Positions 1 to 64,000 of a DNA stretch of 64,000 bases are shown here, in pieces. Under the pieces are notes generated by a model. The model saw only the letters and a program-made list of their open reading frames with translations. It was not told the DNA's origin and did not search any database. How positions within the stretch are numbered: position 1 is the stretch's first letter; every line of letters begins with the position of its first letter. A program made the translations under genes and the position numbers. The stretch is from Candidatus Enterousia sp. GTDB taxonomy: Bacteria; Pseudomonadota; Alphaproteobacteria; Rs-D84. The DNA is taken from assembly GCA_045616625.1 (NCBI GenBank), contig JAZLHA010000013.1, positions 4,201 to 68,200 of the forward strand, read 5' to 3'.

Positions 1-270
1 AAATGAACCTCTGTCATATTCTATTTTTACATCGTTTAATTTCAGTTGATTTACATTTGTTTGCGGTGTGATAAACGCAGGTACTACTGTTATCGTATGT
101 GTTTCTAATGTATTACTTTGTGAGCTGCTAGGTGTTGATAAATCATAACTTGTTGTTGCTAAAAGCGATAATTTCTGGTCTATAGTTAAATTTTTTGCTT
201 GCGTAAATACAGGATGAAACACAATCATCAATATTGGTATCAGTAAAAATGTATGTTTTCTGTGTGTCAT
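1..270 (-). CDS. Partial CDS (first 90 codons, continues past the window start): hypothetical secreted or membrane protein
   Basis: My translation of the reverse strand from the ATG at 270-268 gives MTHRKHTFLLIPILMIVFHPVFTQA..., open with no stop to position 1. The N-terminus looks like a signal peptide. It is co-directional with the 291..1697 gene and lies 20 nt downstream of it. It is absent from the ORF track because there is no in-window stop. Confidence 0.5.
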   Translation of the reverse strand, partial: MTHRKHTFLLIPILMIVFHPVFTQAKNLTIDQKLSLLATTSYDLSTPSSSQSNTLETHTITVVPAFITPQTNVNQLKLNDVKIEYDRGSF

Positions 271-290
271 CTTGTTATTTAGTTTCTTCT

Positions 291-1697
291 TTATCTTATG
301 TAACTCTCTAGTATGCTTGATGCTTGAGCGTGAGCATCAGATAGACCATCATTCTGTGCCCCCCCCCCACTCGACTCGGAATTATTAGATGTTTCAGCGT
401 TGTTGCCGTTTCCATCAGTTTGAGAGGGTGTTTCAGCGTTGTTGCCGTTTCCATCAGTTTGTTCTTCTCCGGGATTAGCTTCACCTGCTGCCTTTTGTGC
501 TTTCTTTAAATCTTTTTCAGCCTTGGTACGATCAATTGAGCGCTTCATTGCACCGGATGTTATCGCACCAACCGCCGTTCCAACCCCAGCACCCAACATC
601 GCAGATGATGCCGCCGTTTGTGAACGGGTTAAACGATATGCATTTTCTTTGAATGTTGTAATATCTATGCCAAAATAGTCAGGATTACAATCGAATGTTG
701 AGCCGGCATACGCCTTTTTGGATGCGTATGGGGTTTCTGAATTGTTCGCAAAGAAGTCAATTGAATAAACACAATCCAGACTACGATCGTCAAACATTGC
801 GCCAATCAAACTGCACTGTGTGCGCATCTTGTCACGTAATTCGTACAGACGTTCTTCGTCCTTTTTTACCTGAATTTCACTGTTTTCACGCAGGGTGGCA
901 AATACCGCCGATGAACGTGCCGCCAATCCTGAATCTTGTTCAATACATTTTTTCGCAATTTTGCTACATTCGGCAATTGCGGCGTCCCCGTATTTCTTGC
1001 CAATGCATTTCATAAATGTTGGACCGCACTGTTTTACAATACAACTGTTGTAATCGTTACCACAATTTATAATCGATTCGTATCCGGATACCTTTTGTGC
1101 CATATCGCGATCGGCCTTGATTTCCACAGCGAATAGGGTGAATTCATGTGCACTACATTCAACCTTTGACCGGCATGATTCAATTTTGTTGCTCCATGCA
1201 GTATCGGTGTCGCCGGCACAATTTACAAAGTCGTTACCGCATTTATCGGTCATACAGTTACGTAAATCTGTATCACATTTATTTCTTGAATTGCCAGATA
1301 TAGATGCTTTTATCGTAGTGGCATTTATTTCGTTTGCAACCGCAGCGTCCGCCGCTGCACGTTGTGCGCGAATTTTGTCCGATAATTCCGAATCATTGTC
1401 CGATTCGTTTGTGAAACTGGATGTTGTTGAAAATTGCGATGATTTGTCTTGAATTACAAATTCTGGTTCCGATTTAATTGTGTTTTCTGGTTCAGGTTCG
1501 GATTCGGACACTGGTTCAACCGCTTTTGTTGCAACCTTTGGGTGCGCCGCAGGTGTCGCCACAGTGGTGCGTTTTATAGTCGTGCGTTGTGCAACCGCAG
1601 CATCAGCAAGCCCAATATGCGCACACATAATAATTGGTGCTAACAATAATTGACTATAAAAAATCAAACTTTTTTGTTTCATTTTATTGTCCTGCAT
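291..1697 (-). CDS. Secreted cysteine-rich paralog family protein (P1) with a glycine-zipper segment and a C-terminal 13-aa tandem repeat
   Basis: 468-aa ORF with a signal-like N-terminus (LLLAPIIMCAHIGLADA). The module CDTDLRNCMTDKCGNDFVNCAGDTD is shared with the ORFs at 1679, 48303, 51059 and 53192. It has a Gly-zipper (GAGVGTAVGAITSGA). An alternative start (M6, 1682) would abut the upstream stop codon. Confidence 0.75.
   Translation of the reverse strand: MQDNKMKQKSLIFYSQLLLAPIIMCAHIGLADAAVAQRTTIKRTTVATPAAHPKVATKAVEPVSESEPEPENTIKSEPEFVIQDKSSQFSTTSSFTNESDNDSELSDKIRAQRAAADAAVANEINATTIKASISGNSRNKCDTDLRNCMTDKCGNDFVNCAGDTDTAWSNKIESCRSKVECSAHEFTLFAVEIKADRDMAQKVSGYESIINCGNDYNSCIVKQCGPTFMKCIGKKYGDAAIAECSKIAKKCIEQDSGLAARSSAVFATLRENSEIQVKKDEERLYELRDKMRTQCSLIGAMFDDRSLDCVYSIDFFANNSETPYASKKAYAGSTFDCNPDYFGIDITTFKENAYRLTRSQTAASSAMLGAGVGTAVGAITSGAMKRSIDRTKAEKDLKKAQKAAGEANPGEEQTDGNGNNAETPSQTDGNGNNAETSNNSESSGGGAQNDGLSDAHAQASSILESYIR
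359..368. repeat. C10 homopolymer (G10 on the coding strand) inside the 3' end of the P1 gene
   Basis: Read directly as tgtgcc+cccccccc+ac. It encodes the GGG in ...SESSGGGAQ... . It is a conspicuous G/C tract in otherwise AT-rich DNA. Confidence 0.9.
391..461. repeat. Tandem direct repeat: an identical 32-nt core repeated with a 39-nt period inside P1
   Basis: gtttcagcgttgttgccgtttccatcagtttg occurs at 391-422 and again at 430-461. It encodes QTDGNGNNAETPS / QTDGNGNNAETSN. Confidence 0.95.
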
Positions 1698-2566
1698 GCC
1701 GTTTCGTAAAAACTACACAGGCTGATTGCCATTGGTTTTTCCTTGAATTTATCGCTCTTTTCAATATCTTTTTGACATTTGTCGCGCATATTGTTCGCAC
1801 ATACTGTTGCAACACATCTGTCGCGGGCGGTATTGTCGGTGCAACCAGAACGGATTTCAGTCAGTTTCGATTCGCGTGCCTGTTTGTATGATGCAATAAT
1901 TCTATCTATTAAATCATCCTTGGCTTCAAAAAGATTTGCACGAACTGTTTTTAATTTGGTTTTGATAGATGCTGTATGCTCGGCACAATTAGATGCTTCA
2001 ATTGCACATTCTGCAAAAACACGATCAAAATCCGAATCGGTTTTACAGTTTGAATAGTCAATGCCGCATTTTTTGTCACGTGTTATACATTCCGATATGT
2101 CTGTTTCGCATTCAGGCATTTTCTTTGCCACTGCTTTCTTTGCTTTGGCGGCAATATTCGACATTTCCTGGCTTATGCCGGCGGCAGTACACGATTGTTC
2201 AATCAAAATATCGTACACCTCAGATACATCATCAGGGGTACAATCTGGTAATTTTTTAAGGCATTGTTCGGTCCCCCAAATATAACGTTGACCAGGATCG
2301 TCGTTTGGTGCAGATTTTAAGTCCTTGTCAGAAATAGTGTATTTTGTTGAACCTGTGGATACGGAACGCATACCGGTTGCCTTGGGTGCGCCAGCAGTTG
2401 CTGTGCCACAATATTGGCAACGTGCCGCCGGATTAGAAGATAAGTTTATTGCACATACAGAATCCAAACAACGCGTTAAATTTGCATGCGAACAAGACGC
2501 CGCCCATCCAGAAAATGGAATGGTCGCCAAACACGAAGCAATACAAATAAATTTTAGTGCTTTCAT
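1679..2566 (-). CDS. Secreted cysteine-rich paralog family protein (P2)
   Basis: The ORF 1679..2611 was trimmed to M16 (MKALKFICIASCLATIPFSGWAASC, a signal peptide), which is preceded by AAGAGAG. The module CETDISECITRDKKCGIDYSNCKTDSD matches the family. The gene overlaps or abuts P1, so it is probably in the same operon. Confidence 0.7.
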   Translation of the reverse strand: MKALKFICIASCLATIPFSGWAASCSHANLTRCLDSVCAINLSSNPAARCQYCGTATAGAPKATGMRSVSTGSTKYTISDKDLKSAPNDDPGQRYIWGTEQCLKKLPDCTPDDVSEVYDILIEQSCTAAGISQEMSNIAAKAKKAVAKKMPECETDISECITRDKKCGIDYSNCKTDSDFDRVFAECAIEASNCAEHTASIKTKLKTVRANLFEAKDDLIDRIIASYKQARESKLTEIRSGCTDNTARDRCVATVCANNMRDKCQKDIEKSDKFKEKPMAISLCSFYETACRTIK

Positions 2567-2707
2567 TTCTCTCTTGTACTTAACTATATCAGAAAATAAA
2601 ATGTATCGCAAAGGGAAAAAAAATAAAAAATAATTTAATACTTGACAAAATGTAAATTTAGGCTATGTTTGTTTGTGTAAATCTAAAAAACAAAAAAGGG
2701 TTTAGAG

Positions 2708-3220
2708 ATGAATAAACAAAATGTAAAAACAAAAATTAATGATGTTATTGGTTCGCCAAAGTTTGTTGCTGCAACAAATTTATTGATTATGGTGGGACTT
2801 GTTTTACTTCTGTGTAAAAGTTGTGGTGTTGAAAAAAACAACAAAAATAATGCAGAAGAAATTGCTGGATTAAAGAAAGAAATTGCAAATTTGAAAAATG
2901 GTAGTGTTGATTTAGGTTCTAAGTTCGATAATCTTGATGATAAAATAGTTAATCTTGATGATAAAATTATTGGTTTGAGTGAAATTGTTGATAGTTGTTG
3001 CTGTGATTGTAACAAAAAAACTGTTGTAAAACCAGTAGCAAAACCAAAGCCTGTTGTAAAAAAGAACCCTGTGCCAGTCGTTATTCATGATACTGTTGTC
3101 AAGGTTGTTCGTGATACTGTTATTAAAGAACCAGAGCCGGTTGTTCAAAACAATAGTGCAGATGCCTCTACAGGAAGTGTTCACTATACTTTGTATGTAA
3201 TGAAATCTAAACGTCGTTAA
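2708..3220 (+). CDS. Hypothetical membrane-anchored protein (N-terminal TM, NLDDKI repeat, CCCDC cluster, Lys/Pro/Val-rich tail)
   Basis: 170-aa ORF with a purine-rich stretch before the ATG and a TM segment (FVAATNLLIMVGLVLLLC). A terminator-like hairpin lies downstream. The overlapping minus-strand ORFs look like shadow ORFs. Confidence 0.55.
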   Translation: MNKQNVKTKINDVIGSPKFVAATNLLIMVGLVLLLCKSCGVEKNNKNNAEEIAGLKKEIANLKNGSVDLGSKFDNLDDKIVNLDDKIIGLSEIVDSCCCDCNKKTVVKPVAKPKPVVKKNPVPVVIHDTVVKVVRDTVIKEPEPVVQNNSADASTGSVHYTLYVMKSKRR

Positions 3221-3358
3221 TGACGAATTTAGATAAAAAAATAAAAATCCGTATGCGTTTCGTTCGCTGCGGATTTTTTTATGCCAAAATTTACTGGACA
3301 CATATTGGCATAATATGATAAAATTTTTATCATTAAAAATGATGTGTAGAGGGAAAAT

Positions 3359-6300
3359 ATGAAATCAGGACGTTTGTATCTGGCTATTTCGACGATTTTG
3401 CCATGTGTTTGTTATGCGGCAAATAATCCTGAATTTGCAGCGGCGACAAAGTTGCTTACAGCGGCGAAAAATGCCGATATTCAACAGGTGCAAAGTTTAA
3501 TTAACGGTGGCGCTGATGTAAATTATGTTGATTCAACCGGGTTGTCTTTGGTTTGTACTGCAATAATGAATAATGATACGCGCGCGGTGCAAATTCTCCA
3601 AATGTATGGTGCGGATGCGTCCCAGTGTGATAGGCAGATTAAAAAATATAGAAATTTAAATAATCCTAAATCAAGTTCAGGGGTGTTTAGTGGTTTATCA
3701 TCAACCCAAGGATTGGTTTTATCGGCGGGCGCAGGTGCGGCTGTTGTCGGTGGGGTGTTGTTATTAACTGACGTTTTTGATCCATCAAATGGTAATGGTG
3801 GTTCTGGATCTGGTGGTCATGGTGGTGATGATGATGATCCTGTCAAACCAGACCCAGAATTTACATTGCCATATGGACCATTGTCACAAGATGTGGATGT
3901 TTTTTCATCTGGTGTTTATAAAGCTGATTTTGATTATTTTAGACCTGGTCAAAAAGGTGTTGAAACTAATACTTATCTGACGGATGGTGTTACACCGTTA
4001 CAAAATTATTTGTTAATGATGCATGGTTATCATCCTTTTTCTCGTGGATATATGGGACAGACAACATTTCGTGATAGAAATAACGCGCCAGTAAAAATAT
4101 TAAACGGCACTGGTGGTGGCATCCCAATGATTGTTTCGGCGATAACTAATAATGGTTTGAATTTAGCCGGGTCTTTGGGGCGTGCTAGTGGTATAGCGTA
4201 TGCAGATAGCGCGGCAGTAGATGTAAATACATATACTGTTGATAAATATTTAAATTTTGAGAATCCTATTAAGGAAGAGGAAGAAAATATTTTATCATCT
4301 CTGGGTGAGGAAAAGGGTGGATACGATTTATCTGGATCTGGAACTGTGTTTAATCCGTGGGCAACACCTGATGATTCTGCACTGGGTAAAATTATCGCAG
4401 GATGGGAAGCAGGTGAACGTAGTGTTGCGGATTTATACGGTTTTATACCTAATGGTCGTTTGGCTGTGTATCGTACTGGTGGTGGAAAATCTTGGGCAAA
4501 TGTTGCCGGTGATGTTGTTGCAACTTTGATAAAAGATAACGATAATACCGAAACATTTGTTCAGGTCGGTGATACAATAAAAATTGGTGAAACAATTTAT
4601 ACTATTGAAAAGGCAGTTGCTAGTTCTTCTATAAATAATCCAACCATTACTATTTCAGGGACAACATATAAGGTTGCAGATGATAGTGAAATGTTGGTTG
4701 CAAAGGTTGGTGGTGATGTTAAATTTGCACTTTATCGTGGTACGGACGATTTTTATTATATAAATGATAATGGTGGCAATACTGCCAATAAAGTGTTTTA
4801 TCTAGACCCAAATAAAGACGTAGAGGCAAATGCATATAATTTCTATACGGGTAAAACACTTGAAACTGTGGCGTTTGATACATTTAAGGCAATGTATGCG
4901 GCACGATCTGATGGGGCTGCAGTGATTGCAAATTTGACCATTAATCCTAAAGCAAGAAAATCAAGTTATTTGAATATTAGTGGTGTTGAGAATTATTTTG
5001 CTACTGAAATAGCAAAAGGGAAGGAGAAAACAGATATTGGTATGTTTAAACGTACTATAAGCGAATATTATGATGCTTCATATAATCCTAGTAGTACTGC
5101 GAACAATTATCCTGGTGATTATGCAGATGCTTTGTTTAGCGTTCCGCCATCCTCAATTATTATTATGCCAGCTGGTGAATTTGCGTATGGTTTGGGAACA
5201 GATAAATCAACATCTATATTGGACGCCACATTTGAAAATTATGCACCGGCATTGTATAGCAATTTAGAGCATAGATTTATGACGGTTGTTGCCGTACAAC
5301 ATGCAACAAATGATATTGCTAATCAATCAACTATATCTGGGTATGGTGACGGCGTAAGTTCAGGTGTTTTATATTTGGCTACGCATAAGGAAGGGGACGA
5401 TTTAAATATATCACGTAAATGTGGTGTTGCTGGTTCCGGGGTTGGTTCTGTTGATCCGTGGTGCTTTGCGGCGGCGGGTCCAACAACGGAAATGGCAACG
5501 GCATCGGCTGCTGGTGCGGTGGCTGCTGTACAAGGGGCGTTTAGCACATTTCTCTCAAATGATCAGGTGTTCACTTTGTTAGCGTTGACGGCAGATGGCG
5601 CATATCTAGCTTATGACGATAATGGAAATAAATATACCGAAGATACTTTGAAAAAATATTTGCAATCTATGTATTCTTTACCACAAGATTATCATATTAG
5701 TGAAAATACAAAGGCAAGTGAATATTTAAATGCGTTTAAAGATGTTTATGGCTATGGGCTTATAAATCTGGAAAGAGCGACAAAACCAGGAAAGTCTGTG
5801 TATTACTATGATGGTAGTAAAATAGTTTCAACAAAAGGTAATGCTTATTGGCGTGCCGCTATGAATACAAATGTTAATTTGACGGGGGCTTTTGGCGGAC
5901 GCAGTGCGACAATATCTGCACCATTCTATGATGTTTTAACCAGTGTTGATGGTCAAATGTCTATGCCGCGTATTTGGGAAAATGAATTTACACTCGGGGT
6001 CGATTCAAAACGTGGTTTATATATGGGCGATGTATTGGGTGATTTTAAGGTTCGCAAAGATGATGCCCAGAAAATGCAATTTGGTAATATGGCGTTTTCT
6101 ATGGCGGTGTCGCAACGGCCGTATGTTGATAACTTAAACGGTTTGGATAATTTAAGTTTAAGTTATGATAATGATAAGTTTGGTTTAAATGCTGGGTTCC
6201 AACGTTATTTTACTGATGGTCAATCGCGGTTTAATGGTTTGTCAAATCCAGTATTGGGCTTGGCAACGAATGCAATTGTGACCGGTGGTGAATATAAATA

Positions 6301-7021
6301 TGGTAATTGGTCATTTGGCGCGCGTGCATTTTCAGGAAGTATCACTGATGAAAGTTTCTTGCAAAACGATCCAACAGTGTCCGCACAATATGAACCGCTA
6401 CGTTTAGGTTTGGCCCAGGGTGGACAATCAAACATCGGTTGGGATAATGATAAGTTTTCTGTGGCGGCTAGTTTTGGTGTTATGCACGAAACAGATACAG
6501 TATTGGGTGCCCAGACCACAGGTTTGTTGAATATAGGTAACGGTGACACAACGTATGTTGATGTTGTTTCAACTTATAAACCAATAGAAAATGTTAGTTT
6601 GACATTACGTTCAACGTTTGCGCGGACGCATGCGGATGCAACAGGTGGCTTGATTATGGGATTGTCTGAATTAAACTCTAATGCGTTTGCGTTTGGTGCA
6701 GATGTCGGTAATTTTAGTTTCAGTATATCACGTCCATTGGCGATAACTGATGGAAATTTGCAGTATGCTTATGCGAAATATGATATTGCTGAAATTAGTT
6801 CTGGAAAATATGATTTAGTAATCGCTGATGCTGGGGCGCGCAATTTGAATTTAAGTCCGTCTGTTCGTGAAACGCGTTTGATGGGTGCGTATCGCCATAA
6901 CTTTGGTGAATTTACAGATGGTGCACTTGGGTTTATATATCGCATCAATCCAAACAATACAAACGTGTTTGGTAATGAATCCATATTTATGCTGAAACTA
7001 ACACACAGATTGGGAATTTAA
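3359..7021 (+). CDS. Large surface protein: signal peptide, ankyrin repeats, subtilase (S8)-like passenger with a non-canonical Ser motif, and an autotransporter-like C-terminal beta domain
   Basis: 1220 aa with the RBS GAGGGAAAAT before the ATG. It has an ANK-like stretch (NADIQQVQSLINGGADVNYVDSTGLSLVCTAIMNNDTRAVQILQMYGADAS). PTTEMATASAAGAVAAV aligns to the S8 motif GTSMAAPHVSGAAALV, with Glu at the Ser position. GYGLINLERATKPG resembles the post-S8 motif of protease autotransporters. The last ~300 aa show an alternating beta-strand pattern. Confidence 0.5.
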   Translation: MKSGRLYLAISTILPCVCYAANNPEFAAATKLLTAAKNADIQQVQSLINGGADVNYVDSTGLSLVCTAIMNNDTRAVQILQMYGADASQCDRQIKKYRNLNNPKSSSGVFSGLSSTQGLVLSAGAGAAVVGGVLLLTDVFDPSNGNGGSGSGGHGGDDDDPVKPDPEFTLPYGPLSQDVDVFSSGVYKADFDYFRPGQKGVETNTYLTDGVTPLQNYLLMMHGYHPFSRGYMGQTTFRDRNNAPVKILNGTGGGIPMIVSAITNNGLNLAGSLGRASGIAYADSAAVDVNTYTVDKYLNFENPIKEEEENILSSLGEEKGGYDLSGSGTVFNPWATPDDSALGKIIAGWEAGERSVADLYGFIPNGRLAVYRTGGGKSWANVAGDVVATLIKDNDNTETFVQVGDTIKIGETIYTIEKAVASSSINNPTITISGTTYKVADDSEMLVAKVGGDVKFALYRGTDDFYYINDNGGNTANKVFYLDPNKDVEANAYNFYTGKTLETVAFDTFKAMYAARSDGAAVIANLTINPKARKSSYLNISGVENYFATEIAKGKEKTDIGMFKRTISEYYDASYNPSSTANNYPGDYADALFSVPPSSIIIMPAGEFAYGLGTDKSTSILDATFENYAPALYSNLEHRFMTVVAVQHATNDIANQSTISGYGDGVSSGVLYLATHKEGDDLNISRKCGVAGSGVGSVDPWCFAAAGPTTEMATASAAGAVAAVQGAFSTFLSNDQVFTLLALTADGAYLAYDDNGNKYTEDTLKKYLQSMYSLPQDYHISENTKASEYLNAFKDVYGYGLINLERATKPGKSVYYYDGSKIVSTKGNAYWRAAMNTNVNLTGAFGGRSATISAPFYDVLTSVDGQMSMPRIWENEFTLGVDSKRGLYMGDVLGDFKVRKDDAQKMQFGNMAFSMAVSQRPYVDNLNGLDNLSLSYDNDKFGLNAGFQRYFTDGQSRFNGLSNPVLGLATNAIVTGGEYKYGNWSFGARAFSGSITDESFLQNDPTVSAQYEPLRLGLAQGGQSNIGWDNDKFSVAASFGVMHETDTVLGAQTTGLLNIGNGDTTYVDVVSTYKPIENVSLTLRSTFARTHADATGGLIMGLSELNSNAFAFGADVGNFSFSISRPLAITDGNLQYAYAKYDIAEISSGKYDLVIADAGARNLNLSPSVRETRLMGAYRHNFGEFTDGALGFIYRINPNNTNVFGNESIFMLKLTHRLGI

Positions 7022-7034
7022 GATAAAATAAAAT

Positions 7035-7060
7035 ACCCATCATACGATGGGTTTTTATTT
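7035..7060 (+). terminator. Rho-independent terminator
   Basis: The stem acccatc/gatgggt (7035-7041 / 7046-7052) has a 4-nt loop and is followed by a T-run. Confidence 0.7.
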
Positions 7061-7061
7061 C

Positions 7062-7146
7062 TGGTGGCCCTGATCGGACTCGAACCGATACTCCTTGCAG
7101 ACCTTGATTTTGAGTCAAGCGCGTCTACCAATTCCGCCACAGGGCC
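7062..7146 (-). tRNA. tRNA-Leu (anticodon CAA)
   Basis: The reverse complement folds as a cloverleaf: acceptor GGCCCUG/CAGGGCC, anticodon stem cttga/tcaag with loop ctCAAaa, a long variable arm, T-arm atcgg-ttcgagt-ccgat, and an encoded CCA. Confidence 0.9.
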
Positions 7147-7162
7147 ATTGAATAAAGACTAC

Positions 7163-7537
7163 TTATTTTGCAGCAGCCTTTTTCGCTTCAACTTTTTTTA
7201 CCAAACGGGCACTGCGGTTAGCCTTGTGAACAGGTTTTTTCGCAGGTTTTTCAGCCTTGCCGTTTTTCTTTTCAATGGCTTTTTTAATTGCGGCCATCTC
7301 CGGTGTTAAACGTGATACAGGTTTCGCCATAACATAGGCATCCAAACCACCGTGTTTGGTCAATGTACGCAAACCAGCAGTTGAAATACGCAATGCGAAA
7401 TCGCGATTCAAAATATCACTATGAAAACTTAATTTTTGCAAATTTGGCAAGAATGTGCGTTTTGTATGACGCATAGAGTGGGAAACATTCATCCCAACCA
7501 TTGTTTTCTTACCTGTAACATTACATGTACGTGGCAT
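7163..7537 (-). CDS. rpmB: 50S ribosomal protein L28 with a Lys-rich C-terminal extension
   Basis: The N-terminus MPRTCNVTGKKTMVGMNVSHSMRHTKRTFLPNLQ is a typical L28 signature. Confidence 0.9.
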   Translation of the reverse strand: MPRTCNVTGKKTMVGMNVSHSMRHTKRTFLPNLQKLSFHSDILNRDFALRISTAGLRTLTKHGGLDAYVMAKPVSRLTPEMAAIKKAIEKKNGKAEKPAKKPVHKANRSARLVKKVEAKKAAAK

Positions 7538-7637
7538 AATTTTAATCCTTTGATAATCGGGCTTATAATTTAATAGATATTTACCTAAAAGTCAAGCGTT
7601 TTATATCAAGTTTACCTATGTGGTTATTGTCCTATGT

Positions 7638-7668
7638 CTTGAAAGGTCTTTTTTTGGCACTATATATA
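7638..7668 (+). promoter_or_regulatory. Candidate sigma-32-type heat-shock promoter upstream of clpB
   Basis: CTTGAAA at 7638-7644 is followed about 16-17 nt later by cactatatat, which resembles the CTTG-N17-18-CYTATNT pattern described for alphaproteobacterial RpoH promoters. Confidence 0.35.
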
Positions 7669-7694
7669 CCACATAAAAATTAAGGAGCATGTAA

Positions 7695-9752
7695 ATGAAT
7701 CCAGAAGAAGTTCAAGAAACACCAGAACAGGCAATTGCTAAATATACTACCGATTTTACTAAATTGGCGGCGGACGGAAAACTTGATCCTGTTATTGGTC
7801 GTGATGAAGAAATTCGCCGGACCATTCAGGTTTTATCCCGCAGAACAAAAAATAACCCAGTATTAATTGGTAATCCGGGGGTTGGTAAAACCGCGATAGT
7901 AGAAGGTTTAGCCGAGCGTATAATTTCGCGTGATATTCCAGAAAACCTGCAAAATAAAAAATTGCTGTCGTTGGATATGGGTGCTTTGATGGCCGGTGCT
8001 ATGTTTCGTGGGCAATTTGAGGGCCGCTTAAAGGCGATATTAAAAGCAGTCAAAGATTCAGACGGTCAAATTATTTTGTTTATTGATGAATTACACACAA
8101 TGGTTGGTGCCGGCAAAGGTGAGGGGTCAATGGATGCGGGTAATTTATTAAAGCCTATGTTGGCGCGTGGCGAATTGCATTGTTTGGGCGCAACTACATT
8201 GGATGAATATCGTCAATATATTGAAAAAGATCCTGCGTTGGCGCGTCGTTTTCAACCTGTTTATATTGACGAACCAACTGTTGCAGATACGATTTCTATA
8301 TTGCGCGGATTAAAAGAAAAATATGAGGGTCATCATGGGGTTCGTATTTCTGATTCTGCGCTGGTTGATGCGGTTAAACTTTCTAATCGTTATATCACAG
8401 ATAGATTTTTACCAGATAAAGCGATTGACTTAATTGATGAAGCGGCTGCACGTGTTCGTATTGAATTGGCGTCTAAACCAGAGGCTTTGGATGAAGTTGA
8501 TAGACATTTGATGCAATTAAAAATAGAACAACAAGCATTGAAAAAAGAAAAGGATGCAGATTCTAAAAAACGTTTGGCTGATTTGGAAACTTTGATTGCG
8601 AAGACCGAAGAAGAATCAAAAAAAATGACGGCTGTATGGCGCGATGAGCAACAAAAAATGCGTGGACTGTCGGATGCTATGGCGGCGTTAGATTCAGCAA
8701 AGGCTGAGGTTGCAACAGCACTGCGTAATGGCGATTATGAAAAAGCATCTGCATTACAATATGGCAAGATTCCAGAACTCGAAGAAAATATTAAAAAGAT
8801 GAATTCGGAATCAAAAGAATATAAAACTGTTTTGCCAGAACATATCGCGGCGGTCGTTAGTAAATGGACTGGGGTGCCGGCTGATAAATTGAGTGTCGAA
8901 GAACAGTCAAAACTTTTGAATATCGAAGATGAATTGCGCAAACGTGTTGTCGGTCAAGATAATGCATTGTCTGTTGTTGCGCGTGCAATTCGCCGTTCGC
9001 GTGCGGGACTTTCTGACCCACACAGACCCGCAGGTAGTTTTATGTTCCTTGGGCCAACCGGTGTTGGTAAGACCGAGGTTGCCAAGGCATTAGCGGAATA
9101 TCTGTTTAATGATGATACGGCCATGACCAGAATAGATATGAGTGAATATATGGAACCACATTCTGTGTCGCGTTTAATTGGCAGCCCCCCCGGATATGTC
9201 GGTTATGAACAGGGTGGGGTGCTGACCGAAAGTGTTCGTCGTCGTCCGTATCAGGTTTTGTTGTTTGATGAAATAGAAAAAGCAAATCCTGATGTGTTTA
9301 ATGTATTTTTGCAAATACTTGATGATGGTCGTTTGACTGATGGCCAGGGTCATGTTGTTAACTTTACAAACACAATTATAATCATGACCAGCAATTTGCC
9401 AGATATGGATGCAGTGCGTAAAAATTTCCGTCCTGAATTCATAAACAGAATTGATGAAATTGTTTTCTTTAATTCGCTGGGCAAAGATGTTATGGCGGGC
9501 ATTGTTAAAATCCAGTTGGCTAATTTGGAAAAACGTATGTCAGAACGCAATATCGGACTGGATGTATCTGACAAGGCGATTAAATGGTTGGCGGAACATG
9601 GATATGATGCAGTGTTTGGTGCACGACCACTTAAACGTTTAATAACATCAAGTGTCGAAGATAAAATCGCAGATTTGATTTTGTCCGGCAAAGTAGGCGA
9701 GGGTTCAACAGTTCATGTTGATGTCGCCGGCAAAGATTTAATTGTAAAATAA
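7695..9752 (+). CDS. clpB: ClpB disaggregase, naturally N-domain-less form
   Basis: 685 aa with the RBS AAGGAG. It starts about 14 residues before the conserved [38 protein letters not shown]. Both AAA+ modules and the middle coiled coil are present. There is no coding capacity for an N-domain in the upstream intergenic region 7538-7694. Confidence 0.9.
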
Positions 9753-9779
9753 AAACGGGGTTTTAAACCCCGTTTTTTA
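9753..9779 (+). terminator. Rho-independent terminator after clpB
   Basis: A hairpin (cggggtt ... aaccccg) is followed by tttttt. Confidence 0.75.
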
Positions 9780-9935
9780 TCTTTGATGATTATTAATAAA
9801 CATATCCCTTTTTATGGAATTTATTTCATATAAATAAGATTTATCTGCTTTTATATATATTGGTCTGTGTTTTATTTGTTTGTTAGATTGTTGTTTAACA
9901 AATTTGTGTGTTTTGCTCATAATGTTTCCTTATGT

Positions 9936-10829
9936 TTAACGTTGTTTTTGTGGTGTATAGGATTTTTTTGTTTTTTGTATTTCTTTTTTTAGAACAAAAA
10001 AACGTACGCTTCTGACAATGTCTTCAATTGTTACAAATCCGTCAATATAGTTTTGAGGTAGGTATATACCAAACTCTTTATCTATATCCATTGCTAGTTG
10101 CATAATATCTGTTTTATCTAATTTTAAAGGTTTCTTTTCTAGTTTTGTTTCAAGTGTGATAGTTTTTTTTATTTGGTGGCTACGTTTGTCATCCGGATTA
10201 TTTTCACAATAGTTTTTGATTAATATACATAGCTTTTGTAATATAACTGTATTATCAACATTGTTTATAGTTTGTAACACAGAGTGTTGTTTTGTTTTTT
10301 GTTCAATTATTAAATAAATTTTATCGAATAGTTGTTGAACAGTCTCTATATTCTCGGTTGAAAATTCAATAGTGATTTTGTAGAGGTGTTCCATAGCAAC
10401 ACACACATCAACAATATCTAAACTTGTTAAATCTAAATCATATTTTAGATTGGTAGTTGGTGCGATTTGTTTGTTGTTACGAATAACACATTCAGAACGA
10501 ATAAATTTTATTAATTGTTCGTACACAGATTGTTTTGTTATGTTTTGTTTCTGTGTTTTTAATTCCGTGGTTTGTTTTTTTTGTGTCTTTGATTCTATCA
10601 AAAGACATAAATCAGAAACTTTGTTTAATTTTTGTATTTCAGCATCAGTGATTTTTATGTTAAAGACAGTTTCTATATGAATAACTAATTCTGCTAAATC
10701 CAAATCATCAAAATCTAAATCTTCAAAAAAATTAGAATTTTGCGTGACGTCTGCTGTAAAACCCATTGCTATAATTTTCTGATCAATTTTTCCAAATATA
10801 GCTTGTTTATCAATATGATTTTTTTGCAT
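9936..10829 (-). CDS. Protein with three tandem acyl-carrier-protein-like (PP-binding-like) domains
   Basis: Three ACP helix-II-like motifs are present: EDLDFDDLDLAELVIHIETVF (Asp at the Ser position), YDLDLTSLDIVDVCVAMEHLY (Ser retained) and LKLDKTDIMQLAMDIDKEFG (Thr at the Ser position). It is the last gene of the operon that contains the zeta-like kinase. Confidence 0.55.
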   Translation of the reverse strand: MQKNHIDKQAIFGKIDQKIIAMGFTADVTQNSNFFEDLDFDDLDLAELVIHIETVFNIKITDAEIQKLNKVSDLCLLIESKTQKKQTTELKTQKQNITKQSVYEQLIKFIRSECVIRNNKQIAPTTNLKYDLDLTSLDIVDVCVAMEHLYKITIEFSTENIETVQQLFDKIYLIIEQKTKQHSVLQTINNVDNTVILQKLCILIKNYCENNPDDKRSHQIKKTITLETKLEKKPLKLDKTDIMQLAMDIDKEFGIYLPQNYIDGFVTIEDIVRSVRFFVLKKEIQKTKKSYTPQKQR

Positions 10830-10841
10830 ATGTAATCCTTT

Positions 10842-11618
10842 TTATAAACGTATGGCGCCCAAAGCATTTTGTATAATTAATTTTTGTTTTTCTGGTGTCA
10901 TATTTCGAAATTGAGCGTCAGTAATTACCACAGGTTTATTATTATCCAATTCATCTTGAGTAAAGTCGTTTAAAGATTGCATGTATTGCGGAAATTTTCC
11001 AAAAACTCTGGTTTTGTCGTCTGTTTTTAAAAACATCACTTTAAATGGTATGTTGCCAGAATTATCAAGGACCAAGCATGTATCGCTTTGTGCTAAAAGA
11101 TTTGGGAATTTATCAATAATAATTTGGTATCTACGCATAATGTCTTCTTTTGGAACATCGTGTCCACCATTAGCCACTCTTTGTTGAACACGTGCAAAAC
11201 TTAAATTCTTACTGGATAATCCTATGAATATAGATGCTACTCTAAATCCTTCTTTTTTTGCTTGTTCCATGATTTTAAGATGTGTGTTAGATGCAGAAAC
11301 GGTTTCATAAATAAAACTTTGTTTATTTTGTATATGGTGTGATATTTTGTTGAGAATTTCTTTTCCAGCTTTTAACATACAACGATGTTTTATTGTTTCA
11401 GTTTGGGAAGAGTCTGATGTATGTAAAACCAATTGTTTTGCTGTTTCTGGATCTGATAGAAGTTTTTTATTTTCTTCATCCCAATTAATAAAGTCAATAT
11501 TTGCAAAAAAAGGATTGTCTTTAATTTGTGTTCTATAAAAAGTGGATTTGCCTGCACCATTTGGTCCAGCAAGTAATAAAAACAATGGTGCCTCTGATTC
11601 TATGTTTTCTATTGTCAT
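10842..11618 (-). CDS. Zeta-toxin-like / COG4185-type P-loop kinase
   Basis: It has a Walker A motif (LLAGPNGAGKSTF) and GGHDVPKEDIMRRYQ, which is typical of the zeta toxin / predicted ABC-type ATPase family. Confidence 0.7.
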   Translation of the reverse strand: MTIENIESEAPLFLLLAGPNGAGKSTFYRTQIKDNPFFANIDFINWDEENKKLLSDPETAKQLVLHTSDSSQTETIKHRCMLKAGKEILNKISHHIQNKQSFIYETVSASNTHLKIMEQAKKEGFRVASIFIGLSSKNLSFARVQQRVANGGHDVPKEDIMRRYQIIIDKFPNLLAQSDTCLVLDNSGNIPFKVMFLKTDDKTRVFGKFPQYMQSLNDFTQDELDNNKPVVITDAQFRNMTPEKQKLIIQNALGAIRL

Positions 11619-11797
11619 TATAAATCCTCTAGAATTATTTCTTTGCCGTTATCATCAAATTTTACTATATGCTTAGAACCGTTTTGGTTTTCTTTAATAA
11701 GTTTTCCGTCTTTTTCATAGTATTTTGGAAAAGATATTTCCAATTTAATTGGTTTTGTAGCAATTTTTATAATTTCTGTTTCTTTCTTTGTTAACAT
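11618..11797 (-). CDS. Small protein upstream of the zeta-like kinase (candidate antitoxin)
   Basis: The ORF was trimmed to MLTKKETEII... (59 aa). Its stop overlaps the kinase start in an ATGA-type overlap at 11618. Function is inferred from position only. Confidence 0.4.
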   Translation of the reverse strand: MLTKKETEIIKIATKPIKLEISFPKYYEKDGKLIKENQNGSKHIVKFDDNGKEIILEDL

Positions 11798-11930
11798 AGG
11801 AACTCTTTTTTTTATACTATATAATATAATACAAAATATATAAATTGTCAAGTGTATTAATAAAAGGGTGTTTTTTATTTGACAATGTCAAAAGAAATGT
11901 ATAAAATATGTCCGCTTGATTGAGAGTTTT

Positions 11931-12006
11931 GGGGTTGTAGCTCAGTTGGTAGAGCATCTGCTTTGCAAGCAGAGGGTCGTCAGTTCGAGTCTGATCAGCT
12001 CCACCA
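11931..12006 (+). tRNA. tRNA-Ala (anticodon UGC)
   Basis: The 5' end is ggggttgtagctcagttggtagagc. A G3:U70 pair is present. The anticodon stem is tctgc/gcaga with loop ttTGCaa. CCA is encoded. Confidence 0.92.
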
Positions 12007-12046
12007 GAATTCTTTAATGTTCGCCGAAAAGGGGGTGAATTATATA

Positions 12047-12253
12047 ATGGTAAAAGTTTTAGTACGTGATAATAACGTTGAACAGGCTTTGCGCGTTGCA
12101 AAACGTAAATCTCAGAAAGAAGGTCTGTATCGTGAAATGAAAGAACGTCAACGTTACGAAAAACCAACAACAAAACGTAAACGCTTAAAAGAAGAAGCGG
12201 TACGTAATGAAAAAAGACGTCAGTCTAAACAACGTATGGTTTTCGGTTTCTAA
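12047..12253 (+). CDS. rpsU: 30S ribosomal protein S21
   Basis: [40 protein letters not shown], with the RBS AAAAGGGGGTG 9 nt upstream. The ORF-track start at 11963 lies inside tRNA-Ala and was rejected. Confidence 0.9.
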
Positions 12254-12257
12254 GTTT

Positions 12258-12327
12258 AAAAAAGCCCACAAAATTTTGTGGGCTTTTTTGTTAATAAAAA
12301 TACCCCGATTTCGGGGTATTGTTTTTT
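12258..12327. terminator. Two hairpin terminators between convergent rpsU and the DUF1015 gene
   Basis: The hairpins are aaaagcccacaaaattttgtgggctttttt and aaataccccgatttcggggtatt. Both are flanked by A/T runs, so they could work in both directions. Confidence 0.7.
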
Positions 12328-13564
12328 ATGATAATTTGTGAATTACCAAACCACTGCGCAACTTTGGTTCAAACCATGTTGTCTTGGGTGGCATAATGTT
12401 TCCTGTATCTGCGATATTTATAATTTGGCGCATTGTGACAGGAAATAGGGCAAATGCCACAACCATTTCACCAGAATCAACGCGTTTCTGTAATTCGCCC
12501 AAACCACGAATTCCGCCAACAAAATCTATGCGGTCGCTGGTTCGCAAATCACCCAGATTTAGTATTTTATCAAATACCAGATTTGATAAAATAGTTACAT
12601 CCAAAACGCCAATTGGGTCATTGTCATTATATGTACCAGCCTTGGCGGTCAAAGAATACCAATCGCCGTCCAGATACATACCGAAATTGTGTAAAGCGTT
12701 TGGTTTATAAATGTCACTGCCGATTTTAGCAATATCAAAAGATTCTGATAATTTTGCTAAAAATTCGTCTTTACTTAAGCCATTCAAATCACGAACCACG
12801 CGGTTATAGTCAATAACATGCAGTTGAGATTCTGGGAATATTACCGCCAAGAAATAATTGTATTCTTCGTTGCCGGTATGGTTTGGATTGTGTTCGCGTT
12901 TTTCAGCCCCTACACGTGCGGCAGCAGCGGTTCTGTGATGACCATCCGCAACATACATTGCAGGAATAGTTTTAAATATTTCTGTAATGCGTGCATTTGT
13001 TTTATCATCGTCGATAACCCAGAATTTATGTCCAAAACCATCAGGTGCAACAAAATCATACTCTGGGGCGTTGTTTTTGACAATAGTTTCAACAATTTCG
13101 TTCATTTCAGCAACATCAGGATATGCAAAGAATACAGGTTCCAAATTTGCATCTTGAATACGAACATGAACCATACGATCGTCTTCTTTTTCTTTGCGTG
13201 TTAATTCATGTTTTTTGATTTTGCCGGTCATATAGTCATCAACATTTGCGGCAGCAACCAAACCATATTGAGTACGCCCATCCATAGTTTGTGCATAAAT
13301 GTAATACATTTCTTTGGCATCTTGTTTTAGCCAGCCACGTGATTGCCATAACTTAAAGTTTTCAACGGCTTTATCATAAGTCCGTTGTTCATGTTCGCCG
13401 GCAATGGGGTCAAAATCAATTTCTGGTTTAATGATATGTAGCAATGATTTTTCGCCAGCCTCTAATTTGGCCTCATTAGAATTAAGCACATCGTATGGAC
13501 GTGAAGCAACCTGTTCAACAAATTTTTGTGGTGGACGAACACCTGCAAAAGGTTTAATTTTCAT
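12326..13564 (-). CDS. DUF1015 family protein
   Basis: 412 aa. The N-terminus MKIKPFAGVRPPQKFVEQVASRPYDVLNSNEA and the overall length match my recollection of DUF1015. RBS AAGGAG. Confidence 0.7.
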   Translation of the reverse strand: MKIKPFAGVRPPQKFVEQVASRPYDVLNSNEAKLEAGEKSLLHIIKPEIDFDPIAGEHEQRTYDKAVENFKLWQSRGWLKQDAKEMYYIYAQTMDGRTQYGLVAAANVDDYMTGKIKKHELTRKEKEDDRMVHVRIQDANLEPVFFAYPDVAEMNEIVETIVKNNAPEYDFVAPDGFGHKFWVIDDDKTNARITEIFKTIPAMYVADGHHRTAAAARVGAEKREHNPNHTGNEEYNYFLAVIFPESQLHVIDYNRVVRDLNGLSKDEFLAKLSESFDIAKIGSDIYKPNALHNFGMYLDGDWYSLTAKAGTYNDNDPIGVLDVTILSNLVFDKILNLGDLRTSDRIDFVGGIRGLGELQKRVDSGEMVVAFALFPVTMRQIINIADTGNIMPPKTTWFEPKLRSGLVIHKLS

Positions 13565-13641
13565 AATAACTTCTCCTTTGGTATTTAAACGCAGTGGTAA
13601 AGATACAGGAAAAACAAAAAAAATCTAGGGAAATTTTTTAT

Positions 13642-13670
13642 TTGCAAATGAAATATATGCACTGTATAAT
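13642..13670 (+). promoter_or_regulatory. Sigma-70-like promoter for tRNA-Gln
   Basis: TTGCAA (13642-13647), a 17-nt spacer, then TATAAT (13665-13670). The tRNA starts 12 nt later. Confidence 0.6.
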
Positions 13671-13681
13671 GTGCGACGCAT

Positions 13682-13755
13682 TGGGGCATAGTTTAATGGT
13701 AGAACATCGGACTCTGACTCCGCTAGTGTTGGTTCGAATCCAGCTGCCCCAACCA
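13682..13755 (+). tRNA. tRNA-Gln (anticodon CUG)
   Basis: Acceptor tggggca/tgcccca, anticodon loop ctCTGac, T-arm gttgg-ttcgaat-ccagc, discriminator A plus CCA. Confidence 0.85.
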
Positions 13756-13802
13756 AAAATTCAAGATGCTCAAATGGGCGTTTTTTAAGTAAAATTATAA
13801 AG

Positions 13803-14204
13803 TTATCGTTGTATTGTTTTAATTTTATTCAATAAAAGTTGTCTTTTTGAATGTGTTTTTTTCTCAAACAAAGCGATAGATTGATTATGTATTCTTGACA
13901 TGTTTGTGTATAGATTATGGTTGTTGATACAGTTTTCATAATTTATACGTAAAACATTTCTACCTTCATAATCAATTATGTGGGAAAAATGCACTTCCAT
14001 GTTTATACCATTCTTATTAAAGATATCTTTAGCTATATCTAGATAAGATTCTGATTGTGGAACATAGTAAAAATATTTAGTTTGTAAAAATATTTTTCTA
14101 AAAGTTATAATGCTACACTTATTACACATCAATGCTAATAAAGCGATATCTTCATCAGGAATGAGCTGTATGTCAGATAAAATAGTTTTTTTTAATAATT
14201 TCAT
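13803..14204 (-). CDS. Hypothetical protein
   Basis: 133-aa ORF with no recognisable motifs and a weak RBS. Confidence 0.4.
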   Translation of the reverse strand: MKLLKKTILSDIQLIPDEDIALLALMCNKCSIITFRKIFLQTKYFYYVPQSESYLDIAKDIFNKNGINMEVHFSHIIDYEGRNVLRINYENCINNHNLYTNMSRIHNQSIALFEKKTHSKRQLLLNKIKTIQR

Positions 14205-14311
14205 ATATTAACTCTTAAATTTTTAGTTTGGGAAAATATTGTTGGACAACAATATAAAAATGTCAAGTTTTTTTACAAAAAATATGATAATTGTTTTTTT
14301 GTATTGGTCAT

Positions 14312-14399
14312 GCGCTTCGCTCTGACCCATCCCGGTTCAAATCCGGGGGTTGATACAAAAATAAAAAACACCTAAACAGGTGTTTTCAATTTTTGGCAG
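14312..14399 (+). repeat. Repeat R1, copy A: tRNA-T-arm-like fragment + hairpin + ttggcag
   Basis: It shares these strings in the same order with 16661-16770: cggttcAaatccg, aaaaaacacc ... ggtg hairpin, and ttggcag. It is not foldable as a tRNA. Confidence 0.6.
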
Positions 14400-14406
14400 G
14401 ACATAC

Positions 14407-14474
14407 TGTGCAATTCACGAGCTAATGAGATGCGTGATTTGTTGTCGTTCGGGAAAGATGTTAAGGTGTTTTTG
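14407..14474 (+). repeat. Repeat R2, copy A (68 nt)
   Basis: A gapless hand alignment with 15674-15741 gives 54/68 identical positions. It starts tgtgcaattcacgag and ends aaagatgttaa..tgtttttg. Confidence 0.8.
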
Positions 14475-14483
14475 AATACTTAT

Positions 14484-14996
14484 TTACAATAAATACCTGA
14501 CATCACAAATTGGTCTATGTTCTTTATATGATACGGATTCCATTTTATTATCTTTGATTTCAAATTTTTCAATTTTTGCTTTTGTAGGTTCTGCATAATC
14601 AGCGCCGATATTTCTTGATGCACTTGTTATCAAAAACGGTTGCATTTGGAATTTATAAGCACGCAAAACACAATCTGCGCCCTCCAAAGTTGTTAATCGT
14701 TCAAGTTTTTTGCCGTTATCAAGGTATATGTCGTAAAAAGTATAAGAATGTGCCGTTCCTGTCACAAAACGCCCACGTTTAATTGTATCTTTCGTACCGT
14801 TATTATTAACATCAACATAAAAGGTATCTATTTGTTTGGTTCCGTATTCATCTGGCAAATCGAAAGTTTCTGTTTTATCTGGTTCTGGCAGACCGTCAGA
14901 AAAAATACCAGCATATTCAACTTGTTTTGAACAAGCCGCACAAAATAATAAAACAAGAAAACTAGTCAACACTTTCTGCATGGCATCTGCACCCAT
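14484..14996 (-). CDS. Putative lipoprotein / secreted protein
   Basis: The ORF was trimmed to M10 (GGGGAAG SD-like element upstream). The signal ends in a lipobox-like LLFCAAC|S. The start is uncertain (14996 or 14981). Confidence 0.55.
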   Translation of the reverse strand: MGADAMQKVLTSFLVLLFCAACSKQVEYAGIFSDGLPEPDKTETFDLPDEYGTKQIDTFYVDVNNNGTKDTIKRGRFVTGTAHSYTFYDIYLDNGKKLERLTTLEGADCVLRAYKFQMQPFLITSASRNIGADYAEPTKAKIEKFEIKDNKMESVSYKEHRPICDVRYLL

Positions 14997-15567
14997 ATTC
15001 TTCCCCAGGATGTGGTGTATCATACCATGTTCTTATCTCTCCGTCCAGTACTTCGTGTTCTGGTCGAACTTTATCATCGCCAACCGTCACCCAAACATAC
15101 TTTTCATCTTTAGGAACCAGGCGTTTTTTACCCGACATATTCCCTTCGTGTTTCTTCATTGCTTTTGCCAATTGTAACAGATTATCTTTAGAAAGATTAT
15201 TCATTGGTGTTGAACGCGGAAAACCTGTCTGTCTTTCTACGGATTTCAAATAATCTTCAACATTGTTTTCATTTGGTGGTGCATATCTATTTATAGCACC
15301 TTCAATTGTTAGATTTTGATAAGCACTTGTTGATAATAAATTTGCCATAGCGTTAAAACCTGTCGCGGAATCTGGAAATATCGCAAATCTGCCGTCCGTT
15401 CCAATTGCTCCGTTGTCACGTGCAAATTTTCCATCTTCCAAATTGCCGGGGTTATTATTACGCCACGCTCTGCTTCCTCCACTTGCTTCATAGATATTTC
15501 CGTCATTCCCGACATACATTCTGGTTGTGCTGATTCCTGGAAATGCAGATATATAGGTAGGTTCCAT
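14962..15567 (-). CDS. Phage-derived protein with an NNPGN-motif N-domain and a Mu gpF / SPP1 gp7-like C-terminal motif
   Basis: 201 aa, RBS AAAGGAG. The C-terminus VGDDKVRPEHEVLDGEI...PGEEYGCRCHA resembles the D-x-VR-x-x-H...G...CRC motif of the Phage_Mu_F family. The N-terminus has AWRNNNPGNL...GRFAIFPD. Confidence 0.55.
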   Translation of the reverse strand: MEPTYISAFPGISTTRMYVGNDGNIYEASGGSRAWRNNNPGNLEDGKFARDNGAIGTDGRFAIFPDSATGFNAMANLLSTSAYQNLTIEGAINRYAPPNENNVEDYLKSVERQTGFPRSTPMNNLSKDNLLQLAKAMKKHEGNMSGKKRLVPKDEKYVWVTVGDDKVRPEHEVLDGEIRTWYDTPHPGEEYGCRCHAESVD

Positions 15568-15591
15568 TTATAACTCCTTTTGATTTTGATA

Positions 15592-15618
15592 TAAAAAAAG
15601 ACGGCAAAATGCCGTCTG
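15592..15618 (-). terminator. Intrinsic-terminator-like hairpin inside the leader of the 14962..15567 gene
   Basis: On the minus strand, agacggc-attTT-gccgtct (7 bp) is followed by a T6-7 run. It lies between a TTGATT-N17-TGaTATAAT promoter (15632-15660) and the RBS. Confidence 0.55.
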
Positions 15619-15673
15619 TTAAATTGTCCACATTATATCACAAATCGCATAAAAAATCAATGCTAAAACACCT

Positions 15674-15741
15674 TGTGCAATTCACGAGTTGATTTTATTC
15701 ATGAATTGTTGCGGTTTGGAAAAGATGTTAAAATGTTTTTG
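15674..15741 (+). repeat. Repeat R2, copy B (68 nt)
   Basis: See copy A. Its 3' end overlaps the -35 of the promoter of the 15775 gene. Confidence 0.8.
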
Positions 15742-15767
15742 CAAAAAAGTTAGTTTTATAGTATAAT
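15739..15767 (+). promoter_or_regulatory. Sigma-70-like promoter placed for a leaderless transcript of the 15775 gene
   Basis: TTGCAA (15739-15744), a 17-nt spacer, then TATAAT (15762-15767). The ATG at 15775 is 8 nt past the -10 and has no SD. Confidence 0.5.
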
Positions 15768-15774
15768 TTCAATT

Positions 15775-16428
15775 ATGATAAATATAGATAAAGATATTAT
15801 TGAAAAAGTAAATATCGTATTAGAAAAAATTGATAAATTTTTTCATGATATAGAACCATCTTTGAAAAATGCTATATCTCGTGATAAGTATTTTGAACAA
15901 CACCCAGAAATAACAGACCATGTAAATTATAACTTTTCTTTATCTGGCGATGATATTATCAACAAAAAAATTCCTTATAATGTCGCTGGTTGTACTGGAC
16001 GCGCTAAATTATTTTCTAAGTACGCGCAAGAAATCGGATTACAAGAATTCAATATTGTTGTCACTGCAAAAAAAGACGATATTAAAAATAAAAATTCTGG
16101 CAAAATGATAGATGGTCATCAACTTGTTGCAATAAAACTATCGGACGGTCTGCATATGATTGACCCAGGTACCGGAAAAACATATGAAAAAGCAAAAATA
16201 GATGGTGTATGCAAAGTCAGCGAAAATATAGATGCTGTTGGAAGCCATCAAAAAGATCATGTGATAAGCGCTATTTTGGAACCAGATAAATATGATAATA
16301 TAAAAACATACGAACAAATGAAAAGATTGTATATAGGTGGTGCTTTTAAAGCGGGTAAAAATAACATCGAAAACAGAATTGCTAATACACAAATTTTGCA
16401 AAAATTGTTTCAATCTGAAAATGAATAA
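15775..16428 (+). CDS. Transglutaminase-like (papain-fold Cys-His-Asp) protein
   Basis: The order and spacing of AGCTGRAKLFSKYAQEIGL (Cys), DGHQLVAI (His) and HMIDPGTG (Asp) follow the transglutaminase-core pattern G-x-C-x2-F/A ... H-x-W/L ... D-P. Confidence 0.5.
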   Translation: MINIDKDIIEKVNIVLEKIDKFFHDIEPSLKNAISRDKYFEQHPEITDHVNYNFSLSGDDIINKKIPYNVAGCTGRAKLFSKYAQEIGLQEFNIVVTAKKDDIKNKNSGKMIDGHQLVAIKLSDGLHMIDPGTGKTYEKAKIDGVCKVSENIDAVGSHQKDHVISAILEPDKYDNIKTYEQMKRLYIGGAFKAGKNNIENRIANTQILQKLFQSENE

Positions 16429-16456
16429 AAACACCCACAATAAATACGAACTAATG

Positions 16457-16487
16457 GAAAGGTTAGATTTCTAACCTTTTCTTTTTT
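16457..16487 (+). terminator. Rho-independent terminator
   Basis: gaaaggttag-attt-ctaacctttt is followed by cttttttt. Confidence 0.7.
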
Positions 16488-16660
16488 AAAGTTCGTAAAT
16501 GTGTAAAACGGTGGTGTTTTTTAATACCCAACTTTCGAACTCACACCAATAACGAAAATCAAAAAAATCTACGTTTGTCGATTTTTTAAGATTTTCTTAA
16601 TTGTCCTACTCGGATTTCCCTCGGCTTGCGCCTGCGAGGCATTCGTTTGCGCTCAAACTT

Positions 16661-16770
16661 CGCTTCGTTCGTTTTCGCTTACTCATAGTGAACCGAACGG
16701 TTCCAATCCGACGGGATACCAAAAGAATCAAAAAACACCACACAAGGTGGTGTTTTTTGATTCTTGGCAG
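16661..16770 (+). repeat. Repeat R1, copy B; it ends in the last 6-7 nt of tRNA-Glu (opposite strand)
   Basis: cggttcCaatccg ... aaaaaacaccacacaaggtggtgtttttt ... ttggcag. See copy A. Confidence 0.6.
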
Positions 16771-16839
16771 CCCCACTCGGATTTGAACCGGGATTCTCGC
16801 CTTGAAAGGGCGGTGTCCTAACCATTAGACGATGGGGCC
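16765..16839 (-). tRNA. tRNA-Glu (anticodon UUC)
   Basis: The reverse complement reads ggccccatcgtctaatggttaggacaccgccctTTCaaggcgag...ggttcaaatcc...ggggctgcca. It has a cloverleaf with an encoded CCA. Confidence 0.9.
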
Positions 16840-16926
16840 AAAACTTTTATGCCCGCAAATTTTATAAGATAGTTTAGCGGTTGTCAAGAAAATAAAGGCA
16901 CGTTATTTAATCGCGCCTTTATTTTT

Positions 16927-18291
16927 TTATAACCCATTTACGATTTGTAGAACGCGATTTGGAACATCTTCAACCTTGATACGTTCCTGGACCATTGTAT
17001 CGCGGTGACGTAATGTTAGTGTGCCATCTTCGAGTGTTTGATGGTCCACAGTAATACAAACCGGTGTTCCGATTTCATCGTGACGACGGTAATTTTTACC
17101 AATATTACCAGAATTTTCCAATTCTATACGACCAATAGACAATTTGCGTAATGCGTTTTCAATTCCTTGGGCGGTTTCTAATAATTCAGGAACATTGCGC
17201 GCCAATGGAATAACAGCCGCCTTGACCGGTGCCAACCATGGTTTTAGTTTTAGCACAGTGCGTGTTTTGCCATCGCCCAAATCTTCGACCGTATATGCGT
17301 TATGCATAACCGCCAACATAGCACGATTTACACCCATTGCTGTTTCAATTACAAATGGAATAAAACTTTCGCCGGATTGTGGGTCAGAATACGCCAATTT
17401 GGTTGTAGAATCCTTGTTTTCCATAACGTTTGCGTTAAGTTTAAATTCTTTCTGGTCCTTGGTATGTGAGCCTAAGTCAAAGTCTTGACGGTTATGGACG
17501 CCTTCAACCTCATCAAAACCATCAGGGAATAGGTATTCGATATCAACTGCGGCCTTGGCATAATGTGCTAATTTTACATGTGGTAAAAAGCGTAATTTTT
17601 CAGCAGGAATACCCAATACATTTATCCACCAATCAAGACGCGTTTTTTTCCAGTATTCAAAATATTTTTCATCATCGGCCGGGTTTACAAAGTATTGCAT
17701 TTCAGCCTGTTCAAATTCACGCATACGGAAAACAAAACCACGTGGGGAAATTTCGTTACGGAAAGCCTTACCAATCTGGGCAATACCAAATGGCAATTTA
17801 TGTGATTTTGCATCCAAAACATTTTTGAAATTGACATAAGTAGTAGTTGCAGTTTCAGGACGCAGATAAGCATTTATTGCGCCGTCCGCAGTTGCACCAA
17901 TAGAAAGCCCCATCATCAATTGATATGCGCGTGGTTCTGTAATTTCAGTACTACCACAATTATCGCATTTTGTTGGGTCTTTCATTTTATCCTGGCGCAT
18001 GCGGGCACCACATTTTTTACATTCAACCAGTGGGTCAGAAAAACTGCCCTCGTGTCCGGAATATTTCCATAACAGGCGATTGCTGATAAGTGCGGCATCT
18101 AATCCCTCAATATCATCGCGGGAATAAATCATAGCATTCCACCATGCGTTGCGAATATTTTTCATCAGTTCAACACCGTATGGACCGTAATCATATGCAC
18201 CACCTAGGCCACCATAGATTTCTGAACCTGTGAAAATAAAACCGCGTCTTTTACATAACGCAACAATATCATTGATACTTACATCAGACAT
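16927..18291 (-). CDS. glyQS: Glycine--tRNA ligase, single-chain (alpha2, GlyQS) type
   Basis: 454 aa. The N-terminus MSDVSINDIVALCKRRGFIFTGSEIYGGLGGAYDYGPYGVELMKNIRNAWW is the hallmark of dimeric class II GlyRS. Confidence 0.9.
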   Translation of the reverse strand: MSDVSINDIVALCKRRGFIFTGSEIYGGLGGAYDYGPYGVELMKNIRNAWWNAMIYSRDDIEGLDAALISNRLLWKYSGHEGSFSDPLVECKKCGARMRQDKMKDPTKCDNCGSTEITEPRAYQLMMGLSIGATADGAINAYLRPETATTTYVNFKNVLDAKSHKLPFGIAQIGKAFRNEISPRGFVFRMREFEQAEMQYFVNPADDEKYFEYWKKTRLDWWINVLGIPAEKLRFLPHVKLAHYAKAAVDIEYLFPDGFDEVEGVHNRQDFDLGSHTKDQKEFKLNANVMENKDSTTKLAYSDPQSGESFIPFVIETAMGVNRAMLAVMHNAYTVEDLGDGKTRTVLKLKPWLAPVKAAVIPLARNVPELLETAQGIENALRKLSIGRIELENSGNIGKNYRRHDEIGTPVCITVDHQTLEDGTLTLRHRDTMVQERIKVEDVPNRVLQIVNGL

Positions 18292-18311
18292 TTTTTTGTT
18301 TCCTATTTGTT

Positions 18312-18494
18312 TTATTTAGCTTCTGGCATAATTGCACCAACTGGGCATAGTGCGGCACATGTACCGCAAGACATACATTTGTTTGGGTCAATTACACATT
18401 TGCCATCAACACCATTTGCAATTGCCATCGCAGGGCATACCGCCATACAAGAATGACAACCAATACATTTAGAAGAATCTATTTGATAAGCCAT
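18312..18494 (-). CDS. 2x[4Fe-4S] ferredoxin
   Basis: 60 aa with two CxxCxxCxxxCP motifs (CIGCHSCMAVCP and CMSCGTCAALCP). Confidence 0.85.
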   Translation of the reverse strand: MAYQIDSSKCIGCHSCMAVCPAMAIANGVDGKCVIDPNKCMSCGTCAALCPVGAIMPEAK

Positions 18495-18510
18495 TTTTAT
18501 TTTCCTTTTT

Positions 18511-19239
18511 TTAATTTCTGCTGTTTAAAAAACTTAGTATATATTCAAACAACGCAACGAATGATATATACAGGTGTAATGCACCCAATACCGCTAACTG
18601 ATTTCTTTGCGTTTCATTACCTATAACTGCATACGCTTTTTTTAGGGTCTGCATATCATATGCGGTAAATAGTGAAAATACCAGTACACCAACCAAACTA
18701 ACCGCGGTTGAAAATCCAGCACTTAGTGGTACAAATATAGAAATAATACCAACCAAGATTAAACCAATCATACCAATAGTTAGAAAAATTCCAAGGAAAG
18801 ATAGGTCTTTGATAGTTTTATATCCAAATAACGCCATACAGCCAAACATTGCGGCTGCCAACAAAAATGCCCAAATTACAGTAATTGGATGAACTGCTAA
18901 ACTAACATAAACAAGTGGTGTTATAGCAATTCCCATCAAAACAGAATAAATGGCGAGCATCCATGCCCCCGTTGATGGTTTCATACTAAATGCGCGCAAC
19001 TGTGCCCATATGGAAAATCCCAAACCACCAAAGGTGATAATGTAATATATCCCAGAAAGCCCGAGAATATGACCGTCAGGCGACATACGAAATAAATACT
19101 GGGCAAAAAACATCATAACAAAAGCAGAAATCGCGGTTAGGGAGATTGCGCCCGTCATCAATCCGAAAATTCGTTTAAAATATAGTTCTATTCCGCCTGT
19201 TTTTTTCTCGTTTTTTGCGATAACCTTTGTTTTGACCAT
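18511..19239 (-). CDS. Bax inhibitor-1 / YccA family membrane protein
   Basis: A multi-TM protein with the family-typical C-terminus (NQLAVLGALHLYISFVALFEYILSFL). The start was moved to M14 because AGGGGA lies 5 nt upstream. Confidence 0.75.
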   Translation of the reverse strand: MVKTKVIAKNEKKTGGIELYFKRIFGLMTGAISLTAISAFVMMFFAQYLFRMSPDGHILGLSGIYYIITFGGLGFSIWAQLRAFSMKPSTGAWMLAIYSVLMGIAITPLVYVSLAVHPITVIWAFLLAAAMFGCMALFGYKTIKDLSFLGIFLTIGMIGLILVGIISIFVPLSAGFSTAVSLVGVLVFSLFTAYDMQTLKKAYAVIGNETQRNQLAVLGALHLYISFVALFEYILSFLNSRN

Positions 19240-19373
19240 AACAATCCCCTTTTTTGTATCATAGACATAATACACCATTGGTAAAACAATTCAAGATTAA
19301 ATAATATTTAATGCTTGACAAATAGTGTTTTGTCAATATATAATATGTGTTATAAAAAACAAAGGAGTTAAAA

Positions 19374-19637
19374 ATGTCGTCATTATTATTGGAGTCGAAA
19401 GCACAAGATATTGGTCCAATTGGTGTTTCCATAACCAATAAACAAAATTTTATAACAAAGAACATTGAAATTCTTGAAAAAAGAAAAAAGGAGCTTTTGG
19501 AACTGCAAAAAAATAAAAATCCAGATGAGAAAATAGCAAAACGTATGAAACGTTTAGAACAACTTATAATAGACTCGCAAGATTGCATAAAAAGAACAAA
19601 AGCTGCAATGTGTTTGGGCAGACCTTATGGAATGTAA
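19374..19637 (+). CDS. Small hypothetical protein (coiled-coil-like)
   Basis: 87 aa with a strong RBS (AAAGGAG). Confidence 0.5.
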   Translation: MSSLLLESKAQDIGPIGVSITNKQNFITKNIEILEKRKKELLELQKNKNPDEKIAKRMKRLEQLIIDSQDCIKRTKAAMCLGRPYGM

Positions 19638-19653
19638 AGTATAGGAGATTAAA

Positions 19654-19911
19654 ATGAAACATGCATATGATGGTGTTTATAGTGTTATAACTGAAAAACT
19701 TGCTACCAAAGAAGATATAACTATATTAGATGGTAATTATGCGGCTAAACAGGCTCGCGTCGGTATGGCTGATAAATATCTACAAGTTAAAGCTGACAAA
19801 GAGAAAGAAGAACGAAGCAAATATCCTAATAAAGAATATATTGCTAGATGTAAAAAAATAATGGATAATTTATTACCTAGTTATCAACAAGTATATGGAA
19901 ATCAGAAATAA
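19654..19911 (+). CDS. Small hypothetical protein
   Basis: 85 aa, RBS TAGGAG. A hairpin terminator follows (gccgcttttcaaaagcggc). Confidence 0.5.
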   Translation: MKHAYDGVYSVITEKLATKEDITILDGNYAAKQARVGMADKYLQVKADKEKEERSKYPNKEYIARCKKIMDNLLPSYQQVYGNQK

Positions 19912-20001
19912 TTGATAATGCCGCTTTCAAAAGCGGCTTTTAATTTTTTGTTGAAAAATTTTTTTCTTTAATAATACAATAGGCAAAAATAAAGGAAAGT
20001 T

Positions 20002-20796
20002 ATGTCTATTGTTATAAATCCGATTTCTTCTGTAGCATTTTCTGTGTTTGGTTTAGATGTGCGCTGGTATGCATTGGCATATGTTGCCGCTTTTATTATA
20101 GGTTTTTGGTTGTTTGGTAAATTAATGCATAATTATGCACCTGTTGTGTTTTCTAAAAAACAGACTGACGATTTTATTACTGCAATTATTTTGGGTGTGA
20201 TTTTAGGTGGGCGATTAGGTTATGTTTTGTTTTATAATCTGCCATTTTTTATGGCAAACCCAATGGAAATTTTTGCAGTCTGGCATGGGGGAATGAGTTT
20301 TCATGGTGGATTGCTGGGTGTTGTTTGCGCAACTTGGTTATATTGCCATAAGAATAAAATAAACACATTTGCGATACTTGATTTATTGGCGACGGTTGCA
20401 CCAATTGGACTGTTCTTTGGCCGTATAGCAAATTTTGTTAATATGGAGGTTATGGGTCGTCCAACAAGTCTGCCATGGGGTGTTGTGTTTAATGGCCAAA
20501 CAGAAATCGCCCGCCATCCAAGTCCGCTTTACGAGGCTGCCACTGAAGGTGTTCTATTGTTTATAATAATGTTTTGTTTGTATAAATATACCAAGTTACG
20601 TGAACGCACGGGTGCTTTGGCGGGAATAATGGGAATGTTATATGCAACTTTTCGCAGTGTTTGCGAATTATTTCGCGCGCCAGATGTACAAATAGGTTTC
20701 TTAACGTCGTGGGGGCTAACAATGGGACAATTATTGTCCGGTGCAATGTTTATTGCAGGTGCGATAATTTTTGCATTTGCGTTTAGAAAAAAATGA
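20002..20796 (+). CDS. lgt: Prolipoprotein diacylglyceryl transferase
   Basis: 264 aa, multi-TM, with the conserved WHGGMSFHGGLLG and GRIANFVN motifs. Confidence 0.9.
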   Translation: MSIVINPISSVAFSVFGLDVRWYALAYVAAFIIGFWLFGKLMHNYAPVVFSKKQTDDFITAIILGVILGGRLGYVLFYNLPFFMANPMEIFAVWHGGMSFHGGLLGVVCATWLYCHKNKINTFAILDLLATVAPIGLFFGRIANFVNMEVMGRPTSLPWGVVFNGQTEIARHPSPLYEAATEGVLLFIIMFCLYKYTKLRERTGALAGIMGMLYATFRSVCELFRAPDVQIGFLTSWGLTMGQLLSGAMFIAGAIIFAFAFRKK

Positions 20797-20866
20797 TATA
20801 TAATACGCAACGCACAACCACAAAACCGCAGGTTTGAAAAGACCGGCGGAAATGAAAAAAAGTTTA

Positions 20867-20956
20867 GGATGGGTGGCAGAGCGGTCGAATGCGACGGTCT
20901 TGAAAACCGCTGAGGTGGCAACGCCTCCGGGGGTTCGAATCCCTCCCCATCCGCCA
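20867..20956 (+). tRNA. tRNA-Ser (anticodon UGA)
   Basis: Acceptor ggatggg/cccatcc, anticodon loop ctTGAaa, long variable arm, T-arm with ggttcgaatcc, encoded CCA. Confidence 0.9.
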
Positions 20957-20967
20957 GAAATATTGAG

Positions 20968-21000
20968 CATCCCGTGGAATTACCACGGGATGTTCTTTTT
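20968..21000 (+). terminator. Rho-independent terminator after tRNA-Ser
   Basis: catcccgtgg-aatta-ccacgggatg is followed by ttcttttt. Confidence 0.75.
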
Positions 21001-21173
21001 CGCCCCGTTTCTGGGGCTTTTTATCTGTGAGATTACCAGTGTATATCGTTAATTTTATCAAACCAACCTAAATGGTATGCATTGATATACTTTGGCTATT
21101 TTTACTGAGGCAATATGTTGATTTTTAATAAAAAAAAGTATAAATATTAGTCAATAAAATAAAAGGAAATAAG

Positions 21174-22001
21174 ATGTCGTTGGATTTAACAATGGATGTG
21201 CCAATTACAGATATAGCACTATTAATAGATTTATTACGACCAAGTCAGTGGGAAACTATACTTGCAGCAACAATCCCCGCATATTTTTCTATGTTCGGCA
21301 CCTTTTATTTATATCGTCGAGAAAGGAAAGATAAACTTAAAGATGCCAAACAAACAAAAGATGATGAACAAATACAAGATTTAAATATATTATTAGCAAA
21401 TTTGTTTCAATGTATAGAAAATCAAAAAGATAATCTCAATGAAATTATTGAATATAAAAAGGAAACGGAACAAACATTTAAAGAAAGACAGATTTTTGCT
21501 TTTAAAGATGATGTCAATATTGAAGATGTATTAAGAATTGCTAATAAAATAATTGTTGATCTGCCTGAAGTGAGTTATGATTTAAATAGATTAAAAAATG
21601 ATTTATATTGGGCAAAAAGATACAGGGATTCAAGAGATGAATATTCACATAAATACGGCTATGATTTTTTTAAGGAACGATTAGATAGAGAAGAAGAACA
21701 AGAAATTATGATTATAAAGCGACTTATAGCAATATGCTTGGTATTGTATGACTATGCAACATCGTTATACCCCAAAAAACGAATATTAAAGATCACAGCT
21801 AAAGCCCATGTATCAACTATTTGGAAGTATTTAATCATTGATAAAACCTTTAATGAGACAGTGGTTTTTTCTAGATTACAATACGAATTTAAGAATCCAG
21901 CTATAAAAGATTGGTTTTTTATCAGGTTAAAAAATCAATATATAATGGATACAAAAGATAAGGAACATATTGAGGAAATAAAACAAACTTTGAAGAATTA
22001 A
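21174..22001 (+). CDS. Hypothetical protein with an N-terminal TM segment
   Basis: 275 aa, RBS AAAAGGAAA, no recognisable motif. Confidence 0.5.
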   Translation: MSLDLTMDVPITDIALLIDLLRPSQWETILAATIPAYFSMFGTFYLYRRERKDKLKDAKQTKDDEQIQDLNILLANLFQCIENQKDNLNEIIEYKKETEQTFKERQIFAFKDDVNIEDVLRIANKIIVDLPEVSYDLNRLKNDLYWAKRYRDSRDEYSHKYGYDFFKERLDREEEQEIMIIKRLIAICLVLYDYATSLYPKKRILKITAKAHVSTIWKYLIIDKTFNETVVFSRLQYEFKNPAIKDWFFIRLKNQYIMDTKDKEHIEEIKQTLKN

Positions 22002-23620
22002 GCATTTTCAAAAAACTGTTTTTGCTTTTCCAAATATCCTGTCTTTGATGCTTTGTCTAAGATATCTCTAACAGCCATATTGGCTTTGCCACTTAGTAAT
22101 CGGTTTATAATTTTCGGACTAAGATAGGCTAATGCCAAATATTTATAGAACAATCGTGGTGATGTGTGTAACTTTGCTATGATTTCATCAACGCTACCAT
22201 CCTGTTCGTATAACTCTCTGTATTTCCAAGCGGTGGCAAATGCTTTGACTATTAAGTGGTTATTGTCGGTAATGCTTAGTACACCATTTTTGCCGTGGTC
22301 ATATACTGTATTAACATATTTACGCAGGAATACTTTTTCTGTAATCGTTATACTGTTGGTGCCTATGATATATTCCATTTGTTTGGCATTTTGATTCACA
22401 TAGTTTGTTGATACAAAGGATTGTAGTTTTTGTGCATCTGTGGTAATCGTGTAAATTAATTGTTCTTGCGAATATACAACCTTTTCAATCAAAGATTGAA
22501 TAAAACTTCGCTTTTGTGCGTATGACATGTGTTCTATATCAATGCGTTTTAATGTTGTGGCAATATCAACTGGCAGGGCAGACATATCGCTATCCAGAAA
22601 ATCTGTTATGGTTTTGACCACAATTTCATCCACGCGTGCAGCAGTCAGATAAAATCCTTTGGTTGCATAATAATGAATTTTCTTTTTACCTTTACCACTG
22701 GTCATTTGGTTTATGAATTTAGTGCCATTATGATTAAACAATTTTCCCGTCAGTATATTCGGCGCACGTGTACTTGGTGATTTATTATTCGCATTATTAG
22801 CCAACGCAACTTGTACGCGATTAAATAACTCTTCGGGGACAATTGGTTCATGTTCCCCTTTAGCAAATGTGCCTTCTGTTTTGTTTTCTATCATGCCGAT
22901 ATATATTTTATCACGCAGAATCCTGTGCATGCTCATTTTGGCTATTGGACGTCCACCCATGATGTTGCCTTTGGCGGTTGTCCACTTTTTAGCGTTTATA
23001 CCATTTTGATTTGCGTATTCTGTTAAATCGTTCACAGATTGTAATTCCAAATACTTTTCAAACAGATGGCGAACTTGTTCCGCTTCGGTTGAATTTACTA
23101 CTAATTTCTTATTTATAACATCATAACCCAATCGTGGGGTTCCACCGACCCACAACCCTTTGGCTTTTGATGCACGGATTTTATCACGCACACGTTCACT
23201 TGATACTTCGCGTTCAAACTGTGCAAACGACAACAGCATATTCAATGTTAATTTACCCATGGATGTACTGGTATCAAACGATTGGGTAATTGATACAAAA
23301 TTAGCACCATATTTTTCAAAGTATTTCATCATGTTATGAAAGTCTAAGATTGAACGGGATAATCGATCAACCTTATACACCACGACGGTATTAACCAGTC
23401 CATGTGCCATGTCGTCTAGCATTTGCTTTAATGCAGGTCGTTCCATGGTTCCACCAGATATCGCCACATCACTGTATGTTTTATAATATTGCCATCCGTT
23501 GAACGATTGTGATGCAATATATGCTTTGCAGGACTCTTCCTGATTTTGCAGGGAATTAAATTCTTGGTCCAGTCCGTGTTCGGTTGACTTACGGGTATAA
23601 ATAGCGCATTTAATTGTCAT
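21998..23620 (-). CDS. Large serine recombinase (resolvase/invertase N-domain plus recombinase and zinc-ribbon-like C-region)
   Basis: 540 aa. It has AIYTRKSTEHGLDQEFNSLQNQ (catalytic Ser region), YSDVAISGGTMERPALKQML and VVVYKVDRLSRS. Confidence 0.85.
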   Translation of the reverse strand: MTIKCAIYTRKSTEHGLDQEFNSLQNQEESCKAYIASQSFNGWQYYKTYSDVAISGGTMERPALKQMLDDMAHGLVNTVVVYKVDRLSRSILDFHNMMKYFEKYGANFVSITQSFDTSTSMGKLTLNMLLSFAQFEREVSSERVRDKIRASKAKGLWVGGTPRLGYDVINKKLVVNSTEAEQVRHLFEKYLELQSVNDLTEYANQNGINAKKWTTAKGNIMGGRPIAKMSMHRILRDKIYIGMIENKTEGTFAKGEHEPIVPEELFNRVQVALANNANNKSPSTRAPNILTGKLFNHNGTKFINQMTSGKGKKKIHYYATKGFYLTAARVDEIVVKTITDFLDSDMSALPVDIATTLKRIDIEHMSYAQKRSFIQSLIEKVVYSQEQLIYTITTDAQKLQSFVSTNYVNQNAKQMEYIIGTNSITITEKVFLRKYVNTVYDHGKNGVLSITDNNHLIVKAFATAWKYRELYEQDGSVDEIIAKLHTSPRLFYKYLALAYLSPKIINRLLSGKANMAVRDILDKASKTGYLEKQKQFFENA

Positions 23621-24050
23621 GTTTGATTCCTTTGTCTAAGCCAAAGAACTTTGGACCAGAAACCTTCATGCCTGCTATCTGATGGGCAACCGCCGATAAT
23701 GTGGGGTATGTCTGACCATTGTAATAAAATGTTCCGTTATCATTGACCATAATTCGGTGTTCGATCCCCCGAAATGTTCTGGTTATAACGGTGCCAGGTG
23801 AAATACAGTATTTACGCTGATAAACACGAGTGTCGCATTCTGATGGATTGTCTTTGTATTTCTTAATTTTTGCCAGATATTTATGCTCTATGCGCAGATT
23901 TAGACGGTCACATTGCACATAGTACCACAATGACCGCATTTGGCGTTTAAATGGGTGTGGCGAGTATTTTGCCCACAATCGCGCCCGTTCATCGAAAGAC
24001 AGTGTCTGTAGTTCTTTCAACGTCTTTGGCAGTTTATCTTTGTACGACAT
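23610..24050 (-). CDS. DUF2924-like protein (typical partner of large serine recombinases)
   Basis: PGTVITRTFRGIEHRIMVNDNGTFYYNGQTYPTLSAVAHQIAGMKVSGPKFFGL matches the DUF2924 C-terminal pattern as I recall it. The start was moved to M9, which is preceded by AAGGAG. The gene overlaps the recombinase start. Confidence 0.65.
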   Translation of the reverse strand: MSYKDKLPKTLKELQTLSFDERARLWAKYSPHPFKRQMRSLWYYVQCDRLNLRIEHKYLAKIKKYKDNPSECDTRVYQRKYCISPGTVITRTFRGIEHRIMVNDNGTFYYNGQTYPTLSAVAHQIAGMKVSGPKFFGLDKGIKHDN

Positions 24051-24171
24051 ATCAACTCCTTTAATGTCGTCCAATTACCGCTCTAAAACCACCAGAAGTC
24101 AAGTTAAAATAAGTTGATAATTTGATTTTTATTTGGTATATATATACCCAGGTAAATAAAGGATATTCATT

Positions 24172-25134
24172 ATGATTTTCAACAAAAAAATAGTAAATAT
24201 ACGTGTAATTGCTCCTGCGGCAAGTTTGGCCAATTTGGCCCCGGCTAATAAAGAATTGGCCGAAGAAAGATTGAAATCTCTGGGCTTTAACGTATCTTTT
24301 GGCGAACACGCTTTTGAACGAGATATGTTCGGTTCATCGAGTATACAAAGTAGAGTATCCGATTTACATGAGGCTTTTCAAAATCCTGATGTTGATCTCG
24401 TTATGGCGGCATTTGGTGGTACAAATTCTAACGAGTTATTACCTTATATTGATTATGAATTGATACGAAATAATCAGAAAATCTTTTGTGGTTTTTCCGA
24501 TATAACAGCACTGCAAGATGCTTTGTTAAAAAAATCTAATCTAATAAACTTATATGGTCCTTGTTTTAGCCATTTTGCTATGAAACAAGGCTTTGATTAC
24601 ATAGAAAAAGCATTTATGGATATCATAAAAGGTAAGCAACGGCAGTTTAATGTTATAGATTCTGAAGAATGGAGTGATGATAAATGGCATAAAAATCAAG
24701 ACGATAGACATTTTATGAAAAATCCTGGACGTGAAATCCTGCAGTCTGGACAATCAGAAGGTATTATTGTCGGTGGTAACATCGGAACATTGCCTTTATT
24801 ATTTGGAACACAGTACATGCCTGATTTAACAGATAAGATATTATTTCTAGAAGATGATGGTATGAGTATCGATTTATTTAAACGAAATTTTGTTTCATTG
24901 TCGCAACAACCGAACTTTGATAAGATTAAAGGCATTGTTATAGGCAGATTTAGAAACAATTCTGATTTTTCTGTTGATGGATTGCGTGAATTTTTCAACA
25001 ACCATGTTAAGTTAGGACAAATACCGGTTATAACAGGATTGGACTTTGGACATACTATGCCGTATTTTGTGTTTCCTATTGGTGGCAAAGCACGTATAAA
25101 TACAGATGAAAATGTAATAAATATATCCTTATAA
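24172..25134 (+). CDS. S66 family LD-carboxypeptidase / MccF-like serine peptidase
   Basis: 320 aa. Motifs: IRVIAPAAS, GGTNSNELLPYIDY, the nucleophile motif CGFSDITAL, FLEDDGMS (Glu) and LDFGHTMPYFVFPIGG (His). Confidence 0.8.
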   Translation: MIFNKKIVNIRVIAPAASLANLAPANKELAEERLKSLGFNVSFGEHAFERDMFGSSSIQSRVSDLHEAFQNPDVDLVMAAFGGTNSNELLPYIDYELIRNNQKIFCGFSDITALQDALLKKSNLINLYGPCFSHFAMKQGFDYIEKAFMDIIKGKQRQFNVIDSEEWSDDKWHKNQDDRHFMKNPGREILQSGQSEGIIVGGNIGTLPLLFGTQYMPDLTDKILFLEDDGMSIDLFKRNFVSLSQQPNFDKIKGIVIGRFRNNSDFSVDGLREFFNNHVKLGQIPVITGLDFGHTMPYFVFPIGGKARINTDENVINISL

Positions 25135-25659
25135 ACTTTTGTTCATAATTATTGTGTTTTTATAGGGAACAAATATATTTGTTATACGATGGGAAGAATT
25201 AAAATCTTCCCTTATATCGTTCCCTATCAAATACGCAGACTTGTAATTATATTTATCTAATAACCGATTTATGTAATCGGGATCGCTTTTGTTACCATTT
25301 TCTTTAGATAATATTTCCAGTATATTCAAATCTAAATTTGATTTTACAAAATCTATGTCCCTGAGCAAACGTTCCCTGCTAGAATTTGAAACTATTATTA
25401 TTCCTGCGTTATTACTTAATAATTTAACAAGATTCACTATTTCATAACGAACTTCTAGAAAATATGTGTATTGATTTTTTATTTCTTCATAATCTATACC
25501 GTACCTATGACATATTATTTTTCGATTCACTTTGTGATATACGTCTGTAATTACCTGATTCATATCAGGAATACTATAAGTTTCAAAAGCCTTGATCCAT
25601 GCTTTGTTAGCATCTACCAAGGTGCCATGAAAATCACAAAGAACGCCCATTTCTTGCAT
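25129..25659 (-). CDS. HAD-superfamily hydrolase-like protein with an atypical motif I (D-F-H-G-T)
   Basis: The N-terminus MGVLCDFHGTLVD corresponds to HAD motif I DxDGT with His at the second Asp position. It overlaps the upstream gene. The start may be M4 (25650). Confidence 0.6.
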   Translation of the reverse strand: MQEMGVLCDFHGTLVDANKAWIKAFETYSIPDMNQVITDVYHKVNRKIICHRYGIDYEEIKNQYTYFLEVRYEIVNLVKLLSNNAGIIIVSNSSRERLLRDIDFVKSNLDLNILEILSKENGNKSDPDYINRLLDKYNYKSAYLIGNDIREDFNSSHRITNIFVPYKNTIIMNKSL

Positions 25660-26719
25660 TGAAAATACCTTCAGTATAAGATTTTAATGTTTCAGGAACT
25701 ATAATTCTTAATTTTATTGTTTGAGTAAGAAATGCTTTTAATTCTTGGGAAATTGGTTTATTTATGTATAAAGCACCATCTGTAAAATTCGCGCAATCCA
25801 ATAAATCGAACTTTTTTAATATTTCACGTTCTTTGTATGTATATTGCGGTTGATACGATTTGCATGTTGGCCCATTTGGACATTGGACAGAACAAGAATA
25901 ATTTCTTTTTACAAAATTTAAATTCGCATCAAAATTATGCAACAAATGACTTATAGAACAACTTGTCTTTGTAAACAACTTATACTCAGGACATAATTTG
26001 TTCCGTGATTGTATAATTTGACTATAAATATCTTCAGGTAAAAATTTATGATTAATATCACCATTCCAATCATAAAAATCTGCCCCCCGACTTTCTAGAT
26101 GTTGTTTTATAACAGGTGTTAAACGTATGCCAGATATAACAGAGCAATCAAATACACCGTTTACATTTTCTAATATGTTATTAATAGTGTCAGAACTGCT
26201 ATTTATATTTCTAACAATAGGACGCCAATAATGTACATGTCTGGCATCAGAACACTGTCTTAATATTTTGATATTGTTTATAATATTAGATAAGTTTGTT
26301 GGGGTTGATGTTGGTTCTATAGAAGATGGCATGCCAGAATACGTTGTAAACACAAAAACATTATTATCAGTCAAAGATTCTGTATATCTTAGGGGTATCG
26401 GAAGTTTTGTTATCAATACTTTTGGATTTTTTATTCCATAATTCTTAAGTTTATCCAAAATATCAAAAGTGTATTTTTCAACCTTTGGTTGAAAACCTTC
26501 TGTTTTATTGTTCACCATCAAAATAACATCGTCATTAAAAAATTCATGTTTCATTAAGTTATTTATCAAGGTGTCAGTATCTATGAGTTGTTGGGTTTTG
26601 GCCATATCATCATAAAAACCAGTAACAACACAATAAGAACACTTTATTGGACAGCCAATATGAGTCTGCAACGATAAGCCTGTTTTTAAAAATTCTATCG
26701 TTTTGATTTCATCGTTCAT
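25634..26719 (-). CDS. Radical SAM enzyme with an extra C-terminal Cys cluster
   Basis: It has the CxxxCxxC motif in HIGCPIKCSYCVV, and a second cluster, CSVQCPNGPTC, near the C-terminus. It is translationally coupled on both sides. Confidence 0.7.
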   Translation of the reverse strand: MNDEIKTIEFLKTGLSLQTHIGCPIKCSYCVVTGFYDDMAKTQQLIDTDTLINNLMKHEFFNDDVILMVNNKTEGFQPKVEKYTFDILDKLKNYGIKNPKVLITKLPIPLRYTESLTDNNVFVFTTYSGMPSSIEPTSTPTNLSNIINNIKILRQCSDARHVHYWRPIVRNINSSSDTINNILENVNGVFDCSVISGIRLTPVIKQHLESRGADFYDWNGDINHKFLPEDIYSQIIQSRNKLCPEYKLFTKTSCSISHLLHNFDANLNFVKRNYSCSVQCPNGPTCKSYQPQYTYKEREILKKFDLLDCANFTDGALYINKPISQELKAFLTQTIKLRIIVPETLKSYTEGIFNARNGRSL

Positions 26720-27779
26720 TTGATAATTTTCCCCTCATGACTAAATCATTGACGGTAACCCCGAATAATCCAGCTATGGTTCTGTCCAATCCTATTGCAA
26801 CACCGACAGTTGAAGGAATGCCAGCTTTAGCTTTTAATAAAAAGTCTTTATCCCATCTTTGTTGGGTTTTATCTTGGTTTCTGAAAATTTTCACCAGTTT
26901 ATCATAATTATTTTCACAAACATATATATGAGCTATTCCTTTACCATTATATACTACCTCTGCATCAAGTCCTAAGTTAGTTTCTGGGTCTATTTTAGCC
27001 AATGGACTTGCAATAGCTGGTTGGTAAACAGAAACAAAGGTTCCTGATGGCTTGATTTTATCTTTATAGAAACCAACTTGTTCTGAATCAGACATACTAG
27101 TAAGATCTTTACCAAATTCAGAAAAAGATTGCTGTAATGTCTTAACGGGCAGATTATCAAAATCATTTTTTCCAATTGAATGTGCAAAATCTTGCAAAAT
27201 TGTTTGCGCAAAATGTATACCATATTGTAAATCTTGACATGGTATATGAGATTCTAACATCGTATATTCTGTAGCATATTTATAAGAAATCCCCATATTT
27301 CTGAAAACATTTCCTATCTCATAAACAGGTACCATCAAATCGGCCAATACGGAACGCAGCAATAAATCGTGCGTAAATTTTAAATATAATGTTTTGCCTT
27401 TTTTATTCTGTGTTTCATAAGGATCTATATTTGAAGTGCCTTTATATCTTCCCAGTGTAGGGGTACGAACTTTTACTGCGCCTATTTTAGAGAAATGTTC
27501 ATCTGCAATTTGTTCAAATTTACTTTTATATAATGATATTTGTATCATATCTGGGTTAACAGCTTCGGGCGCATTGCATCTTTCTAACACATCCATGTTT
27601 ACAAAATGTGGCAATATTTCATTTGGATCATTTTCTATATCAAATTTAACAATATCACTGGTATGGGGTCTTGGTTCTAAACTTTTATCTATTTGACCAC
27701 ACACAACCTCATTGGCATTGCCAACTTTGATAAAAATAAATGTTTTCATTTTTTTTGTTTCTAAAACACGGCCAATCAT
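26709..27779 (-). CDS. Class II (LysRS/EpmA-like) aminoacyl-tRNA synthetase paralog
   Basis: Motif 1 is VKVRTPTL. Motif 2 is VYEIGNVFRNMGISYKYATEYTMLESH (compare FRNEG..HNPEFTMLE). Motif 3 is GVAIGLDRTIAGLFG. At 356 aa, with only a short OB-like N-terminus, it is too short for a canonical LysRS. Confidence 0.7.
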   Translation of the reverse strand: MIGRVLETKKMKTFIFIKVGNANEVVCGQIDKSLEPRPHTSDIVKFDIENDPNEILPHFVNMDVLERCNAPEAVNPDMIQISLYKSKFEQIADEHFSKIGAVKVRTPTLGRYKGTSNIDPYETQNKKGKTLYLKFTHDLLLRSVLADLMVPVYEIGNVFRNMGISYKYATEYTMLESHIPCQDLQYGIHFAQTILQDFAHSIGKNDFDNLPVKTLQQSFSEFGKDLTSMSDSEQVGFYKDKIKPSGTFVSVYQPAIASPLAKIDPETNLGLDAEVVYNGKGIAHIYVCENNYDKLVKIFRNQDKTQQRWDKDFLLKAKAGIPSTVGVAIGLDRTIAGLFGVTVNDLVMRGKLSNER

Positions 27780-27780
27780 T

Positions 27781-28986
27781 TTATTTGCTCCTTGTATACC
27801 TGGTATCTTTCAATAATACTTTCAAATAGTCTTCTTTGGACATGTTTGCCACTGGGTGGAAAAAGAAAGAATCTTTTTCAAACGGTTTAAGTTGCGCAAT
27901 ATCATTAAACGTTTTTACGTTATGAAGAGGCAAGTATTCTTTCCAACGACACGGGATATTATTGTTTTTTATGAAAGACAAACAGTAATCAACATCTTCT
28001 TTTGTTTGACCAGGCAGACCCAAAATAAAGAAACCGCGAGGTTGAATATTATTGCGTTTCAACATATCAAACACTTGAATAATCTTTTGTTCTTGGATGA
28101 CTTTGTGAACATTTTTTTGAACATTTGGTGATAACGATTCTATGCCAAGACCAATTTGGTAACAACCTGCCGAAGACATAGCCACACACAATTCTTCATC
28201 TAAACAGTCTACACGAGTAACAGTACGCCACTTGGGTATATTGGGTACATTTGCTGTCCTGATAGCATCGCATAAATTTAACACCCATTTTTTATCTATA
28301 GTAAAAGTGGTAGCATCTAAAAAATACCTATCATAAATATTTGTTTCAAAAAACTTAACAATCTCTGGTATTGGACGATACTCTACAAAACTTGCCGGAT
28401 GAAATATTTTTTCCATGCAAAAGGCACAGTTCGCTTTGCATCCCATTTGTACACTCAATTCCACTTCATTGTTTGAAATCTTTAAATATTCTTGTACAGG
28501 CATTTGATTTAATGGTGCAATACCCCATTCGATATTAGATGGTTTTTGCTTTGTTTTTATGATGTTGCCATCAATTGAAAAATCCGAAAAATCGCCCTGT
28601 AATATAGCTTTTATTGCGTTTCCCCTAAAACCAGATGCAACAACATAATCAAAATAATTGGTAAATAATCCAGGATTTAAAGCGCAAGCCGTACTATACC
28701 CAATAATCTTTGCTTTTGTTTGATTCCTTACGTATTCTACCAAATTTACAATTGACCTAGCAGTGTATACTTCAACCGGTATAAACACAAAATCTCTATC
28801 TGATAACCTGGATACGAATTCTTGCCTGGATATATTCTGCAAGCTTAGGTCTATAATATCAACATCAGAGTATTTTTTGGCGACCCCAGCCATCTCACCC
28901 AAGTATACATAGTGCTTAAATAAACTTGGTGGCGCGAACATTTCTCTGGGCCACAAAAAAAGACTTTTAGGTTTAGTTTCTTTCAT
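27781..28986 (-). CDS. Radical SAM enzyme with an N-terminal B12-binding-like domain (class B type)
   Basis: 401 aa with the CxxxCxxC motif in MGCKANCAFCMEK at about residue 190. The N-terminal ~150-aa Rossmann-like region follows the layout of B12-binding rSAM enzymes. Confidence 0.65.
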   Translation of the reverse strand: MKETKPKSLFLWPREMFAPPSLFKHYVYLGEMAGVAKKYSDVDIIDLSLQNISRQEFVSRLSDRDFVFIPVEVYTARSIVNLVEYVRNQTKAKIIGYSTACALNPGLFTNYFDYVVASGFRGNAIKAILQGDFSDFSIDGNIIKTKQKPSNIEWGIAPLNQMPVQEYLKISNNEVELSVQMGCKANCAFCMEKIFHPASFVEYRPIPEIVKFFETNIYDRYFLDATTFTIDKKWVLNLCDAIRTANVPNIPKWRTVTRVDCLDEELCVAMSSAGCYQIGLGIESLSPNVQKNVHKVIQEQKIIQVFDMLKRNNIQPRGFFILGLPGQTKEDVDYCLSFIKNNNIPCRWKEYLPLHNVKTFNDIAQLKPFEKDSFFFHPVANMSKEDYLKVLLKDTRYTRSK

Positions 28987-29009
28987 TATAATCCTAATTT
29001 AACAATTGT

Positions 29010-29038
29010 ATATTAGACAAAAACATTATATTTGTCAA
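29010..29038 (-). promoter_or_regulatory. Sigma-70-like promoter of the rSAM/aaRS-paralog operon
   Basis: On the minus strand: TTGACA (29038-29033), a 17-nt spacer, then TAATAT (29015-29010). The ATG at 28986 is preceded by AGGA. Confidence 0.55.
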
Positions 29039-29148
29039 ATATTTTTAACAATAATTATTAATCACCAAGATTTGCTTAAAAAACAAATAAAATGACTGGA
29101 CTTTTAGTTGAAAGTAATGACAAATGCGACAACATAAAAGGAGTTGTC

Positions 29149-29370
29149 ATGAAATATAAACACTATCGAGAAATCGAGCCCAGTAACAAAACCGACTTTA
29201 TTATGCTCTACTTCGCCACTTGCCGATCATTACGAGAATTAGAATCAAATGTAAGATATAAGCAAAATGGAAAACTAACATGCAAGCAAGCGTGGTTATT
29301 TCACCGATTGTACCGCAAACTATTCCAAATAGCAGCATTGTGGAAAAACGCACCACGTAAAATGTTATAA
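29149..29370 (+). CDS. Small hypothetical protein
   Basis: The ORF was trimmed to MKYKHYREI..., preceded by AAAGGAG. It is divergent from the rSAM operon and upstream of the R-M genes. Confidence 0.4.
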   Translation: MKYKHYREIEPSNKTDFIMLYFATCRSLRELESNVRYKQNGKLTCKQAWLFHRLYRKLFQIAALWKNAPRKML

Positions 29371-29428
29371 AACACCTTGATTTTATCTGCTATTTTCTTC
29401 TAATATAGCAACAAGGAAAGGATGAGTT

Positions 29429-30361
29429 TTGATAGCAATACCTGCAAGATTGCCAGATTATACAGAATGCCACCCTGTGTTGAAATGGGCCGGTGGCAAA
29501 GGGCAATTACTGAGCCAAATTGAGCAAAAATTACCCCTAAAATTAAAAATGGGCGGTATCAAGCGTTATATTGAACCTTTTGTTGGTGGTGGGGCAGTGT
29601 TTTTCGATATTTACAATAAATATGTTATTCATGAAGCCTTCTTGTTTGATATTAACCCTGAACTAGTAATTTTGTACAATGTTATCAAACATGATGTAGA
29701 AGATTTGATCGTTGAGCTGACTAAAATTCAAACAGAATATAAACATACAGATGATACCAAAGCGTATTATTACGCTAGACGTGACGAATATAATAGCTTT
29801 GATAAAAATATAGATGCTAATGTTTATAGTCATAGTTTCGTCCGTCGTGCTGCTTTAACTGTATTCCTAAACAGAACATGTTTTAATGGTTTGTTCCGTG
29901 TAAATAGCAAAAATGAATTCAATGTCCCAATGGGCAAATATACGAATCCGCGTATATTGGATGAAGAAAACTTGCGTAACGTATCCGAAGCATTACAGAT
30001 TACGACAATTATACAAGCTGATTTTGGTGCCACACCAGATTATGTAAAAGCGGATACTTTTATTTACTATGACCCACCATATCGTCCAATTCGCGAAACC
30101 TCTTCATTTAATTCGTACGCTGTTGGTGATTTTGATGACGATGAACAAGAACGGATAAAAGCTGTTTTTGATAAGTGTCATCAGATGGGTGCATTGCAAA
30201 TGTTGAGCAATTCAGATCCGACCAATTATATTGATGATCCTTTCTTTGACGATTTATATAAAGATTATAAAATTAACCGTATTTTGGCTAAACGTCTTAT
30301 AAATTCCAAGGCTGATGGTCGTGATGCAATTCGTGAATTATTGATTACAAATTATGACTAA
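29429..30361 (+). CDS. Dam-family (D12 class, alpha-group) N6-adenine DNA methyltransferase
   Basis: Motifs: LKWAGGKGQLL, EPFVGGGAVFF, YYDPPY. It has a TTG start with AAGGAAAGGA upstream. Confidence 0.8.
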   Translation: MIAIPARLPDYTECHPVLKWAGGKGQLLSQIEQKLPLKLKMGGIKRYIEPFVGGGAVFFDIYNKYVIHEAFLFDINPELVILYNVIKHDVEDLIVELTKIQTEYKHTDDTKAYYYARRDEYNSFDKNIDANVYSHSFVRRAALTVFLNRTCFNGLFRVNSKNEFNVPMGKYTNPRILDEENLRNVSEALQITTIIQADFGATPDYVKADTFIYYDPPYRPIRETSSFNSYAVGDFDDDEQERIKAVFDKCHQMGALQMLSNSDPTNYIDDPFFDDLYKDYKINRILAKRLINSKADGRDAIRELLITNYD

Positions 30362-31139
30362 AAAACAGTATCGTCTTTATTGTGCAGATTGTCTTGAAAA
30401 ACTAGCCGAGATTCCTGAGAATACTTTTGATATGATTTTTGCTGACCCGCCATATATGCTTTCTAATGGTGGTATCACATGCCAAAATGGTTGCGTTGTA
30501 TCTGTGAACAAAGGCGATTGGGATAAATCACATGGACTTAGTGATGATTTTGAATTTCATAAAAAATGGCTCTGTGCATGCCATCGTGTTTTGAAACCGA
30601 ACGGAACACTCTGGGTCAGTGGAACTTATCACAGTATTTATTCGTGTGGTTTTGCTATGCAGTTATTGGGTTTTCATATATTAAACGACATAACATGGTT
30701 TAAACCTAATGCCAGTCCAAATATGTCTTGCCGATACTTTACCGCAAGCCACGAGACACTGATATGGGCACGCAAAAACAAAAAGGCAAAACATACATTT
30801 AATTACGAAGCCATGAAAAATGGTGATTTCCCAAAAGATTTTATTAAGAAAGCCGGATGCCAGATGCGTAGTGTTTGGGCTATTGGCACACCAACAAAAT
30901 CAGAAAAGAAGTTTGGAAAACACCCAACACAAAAACCAGTAGAGTTGTTGGAACGTATAATTCTGGCATCAACGAATCCAGGCGATTTGATTTTGGACCC
31001 ATTTATGGGCAGTGGCACGACAGGTGTCGCCGCATTAAAGCATGGTCGTCTATTTGTGGGTATAGACCAAGAGCCACAATTTGTTGACCTGGCGGAAAAA
31101 AGACTCTATGATGTATCTGAGAAAAAGGACAAAAAATGA
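30354..31139 (+). CDS. Second DNA methyltransferase (beta-group N6A/N4C, DpnA-like position)
   Basis: Motifs: FADPPY, then HPTQKPVELLERII and LDPFMGSGTTGVAA. It overlaps the upstream gene. Confidence 0.8.
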   Translation: MTKKQYRLYCADCLEKLAEIPENTFDMIFADPPYMLSNGGITCQNGCVVSVNKGDWDKSHGLSDDFEFHKKWLCACHRVLKPNGTLWVSGTYHSIYSCGFAMQLLGFHILNDITWFKPNASPNMSCRYFTASHETLIWARKNKKAKHTFNYEAMKNGDFPKDFIKKAGCQMRSVWAIGTPTKSEKKFGKHPTQKPVELLERIILASTNPGDLILDPFMGSGTTGVAALKHGRLFVGIDQEPQFVDLAEKRLYDVSEKKDKK

Positions 31140-31678
31140 AAGCGAACGGAATTGGCGGAGCAAATACCAAAACAGGTTTGGTTTTTGAAGGAAAAACAGA
31201 TTTACGAACATTTTTATGTTCACAAACAGGGTATGATTGCGTGGACGATAAACGTGGCTGGGTTTCTGTTTTGTACAAAGGCGAAGAAGTAGCATCTATC
31301 TTTAAGAAAACTGCATTATATAAATTCTTGGAATATCGTGGCATTGACTGGAAATCTATATTATCTAAAAAACTGTTGCCAGATGATTCTATCTATGTTG
31401 TTATAAACAATACGTTTTTTGTTATTGAATGTAAGTTTCAACGTGTTGCGGGTTCTGTAGACGAAAAATTACAAACATGCGATTTTAAGAAAAAGCAATA
31501 TAAAAAATTGTTGGCACAACTGAACATGGAAGTCGAATATATCTACCTGTTAAGTGATTGGTTCAAACAGCCATGCTATCAAGATGTATTAGATTACATC
31601 GTATCTGTCGGTTGTTCGTATTATTTTGAATATATTCCTTTACAAAAATTTGGGTTACCGGTTCCAACTGATAAATAA
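31136..31678 (+). CDS. Putative type II restriction endonuclease (PD-(D/E)xK-like)
   Basis: 180 aa, start overlapping the methylase stop (ATGA). A candidate D...E-x-K core lies in PDDSIYVVINNTFFVIECKF. Its position mirrors the M-M-R order of DpnII/MboI-type systems. Confidence 0.5.
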   Translation: MKANGIGGANTKTGLVFEGKTDLRTFLCSQTGYDCVDDKRGWVSVLYKGEEVASIFKKTALYKFLEYRGIDWKSILSKKLLPDDSIYVVINNTFFVIECKFQRVAGSVDEKLQTCDFKKKQYKKLLAQLNMEVEYIYLLSDWFKQPCYQDVLDYIVSVGCSYYFEYIPLQKFGLPVPTDK

Positions 31679-31689
31679 TTATTAAAAAT

Positions 31690-33132
31690 ATGGCGACTTT
31701 GGATTTAGATCATCATAAAAATTATGAATGGGTAGGCACTTTTTGGATGCCAAATAAACCAGGTAAGGAATTTTCTGGAAAATTGAGTTATTCTCCAGAA
31801 ACAGGGATTCAAATCTCGGTGTTTAATACAGATGTAAAACCACTTGTTAATAAATCTTTACGTATAATACATGGTATAATTCGTCATGGAGAAGAAACCA
31901 TACCGATTACATTATTTGAAGTGTTTTTACAACGTTCTGGAATGAGTATACATCTCGTCTTGTCAGAATTTGTTACAGGATCTGCTAGAGTAATTGTTTT
32001 TGGTGATTTACTAAAAAATTTTATAATAAGTGGCTTATATATAGACTATGATGACAATTTCTATCAATTTTTGTCCACAAATAAAAACATTAGTTCTATG
32101 GTGACATTTACACAAATACCAGTTGTAATAGGTAAAACACAAATTTCGCTTGAAATAGTGAATGCAACAGCTCACACCATTTATTCCGCTGATGATTTTG
32201 ATGATATCATTTGTTCTTTTTCTGCAGAATCTAATAATATTATGAATTCATTTAAAAAGCATATACAACCATTCTTAGATGAAAACAAATATAATTTATT
32301 AAAACGTCTCCACACGAATATCGCTATTCATATAAAGTCAGGTTATAACAAATTCTCTATTTATAGAATGCTTGAACATAAGTTGCGGTTGTTTTTAGAA
32401 TTTTTAGTGGATTGTAAGATAGGTATAAATTTTAGCTGGATTGATGTTGTGAAACACGACAGGAATGACAAAATATATCACAAAGCATATCCCATGCTTT
32501 GCAAGGATTTTGCTTATTCTTCTGTGCATAATCATAAAAAATTATCACATGTTTTTATGCCAATAACCATAAGGGATTTTGTAATAAATAAAGATAATAA
32601 TTTGTTAAATGCATCACTCAACAGATGGTTAAGTGTCTATGACGAACCAGGTTGGCATAATTTGATTACAGGAATTGAAGATATCTTGAACGAACATCGG
32701 TCGGTAATTAGTCAAAAAGATTATGTAATGTTGATTTCTTACATAGAAACTTTACAAAACTTACGAGGAAAACCTAAAAACAATGACATAGATGGTTTTG
32801 TTTCAGAAAATTTATCAACATCATGGAAAACAAAAATAAAACGCATATTAAAATATTCCCAAAAACAAGATAAAAATCTGGGCAACGCTTTGTGCGAAAT
32901 ACGCAACGTAATAGTTCACCCAAAATCGCATAAGAAAAATAACGGTAAATATTATGCAATCGCAAATAATGAATTAGCATTGCAAAATGTTTATGGTATA
33001 TTAGCCGGTGCATTTATAAATGGTTTAATGAATGACATATATTCTATACCTAAGGAAATAATTACTAAACATATCAATATGTTTATTCAAACACATTCTT
33101 CTTATAAATATATAAGATATAAAAAAGCTTAG
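31690..33132 (+). CDS. ApeA-like HEPN-domain protein (candidate abortive-infection effector)
   Basis: 480 aa. The N-terminus WVGTFWMPNKPGKEFSGKLSYSPETGIQISVF resembles the ApeA N-terminal domain. An Rx4H HEPN motif is present in LCEIRNVIVHPKS. It lies 11 nt after the REase gene. Confidence 0.5.
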   Translation: MATLDLDHHKNYEWVGTFWMPNKPGKEFSGKLSYSPETGIQISVFNTDVKPLVNKSLRIIHGIIRHGEETIPITLFEVFLQRSGMSIHLVLSEFVTGSARVIVFGDLLKNFIISGLYIDYDDNFYQFLSTNKNISSMVTFTQIPVVIGKTQISLEIVNATAHTIYSADDFDDIICSFSAESNNIMNSFKKHIQPFLDENKYNLLKRLHTNIAIHIKSGYNKFSIYRMLEHKLRLFLEFLVDCKIGINFSWIDVVKHDRNDKIYHKAYPMLCKDFAYSSVHNHKKLSHVFMPITIRDFVINKDNNLLNASLNRWLSVYDEPGWHNLITGIEDILNEHRSVISQKDYVMLISYIETLQNLRGKPKNNDIDGFVSENLSTSWKTKIKRILKYSQKQDKNLGNALCEIRNVIVHPKSHKKNNGKYYAIANNELALQNVYGILAGAFINGLMNDIYSIPKEIITKHINMFIQTHSSYKYIRYKKA

Positions 33133-33224
33133 ATGTATATTATATTTTATTCTTTTATTGATTTATTTTAACATTTTAGATAGGAGTCGAACTAAAATCC
33201 TATTATCGTCAATGTCATGAAAAA

Positions 33225-33791
33225 TTATTTATCCGCTTGTTTCGCTCTTTTAATATTGTTATATGCTTGATAAACCCTAGCGATTCTATAAATATTTATG
33301 ATAGTAGCCAAACATAAAAGTAAAGCATACGCAAAAATTAATGTTGATATACCAGAAAATATCATTATCCCATATGTGGGCATTATGTTTATCACAGTTT
33401 TTCCTATAAGAGCCAAAAACAAAGACAGTAATTGTATTATTATAAAGTGTACAAAAGCTGCATTTGCTTGCATATACAATGTTTCTGTTGTCTGGTTTTT
33501 CCTTCTTTGTGAAATTAATCTTCTGAAATCGTCTTCTCCAAAAGTTGATAGCAATGTATAGGCGGCCAAAGAAAAACCCAATAACGCAGGAATAATCGTT
33601 TTAACATTATCGATCCAGGAACAATTATTTATCCATTCACCACACATAAAAATGGTCAAAAAAATAGAAAAAATAAAATAAAAAGAAGAAAATATCTTAG
33701 AAAATCCACCATATCCATCAGTATAAATATCTTTTAAAATATCAAAAATATTTTCTGTATTTTTTTTATGTATAGATAAAAATTTTTTCAT
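33225..33791 (-). CDS. Four-TM membrane protein
   Basis: 188 aa with four hydrophobic segments. Its start overlaps the stop of the upstream 289-aa gene. Confidence 0.6.
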   Translation of the reverse strand: MKKFLSIHKKNTENIFDILKDIYTDGYGGFSKIFSSFYFIFSIFLTIFMCGEWINNCSWIDNVKTIIPALLGFSLAAYTLLSTFGEDDFRRLISQRRKNQTTETLYMQANAAFVHFIIIQLLSLFLALIGKTVINIMPTYGIMIFSGISTLIFAYALLLCLATIINIYRIARVYQAYNNIKRAKQADK

Positions 33792-34660
33792 CAGTTTGCT
33801 CTAATTTTTCTTAAAAATTCTTTAAGAACATTATCAATGCCCGATTCTGGATCAGAATCAAAAAACTCCATGCAAGGATGTTCTCTTGTGGAATCCGTCA
33901 TTGTTTGACCATTTTTGTTTATTGCCCTAACAGAAACTAAGCCATTTGTACTTGCTATCCGTGCAATAATTTTCGTATCTGCACTTATGGTTAAACCGTT
34001 TTCATTCGCGGCTGTATAGTTAATTTCTTCTGCTTTTGCATTCATATTGTTAAGTCTGTCCATTATCTCTCTTTCTGAATCTGCCAGGTCATCTGGATTT
34101 GGAGGTGTTATTTTTATTTCCAATTTTTTTATAATTGGATTGGCTAATAATACATCTAGTACGTTAGATTCTGGAACCAAAGTCACATCCACTTGGCCAT
34201 AATTTTGGAACAGCACATCATTATTAAGGATGTTACTAAATAAATTTTTTATATTTTTAGGCCCAAAACTTTCTTGTTTTTTATTTTTCATTTCAAAGTA
34301 CAGTTTATGGCTGGCAGTGTCAAATATAAAGTGGCATGTAGTCAAGTTAGGGCGTAAACACTCTGGTATTTTAATTTCGTTTTTTTCATAGCCCTCGGCT
34401 TCATCAAGTTTCTCAAGATTAAGCCAAGGTTTATCTTTGTCTATTGTTGAGAAAATATACAACGCGCCTATTAAAGCATTTTGTATATCGTCTAATGGGA
34501 GCAGCTTGCCGATAATACCGCGTTTTTCTCCATAATATTTTGAATCTAGTCCTCTTTTTCCATTCTGAAAAGCCGCGTTAAATAGATCGCAATACATTTG
34601 TGGCGAATGTGGTTGTGTGGTGATGTTTAAAATCCCAAATATATTTTTTCGTAATTTCAC
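33791..34660 (-). CDS. Hypothetical soluble protein (possibly DUF4747-like), partner of the 4-TM protein
   Basis: 289 aa. The N-terminus FGILNITTQPHSPQMYCDLFNAAF is reminiscent of DUF4747, from memory only. Confidence 0.5.
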   Translation of the reverse strand: MKLRKNIFGILNITTQPHSPQMYCDLFNAAFQNGKRGLDSKYYGEKRGIIGKLLPLDDIQNALIGALYIFSTIDKDKPWLNLEKLDEAEGYEKNEIKIPECLRPNLTTCHFIFDTASHKLYFEMKNKKQESFGPKNIKNLFSNILNNDVLFQNYGQVDVTLVPESNVLDVLLANPIIKKLEIKITPPNPDDLADSEREIMDRLNNMNAKAEEINYTAANENGLTISADTKIIARIASTNGLVSVRAINKNGQTMTDSTREHPCMEFFDSDPESGIDNVLKEFLRKIRAN

Positions 34661-34842
34661 AGTAAGTACCTTTATGAATTTTTCAACTATATGACTTAAA
34701 CTTGCCCATAATATACCACTTTAGCATTATTTTCATATAAGTCAATTTATCTGTAAATATATTTATATTATTAGATATGCTTTCGTTCGTAACAAAATTG
34801 AAATGCGTATTTTGACTTATTAAAAAAGTTACTTATTTGATT

Positions 34843-36015
34843 TTAAAACTTATTCTTAAATGATTCTAATGCATTTAAGAATGCTTCGCGTTTTGATGTG
34901 ATAATATTTTCATCCAAGAAATAAAACACATCCAGTTTGTCATATGGTTTTGATTTAGAACGTGGAGTATGTTTGATGAATGGTTTTAAGTCAGCGAATA
35001 GCGAATTTGCCATTAATTCGGAATATCCGCGTCGCTTTAATGCGTTCATAATTTTGATTGGTACAAACCAATTATCTTTAAAACTGATGTTTATTAATGG
35101 TGCTATGTTAGGCAAATGGATAATTATACTTTTTTCACCATAATTGATATAAAAACCTAAATTTCTTATAGCATCCATAAAGTTGCTGATTTGTTCTGCG
35201 TCAGTGTTAGGATGTGATTTAATGTAGTTTTTAATAAATTCTTCGTCTGTCTGCAATTTTTTGTTATGTGTATTTACAGGGTTTGACAGTTCTTCTTCTG
35301 TGTTTTCTACTTTGATAGATCCATCTTCAATACTGATAACACCACGTGTAACAACTTTGGTGTGTGCAGTTAAATGCGGAATAACAATTTTTGATGTTCC
35401 AAGTTTATATATTTCTAATTCGCAGAGGGCTATATTGTGGTGCATATCAATCATATTACTGGTGCTTTCTAGTAATTCTTCGACATTTTCACGAATTCCA
35501 TCACCAACAATCATTAATAAAAAGCGAGATTTATGAATGTTCTTTGTTAGGGTATCCACAAATTCTATTTCGTCGGTATTATCTTTGTGACCTGCAGCAA
35601 CAAGTGCATCAAATAAATTAGTTTTTGTTTTGTGATATTCTTTATATGCACGATTTACGTTTTCATAATCCCATGTTTTGATAGCCTTAGCATATTCAAT
35701 GATTTGTCCGACAACTGCACGTCTGGCTTCTGGGTTAGACCAAAGTTTTGTTTCAACTATGACTAAATGTCCATTTGGGGTCACATATAGATTATCAATC
35801 CTGCCGTTTGGTGTCATGATTTCACGACCGATTAAAAACAATGGGGAATAAGTGGGGTCAACATCACCAGTGGGTAAAATTGATGGGTTTTTTGCTAATA
35901 AATCTTGCAGCCATTTTTCTTTTATTGTTTCAGATGATAGTAATACTCGATTTAATTTTTCATATTTGTTGGATTTATCAATTAATACTGGCGTTTTAGC
36001 TGCACGGTTTGACAT
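34843..36015 (-). CDS. PD-(D/E)xK (NucS/DUF91-like) nuclease-family protein
   Basis: The ORF was trimmed to MSNRAAK..., preceded by AAGGGGG. The motif KWLQDLLAKNPSILP...GRIDNLYVTPNGHLVIVETKLW...GQIIEYAKAI is a D...E-x-K nuclease core with the usual flanking pattern. Confidence 0.6.
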   Translation of the reverse strand: MSNRAAKTPVLIDKSNKYEKLNRVLLSSETIKEKWLQDLLAKNPSILPTGDVDPTYSPLFLIGREIMTPNGRIDNLYVTPNGHLVIVETKLWSNPEARRAVVGQIIEYAKAIKTWDYENVNRAYKEYHKTKTNLFDALVAAGHKDNTDEIEFVDTLTKNIHKSRFLLMIVGDGIRENVEELLESTSNMIDMHHNIALCELEIYKLGTSKIVIPHLTAHTKVVTRGVISIEDGSIKVENTEEELSNPVNTHNKKLQTDEEFIKNYIKSHPNTDAEQISNFMDAIRNLGFYINYGEKSIIIHLPNIAPLINISFKDNWFVPIKIMNALKRRGYSELMANSLFADLKPFIKHTPRSKSKPYDKLDVFYFLDENIITSKREAFLNALESFKNKF

Positions 36016-36040
36016 GTTTACCCCCTTGTTGTTGTTAGTC

Positions 36041-36065
36041 AAAAACCACCAAGATAAATTGGTGG
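36041..36065 (-). terminator. Intrinsic-terminator-like hairpin between the structured leader and the RBS of the nuclease gene
   Basis: The minus strand reads CCACC-AAUUUAUCUU-GGUGG followed by UUUUU. The RBS AAGGGGG and the ATG follow within about 25 nt. Confidence 0.55.
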
Positions 36066-36220
36066 CTGGAGGTTAGTTACTATACGAAGAATAGTGTGGC
36101 TTATTTAGCAAATGCCTTATTCACCGACCCTCCAACCATAAGGCTGCAGGGCTATTAACGTCAGCGCTGACGCTTCGTAAGAGGTAACTACACCTCAATA
36201 TCGGAATTCCCGATATCAGT
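36066..36220 (-). ncRNA. Candidate structured RNA / riboswitch-like 5' leader (unclassified)
   Basis: Nested helices were read by eye: 36069-36080/36184-36196 (12 bp, 1 bulge), 36083-36089/36173-36179, 36090-36094/36152-36156, hairpin 36114-36120/36138-36144 (17-nt loop), hairpin 36159-36172 and hairpin 36198-36216. A hand count gives about 74 G+C in 160 nt, in an AT-rich context. Confidence 0.5.
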
Positions 36221-36224
36221 GATT

Positions 36225-36253
36225 ATTTTACAATAAAATGGGTATTTTTTCAA
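36225..36253 (-). promoter_or_regulatory. Sigma-70-like promoter reading into the structured leader
   Basis: On the minus strand: TTGAAA (36253-36248), a 17-nt spacer, then TAAAAT (36230-36225). Confidence 0.5.
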
Positions 36254-36518
36254 GTTTATAAAACAGCGATAAACACAAGTGGAACAATCCCCCATGCTGC
36301 CCTATATTTTATAGTTTTCATAACCAAAAATCAAACATTTATACATAAAAAAGTATGCATATTTAGTTTGTTTTATGGCATATTAATAATTGGAATTAGG
36401 GGGATTTTTATAACAGGTGCGGTATCCCCCATCTATATTATAAAATTCCAACCAAATCCAAATTTTAAATAACGTCCGTAGTGTTGAATAACTTAGTAAA
36501 AAGCTGAAGGAGTAAAAA

Positions 36519-37814
36519 ATGGACATTGAAAACATAAACCCAAAATATATTAAACCGTATGCAAAAAATACCCGCATACATAAAGATAAACACATACAAC
36601 AGATAATAAATTCTATACGTGAATTTAGTTTTACCAATCCGTTGTTGATTGATGAAAATAATATTTTGTTGGCTGGTCATGGGCGACTGCTGGCGGCCAA
36701 TAAATTAGGTATGGAAAGTGTGCCTTGTGTTCGTATAACGCATTTAACTGATGCACAAAAACGGGCATACCGTATTGCAGATAATAAATTGACGATAAAT
36801 GGTGATTGGGATCAAGATTTACTTAGTTTAGAATTTAAAGATTTAGCAGAATTGGGTGTAGATTTTGATTTAGATGTTACAGGATTTGACTTGGCAGATA
36901 TAGATGTGTTGATTCAATCACAGAATGACGAATTATTAGAACATGATAGCGCCGATGATATGCCAGACATCCCTGAGGGTAAAATAGTATCCCGTGATGG
37001 CGACTTGTGGCAGTTAGGGGATCATATTATATTATGTGGTAATGCACTGATAGAAGACAATTTTAAGAAACTTATGGCAGAAAATCGAGCAAGGATGGTT
37101 TTTACTGATCCACCATATAATGTACATATTGATGGACATGTTTGTGGCAGTGGGAATATTCACCATGATGAATTTGCAATGGCATCTGGTGAAATGACCA
37201 GACAAGAGTTCAAAGATTTTTTACGGACTGCATTTACCTTGTTGCGTAATTATTCTGTCGAAGGTTCTTTGCATTATTTATGTATGGATTGGCGACATAT
37301 AATAGAAATTACCACTGCTTGTGACGAAACCTATACAGAGATGAAAAATTTGTGCGTTTGGAATAAGTCATCTGGTGGTATGGGGTCGCTATACCGGTCA
37401 AAGCATGAACTGATATTTATATATAAACATGGCACTGCGCCGCACATTAATAATATTGAATTAGGGGTACATGGACGTAATCGAACAAATGTTTGGGATT
37501 ACCCTGGTGTAAACACTGGTAATCGCGAAGAATTGCTTTTACATCCGACCGTAAAAAACGTTCAAATGGTTGCTGATGCAATAATGGATGTGACTAATCG
37601 TGGTGACATTGTTTTAGATTCATTTTTAGGATCTGGAACAACTTTATTGGCATGTGAAAGGACTGGACGCATATGTCGAGGAATTGAGATTGAACCCAAG
37701 TATATAAACACAACAATTCGCCGTTGGCAAAAAGTCACTGGCAAGGATGCAGTACTTGTGCAATCTGGTAAAACTTTTAATGAAATATACAAATTAAATC
37801 AAGAGGTGGCGTAA
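36519..37814 (+). CDS. ParB-like nuclease domain fused to a DNA methyltransferase (phage/plasmid type)
   Basis: The N-terminus has IKPYAKNTRIHKDKHIQQIINSIREFSFTNPLLID...LAGHGRLLAA (ParB/Srx fold). The MTase motifs are FTDPPYN and HPTVKNVQMVADAI...LDSFLGSGTT. Confidence 0.8.
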   Translation: MDIENINPKYIKPYAKNTRIHKDKHIQQIINSIREFSFTNPLLIDENNILLAGHGRLLAANKLGMESVPCVRITHLTDAQKRAYRIADNKLTINGDWDQDLLSLEFKDLAELGVDFDLDVTGFDLADIDVLIQSQNDELLEHDSADDMPDIPEGKIVSRDGDLWQLGDHIILCGNALIEDNFKKLMAENRARMVFTDPPYNVHIDGHVCGSGNIHHDEFAMASGEMTRQEFKDFLRTAFTLLRNYSVEGSLHYLCMDWRHIIEITTACDETYTEMKNLCVWNKSSGGMGSLYRSKHELIFIYKHGTAPHINNIELGVHGRNRTNVWDYPGVNTGNREELLLHPTVKNVQMVADAIMDVTNRGDIVLDSFLGSGTTLLACERTGRICRGIEIEPKYINTTIRRWQKVTGKDAVLVQSGKTFNEIYKLNQEVA

Positions 37815-38800
37815 TGAATGTGGCAGAGGTTAAAGAATATAAAGTTGGTAAGGGCAATCCCCCAAAAGAATACCAATTTAAACCTGGGCAATCTGGTAAT
37901 CCTGGTGGTAAGCGAAGGAAACCCAAACAACAATCAACATTTATTGATGATTTTATTAAAGAATTAAATACGATAATTGTGACCAAAGATGGTAAAAGAA
38001 TGACCAAGAGTCAGGCTATGGCAAAATCTATGATACATGATGGTATAGGTAAAAACGCTAGTGCACGTAGGGATGTGATAAAAATAGTAACATATAATAA
38101 CGCCCGGAATGCTAATTCCACAAAATTATGGGATCGTTTGCTGGACTCGGGGATTCTTACCGAGGAAAAAGCCATCGAATTTGCTAACCATCGTGGAAAG
38201 TTTCAGCCAAATATGCACATTCTGTCTATTCAGCAGATAGACCGTGTAAGAACACTTGAAGCGATGGATATGTTGGATAACATTGCACACATTTATTCAC
38301 TAGTTGATATACATGAAATGGCTAAAAATATTTTACAGACAGTAATTTGTGAAAAATCTTTTTGGGATTCTATTGAAGAGGTGTGGCAAGTTCGTAATAT
38401 CGGTGCCGATGAAACAGAAGTCGAACGTTCACTGTTCCAAGCAACCCGTGTATATCCATGCCCTACAGAATTGATATGCAATACTGCATTTGAACTTTGT
38501 GCATGGGCTAAATACGAACTGGTTGAATGGTTTATAGAATTAAGGGATTATTGCAGTAGTTTACCAGATTTTAGATATTTAGGCGCAGATAGGGCGAAAT
38601 GGGTTAAGCAGTTGCTTGTGGAAGCCAAATGGGATTCACATGTTAATGAAAAAGCATTATCTGGGTTCCTGGATATGCTACACAAAGATAGTAATGATTT
38701 TAAAAAGGTTACTGCCCCAGAAAAGATTCAAACCCCGCACCTAACCAGATGCAATGTTAATGCGTTGTTTGATTGGTATAAAATTCCAGATACACATTAA
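37814..38800 (+). CDS. Phage-associated hypothetical protein (DUF5681-like N-terminus)
   Basis: GKGNPPKEYQFKPGQSGNPGGKRRKPK is the motif I associate with DUF5681. The start overlaps the methylase stop. Confidence 0.5.
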   Translation: MNVAEVKEYKVGKGNPPKEYQFKPGQSGNPGGKRRKPKQQSTFIDDFIKELNTIIVTKDGKRMTKSQAMAKSMIHDGIGKNASARRDVIKIVTYNNARNANSTKLWDRLLDSGILTEEKAIEFANHRGKFQPNMHILSIQQIDRVRTLEAMDMLDNIAHIYSLVDIHEMAKNILQTVICEKSFWDSIEEVWQVRNIGADETEVERSLFQATRVYPCPTELICNTAFELCAWAKYELVEWFIELRDYCSSLPDFRYLGADRAKWVKQLLVEAKWDSHVNEKALSGFLDMLHKDSNDFKKVTAPEKIQTPHLTRCNVNALFDWYKIPDTH

Positions 38801-38850
38801 GACGCCATGTGTTATATAACAGAAATGGGCGGTAAGCCCATTTTTATATT

Positions 38851-38992
38851 AAATACCCTGAAAGTATAACGTTTTTCCCTGAAAGTTTCCCTGAAGATAT
38901 TTTTAGAAAATGGCTGTAAGGTTTATAAATCTGGCACTTTTCCCAATTATAATGATGAAAATCATGCGATTTTCCCTGAAACTGAGGGAAAA
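38851..38992 (+). repeat. Cluster of four direct (T)TTCCCTGAA(A/G) repeats (iteron/operator-like)
   Basis: ccctgaa(a/g) occurs at 38856, 38877, 38889 and 38974. The last copy is part of the inverted repeat ttttccct-gaaactg-agggaaaa. Confidence 0.7.
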
Positions 38993-39052
38993 ACAATGTA
39001 GTTTACTGTATGCGGAACACCGTCATTTGGTTAAACTCCGCCACAAAAATCA

Positions 39053-39078
39053 AACCGACAGATGTCGGTTTTATTTTT
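39053..39078 (+). terminator. Orphan rho-independent terminator in the 38.8-39.2 kb non-coding stretch
   Basis: aaccgac-agat-gtcggtt is followed by ttatttttg. No convincing CDS lies upstream of it. Confidence 0.55.
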
Positions 39079-39230
39079 GTTGTGTATACCATCCAGATTC
39101 GGCTGTACAACGAAAGTTGCCCAGGTTCGACAATACGTAGATTTTGCGAATATAATGTAGCATATTTCTAAAATAAATAACTAGACCAATAATTGAATAT
39201 GTAGTATACTTTACAGGTAAAGGAGCGATT

Positions 39231-39830
39231 ATGTTAAAAGCAGAATTTGAAAAAAGACATGGAAAGGTGTTTTCTAATAAAGCGGCAATAGGTGTTAGAA
39301 ATCTCGAGATTGAAGAAAAGTATAATTTATATAACGATGACCAACCTGCACCAATTTGGTATATTGTTCAAGCCATGCCAGATGAACATTTTAAAATAAT
39401 TGATTTATCAAAAATCAAAACAATTTTTGAATATGTTGGGCAAATAAAACACAAAGATTTACGTAATTATTATTTAGCCGTTTTAGAAGATAGGTTCTTT
39501 TCTAATGGTTGGGGATGGTTCTCACGTCTTGGGGAAAGTTTGGCGAGTCGTCCCCGTTGGAATTCTGTTTATGAGATGCCCGAGGCAACAAGGTTACAGG
39601 CACTAAAAGCTTTGCGTTGTTTAAAACGTGGGTTTATGAAACATCATTATGATGGAACATATGTAGATATATATCATATTAATCATTTGATACAAGAATA
39701 TGGCGGTAAAAAAGTAGATAAAAAGCAAACTGTGCAAAAGGCGACAGAAAAATTAAATGGAAAACTGACACGTAAACAAAAGAAAAAAGTGCAAGGATTC
39801 GTGAAAACAATTTTTTCTAAGAACAGATAA
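39231..39830 (+). CDS. Hypothetical protein
   Basis: 199 aa with a strong RBS (AAAGGAG) and no recognisable motif. Confidence 0.5.
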   Translation: MLKAEFEKRHGKVFSNKAAIGVRNLEIEEKYNLYNDDQPAPIWYIVQAMPDEHFKIIDLSKIKTIFEYVGQIKHKDLRNYYLAVLEDRFFSNGWGWFSRLGESLASRPRWNSVYEMPEATRLQALKALRCLKRGFMKHHYDGTYVDIYHINHLIQEYGGKKVDKKQTVQKATEKLNGKLTRKQKKKVQGFVKTIFSKNR

Positions 39831-39863
39831 TAAAAAAACGTCTGTACGATGTTTTTTATTTAT

Positions 39864-40952
39864 TTAAATCGTGTCAGATGTTGTAATTTCTACATCGGTT
39901 ATTGGTTGGGTTTTATTTTCGTCCAGGCTGTGATATTGGTATGGAATTGTTTTAAAATCAATCGCACGCATATCTATATGTCGTATATTTCTGTTATACA
40001 TTGTATGATAATATATTTGCATATTTGTTAAATCTGTTGCGATTGTCCATTGAGTCGCTGATGGCATATTGTTTGGTGCCTTGTCCACATTAAATTGAAC
40101 ACCCAATGGAACATCAAAATTATTTAAAATATGAAATGCCTGGCGAATTGATTCAGATGCTGAAGCTTGTTGTAATGAATATGTTTCAAAAAATGCGGCA
40201 CGAACAAAACGCGATGGTGGGGTAAAGTCCCCAGGCAGGCCTAAAAATCCACTGCCGGCACCAGTTGGGCGTAATTCAACATCGTGCATTGTTTTGGGGG
40301 CAACTGCCCCAGGATGTAAATTGATATAATTATTAAGGTTTGTTAAATGCCATTCGTATCCTGGTGCATTTGTTAAAACCCCCAATTTGCTTTCGTAAAA
40401 TTGTGGAATACCGTTGATAATTTCTAAAATAATTTGATTGCCGGCTCTGTCAGTAATGCGCCAATGAACGGTTTCCGCACGCGGGTCAAAATTTATTACG
40501 CGTATGTTATTTACTGCCGTCTTTACATCGTCTAAGTTATCAAATTGCGATAATAACCATGGAACCAGTTGAAAGTCTGCGATTGTGTTTTCTGTATATT
40601 CAGGGTTATAGTTTTGATATTTCCCATATTTCGGAAAATAGAATAGGGCTGCGGACAGACCTGCTTCATTTGTGCCGTCAATTATATATTCGGGTGCTAG
40701 TACTGCTAAACCAACATATCCATATTTTGCGGTGAATAACATTCCGCCATCAGCGTTGTTCGGCAATGATGAACGACTCGTATGACCACGCGGAACAACA
40801 ACATACATGTTGTCCATTTCTTCGCCAGACCAATCCATTGTGCGTGCAACAATAATTGATTTATCTTTGGATTTTAATGTTATGCCTGTACAGGCATTTG
40901 TAATGTTTGGTAATAATAAAATAGTGCTTAATAAAATATATTGTAATTTCAT
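39864..40952 (-). CDS. Choloylglycine hydrolase / penicillin V acylase family (Ntn hydrolase), secreted
   Basis: The signal peptide ends ...PNITNA|CTGITLKSKD, which exposes the nucleophile Cys as in this family. The length (362 aa) fits. Confidence 0.7.
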   Translation of the reverse strand: MKLQYILLSTILLLPNITNACTGITLKSKDKSIIVARTMDWSGEEMDNMYVVVPRGHTSRSSLPNNADGGMLFTAKYGYVGLAVLAPEYIIDGTNEAGLSAALFYFPKYGKYQNYNPEYTENTIADFQLVPWLLSQFDNLDDVKTAVNNIRVINFDPRAETVHWRITDRAGNQIILEIINGIPQFYESKLGVLTNAPGYEWHLTNLNNYINLHPGAVAPKTMHDVELRPTGAGSGFLGLPGDFTPPSRFVRAAFFETYSLQQASASESIRQAFHILNNFDVPLGVQFNVDKAPNNMPSATQWTIATDLTNMQIYYHTMYNRNIRHIDMRAIDFKTIPYQYHSLDENKTQPITDVEITTSDTI

Positions 40953-41028
40953 TTTGTTGTCCCTTTGTCGTCACCATTATTTCATACAGAAACGGTGTCG
41001 CCAATAGGAAGCATTTCAATAATATAGA

Positions 41029-42144
41029 TTATGCGACTTTGCGTAGACCTGATTTAATTTCGCGGATATATTTACGTAGATCGTCTATCGCAACTAATGA
41101 ACCATTACGTTTTTGTGCAGACCAATAATCCCAGCCATTAAAACTAACGCTGTGTTGAATACGCGCCGCCATGATATGAATAGACGCCTTGCCATATAAT
41201 GGGTGTGCCAATTGTCCATCAGATGTAATAATTGCACGTTCACCGTTTGGTGCAACCAATGTCTGACCAACATATAATAATCCAGCATCAATCAATTCAC
41301 GAAATGCGATGCGAATTTCATCACGTTTGGGTGCGGTTACTTCTATATCTGATAAATCAATAGGTTTAATGTTTTTAATACGTTTTAGTGCTGCATCAAC
41401 ATAAGATTGTTCACGTTCAAAACCGATAAATTGACGTCCTAATTCCTTGGCTGCCGCCGCTGTTGTTCCAGAACCCATAAATGGATCTAAAATAATTTCC
41501 CCGGGTTTGGTTGACGATAAAATTACACGACGTAATAAATCAAGTGGCTTTTGCGTATTATGCAGACTTTTGCCTGTTTCATCCTTGATTCTTTCGTGAC
41601 CCAAACAAATATCGATATTCCAATCAGAACGCATTTGTTTACCGCTGTTTAGTTTCTTCATCGTTTCGTAATTAAATGTGTATTTGCCAGTCTTGCGCGG
41701 GGTTGCCCATATAAGTGTTTCGTGGGCGTTTGTAAAACGTGTTCCGCGGAAATTCGGCATAGGATTTGTTTTGACCCAAACAATGTCGTTCAAAATCCAA
41801 AAACCTAAATCTTGGAGAATTGCACCAACGCGGAAAATATTATGATAAGAACCAATTACCCACAACGCACCATCTGGTTTTAAAACGCGTTTACATTCTG
41901 ATAACCATGCACGTGTAAATTCGTCATATTGTTGTGGTGATTCAAATGCATCCCATGAATCACGAACAGCACGCGCAGCGGTTTGATCCTCTGGTCTATA
42001 TAGAGTTTTTTCACCCAGTTGTAAATTGTATGGCGAATCGGCAAATACTGCATCCACAGACGCATCAGGAATACTGTGCATCAGTTCGACACAATCACCA
42101 GTTAAAATCTGATTTAAGTATTTGTCCATCTCTCTCTTGGTCAC
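41029..42144 (-). CDS. ccrM: CcrM-like beta-class N6-adenine DNA methyltransferase with a C-terminal extension
   Basis: 371 aa. Motifs: ILTGDCVELMHSIPDASVDAVFADSPYNL, HNTQKPLDLLRRVILSSTKPGEIILDPFMGSGTTAAAA. It has a ~90-aa C-terminal domain as in CcrM/M.HinfI-type enzymes. Confidence 0.75.
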   Translation of the reverse strand: MTKREMDKYLNQILTGDCVELMHSIPDASVDAVFADSPYNLQLGEKTLYRPEDQTAARAVRDSWDAFESPQQYDEFTRAWLSECKRVLKPDGALWVIGSYHNIFRVGAILQDLGFWILNDIVWVKTNPMPNFRGTRFTNAHETLIWATPRKTGKYTFNYETMKKLNSGKQMRSDWNIDICLGHERIKDETGKSLHNTQKPLDLLRRVILSSTKPGEIILDPFMGSGTTAAAAKELGRQFIGFEREQSYVDAALKRIKNIKPIDLSDIEVTAPKRDEIRIAFRELIDAGLLYVGQTLVAPNGERAIITSDGQLAHPLYGKASIHIMAARIQHSVSFNGWDYWSAQKRNGSLVAIDDLRKYIREIKSGLRKVA

Positions 42145-42296
42145 TCGCTTAAGGGTATTTTACCATATTTTGACCCTAAAAAATTTGCATTAAGGCACGA
42201 ATTTGAAAAAAAATGTCTTGATTTTTATAAAAAAACAATTTTTTTGAATATAAATTATACTTGCACGATAGGAATTTCGTTGCTACCGTTATAGGT

Positions 42297-42797
42297 ATGA
42301 GATGTCCATATTGTAATTCGTCAGATAGCAGAGTGGCAGATTCCCGCCCGGATACCGAAGATTCGGTTATCCGTCGTCGTCGCGTGTGCAATCAATGCGG
42401 TGCTAAATTTACAACTGTTGAACGCGTTCAGATGCGTGACTTGGTTGTTCATAAAAATAATGGAAAACTTGAACCGTTTGATCGTGAAAAATTGCGTCGC
42501 AGTATAAAACTCGCTTGTCGTAATCGTGATGTTGGTGATGAACAGATAGAGCGTCTGGTTGCTTCTATTCAGCGCAGATTAGAAACCGAAAGTTTGGACG
42601 ATACGGTGACGAGTGCGACTGTGGGTCAAATGGTATCTGATTCTTTGTTAAATTTGGACCCGATCGCGTTTGTTCGTTTTGTTTCTGTGTACCGTAAGTT
42701 TTCAAAAATTTCTGATTTCAAAAAAATAATAGACCAAATACCAGAGGCTGCAGATGATGCAATCGTTTGCAAATTGCCAAAGACATCGTTGTTCTGA
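42297..42797 (+). CDS. nrdR: Transcriptional repressor NrdR
   Basis: It has the MRCPYCNSSDSRVADSRP...RRRRVCNQCGAKFTTVE zinc ribbon plus an ATP-cone. The ORF-track start at 42261 (TTG) was replaced by the ATG at 42297. Confidence 0.9.
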   Translation: MRCPYCNSSDSRVADSRPDTEDSVIRRRRVCNQCGAKFTTVERVQMRDLVVHKNNGKLEPFDREKLRRSIKLACRNRDVGDEQIERLVASIQRRLETESLDDTVTSATVGQMVSDSLLNLDPIAFVRFVSVYRKFSKISDFKKIIDQIPEAADDAIVCKLPKTSLF

Positions 42798-42803
42798 TAA
42801 AAT

Positions 42804-44528
42804 ATGAAAAAGATTGTTTATATCTTTATTGCGGCTATGTTCCCTTTGGTGTCTTTTGCCAAAGTTGATATTGAAGTATTATCTGATTCTGACGCGGCTA
42901 TTTATCAACAGATATTTTTATTGCAATCCAAAGAGAAAATAGATGCTGCACAAAAATTAGAGCCACAAATTTCGGACAATATATTAAAAAATGAAATTTT
43001 ATATCAACGTTATATTTCTAAGAGTTATCATACGCGTGGCGCTGAATTAAATGCCTGGATGCAAAAGTATTATGATATGCCTGGGGCGGTGCGTATGGCA
43101 AAATTGGCGACAATAAAACAAGCCCAGGTACGCAATGCGGTTGTCCCTGCAATATTGACAGGTGGCGCATCTATTGAAACGGCACAATCCGAGACATGGA
43201 CTGAAAAGCAATATACTGGTCAGGTAAATAAAAATATTACTGCATTTAAAAAAGCGATTCGTTCAGGTAGTAGTAAAACCGCACGTTTAATTTTAGAAAA
43301 TAAAATTTTTAAAAACAGATTGTCTGAATCTGATTATGGACGTTTATCGGGGCGTTTGGCGTATTTGTATTATACAAATGGCGAATTTGAATTGGCAAAA
43401 AAATGGGGGTTTGTTTCGTCTGATGCCAAAAGTGAATATGGTTTGTGGACGATGGGTTTATTGTATTACAAAGAAGCAAAATATAAAGAAAGTGAAAAAT
43501 ATTTTAGTCAGATTTTAGATTTGAAACAGATTAATAATGCCCGTAAAACAGAGGCGGCTTTTTGGGCGGGACGTGCTGCTGATGCTAATGAAGATTCGTC
43601 TAATGCTAAAAAGTATTGGGAAATTGGGGCGAATCATCCAATGGCTTTTTATGGTGCGTTGTCAGCCACTATGTTAGGGCGAACCCCAGAATACGAATTC
43701 TTTGATCAGGAAGTGACCGAAGAAGACATTGAAGAATTAAGTAATTTAAGGTTTGGGCGAATAGCATTGGCATTATTACAGGTTGGTCAATCACAACGCG
43801 CCGAAGAATATTTTAAGTATATGATTACTTCCAAAGCGTCTGATAGAACTTTGCATGCGATAAATTCTGTATCTACGGAATATGGTTTACCACGTGTTGC
43901 TATTCAGGTTTCTGGTGTTGTAAAGGACAGGGGGATTTTGGAAATTGATGATGATATTATTTATTCTGCGCAATATCCTTTGCCTGATTGGGAACCAATG
44001 GGTGGCTGGTCTATTGATAGGGCATTGTTATTGGCAATTACAAAACAAGAAAGTGGATTTAAACCAAATGCAAAATCAAATGTTGGTGCAAACGGTTTGA
44101 TGCAGATAATGCCCAGCACCGCAAAAAAAGTTGCGCGTAAAAACAAGGTTGATTTGTCCAAGATGGATATGTCAAAACCAGAACATAATATGTTCCTGGG
44201 ACAGCAATATATTGTTGAATTGCTTGCACATCCGGATATTAACAACAATATTGTAAAAATGCTTGTGGCGTATAATTCTGGAATGGGAAATTTAGTCAAA
44301 TTTGAAAAATCATTCAATACTTATGACCCGTTGTTATATATAGAAAGTTTTCCAGCGTATGAGACAAGAAATTATATAAAACGTGTTATATCTAATTTGT
44401 GGTTGTATCGTGCGCGTATGAATCAACCGTTGACCTCTATGCAGGAATTGGCAAACGGTCAATGGCCGTTGTATAACAGCGAAGATGCCTATGTACAACA
44501 ACAGATATTAGATAGAATGTCCGTATAA
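42804..44528 (+). CDS. slt: Soluble lytic murein transglycosylase (Slt70-like)
   Basis: It has a signal peptide, a superhelical N-region and the SLT catalytic motif AITKQESGFKPNAKSNVGANGLMQIMPSTA. Confidence 0.8.
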   Translation: MKKIVYIFIAAMFPLVSFAKVDIEVLSDSDAAIYQQIFLLQSKEKIDAAQKLEPQISDNILKNEILYQRYISKSYHTRGAELNAWMQKYYDMPGAVRMAKLATIKQAQVRNAVVPAILTGGASIETAQSETWTEKQYTGQVNKNITAFKKAIRSGSSKTARLILENKIFKNRLSESDYGRLSGRLAYLYYTNGEFELAKKWGFVSSDAKSEYGLWTMGLLYYKEAKYKESEKYFSQILDLKQINNARKTEAAFWAGRAADANEDSSNAKKYWEIGANHPMAFYGALSATMLGRTPEYEFFDQEVTEEDIEELSNLRFGRIALALLQVGQSQRAEEYFKYMITSKASDRTLHAINSVSTEYGLPRVAIQVSGVVKDRGILEIDDDIIYSAQYPLPDWEPMGGWSIDRALLLAITKQESGFKPNAKSNVGANGLMQIMPSTAKKVARKNKVDLSKMDMSKPEHNMFLGQQYIVELLAHPDINNNIVKMLVAYNSGMGNLVKFEKSFNTYDPLLYIESFPAYETRNYIKRVISNLWLYRARMNQPLTSMQELANGQWPLYNSEDAYVQQQILDRMSV

Positions 44529-45151
44529 TGCGTGAAAACCCAGATTTTTCTTTTGAATTGAATTGTGGCGCAAAGTTGGTTGCTGGTTGTGATGAGGCCG
44601 GACGTGGGCCATTGTGCGGACCAGTTGTTGCCGCTGCTGTTATATTTCCATCGTTTGATATTGATATACCGGTTGTAATTCGTGATTCAAAACAAATGAG
44701 TCAAAAGACTAGGGGTGAATCTTTGCGCTGGATACAGAAAAATACAATTTGGGCGGTCGGTATGTGCAGTCCCGCAGAGATAGATGAATTAAATATACTG
44801 TATGCATCTATGTTGGCGATGAAACGTGCAGTGTCAGAATTAAAATTACAACCTGAATTTTGTTTAATAGATGGCAATCGTATGCCAAATGGATTGATTG
44901 GTATGTCAATAGTAAAAGGTGATGCAAAATCTATTTCTATTGCGGCGGCATCCATTATTGCCAAGGAAACACGTGATAAAATTATGCAAGATTTGGCATC
45001 ACAATATCCGCAATATGGGTGGGATAAAAATACTGGTTATCCAACATCGGAACATTTGCATGCTATTGATAAATATGGTATAAATGAGCATTACAGAAAG
45101 ACTTATAAGCCTGTAAAAGAAAGGATACAAAATGGAATTGCACACAATTGA
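44528..45151 (+). CDS. rnhB: Ribonuclease HII
   Basis: Motifs VAGCDEAGRGPLCGPVVAAAV and SIAAASIIAK. Confidence 0.9.
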   Translation: MRENPDFSFELNCGAKLVAGCDEAGRGPLCGPVVAAAVIFPSFDIDIPVVIRDSKQMSQKTRGESLRWIQKNTIWAVGMCSPAEIDELNILYASMLAMKRAVSELKLQPEFCLIDGNRMPNGLIGMSIVKGDAKSISIAAASIIAKETRDKIMQDLASQYPQYGWDKNTGYPTSEHLHAIDKYGINEHYRKTYKPVKERIQNGIAHN

Positions 45152-46301
45152 CGAAATAAAAGATTTGCGTGGTAAATATGTTTTACTGCGTGACGATTTT
45201 AATATCAATATTATTGATAATAAAATTACTGATACCTTTCGTATTGAACAGAGTATGGCAACAATAAATATATTGCGTAATGCCGGCGCGCGTATTGCTA
45301 TTTGTGCGCACATGGGGCGACCAAAGGGAATTATCAATCTTGAATTATCTTTACGTCCTGTCGCAGAATATATGAAAATTCCATTTATAGATGATTGTTT
45401 AAATCGTGATTTTATGCAAAATATGCAAGATGGTGATGTTGTCTTGATGGAAAATGTTCGTTTTTATCCTGGTGAAGATGCTAATGATAATGATTTTGCA
45501 AAAAAATTGGCATCAGGTTTTGACTTGTTTGTAAATGATGCCTTTGCGGTATCACATAGGGTGGCGGCAAGTACTGTTGGTGTGACTAAAATATTACCAT
45601 CATATGCTGGTGAATTACTTACAAACGAGGTTAAGAATCTATCATCTGTTATGGAAAAACCAAAACGTCCGGTTCTGGCAATTGTTGGGGGTAATAAAGT
45701 TTCTACAAAAATAGGTGTATTCAAATCTTTATGTAAATTAGCAGATAGTATAATTGTTGGTGGTGCTTTGGGCACAACTTTTGCATATGCTATGGGAAAT
45801 AATGTTGGTAATTCTTTGTTTGAACCGGATCAGAAAAATACGGTGTTAGATATTATGAAATATGCACATGAAAATAATTGTGAAATATTATTGCCGTTAG
45901 ATAAAGGTGTTGCCGATAAGTTTGCACCAGATGCCCAAAGGGAAAATCGCAATATAAAAGAAATCAAAGATACAGATGTGATTATTGATGATGGTATTGA
46001 AACGATTGCGCGTAATATTGATAAAATAAAATCTGCATCCACAGTTATATGGAACGGAATATTGGGAATGGCAGAATGGGGAGATGTTTGGGGATGTGCT
46101 ACATTTAGTATGGTGCGCGAAATCGCAGAACGAACCCAAAACGATGGATTGATTAGTATTGTTGGTGGCGGTTCAACGGTTGCGGCACTGGATGCAATCG
46201 ATATTAGGGATAAAATGACATATGTTTCAACTGGCGGTGGTGCTTTCCTTGAATTTATAGAAGGTCTTAAGTTGCCAGGAATAGTCGCATTAGAAAAATA
46301 A
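45132..46301 (+). CDS. pgk: Phosphoglycerate kinase
   Basis: Motifs RDDFN, AHMGRPKG, VNDAFAVSHR and STGGGAFLEF. 389 aa. Confidence 0.9.
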   Translation: MELHTIDEIKDLRGKYVLLRDDFNINIIDNKITDTFRIEQSMATINILRNAGARIAICAHMGRPKGIINLELSLRPVAEYMKIPFIDDCLNRDFMQNMQDGDVVLMENVRFYPGEDANDNDFAKKLASGFDLFVNDAFAVSHRVAASTVGVTKILPSYAGELLTNEVKNLSSVMEKPKRPVLAIVGGNKVSTKIGVFKSLCKLADSIIVGGALGTTFAYAMGNNVGNSLFEPDQKNTVLDIMKYAHENNCEILLPLDKGVADKFAPDAQRENRNIKEIKDTDVIIDDGIETIARNIDKIKSASTVIWNGILGMAEWGDVWGCATFSMVREIAERTQNDGLISIVGGGSTVAALDAIDIRDKMTYVSTGGGAFLEFIEGLKLPGIVALEK

Positions 46302-46420
46302 AATCGCTTTTTTTAGGTCTTAGTACTTGTAAATACTAAAAATATCTTTATTTTTATGTTAAATTCGCGAATCGGATTTTTGTATGATATAATAACCCTG
46401 TTAAACATAAGGATTGTGTA

Positions 46421-47002
46421 ATGTCTTTGATACCTATGGTTATAGAGGAATCGCCACGTGGGGAACGTTCTTTTGATATTTATTCCCGTCTGTTGCGTGA
46501 TAGAATTGTTATGGTGACTGGACAGATTGAAACAAATATGGCAAATACCATTGTCGCCCAGTTATTGTTTTTAGAATCTGAAAACCCAAATGCCGATATA
46601 TCTTTGTATATAAATTCGCCTGGGGGTGATGTGTCTGCGGGTTGGGCCATAATGGATACGATGCAGTATATTAAATCGCCTGTATCAACGATTGGTATGG
46701 GGTTGGTTGCTTCTATGGGATCTGTATTGTTGGCGGCGGGTGAACCTGGTAAAAGATTCGCTTTGCCAAATACTAGGATTATGATTCACCAACCGTTGTC
46801 CGGGGTCCAGGGACAAGTCACAGATATGGAAATAGAATTACAGGAAGCAATGCTTGTTAAACAAACACTTATAAAGCAGATGGCTAAATACACCGGACGT
46901 AAAGAAAAAGAATTGTTTGATGCGATGGAAAGAAATAACTGGATGGGACCAGAAGAAGCTAAAGATTTCGGTTTAATAGATACTGTATTAAAACATAAAT
47001 AA
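46421..47002 (+). CDS. clpP: ATP-dependent Clp protease proteolytic subunit
   Basis: Motifs [32 protein letters not shown] and MIHQP. Confidence 0.92.
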
Positions 47003-47015
47003 TTAGGACGGTAAA

Positions 47016-48278
47016 ATGACTGAAAACAAAACACCAACATCCTCAGACAATAAAAATCAGTTTTGCAGTTTTTGTGGCAAGGCTGTGTACGAAGTGAAAA
47101 AGTTGGTTAGTGGTCGCAATGTTTGTATTTGCGATGAATGTATTAGTTTGTGTAATGATATTATGGCTGATGACTTAAAGGGTGATATTAATCATGATGC
47201 AACAAAGTTGCCAACCCCACACAAAATTTATGATTTTTTGAATGAATATATCATTGGCCAGGATGAAGCAAAACGCACTTTGGCGGTTGCGGTGTATAAT
47301 CATTATAAACGTCATTCGGTTGCCACAAATTCAAATGTTGAAATACAAAAATCTAATGTTTTATTAATTGGTTCAACAGGAACTGGTAAGACACTATTCG
47401 CGCAAACATTGGCACGTATTTTGGATGTTCCTTTTGCGATTGCTGATGCGACAACATTGACTGAGGCGGGTTATGTTGGTGACGATGTTGAAAGTGTTTT
47501 AACGCGTCTATTACAAAACGCTAATTTTGATGTAGATAGGGCAAGTCGTGGTATAATTTACATTGATGAAATAGATAAGATTTCGCGTAAATCTGAAAAT
47601 CCATCTTTGACACGTGATGTTTCTGGCGAAGGCGTTCAACAAGCATTATTAAAGTTAATAGAAGGAACTGTTGCAAATGTTCCAGCAAGTGGTGCCGGTC
47701 GTAAGCATCCGGGCGAGGCTACAGTTCAACTTGATACCAGTAAAATTTTATTTATTTGTGGTGGGGCATTTGATGGATTAAATAAAATTATTACTAACCG
47801 CAGTTCTGAACGTGTTGGAATTGGTTTTGGCGCAACAATTGAATCACGTCAAGAACGCGAGTCTAAAAATTATTTGGCTGATGTACAACCGTCTGATTTA
47901 GTAAAATTTGGAATTATCCCCGAATTAATTGGGCGTTTGCCAATAATTACAACTTTGCAGAATTTGGACGAAGAAGCGTTGGTGAAAATTTTAACTGAAC
48001 CAAAAAATGCTATAGTGAAACAGTTTACTGCTATGCTGGATTTAGATGGTGTGAAATTAACGATTACACCTGACGGATTAAAAGAAATCGCGAGTGTTGC
48101 AGTTATACGTAAAACAGGTGCTCGTGGTTTGCGTAGTATTTTGGAAAAATTATTATTACAATCAATGTTTGATGCACCAGAAAAAACAGATTTGAAAGAA
48201 ATCGTAATAGATAAAGATGTTGTTTCTGGTAAAAAAGCACCAGTTGAAATTTTTGCAGAATCTAAAAAAGTTGCTTAA
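47016..48278 (+). CDS. clpX: ATP-dependent Clp protease ATP-binding subunit ClpX
   Basis: It has a zinc-binding N-terminus (CSFCGK...CICDECI), a Walker A motif (GSTGTGKT), IIYIDEIDK and GARGLRSI. Confidence 0.92.
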
Positions 48279-48302
48279 AAAAACACCTTTTTAAGTGTTT
48301 TT

Positions 48303-50588
48303 TTATTTTGTCAAAGGTATACAATACCCCCATTGAGTGTTAGCACTGGTTTCTGAATAAAATCTTTCCAGTGTTTTTTCTGTGGAATCTTTTTTTAGTG
48401 GGGTTGATACCCATTGACCACCTTGACGTTCGCATTCATTTGCAAGTTCTTTACTCATATCTATCTTAATAGCAGATATTACTGTGACAATATCTTCCAT
48501 AACGGTACTTGGAACGGTATATGTTTGTCCTGACGTTGAAGACCGAATACATACTTGTGATGCATAGCGGATCAGTTTTTGATATAAACTGTCAGAATAA
48601 TCAGGATCACAACCTGCTGTTGCTTCAGATTCGGTATTCCATATACACTGATTGGTTACATCCATCCCAGTTTCGTTGCACTCGCTACATTCAAATTTAC
48701 CTGTCATCGTATTATACCCCGAACACTTTCTACAATTGGTAGGACATTTATAACAATAGTTATTGGTCTTATAATATCCATCGTTACAATTGGTGTATAT
48801 TTTTGTACAAGAACCTAATTTGTTGAGTTGCGTCTCATCAGGTGTTTCACCGCCAATCGCTTCAGTGGATATAGAGGATGCATATTTATTACAGCCTTCA
48901 TTAATTGCATCTTTATATGCGCCAGGTGCATAAGTACGACAACTGTACGGATATTGATGTATGGTATCTGTGGCTGAAACGGTGCACATGTTTTTAACAT
49001 AATTTTGTAAATTTGTTAGGCATGCCGATTCAATCTTTGTATCAGTGATTTGTTGCATCGCAGAAATTAATGCGGTTTGTCCCTCTGTTCCACCGCCATA
49101 TAAGTTGCTACATGCGGTTAATTTTTCCCGGCACATTTCTTCTGACACTTCAAGACGGGATCCGATTAATAAGTTTTCATCGATATTACTAAAATCTTTT
49201 AATTGTGCGTTTTGTTCGTCATAACATTGGTTTACAACATTTAAACATTCTTCTTTGACCTGGCGAATTTTATCTTGTTGTGCCTGATATATTTCTGTAA
49301 TAGCCTGAATTAAAAACTCGTTCCAAACCTCTGATGATACATCTCTACATTTATCCAGAGTGTTTTTGGCAAAAGTTTTTTTGTTATTTAATTCTGAAAC
49401 AATTAAACGATTTTGTTGATTTGTTAATATATCACCAGATAAAGATATTTGTGTTTCTAGTTGATAAAACTTTGATGTATAAATAGGTTCACCGGTAATG
49501 CTGTTTAAATACAATCCTGTGATGTCCATACAGTGAACATAATCGGTACCACATGCAGAATCCTGGGTCAGATCAGAACGAACCTGGGAGATACAATCGT
49601 TTATAGGTGTTGAATTGTGGGCGTTATAACTTTCAAGACGTGCATAATTCATTTCGCGTTCTGTTTCGCGTATGGCACTATTGGCAGAGTTTTTATTTTT
49701 ATCTAGTTTTCTAAGTATTAATGCACAATCGTTTTCAATATACATTCCATATGCAGATACAACCATATTCAATATAGATTGTGATGGACACTGAGTTGTA
49801 ACAAAATCAACACATTGACTATGTACTGCGTTATAGAGTTTTTCGCCTGTTAAATTTGCTAAATTCGCACCAGATGTTAATTCTGTTGTTGACCATATTT
49901 CGTTTATATCGCCACCAATATCCAATGCCCCAGATGTAGATAAAGATTTGCTTTTTGTTTTTGATAAGATGGAACTGATACCAGCGAGTGTATTAGCAGC
50001 ATTCGATGTATCTTTTGCATTCGTTGCGGCTGTTTCACCATTGGTTTCGGTTATCATTGCCTTTACTTCATCACTTGATTTGTTAATTGCATCAATGTTG
50101 AGATTTTTAAATGTTTGTAAAGAATTATTGGTGTCATCCAACGCACGTTTGCGAGATTGTATTTCGGAAAGCCTTGAAGAACAAACGCAGCGACGATATT
50201 CATCATTTTGGTTTGCACAAAATTGATCCATGCATGTAAAATACGCATCATGGCATGTGTTATACCCAGAATCAAATGTTTTGGTTGATATTGTGGTTGC
50301 AGCGCGTGAAGTAAGCGCAGAATTACGAGCGCTAATATTTGTAGCTGCGGTTCTTGCAATTCGTGAGGTAATACTGCTTTTTGCTGTACGTACAGTTTTG
50401 GTGGATGCGGTACGTGCTGTCGTTCTGGTACTGGTTGCGGTTCGTGTAACGTTTGTTTTTCCTATTGTTCCCGAACGTGAAGATGTTTGGATGCTTCGTT
50501 GATTGTTTGGTGCAGTACGAACAGCAGCATCAGTATTGCTGATGCTAATAAAACACAGAGCCAAGATAAAGCACAATCCCCTTTTCAT
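48303..50588 (-). CDS. Secreted cysteine-rich paralog family protein (P3)
   Basis: The ORF was trimmed to MKRGLCFILALCFISISNTDA (signal peptide). The motif CHDAYFTCMDQFCANQNDEYRRCVCS is shared with P4 and P5. A Thr/Ser/Arg-rich low-complexity N-region is present. An EGF/furin-like block (CYKCPTNCRKCSG...CSEC) lies near the C-terminus. Confidence 0.75.
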   Translation of the reverse strand: MKRGLCFILALCFISISNTDAAVRTAPNNQRSIQTSSRSGTIGKTNVTRTATSTRTTARTASTKTVRTAKSSITSRIARTAATNISARNSALTSRAATTISTKTFDSGYNTCHDAYFTCMDQFCANQNDEYRRCVCSSRLSEIQSRKRALDDTNNSLQTFKNLNIDAINKSSDEVKAMITETNGETAATNAKDTSNAANTLAGISSILSKTKSKSLSTSGALDIGGDINEIWSTTELTSGANLANLTGEKLYNAVHSQCVDFVTTQCPSQSILNMVVSAYGMYIENDCALILRKLDKNKNSANSAIRETEREMNYARLESYNAHNSTPINDCISQVRSDLTQDSACGTDYVHCMDITGLYLNSITGEPIYTSKFYQLETQISLSGDILTNQQNRLIVSELNNKKTFAKNTLDKCRDVSSEVWNEFLIQAITEIYQAQQDKIRQVKEECLNVVNQCYDEQNAQLKDFSNIDENLLIGSRLEVSEEMCREKLTACSNLYGGGTEGQTALISAMQQITDTKIESACLTNLQNYVKNMCTVSATDTIHQYPYSCRTYAPGAYKDAINEGCNKYASSISTEAIGGETPDETQLNKLGSCTKIYTNCNDGYYKTNNYCYKCPTNCRKCSGYNTMTGKFECSECNETGMDVTNQCIWNTESEATAGCDPDYSDSLYQKLIRYASQVCIRSSTSGQTYTVPSTVMEDIVTVISAIKIDMSKELANECERQGGQWVSTPLKKDSTEKTLERFYSETSANTQWGYCIPLTK

Positions 50589-50683
50589 CCTATGTTTGTA
50601 ATCGTAGCAAAAAAAATTGTTATAAGGCAAGTGCTATTTAATGGTTTTGTTTATACAAAAAAACCTATCTTGCGACAGGTTTT

Positions 50684-50929
50684 TTAATTTGCATTTTCTT
50701 GACTTTGGCGACTGTGTTCAACAAAGGTTATTCGCCCCTTATCTAAATCATAAGGTGTCATTTCAACGTGAACTTTTTCGCCGACATTTACCCATATACG
50801 TGCTTTGCGCATTTTACCGCAAACTGTTGCCAAAATTTCGTGACCATTTTCAAGTTTAACACGAAACATAGTATTTGGTAATTTATCTTCTACTACGCCT
50901 GAGAATAAAATAACATCATCTTTTGCCAT
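50684..50929 (-). CDS. infA: Translation initiation factor IF-1
   Basis: [69 protein letters not shown]. Confidence 0.92.
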
Positions 50930-51058
50930 ACCTGCAATACCTCTTTACGTTAATGATAGAATTTGAGCAAAAAAAAGCAAGAATATTTTTTTATCTGCTT
51001 GCGATAAAATATATTTTTTGATAAAATACAACATAAGAATGTAAATATGGTGGGATTC

Positions 51059-53167
51059 ATGAAACTAAGAAACATTGCTATATTATTATGTATATTGCCT
51101 GGTGTGGCTTTTGCTGCGGCACGTTCGGGGTCTGCACGTGTTGGTGTTGGACGGACAAATGTACCTGTGCGTGCATCGGGTGCTGCTGTGCAACCGTCTA
51201 TATCAGAATCTTCAGAATCTAATGCTATTGAATCAATAAAAAGTGATGTAGTGGCGGCTGCTCCAGCAAAAGCGCCTGAGGCAAAACCAAAAGATTGCCG
51301 TACAGCGTATCGTGCCTGTATGGATGAGTTTTGTTTACTAGGGGAATCAGAGGGGTATCGTTGCGCATGTAGTGATAGTATAAATAAATCTAAATCGCTA
51401 ATAAAAGAAATTCAAGATATTCAGAAAGAAGCAGATAAGTTGTTTACTGAGGGTGTGGCGCGTGAGGAATTAGGTGCCAAGGCTGCGCTTGTTTTTGGCG
51501 AAAGCGATTCGGCTAAAAAGAGTTCGCGTTTGTCTGGAATTAATTTTTCGGATTGGTTGAATTCTGGTGATGATGAGACTGCGTTAGATTCTGATGAAGA
51601 AATTGGTGATACTTTATATTCCATTGCGTCTGATTATTGTGCGTCTGAATTAGAGGCTTGTGGTTCCAAGGCTGAAATGGAAGAAATGCTTTATTCTCGT
51701 CAAGTTGTTGCAGATTGTAAAGAATTTAGTTCTTATTTGGCCGATCAAAAATCAAATGCAGAGGCAAATAAAAGAACTGCAGAGTCTGCGGTTCGTAAAG
51801 CGCGTGCAGCTATGTTGGATACAACAAATAAATATAATCGTGGTGAATGTTTGTTGGCGTACAAAGCGTGTATTGCTGATAAAGGTGGCTGTGGTGTGAA
51901 TTTTGAAAATTGTTTGGATGAAGATTTATTGCAACGTCGTGCTTATTCTTGTAATGATGTGTTAAATCAATGTATGGCGGATAGAGAATATGTTTTACAA
52001 GACTGGCAGGCAGAAAAGAAAACAATACTGGCAGATGCGGCAGAGTATGCTGATAAAAATCGTCGTGGAACGTGTTTGGCAAAAATACAAAATTGTTTGG
52101 AAGAAGACTGTGCAACATCAACTGATTCAATGTGTTTAAATGATGTGAATGTTGCAGCAGGCGTTTGTCCTATTATTACAGAATGTGAAGAATTGATTCC
52201 AGGAATACGTTCTGTTATAAACGATAAATTGGTGTATTTAAGAACGAGTTTTTGTCAAAATGATATAGATGCCTGTTTGCGTGATAAATGTGGTCAAGAT
52301 TTTACCGCACCTGAATGTCTTGGTAAAAAGGCATCGCAAATTGCGGCATTGTGTCCACAATCTATGTATCCTTCGTGCAAGAATGAAAAACAATTTGATA
52401 TTATTGTTAGTTCTATTCTGCTTGAAATGGATTATAAGATGCTGGATAGTTGTATCAATCATTTTGCTGATAAATTAAGTGCAGTGTGTGGAACAGATAT
52501 GGCTTGTTTACCAGAAGATACTACAATATTAGCATTACAAAAATATCCAAATGATGCAAGAATTGATGAATTACAGGAGCAAGTTCTTGTAAATGCAGAT
52601 GCTGCAGTGGACGAATTCTTTAAACAGTTTGAAAATGATATAACGGTTTCTGCATGTTTAAGTAGTCAACAGCCAAAAGGTAGTAGCAAGAAATCTTTGG
52701 GTGATAGTATATTTAATTCTGCAAAAATGATTGCAAAAATAAGCGCTGAAAATCGTTCACAACGTTTGTTGGATACAAAACTTGCAGAATTGTCACGGCA
52801 AGAAGACTTGGCAAAAGCGGAAAAGAATTGTAATACATTATATAAACCAGGAAAACCAAAGAAAGATGAAAAGAATTATACTTATATTAAAAGTGTAAGT
52901 TTCGAACCGTCTTTGCGTAATTGCCATGTTTGTCGTGTGCAACAGGTATGCGAGGTTGGTGGTGAATCCAAAGCGACATCTGCATTAAAGGCAGCGGCTG
53001 GTGGTTTGTCCGCGGGTGCTGCGGCTGGAACAATGATTAATGCTGGTTGGGGAACCGCAATTGGTGGTGTTGTTGGTGCTGTTGGTGCCGGATTGGTTGG
53101 TATGGCATCTGGTGGTGAAAAAGAATTCTGTCAAGAAATAGAATCTTGTGAAGATGTAAATATGTAA
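51059..53167 (+). CDS. Secreted cysteine-rich paralog family protein (P4) with a C-terminal glycine-zipper segment
   Basis: The start was moved to MKLRNIAILLCILPGVAFA, preceded by GGTGGGA. Motifs: CRTAYRACMDEFCLLGESEGYRCACS and CQNDIDACLRDKCGQDFTAPEC. A Gly-zipper (GGLSAGAAAGTMINAGWGTAIGGVVGAVGAGLVGMASGG) is present. The protein ends CEDVNM. Confidence 0.75.
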   Translation: MKLRNIAILLCILPGVAFAAARSGSARVGVGRTNVPVRASGAAVQPSISESSESNAIESIKSDVVAAAPAKAPEAKPKDCRTAYRACMDEFCLLGESEGYRCACSDSINKSKSLIKEIQDIQKEADKLFTEGVAREELGAKAALVFGESDSAKKSSRLSGINFSDWLNSGDDETALDSDEEIGDTLYSIASDYCASELEACGSKAEMEEMLYSRQVVADCKEFSSYLADQKSNAEANKRTAESAVRKARAAMLDTTNKYNRGECLLAYKACIADKGGCGVNFENCLDEDLLQRRAYSCNDVLNQCMADREYVLQDWQAEKKTILADAAEYADKNRRGTCLAKIQNCLEEDCATSTDSMCLNDVNVAAGVCPIITECEELIPGIRSVINDKLVYLRTSFCQNDIDACLRDKCGQDFTAPECLGKKASQIAALCPQSMYPSCKNEKQFDIIVSSILLEMDYKMLDSCINHFADKLSAVCGTDMACLPEDTTILALQKYPNDARIDELQEQVLVNADAAVDEFFKQFENDITVSACLSSQQPKGSSKKSLGDSIFNSAKMIAKISAENRSQRLLDTKLAELSRQEDLAKAEKNCNTLYKPGKPKKDEKNYTYIKSVSFEPSLRNCHVCRVQQVCEVGGESKATSALKAAAGGLSAGAAAGTMINAGWGTAIGGVVGAVGAGLVGMASGGEKEFCQEIESCEDVNM

Positions 53168-53191
53168 TAGGTCCAGAGGGAGAGAGAAACA

Positions 53192-55660
53192 ATGGCAACA
53201 AAAAAAATATTTTGTTCTATTACTGCGTTATTGATGTGTTGTGTTGTATATGATGCTTTTGCTGCAACAAAAACAACAAAACAATCTGCGATACAGTCCG
53301 GAACAACTGTTCGTGCCAAGGTTGCTGCAACCGGTATTTATGACCAAGAATGTTATGATATGTATTATGGTTGTATGGATCAGTTTTGTATTACCGAAAA
53401 TACAGATGGTGGTAGTTGCGCTTGCAGTAATGATTTTACAAAATATGAAAAAAAATTGGTTGGTATCAAAGATACACTGGAACGGGCAGAAAAAATTTCA
53501 ACCGAGGAAGTAGAGCGTATAGAAGCTGGTGCAAATGCTGATATTATATTTAATGGTGTAAGAACATATGATGAAACAGGAAATATTGGCGAATCAGAGG
53601 CTGATAAAAAAACAAAGAAACGTGAATCTTTATTAGCAATGTTTAATACACCTGTGGAAGATGAAGATGTGTTTGATAGCGGTTATGAAGATTTGTCTTC
53701 CAAGGTTGGTGCTGATTTGTTTAATGGTGCACATAGTTTGTGTGTTGACCAAATGGATGATTCTTGCGAGAAAGATATTCCATTTTTGAAACAAATTTAT
53801 TCACGTCAAATTGTTGCAGATTGTAAGGCTTTATCTAATAGTGTTTCCAAGAAAGAATCAGAAGCAAAACAAACTTTATTGGCGGCGGAATCAGCTGTGC
53901 GTTCTGCATTAAAAGATAGTTTAAAGTCTGCAAATAAATATGACCGTGGCGAATGTATGGTTGAATATAAAAAATGTATGCAAAAAGAAGAAGCTTGCGG
54001 TAAAAACTGGGAATATTGTGTGTCTGATGTCGCATTTGAAAATATGCAAAATGATACGGCGGTATCAACAGCCAAGAAAAAATTTGTTAGTGTAGATACT
54101 TATAATATTACACAATCAACGATGGAGATATTAGATTCGAAACGTTATATTTGCGAAAGAGTGTTAGATTCTTGTGTCGCTGTGCGTGATATGGTTTGGA
54201 ATGATTTCTTGCGTGAAGCGGCACCAACAATTCGTTTGGCTGAAACTCAGGCTGAATCAAAAAAACGTCAATCTTGCTTATCTAGTATTTCAAATTGTAT
54301 TCAATCAGCGTGTAAGGACAAGATAAATAAAGGTGTAGAATCAATGGACGCATGTTTGGCGTATCCAGAGATAGTGCGTAGTTCTTGTAAGATGGAAATT
54401 GACCCATGTGAACGTATGGAACCTAAAATTTGGTTCTATGTTAAAGATAAATTGGCGGCAATGCGTGTTGATGCCTGTACCACAGAAGTTAAAGATTGTT
54501 TTACTGATGATACGCGTTGCGGTAAGGACTTTTCAAAATGTATAGGTATGGATTTTGATTATATACATAATATTTGCCCGATTGATAAATTGGTTGTATG
54601 TAAACAGGGCAATCCAAAGTTTTCTATGGAAGATTTAGATAATATGCTAATGGGCTTGTATTTGAATATTGATAATTCTATGTTGGATAATTGTCAAAAT
54701 CTGATTGACCAAAAAATGACAGAAGTTTGTGGTAGTACAACCGATTGTAATCGTTTCGCCGCGGATGAAGTTTTAGGAAGCAGTTCACTGCGTTCGCAGA
54801 AAAATAAAGATGTTTATCGTGTGACAGGTATGATTTCATTCGGCAGTATAAAAGTTGGTGATGTATCGGGTAAAACAAAAGATGGTAACGGTAAGTTAGA
54901 GCCTGGACAAATTGGTGTAGCTGATTATATTGAAAATGTTCGCGAGAAAAATACAAAGTCTGGCGATGAAGACATTATAGTTACCATAGAAGAAGAATTG
55001 AATAATATAGCGGGCACTATTAATCGAACAATAGAGATGATAGAAAATGATCCACAGATTCAATTTTGTGTGTCTGGTCGTGATTTAGGTCAGATTACTG
55101 GTAAGAGTGACGAAAAGACAGAGGCACGATTCCCGAATTTGTTGAATTCTGTAAAAATGCAAATAGCAGTTTCTGCTTTACGTAAAGCTCAAGACAATTA
55201 CAATGCAAAACTTACTAAAGAAATAGCTGAAGCTACCAAGAATACCTCTGCTGATATAGCACAGTATATGTGTCAAAAAATTGCAGAAAGTGGAAATATT
55301 AAAAGTTTTGCAAGCATTGCACCTTCGACACCATTAACACCTCCATACGCAATTAGTTATGATGTTGCAAGTGGTTTAAATGACGTAGATTTGACTACTG
55401 GTGGTGCAGGAATGTCGCAGTTGGCAAATTCAGAGTATAATAATTCTGGTTATTTGGGTGGCAACAGTGGAACTTTGGGAGGTGTTACAAAAGAAGTTAC
55501 ATCGGTATTTAATCGTGAAACTAGAATCTGTCATGTTTGCACAACAACGGCAACACAATCTTGCCATACGAGCGGTAGTGAATCATGGTTTCATAATAGC
55601 CGTAACACAGAATGTGAAACAACGTCTGATGGACCGAATTGTGAAGATATCGAAATGTAA
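53192..55660 (+). CDS. Secreted cysteine-rich paralog family protein (P5)
   Basis: 822 aa with a signal peptide (ITALLMCCVVYDAFA). Motifs: CYDMYYGCMDQFCITENTDGGSCACS and CTTEVKDCFTDDTRCGKDFSKC. The protein ends CEDIEM, like P4. Confidence 0.75.
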   Translation: MATKKIFCSITALLMCCVVYDAFAATKTTKQSAIQSGTTVRAKVAATGIYDQECYDMYYGCMDQFCITENTDGGSCACSNDFTKYEKKLVGIKDTLERAEKISTEEVERIEAGANADIIFNGVRTYDETGNIGESEADKKTKKRESLLAMFNTPVEDEDVFDSGYEDLSSKVGADLFNGAHSLCVDQMDDSCEKDIPFLKQIYSRQIVADCKALSNSVSKKESEAKQTLLAAESAVRSALKDSLKSANKYDRGECMVEYKKCMQKEEACGKNWEYCVSDVAFENMQNDTAVSTAKKKFVSVDTYNITQSTMEILDSKRYICERVLDSCVAVRDMVWNDFLREAAPTIRLAETQAESKKRQSCLSSISNCIQSACKDKINKGVESMDACLAYPEIVRSSCKMEIDPCERMEPKIWFYVKDKLAAMRVDACTTEVKDCFTDDTRCGKDFSKCIGMDFDYIHNICPIDKLVVCKQGNPKFSMEDLDNMLMGLYLNIDNSMLDNCQNLIDQKMTEVCGSTTDCNRFAADEVLGSSSLRSQKNKDVYRVTGMISFGSIKVGDVSGKTKDGNGKLEPGQIGVADYIENVREKNTKSGDEDIIVTIEEELNNIAGTINRTIEMIENDPQIQFCVSGRDLGQITGKSDEKTEARFPNLLNSVKMQIAVSALRKAQDNYNAKLTKEIAEATKNTSADIAQYMCQKIAESGNIKSFASIAPSTPLTPPYAISYDVASGLNDVDLTTGGAGMSQLANSEYNNSGYLGGNSGTLGGVTKEVTSVFNRETRICHVCTTTATQSCHTSGSESWFHNSRNTECETTSDGPNCEDIEM

Positions 55661-55760
55661 CAAGGGTGCCCCGTGAAAGCGGGGCGTTTTCATTCCTATG
55701 GTTTTTTTACTTGCCGTATATAAAATTATTCATGTGTAAAATATAAAAAGGAGTCTGCAC

Positions 55761-56117
55761 ATGAAAAAAATATCAATAGTTACTTTGGCAATGGGTTTAA
55801 CATTTGGTTCTGCATTTGCCGGTCAAATGGGGCATAATAATAAAATGCATGCTGCGCCGTCGGTTATGATGGTCCAAGATATAACAATGTTGAATGATGA
55901 TTCACGTGTTGTTGTCCAGGGATACTTGGTTCAAAATATGGGAAATGATATTTATGTGTTCCAGGATGCAATGGGTGATAAAATAATGATTGATGTTGAT
56001 GATGATGCGTGGGGTGAAATAATGGTTGGTCCAAACGATATGATAACAATTATGGGCGAAGTAGATAAAAATGGCGATACCGTTATGATAGATGTTGATA
56101 GAATTAAAAAGATGTAA
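55761..56117 (+). CDS. YgiW/YdeI (bacterial OB-fold, BOF) family periplasmic protein
   Basis: It has a signal peptide plus VVVQGYLVQNMGNDIYVFQDAMGDKIMIDVDDDAW, which is typical of this family. Confidence 0.65.
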   Translation: MKKISIVTLAMGLTFGSAFAGQMGHNNKMHAAPSVMMVQDITMLNDDSRVVVQGYLVQNMGNDIYVFQDAMGDKIMIDVDDDAWGEIMVGPNDMITIMGEVDKNGDTVMIDVDRIKKM

Positions 56118-56132
56118 ATTTGTATATCAAAT

Positions 56133-56156
56133 AAAAACGCCCGATTGGGCGTTTTT
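56133..56156. terminator. Bidirectional hairpin terminator
   Basis: aaaaacgccc-gatt-gggcgttttt lies between convergent genes. Confidence 0.7.
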
Positions 56157-57237
56157 ATTTGTTTGTTAGTTTTAATTCTATACGTCTGTTTTGTTGTAAA
56201 TCATCAGGTGTATTACCCAACGCAAACGGATGTGTATCACCAAAACCTGATGGTAGTAAACGACGACGTGATACACCGTTTGTCGCCAATTCATTTACAA
56301 CGGCTGTTGCGCGTAATAATGATAATTCTGTGTTATCTTTATATGCTGCGGTTCCGGCAATTACAGATTTTTTATCGGTATGTCCATCAACACGAATCAA
56401 CCAATCAATATCAGATGGAATTTTGTTTTCAAAATCTTTGATAACATTTGCAAGTATGCGCAGTTGGTTTTTCCCAGATTCTGATAATGTGTATGAGCCT
56501 GATTTGAATAATATGTCGCTGGAAACGATAAATCTATCGCCATCGGCACGTAGTGTTGTCCTATCGCCCAATGCTTTTTTAACTTGTCTGTAAAAATCAG
56601 ATTGATATTGTGACATTTCGTTTAATTCTGCAACCTTGTCCGCCAGAGCGCGATTTAATCTGTTTGACATTTCGGCATATTCTACTTCTTGGGTGGCTGA
56701 CTTTTCTTCGGCTGCATCCAGGGCTGCTTGTAATCTTGCAATCTCGGCATGTAATTCGTCAGCCTGTTCTGCACTTAATGTTTCAGAATTTGATTGTTCC
56801 GCAACAAGTGCATTTAATTCGGTGGCAAGTTCGTTTAATTCCGCTTGTGCTGAATCGGTTTGTGATTGTAGTTCTTTTATCTTGGCTTCGTACGCACCGA
56901 CTAAATCATTAATACTAAGGTTAATGTCAGATATTTCAGCATTTAATTTATCGTTGTTCGTTGCCAAGTTTTCCAATTCATCGCGTGCAATAACAAGTAA
57001 TGAATTAGCCTCTGCGGTGTCTGCAGACATTTGTTGAATAGATGCCGCCTGTTCAGCGTTTATTTGACGTAAGTCAGCCATTTCCTTGGCAGTATTAGAT
57101 TTGTTGAAAACATTTGTGGTTGTCCATAAAAATACAAATACAATCAACAAAAATATCAAAATAATTACAAGATTGGAAAACAGGTCAACGAATCCTGGCC
57201 ATGCACTTGTCTGATTTCTAAAACGTATGTTTAACAT
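56155..57237 (-). CDS. MotB/OmpA-like peptidoglycan-binding protein with N-terminal TM and a long coiled coil
   Basis: It has a TM segment (LVIILIFLLIVFVFLW), about 170 aa of heptad-like Ala/Glu/Leu/Gln sequence, and an OmpA-like C-terminus (TELSLLRATAVVNELATNGVSRRRLLPSGFGDTHP...NRRIELKL). Confidence 0.7.
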   Translation of the reverse strand: MLNIRFRNQTSAWPGFVDLFSNLVIILIFLLIVFVFLWTTTNVFNKSNTAKEMADLRQINAEQAASIQQMSADTAEANSLLVIARDELENLATNNDKLNAEISDINLSINDLVGAYEAKIKELQSQTDSAQAELNELATELNALVAEQSNSETLSAEQADELHAEIARLQAALDAAEEKSATQEVEYAEMSNRLNRALADKVAELNEMSQYQSDFYRQVKKALGDRTTLRADGDRFIVSSDILFKSGSYTLSESGKNQLRILANVIKDFENKIPSDIDWLIRVDGHTDKKSVIAGTAAYKDNTELSLLRATAVVNELATNGVSRRRLLPSGFGDTHPFALGNTPDDLQQNRRIELKLTNK

Positions 57238-57274
57238 TTTCTTCTCTCTCTTGGTTTGCTGTTTTTATCAGCGG

Positions 57275-58006
57275 TTAATTGTTGTTTCGTCGTGTTATTT
57301 CGCGTGTTGATAAATTTATTTGCGGTATCGAATCGGATAATTCAGTGTGCGCCGATAAATAATCTTCAAGTTCACGAAAGATTCCATTCTGTGCCAGTTG
57401 AACATGTAATCCCAAAAATCCAACAGATAAACTAAATGCCAAACCAAGCAGCGAACTTGTAAAAGCGGTTGCCATACCTGATAAGGGTTGACTTAATCCC
57501 GCCTGCATAGTATTTAAAACCGATTCACTTGAAAAATCCAATGCCGCAATCAAATTTGAAAAACCGCCAACCGTCACAATCAATCCCCAAAACGTTCCAA
57601 GCAATCCTAAAAATATAAGTGTGTTTGTTATGTAACGCACAGATTCACGCGAATCTTCGAATCGGACCATTATCATATCCATGCACCCCTGGAGTGTGTT
57701 TGTTGTAATTTTTGATGGGTTTGTTCGCAATAGCATTGCAACCGGTTTAAGCAGAATAGGTGGTGTTGGTGCATTTTTATTTCCACGTAAAAATGCCGAC
57801 AACCAACGATATTCAGGTAATAATTTGAACATTTCGGTAAAGCATAGCCCGATTCCAAAAATTCCGGTGCCAATAATTATTCCATTTAATATGACATTTG
57901 AAATCGCAATAGAAATAAATTGATTCCAAAACAAAATCACCCCGGCAACCAATAAAGCCGTGAAAAACGCCATTCTATTAAGGGTTCTATGAAAATGATT
58001 TGTCAT
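57275..58006 (-). CDS. MotA/TolQ/ExbB proton-channel family protein
   Basis: The start was moved to MTNHFHRTL. It has 3-4 TM segments and the family motif IFLGLLGTFWGLIVTVGG. Confidence 0.7.
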   Translation of the reverse strand: MTNHFHRTLNRMAFFTALLVAGVILFWNQFISIAISNVILNGIIIGTGIFGIGLCFTEMFKLLPEYRWLSAFLRGNKNAPTPPILLKPVAMLLRTNPSKITTNTLQGCMDMIMVRFEDSRESVRYITNTLIFLGLLGTFWGLIVTVGGFSNLIAALDFSSESVLNTMQAGLSQPLSGMATAFTSSLLGLAFSLSVGFLGLHVQLAQNGIFRELEDYLSAHTELSDSIPQINLSTREITRRNNN

Positions 58007-58138
58007 AAAATCTCTCTTTATTACTAAATGATAGTAAATAACAGGATTTAATGTCAATAAAGAATTGAAAGAAAACACTTGTTTAGATTCCTGAAAAAAT
58101 GTAAAATATATTCAGTACAAAAAAGAGGAGATGTAATA

Positions 58139-58768
58139 ATGCCAGCAAAAAAAACTAAAAAAACAGCAACTGTGAAGAAAGCACCTGCAAAAAAAGTAGC
58201 AGTTAAAAAACCTGTGGTAAAGAAAGCAACAGTAAAGAAACTTGTGGCAAAAAAAGCAGTGGTAAAGAAAAATGTCAAAAAAGTAGCGCATGTAGTTGCA
58301 ACACCTAAACAACAACAAATGGTTTCTTTTGGTGATGCCGTTGCAAATTTCTTTCATAAATATTTCGTTTTTTCTGGAACTGCACAACGTAGTGAATATT
58401 GGTGGGTTGTGTTGTTTAATGTAATGGTTTATGCAGTTTTGAGTGGAATTGCTGTTTCACTTGAATTTTTGGTGATTAGCCCAGTTTGGTCTTGGCTTAT
58501 TGATGTTTGGAACCTGTTTATATTTATACCAACGATTGCGTTGGTTTGCCGTCGCTTCCATGATATCGGTCATAGTGGTAAATGGCAGTGGTTCAATTTG
58601 GTATGGTTGGTTGCGTTTATATTATCAAGTGTTGGTCTTATGAGAAATGACTTGCCAATGATGACAACAGCGACTACATTTGCTTTTGTTGGACTTATCT
58701 GGTCGGTGGTAGCACTGGTTTGGAAATTGTTGCCGTCAAAGTTTGAAAATAACAAATATCGCAAATAA
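58139..58768 (+). CDS. DUF805 (YhaH-like) membrane protein with a histone-H1-like Lys/Ala/Val-rich N-terminal tail
   Basis: The start at MPAKKTKK is preceded by AGAGGAG. It has KK(A/P)x(V/A)KK repeats for about 60 aa, then GTAQRSEYWWVVLF...CRRFHDIGHSGKW, which is typical of DUF805. Confidence 0.65.
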   Translation: MPAKKTKKTATVKKAPAKKVAVKKPVVKKATVKKLVAKKAVVKKNVKKVAHVVATPKQQQMVSFGDAVANFFHKYFVFSGTAQRSEYWWVVLFNVMVYAVLSGIAVSLEFLVISPVWSWLIDVWNLFIFIPTIALVCRRFHDIGHSGKWQWFNLVWLVAFILSSVGLMRNDLPMMTTATTFAFVGLIWSVVALVWKLLPSKFENNKYRK

Positions 58769-58887
58769 TAAAGCGCACCGCTTGGTGCGTTTTTTTCTTG
58801 CATTTTATAAAGGAAATGCCATAATTATGCCGTTCCTGCTGATGACATGGGGTCGTCGGCCGAATAAAATAGACCAAAGGAAATAAA

Positions 58888-59235
58888 ATGGCTTACTATG
58901 AAAGTGTCTTGGTTTTTCGCCAGGACTTGACCGAAACGCAGGTTAAAGAAAAAGCGTCTAAATTCACTGAAATTATCAAGGAATTGGGTGGAAATGTTAA
59001 ATCTACTGAATTCTGGGGATTGAAAAATTTGGCTTATGTAATTCGCAAGAATCACAAGGCACACTATGTTATGTTGAATATTGAATTGTCTGGTTCACAA
59101 ATCACAGAATTGGAACGTCGCAGCCGTATTGACGAAGACGTTATTCGTTTCTTGAATGTTCGTGTTGATGAATTATCTACAACACCATCTATTATGATGA
59201 AAAAGAATCCTGACACAGAAGAAGAGGTGGCATAA
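58888..59235 (+). CDS. rpsF: 30S ribosomal protein S6
   Basis: [21 protein letters not shown]...[24 protein letters not shown]. Confidence 0.92.
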
Positions 59236-59462
59236 TGGCAGTTCGTGCAGCAATTTATCGTAAAAAATCTAACCCCTTAAAGGGCAAGGTTATTGATTAC
59301 AAAGATATCAAATCTTTGTCACACTATATCACAGAACGTGGTAAAATTGTTCCATCACGTATTAGTGGTGTTTCTCAGAAAGATCAACGTGCTTTGGCGA
59401 CCGCTATTAAACGCGCACGTCATTTGGGCTTGTTGCCTTTCGTTAGAAATAATTTGGGCTAA
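59235..59462 (+). CDS. rpsR: 30S ribosomal protein S18
   Basis: [50 protein letters not shown]. Confidence 0.92.
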
Positions 59463-59499
59463 AAAACGCTCTAACTTTGATAAATAAAGGACAGATAAA

Positions 59500-60069
59500 A
59501 TGAAAGTTATATTGACAGAAAAAATTGCAAAATTAGGCAACATTGGCGACACTGTTGAAGTTAAAACAGGTTTCGCACGCAACTATTTGTTGCCAAACAA
59601 CAAAGCAATGCGTTTCACAAAAGAAAATGTTGCATTGTTTGAATCTAAAAAGGCTGAATTACAGGCTCGTCAAGATGCAGCACGCAAAACGGCTGAATCT
59701 TTGGTTGATGCGGTTAAAGGTGCAAAATTGCATATGATTCGCCAGGCTGGTGATACCGGTCAATTGTATGGTTCTGTATCAACACGTGATATTGCACGTA
59801 TGTTGAAAGAAGTTGCAAATGTTTCTGTGGAATCTGCCCAGGTTATGTTGGGTGCTCCAATTAAAACTATTGGTGCATTTGATACTCAGATTGCTTTGCA
59901 TCCAGATGTTATCGTTCCTGTAAAGATTTATGTCGCACAAACTCAGGACGAAATTGATGCATTGGTTGCAGGCAAGGTTTTGACTTTCGGAATTAAACAG
60001 GTTGAAGAAGAAGCGGCCGCCGAAGAAAAAACTGAGGTTGTAGAAGAAAAACCAGCAGATGCAGAATAA
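59500..60069 (+). CDS. rplI: 50S ribosomal protein L9 with an acidic C-terminal tail
   Basis: MKVILTEKIAKLGNIGDTVEVKTGFARNYLLPNNKA. Confidence 0.92.
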   Translation: MKVILTEKIAKLGNIGDTVEVKTGFARNYLLPNNKAMRFTKENVALFESKKAELQARQDAARKTAESLVDAVKGAKLHMIRQAGDTGQLYGSVSTRDIARMLKEVANVSVESAQVMLGAPIKTIGAFDTQIALHPDVIVPVKIYVAQTQDEIDALVAGKVLTFGIKQVEEEAAAEEKTEVVEEKPADAE

Positions 60070-60087
60070 TATATTTTGTATAAAAAT

Positions 60088-60116
60088 AAAAAGGGTGCAG
60101 ATTTGCACCTTTTTTA
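60088..60116 (+). terminator. Rho-independent terminator after rplI
   Basis: ggtgca-gatt-tgcacc is flanked by an A-run and a T-run. Confidence 0.75.
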
Positions 60117-60151
60117 TTTATCTTTTGTTATGATTGTTTATAATAACTATT

Positions 60152-60801
60152 ATGAAATTTGAATCCGATGGTATTTTAATTGGTGTTAAACCGTTTGGCG
60201 AACGCGATATTATTGCAAAGTTTTTTTCGCGTGATTGTGGTATGTGCTCTGCGGAATGATAAAGGGTGGGACAAAAAACAAAAAAAATCCGCCGTTGGTT
60301 GGGTGTATAGGTCATGCGATTTGGACTGCGCGTCTTGATTCTCAGTTGGGCGCACTGCATTGGGAAATAGGTAAAAATTTGACTATAAAATTTTTGAGTA
60401 ATCCAGAATCTTTATCTTTTATGAATTCTGCGTTTGCTTTGTTAGATGTTTTAATTCCAGAAAGGGAAATATATACACAATTGTATGATGATACATTTCA
60501 TTTATTATGCAAACTTGGTGAAAATAGCGATAGTGATGAATATCTAAGATGGGAAATAAATTTGTTGGCGCATTTGGGTTATGCTGTTGATTTATCGCAT
60601 TGTTCGGGTTGTGGTGGAATAACTAATCTGAATTTTTTATCACCCAGGACTGCGCGTGCGGTATGTGATAAATGCGCACAACCTTATTTGAATAAATTAT
60701 ATCGTTTACCGATGAACCTAAATACAACGATGTGTTTTCTGGAAAATATATGTGCGCAACAGGGAACTGAATTGCCGTATTTTCGCAAAATTATAAAATG
60801 A
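60152..60801 (+). pseudogene. recO: recO interrupted by a frameshift (pseudogene, sequencing error, or recoding)
   Basis: The frame from the ATG at 60152 gives MKFESDGILIGVKPFGERDIIAKFFSRDCGMCSAE and stops at 60257-60259. The rest of RecO (..GMIKGGTKNKKNPPL...CSGCG...) continues in another frame in ORF 60235..60801. The shift must lie between 60235 and 60257. Confidence 0.7.
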
Positions 60802-60881
60802 TATTTTTTCACATTTAGTGCTTGCGCTTTTAAATAAATTTGTCTATTGTTATATCGTTCAAACAAACAAAGGAGAAAACT

Positions 60882-61703
60882 ATGACTTGGACAATACTAG
60901 TATTGTTGATTGCTATAGCTCTGTACTTGTTTGGCGGTATGCTAATCAAGGACGGCGGTAAAAAAGCATCAGCTAATTCAATCTGGATGAAAAAGGTTAT
61001 CAAACTGCTTTCCATTCTGTTGATTGCAGGATGTGTTTGCCGTTTATATACACCAATTTATCTAGTTCACACTAACCCGATGATTTTGCAAGAAGTCGTC
61101 ACCAGTATGCAAGAAAAACAGAGTGCTGTGAAAAACAAAATGATTCGTAAATACGTTCGTTCTCATGGTGCAGAAATGGTTGAAAACGCACCTGTATTAG
61201 GTAACGTTGATGCAGAAAAGACGATTTATATCTGGACAGATTTCTCTTGCCCATATTGCCGTCGTGTTCATGGCGAATTAGAACGTGTATTGGCTGATCG
61301 TAGCGACGTTCGCGTTGTTATCAAAAACTTCTCTATCCATGGTGCTTTGTCTGATGCTCCTGCACGTGCAGTTATTGCTGCAAAAATGCAAAGCAATGAA
61401 ATGGCTGCTAAATTGGCAAGTGCTTTGATGACAAAAGAATACTTCTCGCCTGCTGATATGAAAGATCAGGCTAAATTGGGTGACAAAGTCAAAGCAAACG
61501 TCATGAAGTTTGCAAAAGAAGTTGGCTTGGATACCAAGAAATTAGCAGAAGATATGGATAGCGCAATTGTTAGCAAAGAATTGTTGAATGTTCGTCAATT
61601 GGCTCAACAATTTGAAATCAGCGGAACACCATTCTTGATTGTTCAAGAACAGGCTTTCCCTGGTGCAGTTCCATACGAACAGATTATTGATGCGTTGAAT
61701 TAA
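60882..61703 (+). CDS. DsbA-family thiol:disulfide oxidoreductase, membrane-anchored
   Basis: The start at MTWTILVLLIAIALYLF is preceded by AAAGGAG. It has the CxxC active site in WTDFSCPYCRRVH and GTPFLIV near the C-terminus. Confidence 0.75.
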   Translation: MTWTILVLLIAIALYLFGGMLIKDGGKKASANSIWMKKVIKLLSILLIAGCVCRLYTPIYLVHTNPMILQEVVTSMQEKQSAVKNKMIRKYVRSHGAEMVENAPVLGNVDAEKTIYIWTDFSCPYCRRVHGELERVLADRSDVRVVIKNFSIHGALSDAPARAVIAAKMQSNEMAAKLASALMTKEYFSPADMKDQAKLGDKVKANVMKFAKEVGLDTKKLAEDMDSAIVSKELLNVRQLAQQFEISGTPFLIVQEQAFPGAVPYEQIIDALN

Positions 61704-61766
61704 TGTGTTTAATAATTGAAATAAAAAATGCGCTTGTAAAAGCGCGTTTTTTATTGTTTATAATTT

Positions 61767-64000
61767 TTATTTACCCCATTCAGTTCCGATTGTGTATTCT
61801 GCAACCAATGGCACAGATAATTTAGTTATGTGTTCCATTTTGTCTTTGATTAAATTTGCAAAATGTTGTGCGACCAATTCTTCACATTCAAATACTATTT
61901 CGTCGTGAACTTGCATAATCATACGAATTTTATCAGCATTCGGTTTGATTATATCTTTATCAATTTCAACCAGTGCATATCGCATTAAATCAGCCTCGAA
62001 CCCCTGAATTGGTGCGTTTATTGCGGCACGCAGTGCGTATGCTCGCATACGTTGATTGTTTGTTTCTGGTAATTCAATACGGCGTCCCCACGGTGTATAA
62101 ACATACGCGTTTTCAGAAGCGAATTTCTTTATGTTGTCGATATATGTTTTAACTTCTGGCAAACCGTTCATATATGAATCTATTATTCTGTGAGCATCCG
62201 CACGTGAAATCCCGAGTTGGGATGACAACCCAAAAGATGATACGCCATAGATAATTGAAAAGTTCACTGTTTTTGCAGCACGCCGTAGTTCGCGTGGCAC
62301 AGGTTGGTCGTTTGCTATATTGAATATTTTGTGTGCTGTTTGTTCGTGAATATCGGTGCCATTCTGGAAAGTTTCCTTGAATGTTTTAACATCTGCGACA
62401 TCTGCGAGCAACCTTAACTGTATTTGCGAATAATCCACAGATATTAGGACGCGTCCCTGTGGCGCAACAAAGCATTTACGAATTTCTTCGCCGAGTTCCG
62501 TTTTAATCGGAATGTTTTGTAAATTCGGATCGCGCGAAGACAGGCGACCTGTATTCGTACTCGTTTGCATATATGTTGTATGAATACGACCGTCACCGGC
62601 GATTTGCTTCGGCAGCGAATCAGTATAAGTCCCAGCGAGTTTTGCAACAGAACGCCAATTCAAAATCTTTTCAATTATTGGATGCGAATCGGATAAGTCG
62701 TTAAGTGTATCTGCATCGGTTGAACGTTTTTTATTCGCTGGCAATTTTAATTCATCAAACAATACAGATGCGAGTTGTTTAGGACTCGCAATATTGAATT
62801 CGTGTCCAACAAGTTCAAATACTTCTTTTTGTAATTTATCAAGTTGATTATGAAACACGTTGGACAAATCGCCCAGGCGTGATTGGTTTATCAAAACACC
62901 GTTGCGTTCAAGCTTGGTTAGAACCGGCAACAACGGCAAATCGCATATTTCATATAAATGCTTTAACTTTTCGTTGTTGTCCAATTGTGGGCGCATTAAA
63001 TTATAAAGTGCGAAACAAATACACGCATCTTCGGCGGCGTATGGGGTCGCAGTTTCAATATCAAGTGTGTTAAAACATCTGTCGCTATCGCGAACGTCTG
63101 GCTTAAACAAAGATGCAAATGAAATATTATTGTGATTAAGATATTTCAGCGCGATTTCATCCAATCCATGCCCATGAAGCGTTCCGTGCAAAATATAAGA
63201 CAACAACATTGTGTCATCAATGTTTGTGATTTGTTCTATGTCCCAACCCTCGTTCGCCAAAATATGTAAATCGTATTTTAGGTTATGACCAACCTTTATA
63301 ATATTTTTATCAGTAAGTATCGGCCACAATTTTTTATACACAGTTTGCAAATCAATTTGATTTGGGCTGGATATTGTTTCGCCGAATAAATCAGACTTTG
63401 TCCCAATGTGTCGTAATGGAATATAAGCGCCATGATTTTCGTCGTACGCGATTGACATACCAACCATTTTAGCACTCATTTGATTTAATCCGGTTGTTTC
63501 GGTATCTATGGCGACAACATTTTTTATTTTTGATAAAAATTTATCAAATCCAGATTCGGTTGTTATTGTTTCAAATTCCATTTCTATGTTTTTAGATTCT
63601 GGGGTTGCCGCAACAACAAAGTCGGTTGGACATTGGGATCCCGGATAAGAAAATGGTGCGCTGGGCGCGGAATCTGTATTTGGAAATAGTTTTAGAATTT
63701 TGTCGGATAACGATTTACTTTCAACCTGCACACGCATAAATTCCAGCGCAGATTTAGTATCAAAAACAAAAGGCGTTATATTTAATCCGTCCAGATTTAC
63801 ATCTGTTTTTAGTGTGACGAGTTTGCGCGAAACATACGCCATATCTTTGCTGGCAGTCAGCATATTGCGAATGCGTTCGTTTTTTACATCGTCAATGTGT
63901 GCATACAGGTTGTCTAAATCGCCAAATTCAGAAATTAGTTCAGTTGCTTTTTTCGGGCCAATACCGGCAACACCCGGAACGTTATCAGACGAATCGCCCA
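61767..64000 (-). CDS. polA: DNA polymerase I (N-terminal part of the 5' nuclease domain lies beyond the window end)
   Basis: The 3'-5' exonuclease-like and polymerase domains are present (RRAAKTVNFSIIYG, QVHDEIVFE). The reading frame stays open upstream of the first Met to position 64000 (GDSSDNVPGVAGIGPKKA, the H3TH motif of the 5' nuclease). Confidence 0.9.
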   Translation of the reverse strand, partial: GDSSDNVPGVAGIGPKKATELISEFGDLDNLYAHIDDVKNERIRNMLTASKDMAYVSRKLVTLKTDVNLDGLNITPFVFDTKSALEFMRVQVESKSLSDKILKLFPNTDSAPSAPFSYPGSQCPTDFVVAATPESKNIEMEFETITTESGFDKFLSKIKNVVAIDTETTGLNQMSAKMVGMSIAYDENHGAYIPLRHIGTKSDLFGETISSPNQIDLQTVYKKLWPILTDKNIIKVGHNLKYDLHILANEGWDIEQITNIDDTMLLSYILHGTLHGHGLDEIALKYLNHNNISFASLFKPDVRDSDRCFNTLDIETATPYAAEDACICFALYNLMRPQLDNNEKLKHLYEICDLPLLPVLTKLERNGVLINQSRLGDLSNVFHNQLDKLQKEVFELVGHEFNIASPKQLASVLFDELKLPANKKRSTDADTLNDLSDSHPIIEKILNWRSVAKLAGTYTDSLPKQIAGDGRIHTTYMQTSTNTGRLSSRDPNLQNIPIKTELGEEIRKCFVAPQGRVLISVDYSQIQLRLLADVADVKTFKETFQNGTDIHEQTAHKIFNIANDQPVPRELRRAAKTVNFSIIYGVSSFGLSSQLGISRADAHRIIDSYMNGLPEVKTYIDNIKKFASENAYVYTPWGRRIELPETNNQRMRAYALRAAINAPIQGFEADLMRYALVEIDKDIIKPNADKIRMIMQVHDEIVFECEELVAQHFANLIKDKMEHITKLSVPLVAEYTIGTEWGK

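Follow-up and report, generated by a model that had tools for sequence, protein, structure and literature searches.

A zeta-like kinase gene followed by a triple ACP-like gene in a hypervariable slot of a gut alphaproteobacterium

Kinases of the zeta/PezT type form a large and widespread family of toxins. Many of its members have been described as "orphans", with partners and substrates undetermined (PMC10532202). The locus studied here raises the question of partners in a particular form. Within the window, that is, the whole stretch of 64,000 nucleotides of Candidatus Enterousia sp. that was analysed, a minus-strand operon of four genes encodes a 59-aa protein, a 258-aa zeta-like kinase, a 297-aa protein with three acyl carrier protein (ACP)-like domains and a 47-aa protein. 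Are the kinase and the ACP-like protein partners, or do they simply share an expression site? The reading that we put forward, tentatively and with confidence short of even, is a zeta-type toxin-antitoxin (TA)-like pair with a pseudo-ACP protein as its partner, resembling AvrRxo1-Arc1.

The four minus-strand reading frames that a preliminary description had picked out from the sequence were all borne out by the ORF listing (Table 1), and the overlap it had noted, between the 59-aa stop and the kinase start, amounts to base 11618 (TAATG). Among three orthologous cassettes, the dN/dS values are 0.055 (59-aa ORF), 0.07-0.13 (kinase), 0.25-0.36 (ACP-like protein) and 0.04-0.13 (47-aa ORF); purifying selection thus acts on each of the four, which marks them as real genes, and the Lys-rich 47-codon ORF, for which a good Shine-Dalgarno sequence had been claimed, indeed combines that signal with a purifying dN/dS. 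Its counterpart measures 46 aa in two orthologous loci (L004 and L006), it is present in this clade only, and it found no family match in searches of Pfam, NCBIfam and PADLOC. The GC content of the operon is 27-30% versus about 40% in its flanks. A phage origin was rejected, the matches being four in number and all weak. The putative promoter of the operon and that of tRNA-Ala (11879-11907, + strand) form a back-to-back pair, and across related genomes every kinase locus, hydrolase locus and ACP-only locus has a TTGACAA -35 box at this fixed position adjoining tRNA-Ala; at the other end, one hairpin is common to clpB (+) and the operon (-). With the hairpin and the tRNA gene both located, the operon lies between the clpB terminator and tRNA-Ala as originally placed, and the view of this site as a typical place for accessory insertions holds as well, the slot being a hotspot for accessory genes. 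This is a genuine four-gene accessory operon under purifying selection.

Table 1. Coordinates of the features at the locus, numbered from the first position of the window
Feature	Position	Strand	Remarks
clpB	7695..9752	+	convergent with the operon; fixed slot boundary
Bidirectional intrinsic terminator hairpin	9751..9777	both strands	12-bp stem, 5 GC pairs, AAAAACGGGGTTTTAAACCCCGTTTTT
47-aa Lys-rich ORF	9777..9920	-	AAGGA 8 nt upstream of ATG at 9920
297-aa pseudo-ACP array, three tandem ACP-like domains	9936..10829	-	start 12 nt past kinase stop
ACP-like domain 3	9975..10247	-	about aa 195-285; Ser site is K239, codon 10113-10115
ACP-like domain 2	10290..10541	-	about aa 97-180; Ser kept, S136, codon 10422-10424
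ACP-like domain 1	10575..10811	-	about aa 7-85; Asp in place of Ser, D42, codon 10704-10706
258-aa zeta/PezT-fold P-loop kinase	10842..11618	-	Pfam Zeta_toxin and AAA_33
59-aa small ORF, candidate antitoxin	11618..11797	-	upstream of kinase, 1-nt stop/start overlap
Putative sigma-70-type promoter	11823..11851	-	TTGACA-17-TATATT, 11/12 consensus positions; upstream of the operon
tRNA-Ala(UGC)	11931..12006	+	ARAGORN; fixed boundary of the variable slot

That the 258-aa protein is a zeta-like P-loop kinase, as first described, is upheld by sequence profiles and by fold. It scored 40.8 bits against the Pfam Zeta_toxin model (PF06414; cut-off 22.3, E = 2.1e-10) and E = 3e-7 against AAA_33. Sequence and profile searches of the PDB gave only P-loop-level matches, so that a fold search was needed, and the AlphaFold2 model (pLDDT 82) had as its top Foldseek matches the zeta toxin (3q8x, 1gvn) and PezT (2p5t), with a probability of 1.0 and a TM of about 0.5, followed by polynucleotide kinase and AvrRxo1 (4z8q, 4z8t). 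PADLOC returned sub-significant P-loop-level matches only. In an alignment of 21 kinase sequences GPNGAGK[ST], D47, E105, R143, R147, GGH151-153, R163 and DN185-186 are invariant and, judged by their spacing, the Asp and Arg columns are putatively equivalent, as catalytic Asp and lid arginines, to D67, R158 and R171 of zeta. An N-terminal secretion domain is absent from the kinase, relatives of which are common on plasmids, and a search of genome contigs with the kinase alignment recovered at least four distant loci.

How far the kinase and the 59-aa ORF resemble a TA module can be judged against epsilon/zeta and PezA/PezT. Like these systems, the kinase exceeds the Zeta_toxin threshold, carries the P-loop and conserved Asp/Arg residues and has them as its best structural matches, and like antitoxin-first TA operons the window operon has a small gene directly upstream with a stop/start overlap. 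A homologous ORF of 57-70 aa (motif P.YYE...E..DG...D...E.I) stands before every kinase of the sub-family outside the genus, and in 10 of 10 loci there it either overlaps the start of the kinase or abuts on it, in four different genomic contexts of Alphaproteobacteria MAGs; the ORF family comprises about 21 clusters, none of them named and each from Alphaproteobacteria MAGs, and in the wider zeta family genes carried on plasmids also have a small ORF upstream. Small ORF and kinase together show the type II TA trait of a compact, translationally coupled pair in varied contexts, and are low in GC. Unlike epsilon/zeta and PezAT, however, the kinase is 13-20% identical to zeta toxin and PezT, the 59-aa ORF has neither epsilon or PezA similarity nor an HTH domain according to Pfam, NCBIfam and PADLOC (no Pfam or PADLOC match, and NCBIfam matches at chance level only, E 0.04-0.07), the kinase gene has an ACP-like gene and a 47-aa gene behind it, and the small ORF or both partners are missing from some relatives. 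Obligatory pairing of toxin and neutraliser, a further type II trait, is broken by the kinases of G182, G193 and G158 (the whole G182 clade), which have no small ORF, and by that of G065, which has neither small ORF nor ACP-like gene and keeps all catalytic motifs. As a cognate epsilon- or PezA-type antitoxin the 59-aa ORF fails, gene order alone being analogous, and its absence across the G182 clade fits poorly with an antitoxin that the kinase could not do without. Judged from the sequences, the core of the operon would be a mobile pair, the 59-aa ORF being translationally coupled to a catalytically intact kinase of the zeta/PezT fold, and the architecture of this pair may be that of an epsilon/zeta- or PezAT-type TA module, with the kinase as putative toxin and the small ORF as putative antitoxin.

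The 297-aa protein proved to be ACP-like three times over, as had been proposed. NCBIfam acyl carrier protein models matched it in three separate stretches with E = 1e-24 to 1e-27, TIGR00517 (85.1, threshold 70.45) and NF002148 (92.7, threshold 71) each did so in three stretches, and Pfam PP-binding (PF00550) scored 52.7 bits (cut-off 20.8, 5e-14). Among the PDB matches listed, 58 of 58 were ACPs or mitochondrial complex-I ACP subunits. The AlphaFold2 model, made from a 3-sequence alignment, is unreliable (pLDDT 53), its helix pattern being compatible with a four-helix bundle. Only two close orthologs were found among 5.8 billion proteins, and PADLOC gave no defence-system match for the protein.

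The phosphopantetheine Ser sites of the three domains were assigned by alignment to the genome's own AcpP. Domain 1, 38% identical to AcpP (dN/dS 0.29-0.35), has the Asp that had been reported at the Ser position, in an FDDLD that is invariant in three orthologs, and its motif reads D-D-L. Domain 2 (dN/dS 0.14-0.28) keeps its Ser, again as reported, in an LDLTSLD that all orthologs share and that is found again in P0125 and P0126, and it reads T-S-L, not D-S-L. For domain 3 (dN/dS 0.22-0.38) the loss of Ser stands, whereas Thr as its replacement does not: the site itself is Lys, for which the orthologs have N or D, and T240 lies one residue past it at the Leu position, the motif reading D-K-T. 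The full D-S-L motif is thus present in none of the three domains, and while one Ser is kept as the preliminary description had it, calling that site "intact" may overstate a T-S-L without Asp. Three ACPs tested with a D35N change in their DSL motif were no longer modified by AcpS (10.1101/2025.01.28.635281), and the T-S-L context of domain 2 is probably poor for AcpS. Across the family, in counts that include related sequences, D or E occupies 12 of the 19 lost Ser sites of multi-domain members, T, N or S precedes the retained Ser in 11 of 12, and D-S-L is kept in all seven single-domain members.

In tandem order, and in the match of all three domains to ACP profiles, the protein is like ACPs such as IacP and the tandem arrays of PUFA and polyketide synthases. 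Unlike the synthase arrays, it stands alone, with no synthase domains or biosynthetic partners, and ends in a basic C-terminal tail (...PQKQR); unlike ACPs, it lacks Ser in two of three domains and has T-S-L in the third. Tandem ACPs of synthases are not known to lose any of their Ser sites. The housekeeping acpP and fabF are located elsewhere in the genome, which also encodes an AcpS-type transferase, and neither the ORF list nor Pfam revealed adenylation, ketosynthase or acyltransferase genes in the operon. The pseudo-ACP array would, on these features, not be a biosynthetic acyl carrier.

Whether the two genes keep company elsewhere was surveyed from clpB, an anchor usable for 147 of 151 genomes in the genus; the slot survey covered about 65 of more than 150 genomes, and in 36 of the surveyed relatives the slot was bounded by tRNA-Ala. 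One to three ACP-like domains are encoded directly downstream in five of the six kinase-bearing genomes at the clpB/tRNA-Ala site, as against 2-3 of 59 unselected genomes with ACP-like genes in kinase-free slots. The gap from kinase to ACP-like gene is 11-15 nt in the window, G182, G193, G158 and G108, with one, two separate or three fused domains (in G182, a 241-aa kinase, 13 nt and a 124-aa ACP-like protein), and the two genes are also together in the close orthologous loci L004 and L006. The linkage was kept while the kinases diverged to 42% identity, and the tree suggests one ancestral linkage, so that the five of six are not independent events. Outside the genus, homologous kinases come with the small ORF only and no ACP gene. 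Two other downstream neighbours were set aside: a 279-280-aa protein (L010-L013), considered as a diverged ACP array, has no ACP signal and a weak transglutaminase-like match, and HydE (L014-L016) is a housekeeping neighbour. The suggested survey of kinase neighbourhoods thus found ACP-like partners within the genus, but none outside it and none in G065; the kinase/ACP link is genuine yet not exclusive, and limited to one genus. The preliminary description had named two outcomes that would undo it, a 297-aa protein that is not ACP-like and a pair that does not recur; since the protein is ACP-like by profile searches and the genes co-occur elsewhere, neither came about. Its statement that a multi-ACP partner lies outside known kinase or TA systems agrees with the literature, in which we found no description of a zeta kinase with an ACP partner, and the family of degenerate ACPs kept next to this zeta-fold kinase is not known from any toxin-antitoxin, defence or effector scheme.

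The main alternative is that the slot expresses independent cargo, namely a self-contained zeta pair and, proximal to clpB, an autonomous pseudo-ACP protein that is maybe secreted or has another target. We regard this as possible, if rather doubtful. One promoter serves all cargo types, and each family occupies the slot without the others: the kinase in G065, the hydrolase in L103, L106, L117 and L127, and the ACP-like family in G200, with two multi-ACP genes. Multi-ACP genes also lie 9-57 nt after an alpha/beta-hydrolase of family c6 (L073, L138, L139 and L140), a protein that was considered as a diverged kinase and turned out to carry a GHSAG motif with no kinase similarity. Beyond its orthologs, the nearest relatives of the window ACP-like protein (P0125 and P0126) are encoded downstream of alpha/beta-hydrolase, not kinase; identity to the hydrolase-linked proteins is 40-41%, and those of the sister kinase clade are less close. 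The slot further houses repeat proteins, LRR-like proteins and autotransporter-like proteins. As to secretion, the genome encodes VirB4 and VirD4, and K or R is the last residue in 18 of 19 members of the ACP-like family versus 33.5% genome-wide. However, basic C-termini also abound in slot proteins that clearly belong to the cytoplasm or the membrane, the ABC transporter (22/28) among them, and in other proteins of this Lys-rich genus, so that the basic tail is weak evidence of secretion and its candidacy as a type IV secretion signal was reduced to a weak lead. Independence also sits poorly with the far greater frequency of ACP-like genes beside the kinase than in kinase-free slots, with the retention of the pair through deep kinase divergence and with the consistently tight spacing. 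If the genes are independent cargo, the locus would hold an ordinary zeta-type pair beside an odd protein family.

A different kind of partnership, which we consider unlikely, would make the ACP-like protein the substrate of the kinase: a Ser (S136, or the DSL Ser of single-domain relatives) would be phosphorylated, or the phosphopantetheine arm acted on, the D/E residues would be fixed phosphomimics, and the array maybe a decoy protecting AcpP. HPr kinase, a P-loop kinase that phosphorylates a helix-capping Ser on a small protein, provides a precedent. The second upstream enzyme is a Ser hydrolase with a fold used by thioesterases, which would make a carrier protein a conceivable target for either partner enzyme. 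The invariance of S136 in the orthologs, P0125 and P0126 fits this proposal, as do the D/E at replaced Ser sites and the multi-domain shift from D-S-L to T/N/S-S-L; D/E are, however, common in the acidic region of any ACP, and the Ser-site counts include related sequences. We know of no zeta-family kinase that acts on proteins. Also in favour of the proposal, loss of the Asp with the Ser remaining abolished AcpS modification in the three tested ACPs (10.1101/2025.01.28.635281); against it, the substrates known for the family are small molecules linked to a nucleotide, namely UDP-GlcNAc (zeta, PezT and ng_zeta1; PMC5923241) and NAD (AvrRxo1; PMC5491322). A broader form of the proposal, quite improbable in our estimate, has the kinase and the alpha/beta-hydrolase both acting on ACP, the former by phosphorylating Ser, with pseudo-ACP arrays, which have D/E fixed at that site or a Ser in surroundings closed to AcpS, as dedicated pseudo-substrates or decoys that restrain these enzymes, in a toxin/immunity logic directed against the lipid-synthesis hub; if this ACP-targeting reading were true, the kinase would be the first of the zeta family with a protein substrate.

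Specialised ACPs are often carried by alphaproteobacteria. That the ACP-like protein truly carries acyl groups, whether for a specialised lipid or in IacP-like acylation of a secreted protein, with domain 2 modified by AcpS and the kinase a pathway enzyme, nevertheless seems very improbable: the AcpS-type transferase, the canonical DSLD of single-domain relatives and the precedent of IacP from Salmonella SPI-1 as a dedicated accessory ACP (PMC5279801) are outweighed by the lack, both in the operon and next to it, of any enzyme for loading, condensation or transfer, the loss of Ser in two domains and of the DSL Asp in the third, and the restriction of a rapidly reshuffled gene to a handful of species.

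The reading as a TA-like pair with a pseudo-ACP partner draws on AvrRxo1:Arc1 of Xanthomonas, a low-GC module in which a helical neutraliser, an antitoxin or chaperone, is encoded downstream of a zeta-fold NAD kinase effector and homologs of Arc1 are found beside unrelated genes as well (PMC4938570). [quoted passage not shown] Unlike it, the downstream protein is a 297-aa ACP-like array where Arc1 has 98 aa, with no Arc1 homology found, there is an extra small ORF upstream, and the kinase has no N-terminal secretion domain in a host that has a type IV secretion system; the ACP-like protein likewise has no detectable similarity to epsilon or PezA. The partner model is supported by purifying selection on all three ACP-like domains, the Ser-less ones included, and it is opposed by the separability of kinase, small ORF and ACP-like gene, as seen in G065, the G182 clade, the hydrolase-linked relatives, G200 and the kinases outside the genus that have no ACP gene. 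Taken as a mechanism, the model would run as follows. The operon would be cargo in an expression slot that is hypervariable among gut alphaproteobacteria with tiny genomes, extending from the tRNA-Ala promoter to the clpB terminator, and the mobile pair would have been joined, as a lineage-specific addition, to a fast-evolving ACP-like family, here with three fused domains. By analogy with Arc1, the acidic and putatively helical pseudo-ACP array may contact the kinase physically or functionally, docking on it as neutraliser, adaptor or pseudo-substrate.

If both proteins do work together, this kinase family would gain either a neutraliser or adaptor of a kind not seen before or a novel substrate at the protein level, and pseudo-ACPs without a prosthetic-group site would have a first function. 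The slot itself, fixed from promoter to terminator and with its cargo swapped between species, is a natural experiment on the turnover of accessory genes in reduced genomes.

The four minus-strand open reading frames stand exactly where the preliminary description had placed them, and its account of a 59-aa stop overlapping the kinase start, of a 47-codon ORF behind an AAGGA, and of a position between the clpB terminator and tRNA-Ala is likewise borne out (see table). The operon has a GC content of 27-30%, against about 40% in the surrounding region, and belongs to an 814-kb, 96% complete genome; the nearest public relatives of the window proteins are labelled Alphaproteobacteria MAGs. The predicted promoters of the operon and of tRNA-Ala lie back to back, an arrangement kept across the genus. 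Neither the 59-aa nor the 47-aa ORF has a significant match in any family library searched. Between the window and two close orthologous four-gene cassettes (L004 and L006), the small ORF has a dN/dS of 0.055, the kinase one of 0.07-0.13, the 47-aa ORF one of 0.04-0.13 and the ACP-like protein one of 0.25-0.36 (0.14-0.38 for its single domains), and such low ratios indicate at the sequence level that all four ORFs, Ser-less ACP-like domains included, are functional genes.

Features of the operon, of related loci and of the source genome (G000, contigs C1 to C14)
Feature	Position	Strand	Remark
Bidirectional terminator	9751-9777	both	12-bp hairpin common to operon and convergent clpB
clpB-tRNA-Ala spacer	9753-11930
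47-codon ORF	9777-9920	-	AAGGA 8 nt ahead of ATG
297-aa ACP-like ORF	9936-10829	-	starts 12 nt past kinase stop
ACP-like domain 2	10290-10541
Kinase	10842-11618	-	ATG shares base 11618 with 59-aa stop (TAATG)
Kinase insertion, residues 56-75	11394-11453
59-aa small ORF	11618-11797	-	first gene
Operon promoter	11851-11823	-	TTGACA-17-TATATT, near-consensus, ahead of 59-aa ORF
tRNA-Ala promoter	11879-11907	+	TTGACA-17-TAAAAT, near-consensus
tRNA-Ala	11931-12006		beyond the operon's promoter end
Genome G182	clpB/tRNA-Ala site		kinase + 124-aa ACP-like
Genome G193	clpB/tRNA-Ala site		kinase + 115-aa + 170-aa ACP-likes
Genome G158	clpB/tRNA-Ala site		kinase + 115-aa + 159-aa ACP-likes
Genome G108	clpB/tRNA-Ala site		70-aa small ORF + kinase + 229-aa ACP-like
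Genome G065	clpB/tRNA-Ala site		kinase alone
Unrelated 279-280-aa protein, L010-L013	about 4726-5806		8 nt past small ORF + kinase pair; weak transglutaminase-core match
Hydrolase/ACP-like operons	L073:221-2521; L138:3037-4915; L139:224-2125; L140:1-2131		2-4-domain ACP-like proteins 9-57 nt after hydrolase
VirD4-type coupling protein	C14:47212-48747		749-aa frame, outside window
VirB4 ATPase	C14:68550-69032		810-aa frame, outside window
Proteins sharing a C-terminal string	C1:50123-50980; C2:189-692; C4:19887-20687; C12:52539-53087; C12:72417-72746; C12:188573-189535; C13:70123-70572; window 9936-10829

The kinase had been described as zeta-like, and its assignment to the zeta/PezT class is secure, while its substrate is not: it exceeds the Pfam Zeta_toxin threshold and also matches AAA_33, the columns GPNGAGK[ST], D47, E105, R143, R147, GGH151-153, R163 and DN185-186 are invariant in a 21-homolog alignment, and the structures nearest to its confident predicted model (pLDDT 82) are those of zeta toxin (3q8x, 1gvn) and PezT (2p5t), with polynucleotide kinase and AvrRxo1 next in line. 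Relatives of 230-240 aa lack an insertion of some 17-20 residues (LSDPETAKQLVLHTSDSSQTE...) found in the window clade, and the last ~50 residues, specific to the sub-family, are modelled with low confidence. Three tandem ACP-like domains were also correctly recognised in the 297-aa protein: acyl carrier protein profiles match it in three distinct places (E = 1e-24 to 1e-27), and all 58 solved structures among the matches listed are acyl carrier proteins or ACP subunits of mitochondrial complex I. Among solved structures, domain 1 matches bacterial ACPs; for domain 2 the best matches are acyl carrier subunits of mitochondrial complex I (7b0n_U, 9iho_U, 6gcs_Q ACPM2) and not bacterial AcpP.

Kinase homologs number in the thousands in a protein database search, and close relatives of the 297-aa protein are only two among 5.8 billion proteins, both in a cassette of the same four genes beside clpB. 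Besides these two cassettes, kinase and ACP-like gene co-occur in G182, G193, G158 and G108, and the kinase stop is followed by the ACP-like start after 11-15 nt in every paired locus. Downstream of clpB in a comparison set of 59 additional genomes, taken in listing order, there was no kinase (0/59), and an ACP-like gene adjoined clpB in two of these kinase-free genomes and lay elsewhere in the region in one. In the kinase tree the window clade groups with that of G182, G193, G158 and G065 (support 98/87), with a small ORF + kinase locus as sister, G065 nested inside and G108 on a long, unplaced branch. Given this grouping, the simplest history would be one ancestral linkage, after which one clade lost the small ORF and G065 lost the ACP gene; the presence of an ACP-like gene in five of six kinase-bearing genomes is thus not five independent events. 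Even so, that the linkage was retained as kinase identity fell to 42% argues for selection.

Outside the genus, four kinase homologs of about 40-45% identity led to 10 loci in other Alphaproteobacteria MAGs, where a homologous 58-59-aa ORF overlaps or abuts the kinase start in all 10 and an ACP gene follows the kinase in none, the kinase being followed instead by HydE, by an unrelated 279-aa protein or by no gene at all. A small upstream ORF likewise accompanies plasmid-borne kinase genes of the wider family. The family of the 59-aa ORF is narrow (~21 clusters, all unnamed), and 24 loci of more distant zeta-like kinases from the same order had neither an ACP-like nor a small-ORF neighbour. In L011-L013 a 51-67-aa ORF also follows the unrelated protein, a layout resembling the window operon with different proteins. 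The best-supported reading is that small ORF and kinase form a mobile pair of zeta-type toxin-antitoxin architecture, which would have gained a pseudo-ACP partner in this genus. On this reading the partner is no biosynthetic carrier, given its degenerate sites and the lack of loading or condensing enzymes nearby, and more likely docks on the kinase as neutraliser, adaptor or pseudo-substrate. The nearest precedent is AvrRxo1:Arc1, a low-GC module in which the product of a downstream gene, a helical protein, neutralises a zeta-fold kinase, and Arc1-like genes have also been found adjoining unrelated genes (PMC4938570). We hold this docking-partner reading only tentatively, because we infer every functional step in it and the module is demonstrably separable.

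In the main rival, also a real possibility, independent cargo genes share one promoter-to-terminator slot. Across the genus the stretch between clpB and tRNA-Ala is a hypervariable slot for cargo, its length running from 1.1 kb to over 4.5 kb (loci L075-L134): 28 genomes carry an MsbA-like ABC transporter there, 22 carry large proteins of ~60-aa repeats (up to 1095 aa), and further species have the kinase, ACP-like genes, an alpha/beta-hydrolase, or LRR-like or autotransporter-like proteins. All kinase, hydrolase and ACP-only loci share a TTGACAA -35 box at one fixed position by the tRNA-Ala promoter, where ABC-transporter loci have a weaker TGGACA box. Further multi-domain relatives of the 297-aa protein were found by exhaustive HMMER search, the closest after the orthologs being P0124 (on a short contig), P0125 and P0126 at 40-54% identity; P0125, P0126, P0131 and P0132 are preceded by an alpha/beta-hydrolase of ~310 aa that bears a GHSAG motif. 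This hydrolase, which has weak DUF900/Hydrolase_4 matches and a basic C-terminus, heads a second operon type (see table). It is the sole slot occupant in other genomes, and in G200 two multi-ACP genes are all that the slot contains; since the kinase, hydrolase and ACP-like families each occur without the others, each can occupy the slot independently.

Aligned to the genome's own AcpP (GADSLD), the three domains read FDDLD, LTSLD and LDKTD, so the Ser position holds D, S and K; the Asp and Ser reported earlier for domains 1 and 2 stand, and the Thr reported for domain 3 lies one residue past that position. D42 and S136 are invariant among orthologs, and the domain 3 position varies between K, N and D. 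Across the family, D-S-L is kept in 7/7 single-domain members, while in multi-domain members 11 of the 12 retained Ser residues have T, N or S before them. D35N in this motif stops AcpS modification of E. coli ACP, IacP and a mitochondrial ACP in E. coli cells (10.1101/2025.01.28.635281, preprint), thus the seemingly intact Ser of T-S-L at S136 may escape pantetheinylation by the genome's single AcpS-type transferase, part of a housekeeping set with a normal acpP adjoining fabF. Where the Ser is lost, D or E stands in its place in 12 of 19 cases (three orthologs counted separately), which a bolder variant would read as fixed phosphomimics of a conserved Ser that the kinase acts on; we regard this as unlikely, and the substrates of known zeta-family enzymes are UDP-sugars or NAD (PMC5923241, PMC5491322). 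Genuine acyl-carrier function of the kind seen in IacP (PMC5279801) seems least likely of all and very improbable.

The last residue is K or R in 18 of 19 ACP-like proteins of the family, against 33.5% of 719 gene proxies in the genome, and 13 of 19 have a [QN][KR]-type C-terminal motif (5.7% in the genome). The genome has a type IV secretion system, as it encodes a VirD4-type coupling protein and a VirB4 ATPase; even so, the basic tail is a weak lead only, because such tails are frequent in other slot proteins too, the ABC transporter among them. Eight otherwise unrelated proteins of the genome, dCTP-deaminase-like and HpcH-aldolase-like ones among them, end in a near-identical string, (N/Q)Q(K/R)Q(K/R) or NQ(K/R), which may reflect a common C-terminal signal or a quirk of composition; the last residues of the 47-aa ORF are NNHQR.

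The preliminary description had placed a multi-ACP-like partner outside any known toxin-antitoxin or kinase system, and full-text literature searches found no paper linking zeta-type kinases with ACP-like partners; a recent review of PezT/zeta diversity covers orphan toxins and candidate upstream antitoxins, with carrier proteins absent. The kinase pair is familiar; what is not is the family of pseudo-ACP partners and the way it alternates between kinase and hydrolase.

What the first reader, a model, noticed from the sequence alone, without database searches (positions are those of the whole stretch)
24172..29038. Coupled B12-rSAM / LysRS-EpmA-like aaRS paralog / rSAM / HAD operon, convergent with an MccF-like S66 peptidase, on the island
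Four minus-strand genes (27781..28986, 26709..27779, 25634..26719, 25129..25659) are separated by 1 nt or overlap, and they sit behind a near-consensus TTGACA-N17-TAATAT promoter. Two carry CxxxCxxC radical-SAM motifs. One of these has a B12-binding-like N-domain, and the other has an additional CxxxCxxxxxC cluster. The aaRS-like protein keeps class II motifs 1-3, but motif 2 is altered (FRNMG..YATEYT instead of FRNEG..HNPEFT) and it is too short for a housekeeping LysRS. The HAD protein has D-x-H in place of D-x-D in motif I. The convergent gene is an S66 peptidase. That family includes MccF, which detoxifies aminoacyl-adenylate-type Trojan-horse antibiotics. Taken together, the gene set and its location on a mobile element suggest either a small-molecule pathway built around an activated amino acid (an aminoacyl-nucleotide or an aminoacylated product) with self-immunity, or a novel macromolecule-modification system. 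I know of no described cluster with this gene set.
Basis: partly seen in the sequence, partly recalled or inferred. Interest (0 to 1): 0.8.

Follow-up and report, generated by a model that had tools for sequence, protein, structure and literature searches.

The report
Mini-aaRS / radical-SAM toxin-immunity gene cassette
A rare, undescribed gene cassette found in tiny-genome gut bacteria and in a Nanoarchaeota genome always pairs a shrunken tRNA-synthetase-like enzyme, two radical-SAM enzymes and an odd phosphatase-like protein with a peptidase from one of two families whose known members (MccF, MccG) destroy aminoacyl-nucleotide antibiotics. This suggests it makes a new antibiotic-like molecule of that type together with its own antidote.

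Summary
The five genes lie exactly where stated. The motifs are real: CxxxCxxC in both radical-SAM proteins, FRNMG/YATEYT in the aaRS paralog, and D-x-H in the HAD protein. Only the 'B12-binding' label is unproven.

The set is conserved. The four-gene core recurs at 28-99% aaRS identity in gut Alphaproteobacteria (Ca. Enterousia and relatives) and in a Nanoarchaeota MAG. A serine peptidase lies within 3 kb in all seven gene arrangements with enough flanking sequence. It is S66 when convergent, internal or leading, and S51 in the same slot elsewhere. S66 (MccF) and S51 (MccG) are the two peptidase families known to cut the carboxamide bond of toxic aminoacyl-nucleotides.

The aaRS paralog forms its own class IIb clade. 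It is neither LysRS nor EpmA, it keeps a small anticodon-type OB fold, and E264→M, E421→G and N424→H are invariant. Neither radical-SAM protein matches EpmB/KamA. The S66 groups with MccF-like proteins, not LdcA. The second radical-SAM protein belongs to an unnamed family whose distant members sit beside nucleotide-kinase-like and exonuclease genes or are fused to TIR domains.

Best reading, at about 0.45: a non-ribosomal pathway to an aminoacyl-nucleoside or -nucleotide antimetabolite, with hydrolytic self-immunity. No paper, NCBIfam model or PADLOC model describes it. The product is unknown.

The parts
29010..29038 (-). Sigma-70-type promoter candidate TTGACA-N17-TAATAT, about 25 nt upstream of the first gene
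   Evidence: 10 of 12 consensus positions. The -35 box is kept in 6 of 7 related loci. Homology with loci carrying other cargo (L010, L016) ends just upstream. Promoter-like sites are not statistically enriched in this AT-rich region.
27781..28986 (-). Radical-SAM enzyme 1 (401 aa), class-B-like architecture, CxxxCxxC in the segment GCKANCAFC. Cobalamin binding is unproven.
   Evidence: Pfam Radical_SAM 6.5e-13. Best NCBIfam hits are ApyD, HpnJ, AprD4 and PhpK, all far below their cutoffs. Best PDB match by sequence is 6fd2 (AprD4), 2.3e-11. No Pfam B12-binding hit. Present in every version of the cluster.
26709..27779 (-). Mini class IIb aaRS paralog (356 aa): a small OB fold (residues 1-66) plus a shortened LysRS-like catalytic domain
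   Evidence: tRNA-synt_2 1.1e-22; below the LysRS and EpmA cutoffs. AF2 model pLDDT 75, with a five-strand OB fold at pLDDT 83-90. Foldseek matches full-length LysRS and AspRS. LysU residue mapping; own clade. Only about 12 clusters at 90% identity among 5.8 billion proteins.
25634..26719 (-). Radical-SAM enzyme 2 (361 aa) from an unnamed family: N-terminal CxxxCxxC plus four conserved C-terminal Cys (probable auxiliary Fe-S cluster)
   Evidence: No Pfam, NCBIfam, PDB or PADLOC hit. The family has 559 representatives at 50% identity. Conserved Cys. Weak structural match to PFL-AE, Elp3 and viperin. Some relatives reach sub-threshold Radical_SAM hits and carry TIR or TCAD9 fusions.
25129..25659 (-). 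HAD-IA-like protein (176 aa) with invariant D-x-H-G-T in motif I
   Evidence: HAD_2 4.6e-7 and TIGR01549 3.5e-6. D-x-H in 9 of 9 family members; motifs II-IV present (SN[SA]S, G-x-K, IGND..ED).
24172..25134 (+). S66 serine peptidase of the MccF-like (BA_5613/Lmo1638) subfamily, convergent with the operon; proposed immunity hydrolase
   Evidence: Pfam S66 and S66C. PDB ranking: MccF-like 1e-91, MccF 1e-43, LdcA 1e-14 to 1e-18. The residues proposed as the Ser-Glu-His triad (S109 in GFSD, E227, H294 in GHT) are invariant among cluster-linked S66 proteins, and a WSDD Trp loop aligns with B. anthracis MccF. Linked to the operon in three arrangements.
23610..24074 (-). DUF2924 protein, always beside the recombinase in Ca. 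Enterousia loci (element context, not part of the pathway)
   Evidence: Pfam 5.4e-21; neighbourhoods.
21998..23620 (-). Large serine recombinase of the integrated element
   Evidence: Resolvase 1e-39 and Recombinase 1.2e-14. Constant neighbour of the cassette in Enterousia loci.
20867..20956 (+). tRNA-Ser(tga) next to lgt, at the edge of the element
   Evidence: The same lgt side is seen in L009 and L012.

Best explanation
The cassette is a self-contained pathway to a toxic aminoacyl-nucleoside or aminoacyl-nucleotide type antimetabolite, together with its antidote.

Proposed steps (all inferred):
1. The two radical-SAM enzymes and the HAD-like protein (plus a class I methyltransferase in some versions) remodel a nucleoside or nucleotide scaffold.
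2. The mini class IIb aaRS paralog activates a carboxylic or amino acid with ATP and passes the acyl group to a nucleophile on that scaffold. This creates a carboxamide-linked mimic of an aminoacyl-adenylate, or of an aminoacyl-tRNA end.
3. The S66 peptidase (an S51 peptidase in other versions) hydrolyses that carboxamide bond to protect the producer, as MccF and MccG do for processed microcin C.

Shown here: gene content, conservation, family placement, active-site substitutions, and the interchange of the two peptidase families.

Inferred: the chemistry, the substrate, the target, and whether the product is used against competitors, a host cell or phages.
For: 1. The core of radical-SAM 1, aaRS-like, radical-SAM 2 and HAD is conserved from 99% down to 28% aaRS identity, in gut Alphaproteobacteria and in a Nanoarchaeota MAG.

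2. A peptidase lies within 3 kb in all seven arrangements with enough flanking sequence:
- S66 convergent (window).
- S66 between the aaRS and radical-SAM 2 genes (L022).
- S66 leading the operon (L024, L026).
- S51 convergent, with the same kind of 3' overlap as the S66 gene in the window (L007).
- S51 leading the operon (L034, L035).
- S51 2.8 kb away (L001).

3. S66 MccF and S51 MccG are the two peptidase families shown experimentally to cleave the carboxamide bond of aminoacyl-nucleotides as immunity (PMC9239234; PMC8323819). LdcA and E. coli PepE do not protect against microcin C (same papers).

4. All three subtypes of cluster-linked S66 rank MccF-like first, then MccF, then LdcA.

5. 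The aaRS paralog keeps R262, E273, E278, E414 and R480 (LysU numbering), so it is plausibly still an adenylating enzyme. It changes E264→M, E421→G and N424→H invariably, and it varies at the Lys ε-amino binders Y280 and E428. Class IIb paralogs that transfer to amines are known from established knowledge (EpmA, AsnA). An aaRS-like adenylation enzyme, AgnA, is proposed to build the aa-AMP mimic agrocin 84 (PMC8323819).

6. The radical-SAM 2 family is tied to nucleotide-type partners elsewhere: thymidylate-kinase-like and AAA_28 P-loop proteins, a DEDDh exonuclease, and fusions to TIR and nucleoside-2-deoxyribosyltransferase-like domains.

7. Small radical-SAM nucleoside-antibiotic clusters with a single hydrolytic resistance gene have precedent: for thmABC (4'-thiothymidine) only three genes are described, a radical-SAM enzyme, a kinase and a resistance NTPase, with no exporter among them (PMC12691670).
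Against: - No product, substrate or target is known.
- No exporter, uptake-carrier moiety, precursor peptide, aminotransferase or resistant aaRS copy is found in any version.
- The retained OB fold hints that a tRNA may still be the acceptor.
- The Trp loop that aligns with the B. anthracis MccF loop is missing from the S66 proteins of L022, L024 and L026.
- The BA_5613/Lmo1638 S66 subfamily has, to my knowledge, no tested activity.
- MccG-clade membership of the S51 proteins was not tested. Their PDB matches are weak.
- The peptidase could instead act in biosynthesis.
- A 415-aa protein of unknown fold replaces the aaRS paralog in some versions, so the ligase step is inferred, not shown.
Confidence: 0.45

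Rival explanations
1. Macromolecule route. The radical-SAM enzymes and the HAD protein make a non-standard amino acid. The mini-aaRS uses its anticodon-type OB fold to load it onto a tRNA, or onto a protein that mimics tRNA as EF-P does. The aim would be translation, modification or toxic mis-incorporation. The peptidase would recycle or edit the amino-acid conjugate.
For: The OB fold is retained and confidently modelled (pLDDT 83-90). It aligns with the LysU anticodon-binding domain. Pfam detects tRNA_anti-codon in the Nanoarchaeota member. From established knowledge, class II paralogs that have given up tRNA (EpmA, AsnA) lack this domain. Pyrrolysine (PylB radical-SAM enzyme plus PylS) is a precedent for linking a radical-SAM enzyme to an aaRS.
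Against: No tRNA gene or RNA element lies in or beside the cassette. In some versions the aaRS slot is taken by an unrelated 415-aa protein. This model does not explain why S66 and S51 peptidases are interchangeable and always present. The paralog is not in the EpmA clade, and there is no EpmB-like radical-SAM enzyme.
Confidence: 0.2
2. Anti-phage or other conflict module. The cassette makes a modified, possibly aminoacylated, nucleotide inside the cell to block a phage or a host cell, much as viperin-like enzymes make antiviral nucleotides. The peptidase would hold the product in check. In Ca. Enterousia the cassette sits as the fixed module of a defence island or prophage-like element.
For: Distant radical-SAM 2 relatives are fused to TIR, TIR-like or TCAD9 domains. 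They sit with a DEDDh exonuclease, P-loop kinase-like proteins and OLD-family nucleases, and six occur on IMG/VR viral contigs. Radical-SAM 1 weakly hits PADLOC candidate PDC-M51A (3e-6). The kinase-like neighbour of distant radical-SAM 2 relatives hits PDC-M51B (2e-12). The island carries restriction-modification and ApeA-like cargo. No exporter is present.
Against: No component passes as a member of any named defence system in PADLOC. The aaRS paralog is absent from the viral, phage and plasmid collections. In L022, L024 and L110 the cluster lies among housekeeping genes. This reading overlaps with the best explanation in its chemistry and differs only in the target.
Confidence: 0.2
3. Ordinary housekeeping genes that happen to be neighbours: a peptidoglycan-recycling LdcA next to unrelated cofactor or tRNA-modification genes.
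For: The NCBIfam LdcA model is the only named model that hits the S66 protein (113 bits). These are reduced genomes with compact gene order.
Against: That score is far below the cutoff of 378. LdcA structures are the weakest S66 matches. S66 or S51 linkage is kept through gene-order shuffles and across domains of life. In Ca. Enterousia the cassette travels with a recombinase. The aaRS family is extremely rare.
Confidence: 0.03

Closest known systems
Microcin C immunity peptidases MccF (S66) and MccG (S51)
   Same: Same two peptidase families. The catalytic Ser is in the same GxSD motif (GFSD here, GYSD in B. anthracis MccF), and the conserved Glu and His are present. The window protein is nearer to MccF than to LdcA and shares the WSDD Trp loop with B. 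anthracis MccF. In the window the gene sits beside the biosynthetic operon on the opposite strand (PMC9239234; PMC8323819).
   Different: No MccA precursor, no MccB ThiF-like nucleotidyltransferase and no exporter. The S66 proteins belong to the uncharacterised BA_5613/Lmo1638 subfamily, and three versions lack the Trp loop. The S51 clade was not determined.
EpmA/EpmB (PoxA/YjeK) EF-P β-lysylation
   Same: A LysRS-derived class IIb paralog encoded near a radical-SAM enzyme.
   Different: The paralog scores far below the EpmA cutoff, lies outside the LysRS+EpmA clade, keeps the OB fold that EpmA lacks, and has M in place of the motif-2 Glu. Neither radical-SAM protein resembles KamA/EpmB.
Agrocin 84 (agn) and other aaRS-inhibitor gene clusters that use aaRS-like enzymes (AgnA; AlaRS-like AcmD and AcmF of ascamycin, from my own knowledge)
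   Same: An aaRS-like adenylation enzyme inside a small-molecule cluster, proposed to join an acyl or amino-acid moiety to a nucleotide (PMC8323819).
   Different: Immunity in those clusters comes from a resistant aaRS copy, not a peptidase. They have no radical-SAM pair. No detectable close homology: the 25 listed rows of the plasmid tblastn are housekeeping LysRS or EpmA regions, or unannotated stretches of about 23-28% identity.
Compact radical-SAM nucleoside-antibiotic clusters (thmABC for 4'-thiothymidine; OxsA/OxsB for oxetanocin, from my own knowledge)
   Same: A radical-SAM enzyme plus a phosphate-handling enzyme plus one hydrolytic resistance gene; no exporter is among the three thm genes described (PMC12691670).
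   Different: No sequence relationship was shown. The present cluster adds an aaRS paralog and a second radical-SAM enzyme.
Housekeeping LysRS (class IIb)
   Same: Two-domain fold (OB plus catalytic domain), motifs 1-3, and conserved R262, E273, E278, E414 and R480.
   Different: About 150 residues shorter, 77 bits against a cutoff of 427, with E264M, E421G, N424H and Y280H/Q/I. It is encoded inside an accessory operon.

Membership tests
EpmA (EF-P lysine ligase) | Scores above the curated EpmA models (NF006828, TIGR00462) | tested here: not met
   72.3 bits against a cutoff of 264, and 63.3 against 286.9. The family HMM gives E. coli EpmA 72 bits, against 474-565 for family members.
EpmA (EF-P lysine ligase) | Catalytic domain only, with no anticodon-binding OB domain | tested here: not met
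   Residues 1-66 form a five-strand OB fold that aligns with the LysU OB domain.
EpmB/KamA lysine 2,3-aminomutase partner | A radical-SAM protein matching the KamA-family models | tested here: not met
   No KamA or EpmB model appears among the NCBIfam hits of either radical-SAM protein.
Housekeeping LysRS | Scores above the curated LysRS models and keeps the Lys- and Mg-binding residues | tested here: not met
   77 bits against a cutoff of 427.6. E264M, E421G, N424H, Y280H and E428C.
Class II aaRS superfamily (subclass IIb) | Motifs 1-3, with the motif 2 and motif 3 arginines | tested here: met
   tRNA-synt_2 1.1e-22. R160 and R333 are invariant. Foldseek E about 1e-17 to LysRS and AspRS.
MccF-type S66 peptidase | Ser-His-Glu triad on the S66 fold | tested here: met
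   S109 (GFSD), E227 and H294 are invariant in cluster-linked S66 proteins. The Lmo1638 chain 4inj reads GFADI at this motif, apparently a deliberate Ser→Ala mutant, which supports this Ser as the nucleophile.
MccF-type S66 peptidase | Closer to MccF than to LdcA | tested here: met
   Window protein: MccF-like 1e-91, MccF 1e-43, LdcA 2e-18 to 2e-14. The L022 and L024 proteins rank the same way. LdcA model: 113 bits against a cutoff of 378.
MccF-type S66 peptidase | Loop Trp that stacks on the adenine (W186 in E. coli MccF) | tested here: inconclusive
   The window protein has EEWSDDKW, which aligns with FWSDES of B. anthracis MccF. The loop is deleted in the S66 proteins of L022, L024 and L026.
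MccF-type S66 peptidase | Hydrolyses aminoacyl-nucleotides and confers resistance | not testable with these tools
   Needs enzyme and resistance assays.
Microcin C (mcc) gene cluster | MccA precursor ending in Asn, plus a MccB ThiF-like nucleotidyltransferase and an exporter | tested here: not met
   No such genes in any version. No candidate short ORF.
MccG-type S51 peptidase (in related loci) | S51 fold with a GxSAG nucleophile | tested here: met
   Pfam S51 at 7e-27 (L034) and 3e-17 (L035). The GxSAG motif is present in all four S51 proteins.
MccG-type S51 peptidase (in related loci) | Belongs to clade V of the S51 tree (the MccG clade) | not tested
   No MccG sequences were at hand. PDB matches are weak.
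Class B (cobalamin-dependent) radical-SAM enzymes | N-terminal cobalamin-binding domain | tested here: inconclusive
   No Pfam B12-binding hit at E ≤ 10 in five family members. Sub-threshold class-B NCBIfam models align from about residue 40. The best solved relative is AprD4.
Radical-SAM superfamily (second radical-SAM gene) | CxxxCxxC cluster motif on a partial TIM barrel | tested here: met
   The motif is nearly invariant. Some relatives reach sub-threshold Radical_SAM hits. The best Foldseek hits are radical-SAM enzymes, though on a model of pLDDT 62 with TM about 0.35.
HAD phosphatases | Motif I DxDx(T/V), with the second Asp as general acid/base | tested here: not met
   D-x-H-G-T in 9 of 9 members. 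Motifs II-IV are present.
Known anti-phage defence systems (PADLOC 2.0) | Component proteins match the models of a named system | tested here: not met
   Only a weak PDC-M51A hit (3e-6) for radical-SAM 1; nothing for the other four proteins.

The most novel reading that the evidence does not exclude
Ultra-small symbiont-like microbes (Rs-D84 Alphaproteobacteria, Nanoarchaeota) carry a previously unknown, non-ribosomal, non-NRPS route to an aminoacyl-nucleoside toxin. In this route a miniaturised class IIb aaRS, still bearing its anticodon-type OB fold, ligates an amino acid either to a nucleoside reshaped by radical-SAM chemistry or to a tRNA. MccF-type and MccG-type peptidases would have evolved as its natural antidotes. 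If so, this could be the native system that accounts for some of the many 'stand-alone' MccF- and MccG-like genes in bacteria.
Probability: 0.2. Interest if true: 0.85.

Novelty: new variant of a known kind. Interest (0 to 1): 0.68.

Why it matters
If the reading is right, this would be a new biosynthetic logic for aminoacyl-nucleotide or aminoacyl-nucleoside antimetabolites: an aaRS paralog plus two radical-SAM enzymes in place of a ThiF-like enzyme acting on a ribosomal peptide. Four consequences follow.

- It would give a natural substrate to an uncharacterised MccF-like S66 subfamily that has solved structures but no known function (Lmo1638, BA_5613).
- It would add a new functional clade to the class IIb aaRS paralogs.
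- It would assign a first biochemical context to an unnamed radical-SAM family of several hundred sequence clusters that is also wired into conflict systems.
- It would show that bacteria with genomes under 1 Mbp, and DPANN archaea, invest in chemical warfare or defence.

The prediction is directly testable by heterologous expression.

Tried and rejected
- AlaRS as a self-resistance gene in L001-L003: rejected. It passes the curated short-AlaRS model (882 bits against a cutoff of 529). It also belongs to the 90%-identity cluster of the housekeeping AlaRS of these Alphaproteobacteria.
- EpmA/EpmB system: rejected.
- RiPP or microcin-C-type precursor: no ThiF-like gene and no plausible short ORF.
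- Riboswitch or other RNA element in or upstream of the operon: nothing above chance in Rfam.
- tRNA gene in the cassette: none.
- The 415-aa protein that replaces the aaRS paralog in L034, L031, L028 and L023: no Pfam or PDB hit, and hhalign probability 1% against the aaRS family, so it is not a diverged aaRS.
- Cassette on sequenced phages, plasmids or IMG/VR contigs: the aaRS paralog is not found. Only distant radical-SAM 2 relatives appear on six viral contigs.
- att-type direct repeats of the tRNA-Ser end within 21 kb: none of 16 nt or more that involve the tRNA, so the far end of the island was not located.
- Specific subfamily for radical-SAM 2 from structure: the model was too weak (pLDDT 62, TM about 0.35).
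- Literature searches for this gene set found nothing.

Full report
**Observation.**
The five ORFs are exactly as described. Four tightly packed minus-strand genes run from 28986 down to 25129, with a 1-nt gap followed by 11-nt and 26-nt overlaps. A convergent plus-strand gene at 24172..25134 overlaps the last of them by 6 nt.

Family scans give the following.
- First gene: Radical_SAM (6.5e-13).
- Second gene: tRNA-synt_2 (1.1e-22).
- Third gene: no hit.
- Fourth gene: HAD_2 / HAD-IA (4.6e-7 and 3.5e-6).
- Fifth gene: Peptidase_S66 plus S66C (1e-32 and 2e-27).

- CxxxCxxC occurs in both radical-SAM candidates.
- The second radical-SAM candidate has a further Cys set (C254, C276, C280, C286) that is invariant or nearly so in 37 relatives.
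- The aaRS paralog reads FRNMG...YATEYT.
- The HAD protein has D-x-H-G-T, found in 9 of 9 family members.

The TTGACA-N17-TAATAT site is at 29038..29010. Promoter-like matches are not enriched in this AT-rich stretch (28 found against 30 ± 4.6 in shuffles). However, the -35 box is conserved in 6 of 7 related loci, and homology with loci carrying different upstream cargo stops just upstream of it. That marks it as the edge of a cassette.

The 'B12-binding' label could not be confirmed. Pfam B12-binding is absent even at E ≤ 10 in five family members. Only sub-threshold class-B radical-SAM models extend into the N-domain. The closest solved protein by sequence is AprD4.

**Host and element.**
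Near-identical cassettes occur in MAGs named Alphaproteobacteria bacterium and Candidatus Enterousia, from sheep rumen, goat colon and other gut samples. This lineage (order Rs-D84) has genomes of roughly 0.75-1.0 Mbp (PMC12306168).

In all Enterousia contigs with enough flanking sequence, the five genes, a DUF2924 gene and a large serine recombinase form a constant block. Where the flank extends that far (L009, L012, and the window itself), the block lies next to lgt, which in the window adjoins tRNA-Ser. The DNA upstream of the promoter differs between strains: BsoBI-type restriction-modification plus NOV_C, or glycosyltransferases plus a reverse transcriptase and a 5'-3' exonuclease, or a ParB-methylase. 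In the window this cargo is a Dam-type methylase, an N6/N4 methylase, a PD-(D/E)XK nuclease, an ApeA-like protein and DUF4747.

**Conservation of the gene set.**
The aaRS paralog is very rare. I found about 12 clusters at 90% identity among 5.8 billion proteins, whether searching with the single sequence or with a profile. The next hits are genuine LysRS and AsnRS.

Every homologue sits in the same kind of cluster. The arrangements are:
- Window type: radical-SAM 1, aaRS, radical-SAM 2, HAD, then a convergent S66.
- L022: radical-SAM 1, aaRS, S66, radical-SAM 2, HAD, all on one strand.
- L024 and L026: S66, methyltransferase, radical-SAM 1, aaRS, radical-SAM 2, HAD.
- L035 and L110-L112 (Nanoarchaeota MAG, with a thermosome gene nearby): methyltransferase, S51, radical-SAM 1, aaRS, radical-SAM 2, HAD.
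- L007: aaRS, radical-SAM 2, HAD, then a convergent S51 whose 3' end overlaps the HAD gene, as the S66 gene does in the window.
- L001-L003: radical-SAM 1, aaRS, HAD, radical-SAM 2, then a convergent methyltransferase, AlaRS and S51.
- L034: S51, radical-SAM 1, radical-SAM 2, and a 415-aa unknown protein in place of the aaRS.

Every arrangement with enough flanking sequence (7 of 7) therefore has an S66 or S51 serine peptidase within 3 kb, despite shuffled gene order and a jump between domains of life. This cannot be chance adjacency.

**The aaRS paralog.**
It scores 77 bits against the LysRS models (cutoff 427) and 72 bits against EpmA (cutoff 264). A family HMM gives members 474-565 bits, E. 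coli LysU 113, EpmA 72, AspRS 32, AsnRS 16 and AsnA about 1. In a simple NJ tree without bootstraps, the family is a separate clade beside LysRS+EpmA.

The AF2 model (pLDDT 75) shows a five-strand OB fold in residues 1-66 (pLDDT 83-90), followed by a shortened catalytic domain. Foldseek aligns both domains to full-length LysRS and archaeal AspRS at E about 1e-17. Pfam detects the anticodon-binding domain in the Nanoarchaeota member. EpmA and AsnA lack this domain (established knowledge).

Mapping onto LysU numbering gives three groups of residues.
- Conserved: R262, E273, E278, E414 and R480. E240 is mostly D or E.
- Invariant changes: E264→M, E421→G and N424→H.
- Varying between clades: Y280→H/Q/I, F426→Y/C and E428→C/A/E.

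From the LysU structural literature as I recall it, R262, E414, E421 and R480 serve ATP and Mg2+, and Y280 and E428 hold the lysine ε-amino group. On that basis the protein probably still forms an acyl-adenylate, but not with lysine, and with an altered metal or nucleotide site. This last step is inference.

**The peptidase.**
The window S66 protein matches the 'MccF-like' structures Lmo1638 and BA_5613 at 1e-91. It matches MccF of B. anthracis and E. coli at about 1e-43, and LdcA proteins at only 1e-14 to 1e-18. The in-operon S66 proteins of L022 and L024 rank the same way.

S109 (GFSD), E227 and H294 are invariant. I take them to be the Ser-Glu-His triad. The Lmo1638 chain 4inj reads GFADI at this motif, apparently a deliberate Ser→Ala mutant. 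The window protein has a loop, EEWSDDKW, that aligns with FWSDES of B. anthracis MccF. In E. coli MccF, W186 stacks on the adenine of the substrate (PMC8323819). That loop is deleted in the L022, L024 and L026 proteins, so nucleobase recognition of the MccF kind is not a shared feature of all cluster-linked S66 proteins.

The important outside fact concerns both peptidase families. [quoted passage not shown] LdcA and E. coli PepE do not protect (PMC9239234; PMC8323819). The interchange of S66 and S51 in one slot of this cluster is therefore the strongest clue to the chemistry of the product.

**The two radical-SAM proteins and the HAD protein.**
Radical-SAM 1 has only generic, sub-threshold similarity to class-B-like enzymes of diverse chemistry: ApyD, HpnJ, the AprD4 diol-dehydratase and the PhpK P-methylase.

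Radical-SAM 2 has no named family. An exhaustive profile search finds 559 representatives at 50% identity, 96 of them below 1e-30.
- Close members (34% identity or more) sit with radical-SAM 1, HAD, the aaRS and the peptidase.
- Distant members (25-30%) form a different, very regular operon: radical-SAM, DEDDh exonuclease, AAA_28 P-loop protein and aldo/keto reductase, often beside an OLD-family nuclease.
- An actinobacterial variant has a thymidylate-kinase-like protein that hits PADLOC candidate PDC-M51B.
- Some members are fused to TIR, to a nucleoside-2-deoxyribosyltransferase/TIR-like domain, or to TCAD9 plus a kinase domain.

These partners point to nucleotide-type substrates and to conflict systems, though only by association.

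The HAD protein keeps motifs II-IV but has His at the general acid/base position. What that means for its chemistry is unknown.

**Synthesis.**
The best-supported model (confidence 0.45) is a compact pathway to an aminoacyl-nucleoside or aminoacyl-nucleotide-like antimetabolite.
- The radical-SAM pair, the HAD protein and sometimes a methyltransferase modify a nucleoside or nucleotide.
- The mini-aaRS makes an acyl-adenylate and transfers the acyl group to a nucleophile on that scaffold. Class IIb paralogs that transfer to amines are known (EpmA, AsnA), and the aaRS-like AgnA is proposed to do the analogous step for agrocin 84 (PMC8323819).
- The S66 or S51 peptidase hydrolyses the resulting carboxamide as self-protection.

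No version has an exporter, a carrier moiety or a resistant target copy. This weakens a classic secreted 'Trojan horse' reading. It is compatible with a small diffusible nucleoside antibiotic such as the three-gene 4'-thiothymidine cluster (PMC12691670), or with intracellular use in defence.

Rival readings:
- A tRNA- or protein-directed system that exploits the retained OB fold (0.2).
- An anti-phage or conflict module (0.2), which largely shares the chemistry of the best model.
- Coincidental housekeeping neighbours (0.03), which the conservation data contradict.

**Comparison and novelty.**
The cassette is not an EpmA/EpmB system, not an mcc cluster and not a PADLOC system. The defining features of each were tested and not met. 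It works most like an aaRS-inhibitor gene cluster with MccF/MccG-type immunity, but with a biosynthetic core that has not been described. No paper, NCBIfam model or PADLOC model matches it. I rate it a new variant of a known kind. A categorically new function remains possible, with a tRNA-linked function the most obvious candidate.

**Dead ends and corrections.**
- The AlaRS in L001-L003 looked like a resistance gene but is the housekeeping short AlaRS of these bacteria. Oddly, in a related genome without the cluster it has neither the S51 nor the methyltransferase as a neighbour.
- No RNA element, tRNA gene or precursor ORF lies in the cassette.
- The aaRS paralog is absent from the phage, plasmid and IMG/VR collections.
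- The far boundary of the island was not found.

Noticed in passing
L036-L104 (metagenome loci); proteins P0056, P0076, P0080, P0097: Distant relatives of the second radical-SAM protein (25-30% identity) form a very regular, unnamed operon: radical-SAM, DEDDh exonuclease, AAA_28 P-loop protein and aldo/keto reductase, often next to an OLD-family nuclease. An actinobacterial variant reads DUF6879, HTH/DUF5753, radical-SAM, thymidylate-kinase-like (PADLOC PDC-M51B), ATPase. Some members are fused to TIR, TIR-like or TCAD9+kinase domains. This looks like an undescribed conflict or defence system.
   Followed up: partly
L034:3489-4736, L031:1065-2303, L028:1187-2431, L023:1667-2932: A conserved protein of about 415 aa takes the place of the aaRS paralog in some versions of the cluster. 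It has no Pfam, NCBIfam or PDB sequence match and no profile similarity to the aaRS family.
   Followed up: partly
window 29429-38800: The variable cargo of the element in this strain is defence-type: a Dam methylase, an N6/N4 methylase and a PD-(D/E)XK nuclease (29429-31678); an ApeA-like protein (31690-33132); DUF4747 (33791-34660); another N6/N4 methylase (36519-37814); and a DUF5681 protein (37814-38800). Other Enterousia strains carry quite different cargo next to the same cassette and recombinase (at the same lgt site in L009): BsoBI restriction-modification plus NOV_C, or glycosyltransferases plus a reverse transcriptase and a 5'-3' exonuclease.
   Followed up: partly
L022:1756-2694, L024:3895-4812, L026:3895-4824 compared with window 24172-25134: The S66 peptidases encoded inside the operon in other versions lack a 21-residue Trp-containing loop (EEWSDDKWHKNQ...). 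The window protein shares that loop with Lmo1638, BA_5613 and B. anthracis MccF. The loop-less proteins still rank as MccF-like rather than LdcA-like.
   Followed up: yes
L001:4149-7685 and L120: In L001-L003 a housekeeping short-form AlaRS (588 aa) lies between the cluster's methyltransferase and the S51 peptidase. In a related genome without the cluster, the AlaRS has neither neighbour. How a housekeeping gene came to sit inside the cluster is unexplained.
   Followed up: partly
window 29092-29370 (+): A small ORF divergent from the operon promoter (probable start MKYKHY..., preceded by GGAG) is conserved in L009, L015 and L019 but absent from L010 and L016. It has no family hit and may be a regulator of the neighbouring cargo.
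   Followed up: no
L016:1-1489: In one Enterousia strain the variable cargo next to the promoter includes a NUDIX hydrolase and a further, distantly related radical-SAM-like ORF (22% identity to radical-SAM 1).
   Followed up: no
window 27781-28986: The first radical-SAM protein gives a weak hit (3e-6, 24 bits) to PADLOC candidate PDC-M51A. The kinase-like neighbour of distant radical-SAM 2 relatives hits PDC-M51B of the same candidate system.
   Followed up: no

Follow-up and report, generated by a model that had tools for sequence, protein, structure and literature searches.

The window, by which we mean the whole stretch of 64,000 nucleotides that was analyzed, carries two minus-strand genes that share a single base and are termed here gene A and gene B (Table 1). 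A preliminary description of this DNA had reported genes for a 289-aa soluble protein and a 188-aa four-TM protein that overlap at position 33791, and the ORF listing, the TGATG junction, hydropathy analysis and AF2 modeling all agree with it. The junction reads AAC TGA TG AAA, and base 33791 is common to the stop codon of A and the start codon of B. The same description placed the pair between an ApeA-like gene and a nuclease gene, and profile matches bear this placement out.

Table 1. Features of the A-B region and of the surrounding island, in window coordinates
Feature	Coordinates	Strand	Description	Evidence
Gene A	33791..34660	minus	289 aa, GTG start; soluble DUF4747 protein	ORF listing
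Gene B	33225..33791	minus	188 aa, ATG start; four-TM inner-membrane protein	ORF listing
TGATG stop/start overlap	33789..33793	minus	A-B translational coupling	Sequence read
Spacer 5' of gene A	34661..34842	minus	182 nt, AT-rich	Sigma-70-like hexamer pairs and AAGG motif
ApeA_NTD1 protein gene	31690-33132		Convergent to A-B	Profile match
PDC-S11/NucS-like nuclease gene	34843-36042	minus	Same strand as A-B, 5' of A	Profile match
Large serine recombinase gene	21998-24074		With DUF2924; beside tRNA-Ser

The AAGG motif resembles a Shine-Dalgarno sequence and lies 8 nt 5' of the GTG codon of gene A. Homologues of the encoded protein align from residue 1 onward, with a conserved block LNIT..PH at residues 11-18, and the GTG start is therefore correct. 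Promoter-like sites occur in the spacer at 34795-34767, 34757-34729, 34745-34718 (with TG) and 34736-34708, and the spacer is probably the A-B operon's own promoter. Because matches in a promoter and terminator scan of the A-B region do not exceed the number expected from shuffled sequences, the operon boundaries are only inferred.

Both A and B are real genes, as judged by family matches and by codon substitution patterns. When compared with the homologous pair at locus L015, which shares 75% amino acid identity for A and 73% for B, dN/dS is ~0.08 for A and ~0.14 for B, which shows purifying selection on both genes.

Other defense-type neighbors in the window are an M-M-R module, consisting of a Dam-like MTase, a beta-class MTase and a small PD-(D/E)XK gene, and a ParB-MTase. 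A DUF1015 gene and a choloylglycine-hydrolase gene are adjacent in another genome of the same genus (G314) and are separated by 26 kb in the window. G314 carries a related element elsewhere, with a recombinase (71% identity), a ParB-MTase (67%) and a nuclease leader (79%) related to those of the window, and that element has no A-B pair. The G314 site without an insert and the related element without A-B together imply that the mobile island carries the pair as variable cargo. The host, a gut MAG, has a genome of ~0.81 Mb; a genome of ~0.8 Mb thus still carries a multi-system defense island. The GlyRS encoded in the window groups with proteins annotated as "Alphaproteobacteria bacterium".

Families and folds of the two proteins

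Protein A matches the Pfam family DUF4747 (PF15931) with an E value of 2e-60 and a score of 204.8 bits (cut-off 27), and the match extends over model positions 1-253 of 257. The same assignment is made in a Pfam scan of the whole genome, and A also matches phrog_10040 (E 1e-63). DUF4747 is the sole Pfam family found at E<=0.01, with no match to PF15969 (RexA), RdgC or DUF4868. The preliminary description had judged that A looked more like DUF4747 than DUF4868, which is thus upheld. A hydropathy scan of A reveals no hydrophobic segments.

An AF2 model of A built from 32 homologues has a pLDDT of 93.3 and a pTM of 0.88. Structure prediction and Foldseek searching had been proposed as checks for both proteins. 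When the model of A is searched against the PDB by using Foldseek, the best match is lambda RexA (8TWQ, chain 8twq_B), with E 1.9e-5, a probability of 1.00 and a full-length alignment. E. coli RdgC (2OWL/2OWY, E 7e-5) follows, and then the kinetochore proteins CENP-N and CENP-L. This circle is the one described for RexA itself, whose relatives are RdgC and Chl4/Iml3 (Adams et al., NAR 2024; PMC11077077). Global TM-scores of the A model, which were calculated for whole chains, are 0.22-0.24 with RexA and 0.33 with RdgC. RexA has two domains joined by a hinge and is closed in the crystal, and the low global score with RexA plausibly reflects a hinge difference between the two domains. Protein A therefore likely, on the strength of a predicted model and short of proof, shares the two-domain RexA/RdgC fold. 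The preliminary description had found no motif that it could tie to a function, a statement that needs revision given that the predicted fold of A points to the RexA/RdgC DNA-binding proteins.

Among models of viral structures, A matches uncharacterized siphovirus proteins from gut viromes (E 1e-15, TM 0.67) and RdgC-like "recombination-associated" proteins. When A and B were searched against PDB sequences by using phmmer and profiles, only chance matches were returned, and tblastn with A found nothing in 50,697 phage genomes. The A family is seen in prophages and metagenomic viruses, and not in the collection of isolate phage genomes.

Protein B has no match in Pfam, NCBIfam or PADLOC, and a scan of 85 members of its family yielded no meaningful Pfam match. 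It does match phrog_20580 (E 1e-23), and its family is large. An exhaustive HMMER scan retrieved at least 782 cluster representatives at E<=1e-3, including 386 at E<=1e-10, and nearly all representatives are 170-230 aa in length. Because neither Pfam nor PADLOC v2 has a model for this family, B goes unnamed in annotation pipelines built on those libraries. Neither PADLOC v2, which had also been suggested as a check, nor NCBIfam has a model that matches A.

A Kyte-Doolittle scan and the AF2 model of B (pLDDT 86.2, pTM 0.80) agree on four hydrophobic helices, which the model places at residues 31-48, 58-83, 105-136 and 139-187. In the predicted structure, an amphipathic helix at the N-terminus precedes these four long helices, and both the central loop and the C-terminal tail are basic. 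The N-terminus contains 6 Lys and Arg residues, the central loop 5 and the C-terminus 6, as compared with 0 and 1 in the two short loops, which implies an N-in/C-in topology. Residues that are invariant in a 17-sequence alignment include Y27-G28-G29, S36, G72-F73, H115-F116, Q120 and Y155.

Fold matches of B are weak, the best having E 0.039, and a search against viral models gave nothing at E<=0.001. One weak match is to a protein of the metagenomic phage ctylc9, which is also the source of a match to A. Another is to a 165-aa protein of mycobacteriophage Sbash, gp31 by its length (E 0.38, TM 0.36-0.40).

Pairing and genomic settings of the homologues

The preliminary description had tied its reading to conservation of the two genes as a unit. 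The pairing was assessed at about 20 distinct loci in several phyla (L003-L006, L008-L012, L015-L035 and a plasmid of Acinetobacter lwoffii). In every locus with downstream DNA, a B homologue is the next gene 3' of the A homologue and is on the same strand. The synteny from A to B is therefore strict, and the two genes form a conserved unit throughout the loci examined. They overlap by as many as 8 nt or are separated by as many as 45 nt. The downstream B homologues are recognized with phmmer values of 1e-14 to 1e-87 and, for the A. lwoffii plasmid, with an hhalign E value of 1.3e-40. Hosts named in the records of these loci include Gammaproteobacteria, Acidobacteria, Desulfovibrionaceae, Acinetobacter and Stenotrophomonas.

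Co-occurrence was also assessed in 401 genomes drawn evenly from the phylum of the window. DUF4747 is present in 6 of these genomes, and strong matches to the B profile are present in exactly 5 of those 6, always adjacent to the DUF4747 gene. The sixth genome (locus L007) and two genomes with weak B matches (L043 and L044) contain divergent pairs with this architecture, and DUF4747 is found again in two of these three soluble partners. No DUF4747 protein is found in 14 control genomes or in G314. Thus, DUF4747 has as its obligate partner a single family of membrane proteins for which Pfam has no model, which is a modestly new observation.

The homologous pairs reside mostly in prophages and integrase islands, and the prophages involved include Mu-like, P2-like and lambdoid types. 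One pair separates the tail region of a Mu-like prophage from its early region. A second Mu-like prophage has at its end a pair (L028/L029) that is directly behind an HTH_3 repressor gene, which mirrors the arrangement cI-rexA-rexB. Another pair adjoins the integrase of a Stenotrophomonas prophage, and still another is between the end of a P2-like prophage and SIR2_2, pP_pnuc and AAA_15/21 genes. Integrase islands that carry pairs also contain a type I R-M system or an AIPR gene. One pair is beside WYL, UDG and DnaB_C genes, and others are near ArdC or Bro-N genes. The A. lwoffii plasmid is mobilizable and 11.7 kb in length, and its pair adjoins a RelE/ParE toxin gene that is part of a toxin-antitoxin pair. 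Some pairs are found in the chromosome with no more than an IS element close by.

Function of the pair and alternative readings

RexAB, the mechanism of which is still unsettled, was the earliest abortive-infection system to be described. The preliminary description had proposed a candidate two-gene defense or abortive-infection module for A and B, and this proposal gains support from the DUF4747 assignment, the strict pairing, and the occurrence of homologues in prophages and defense islands. We consider it probable (about 0.72) that A and B form a two-component phage-exclusion (abortive-infection) module of the RexAB type, which is carried as cargo on the mobile island.

In such a module, A is presumed to be the sensor and activator and B the effector. 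The mechanistic steps that follow, including DNA binding by A, contact between A and B, pore formation or membrane damage by B, and the defense phenotype, are modeled on characterized Rex-like systems. Protein A would be located in the cytoplasm, would have the two-domain RexA/RdgC fold, and is probably a dimeric DNA clamp without sequence specificity. It would sense a cue of infection, such as replication or recombination intermediates of the phage or a complex of phage protein and DNA. A would then act on B, which would be made in fixed stoichiometry through translational coupling and probably oligomerizes into a pore or channel. The membrane would become depolarized or permeable, ATP would be lost and growth would stop, leaving the phage cycle incomplete.

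A pair of this kind is already known, because a "DUF4747/CarolAnn prophage system" has been counted among known or predicted immune operons, at 17 of 443 capK-capS loci (EMBO J 2026; PMC13373217). Two aspects appear modestly new, namely the confident RexA-type model predicted for a true DUF4747 protein and the presence of the pair in a gut bacterium with a reduced genome. A search of phage records with lambda RexA gave only 19 matches, and 15 of the 19 are >=99% identical to lambda RexA. The DUF4747 branch, with at least 782 B representatives as compared with 19 RexA records, thus far exceeds the RexA Pfam family in size and diversity. Moreover, the high-confidence models and the strictly coupled partner with mutable invariant residues provide a comparative handle on signaling between RexA-fold sensors and membrane effectors.

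The pair could instead serve the mobile element itself. In this reading, A would act like RexA in modulating a switch of lysogeny/lysis or of excision, and B would be its membrane-bound antagonist, or the pair would be an addiction module that stabilizes the island. In lambda, the bias that RexA imposes on the CI-Cro switch does not depend on RexB, which acts as an antagonist of RexA (PMC11077077). Also, Adams et al. caution that Rex exclusion may be a by-product of other functions (PMC11077077). The homologous pairs directly behind a prophage repressor or beside integrases, and the one that adjoins the plasmid toxin-antitoxin pair, are consistent with such a role. However, no repressor/Cro pair adjoins A-B in the window, whose island contains neither phage structural genes nor an intact prophage, and other pairs occupy chromosomal sites with nothing but an IS element nearby. 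A switch function alone also does not explain why A is strictly coupled to a membrane protein. We therefore regard a role in the mobile element as unlikely. A housekeeping function, for example as a membrane-tethered RdgC-like regulator of recombination, is suggested by the RdgC structures, which rank second among the matches to A and have a higher TM-score than does RexA. Yet A has no Pfam match to RdgC. The sporadic distribution noted above, with 6 carriers in 401 genomes and none in the same-genus or control genomes, and the location of nearly all copies on mobile elements form a pattern typical of accessory defense cargo, and a non-defense function of this sort seems highly improbable.

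The adjacent nuclease gene raises the question of whether the system has two genes or three. At L015, the closest locus, a homologue of the nuclease (40% identity, E 1e-105) adjoins A-B as well. However, it lies 3' of B there and 5' of A in the window, and its divergence between these two loci is far greater than that of A and B (40% identity versus 75% and 73%). An all-versus-all comparison of B-adjacent genes at eight loci found no nuclease homologue or other conserved third gene at the remaining loci, and PADLOC catalogs PDC-S11 as a single-gene candidate. A three-gene system that includes the nuclease is accordingly very doubtful, and on these sequence comparisons the neighboring gene is best treated as a separate cassette. 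A broader proposal, which we hold to be only slightly less doubtful, is that DUF4747/B pairs represent an independent and widespread Rex-like branch, in which a sensor with the RexA/RdgC fold is joined to an effector that is unrelated to RexB and carries the conserved polar in-helix residues H115, Q120 and Y155, and that the pair in the window additionally cooperates with the NucS-like nuclease. If so, phage DNA that A has flagged would be the target of the nuclease, with B as a suicide fail-safe.

The preliminary description had likened A-B to Kiwa, with the order of the genes inverted. The likeness is superficial, in that both systems combine a small polytopic membrane protein (four-TM KwaA in Kiwa) with a soluble protein of roughly 300 aa (KwaB, DUF4868). 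The comparison does not hold, because no PADLOC model for Kiwa matches A or B, and A belongs to DUF4747 and not to DUF4868. The fold search with A also points to RexA/RdgC. Moreover, the order of soluble gene and then membrane gene is opposite to that of KwaA-KwaB and identical to that of rexA-rexB, and so is native and not inverted in the latter setting. An inverted Kiwa-like system is scarcely credible, and the appropriate comparison is with lambda RexAB and the Rex-like systems of Sbash, CarolAnn and P. putida.

Comparison with RexAB and related systems

In lambda RexAB, as in A-B, the soluble gene comes first (279 aa, compared with 289 aa for A) and the four-TM gene follows (144 aa, compared with 188 aa for B). 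In gene order, A-B with its stop/start overlap corresponds to rexA-rexB, and lambda RexA is the best PDB fold match for the predicted structure of A. Placement behind a repressor, as in cI-rexA-rexB, is shared by the homologous pair L028/L029 and not by the pair in the window. B is longer than RexB and has an N-terminal amphipathic helix. The Pfam families also differ. Lambda RexA scores only as PF15969 in a Pfam scan and RexB belongs to PF15968, whereas A is a DUF4747 protein and the B family has no Pfam model. BLASTP comparisons of A with RexA and of B with RexB, in which the targets are single sequences, gave no match. Likewise, hhalign comparisons of the A and B family alignments with lambda RexA and RexB and with 4-sequence RexA and RexB alignments gave nothing (probability <1% for RexB), although such shallow targets make for a weak test. 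The link between A-B and RexA is therefore structural and architectural only. The pair is RexAB-like, but it is not a member of the RexA or RexB families at the level of sequence.

RdgC, the second-best fold match for A (E 7e-5, TM 0.33), has no sequence match to A. RdgC and RexA have a common fold and bind DNA nonspecifically (PMC11077077). Unlike A, RdgC is encoded by a conserved chromosomal single gene that has no membrane partner.

Rex-like systems of this architecture are also found in actinobacteriophages. Sbash gp30/gp31 (PMC6426596), CarolAnn gp44/gp43 (PMC6426606) and Butters gp30/gp31 (PMC7542560) are expressed in lysogens and have been demonstrated experimentally to confer heterotypic phage defense. 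Inactivating substitutions in the Sbash system map to the central cytoplasmic loop of the four-TM protein (PMC6426596). Like A-B, these systems combine a four-TM partner with a soluble protein for which a weak relation to DUF4747 by HHpred has been reported. Their soluble proteins are 370-372 aa in length and thus ~80 aa longer than A, which is a strong and not a marginal member of DUF4747. The published statements that RexA, gp44 and gp30 contain DUF4747 refer to weak HHpred matches (PMC6426596, PMC6426606), and the papers that we found on DUF4747 and Rex-like systems describe no experimental work with any protein identified as a true PF15931 member. CarolAnn gp44 and gp43 match no Pfam family even at E<=10. 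When the A family was aligned with gp44 and the B family with gp43 by using hhalign, the probability was ~0.1%, in what is a weak test given the single-sequence targets.

DUF4747 operons controlled by capK-capS (PMC13373217) belong to the same Pfam family as A, and the pair in the window has no capK or capS gene on its 5' side. In that work, the association is bioinformatic and the DUF4747 pairs themselves were not assayed (EMBO J 2026; PMC13373217).

RexABpp of P. putida prophage P1 (PP_5643/PP_5644) requires both of its genes for defense, and its soluble protein RexApp binds DNA (PMC12894663). Overexpression of RexApp causes membrane permeabilization that depends on RexBpp (PMC12894663). The RexA-like fold of this soluble protein is recognized through structure and HHpred only, and its four-TM partner has no detectable homologue. 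Compared on the basis of its published description, RexABpp appears to be the best functional model for A-B.

The island and its relative in a sister genome

The DUF1015 and choloylglycine-hydrolase genes are neighbours in the same-genus genome G314, and 26 kb lie between them in the window. This DNA is a mixture of the mobile island and a core block that runs from GlyRS to tRNA-Ser and has its counterpart on G314 contig C4.

A related mobile element is present in G314, with nucleotide identities to the window of 71% for the serine recombinase, 79% for the nuclease-leader RNA and 67% for the ParB-methyltransferase. The pair formed by the DUF4747 protein A and its four-TM partner B is absent from this G314 element. 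Because the element is related but lacks the pair, the two genomes show one element backbone with differing defence cargo.

Coordinates of the island, the related loci and the aligned segment of A
Feature	Location	Remarks
Mobile island, ~19 kb	window, about 21.0-39.85 kb	start adjoins tRNA-Ser, with large serine recombinase and DUF2924
DUF1015 to choloylglycine hydrolase	window 13600-39900; G314 C2:58826-61253	
Related element, G314	C3:68800-90500	compared with window 23038-24042, 36035-36217, 37134-37788
Nuclease gene, L015	L015:11811-13061	40% identity to window 34843-36042
DUF4747 gene and 209-aa B homologue, L045	NZ_CP118966.1 9696-11240	11.7-kb mobilizable (MOBQ) plasmid
Divergent two-gene loci	L007:659-2169; L044:83-1944; L043:1483-2894	sub-branches with the A-B architecture
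Disrupted copy (L005 / L008)	G215:C3:155342-156786	
A-like remnant	L014:6001-6090	
A residues 242-250	window, about 33913-33939	

Related pairs and remnants

A NucS/PDC-S11-like nuclease gene also adjoins the closest A-B homologues, at locus L015. There it lies downstream of B, after a 380-nt spacer, and in the window it lies upstream of A. The spacer could contain a leader RNA of the window's type.

The plasmid-borne pair at L045 belongs to the Acinetobacter lwoffii type strain, and a RelE/ParE-NadS pair adjoins it. Experiments can draw a bona fide DUF4747/B pair from this culturable strain.

The soluble partners at L007 and L044 score weakly against DUF4747 (1e-17 and 3e-15, respectively) and start ...YYN(I/V)QLLP..., and their membrane partners share FP(S/N)LLGFGIGV. 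The soluble partner at L043 had no match in the Pfam search, but the gene for a TM protein of 183 aa overlaps the stop of this partner. PF15931 covers only part of the superfamily.

In genome G215, the DUF4747 gene looks disrupted, with a split Pfam match and one TGA and two TAG codons internally. The B gene downstream is intact (E 4e-61 against the B profile), and the DUF4747 copy may be decaying. A roe-deer jejunum 'Alphaproteobacteria bacterium' MAG (L014) retains only 30 codons with 57% identity to the A N-terminus. B was not found with this stretch, which may be the leftover of a lost A-B pair.

Local alignment of A with RexA

When the DUF4747 profile was compared by hhalign with phage lambda RexA, the sole aligned stretch, with a probability of 0.1% and not significant, placed V-S-V-R-A-I-N-K-N of A opposite I-S-L-R-A-K-D-E of RexA. 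The RexA stretch includes R219 and K221, mutation of which abolishes DNA binding by RexA. The alignment serves as a pointer for mutagenesis, not as evidence.
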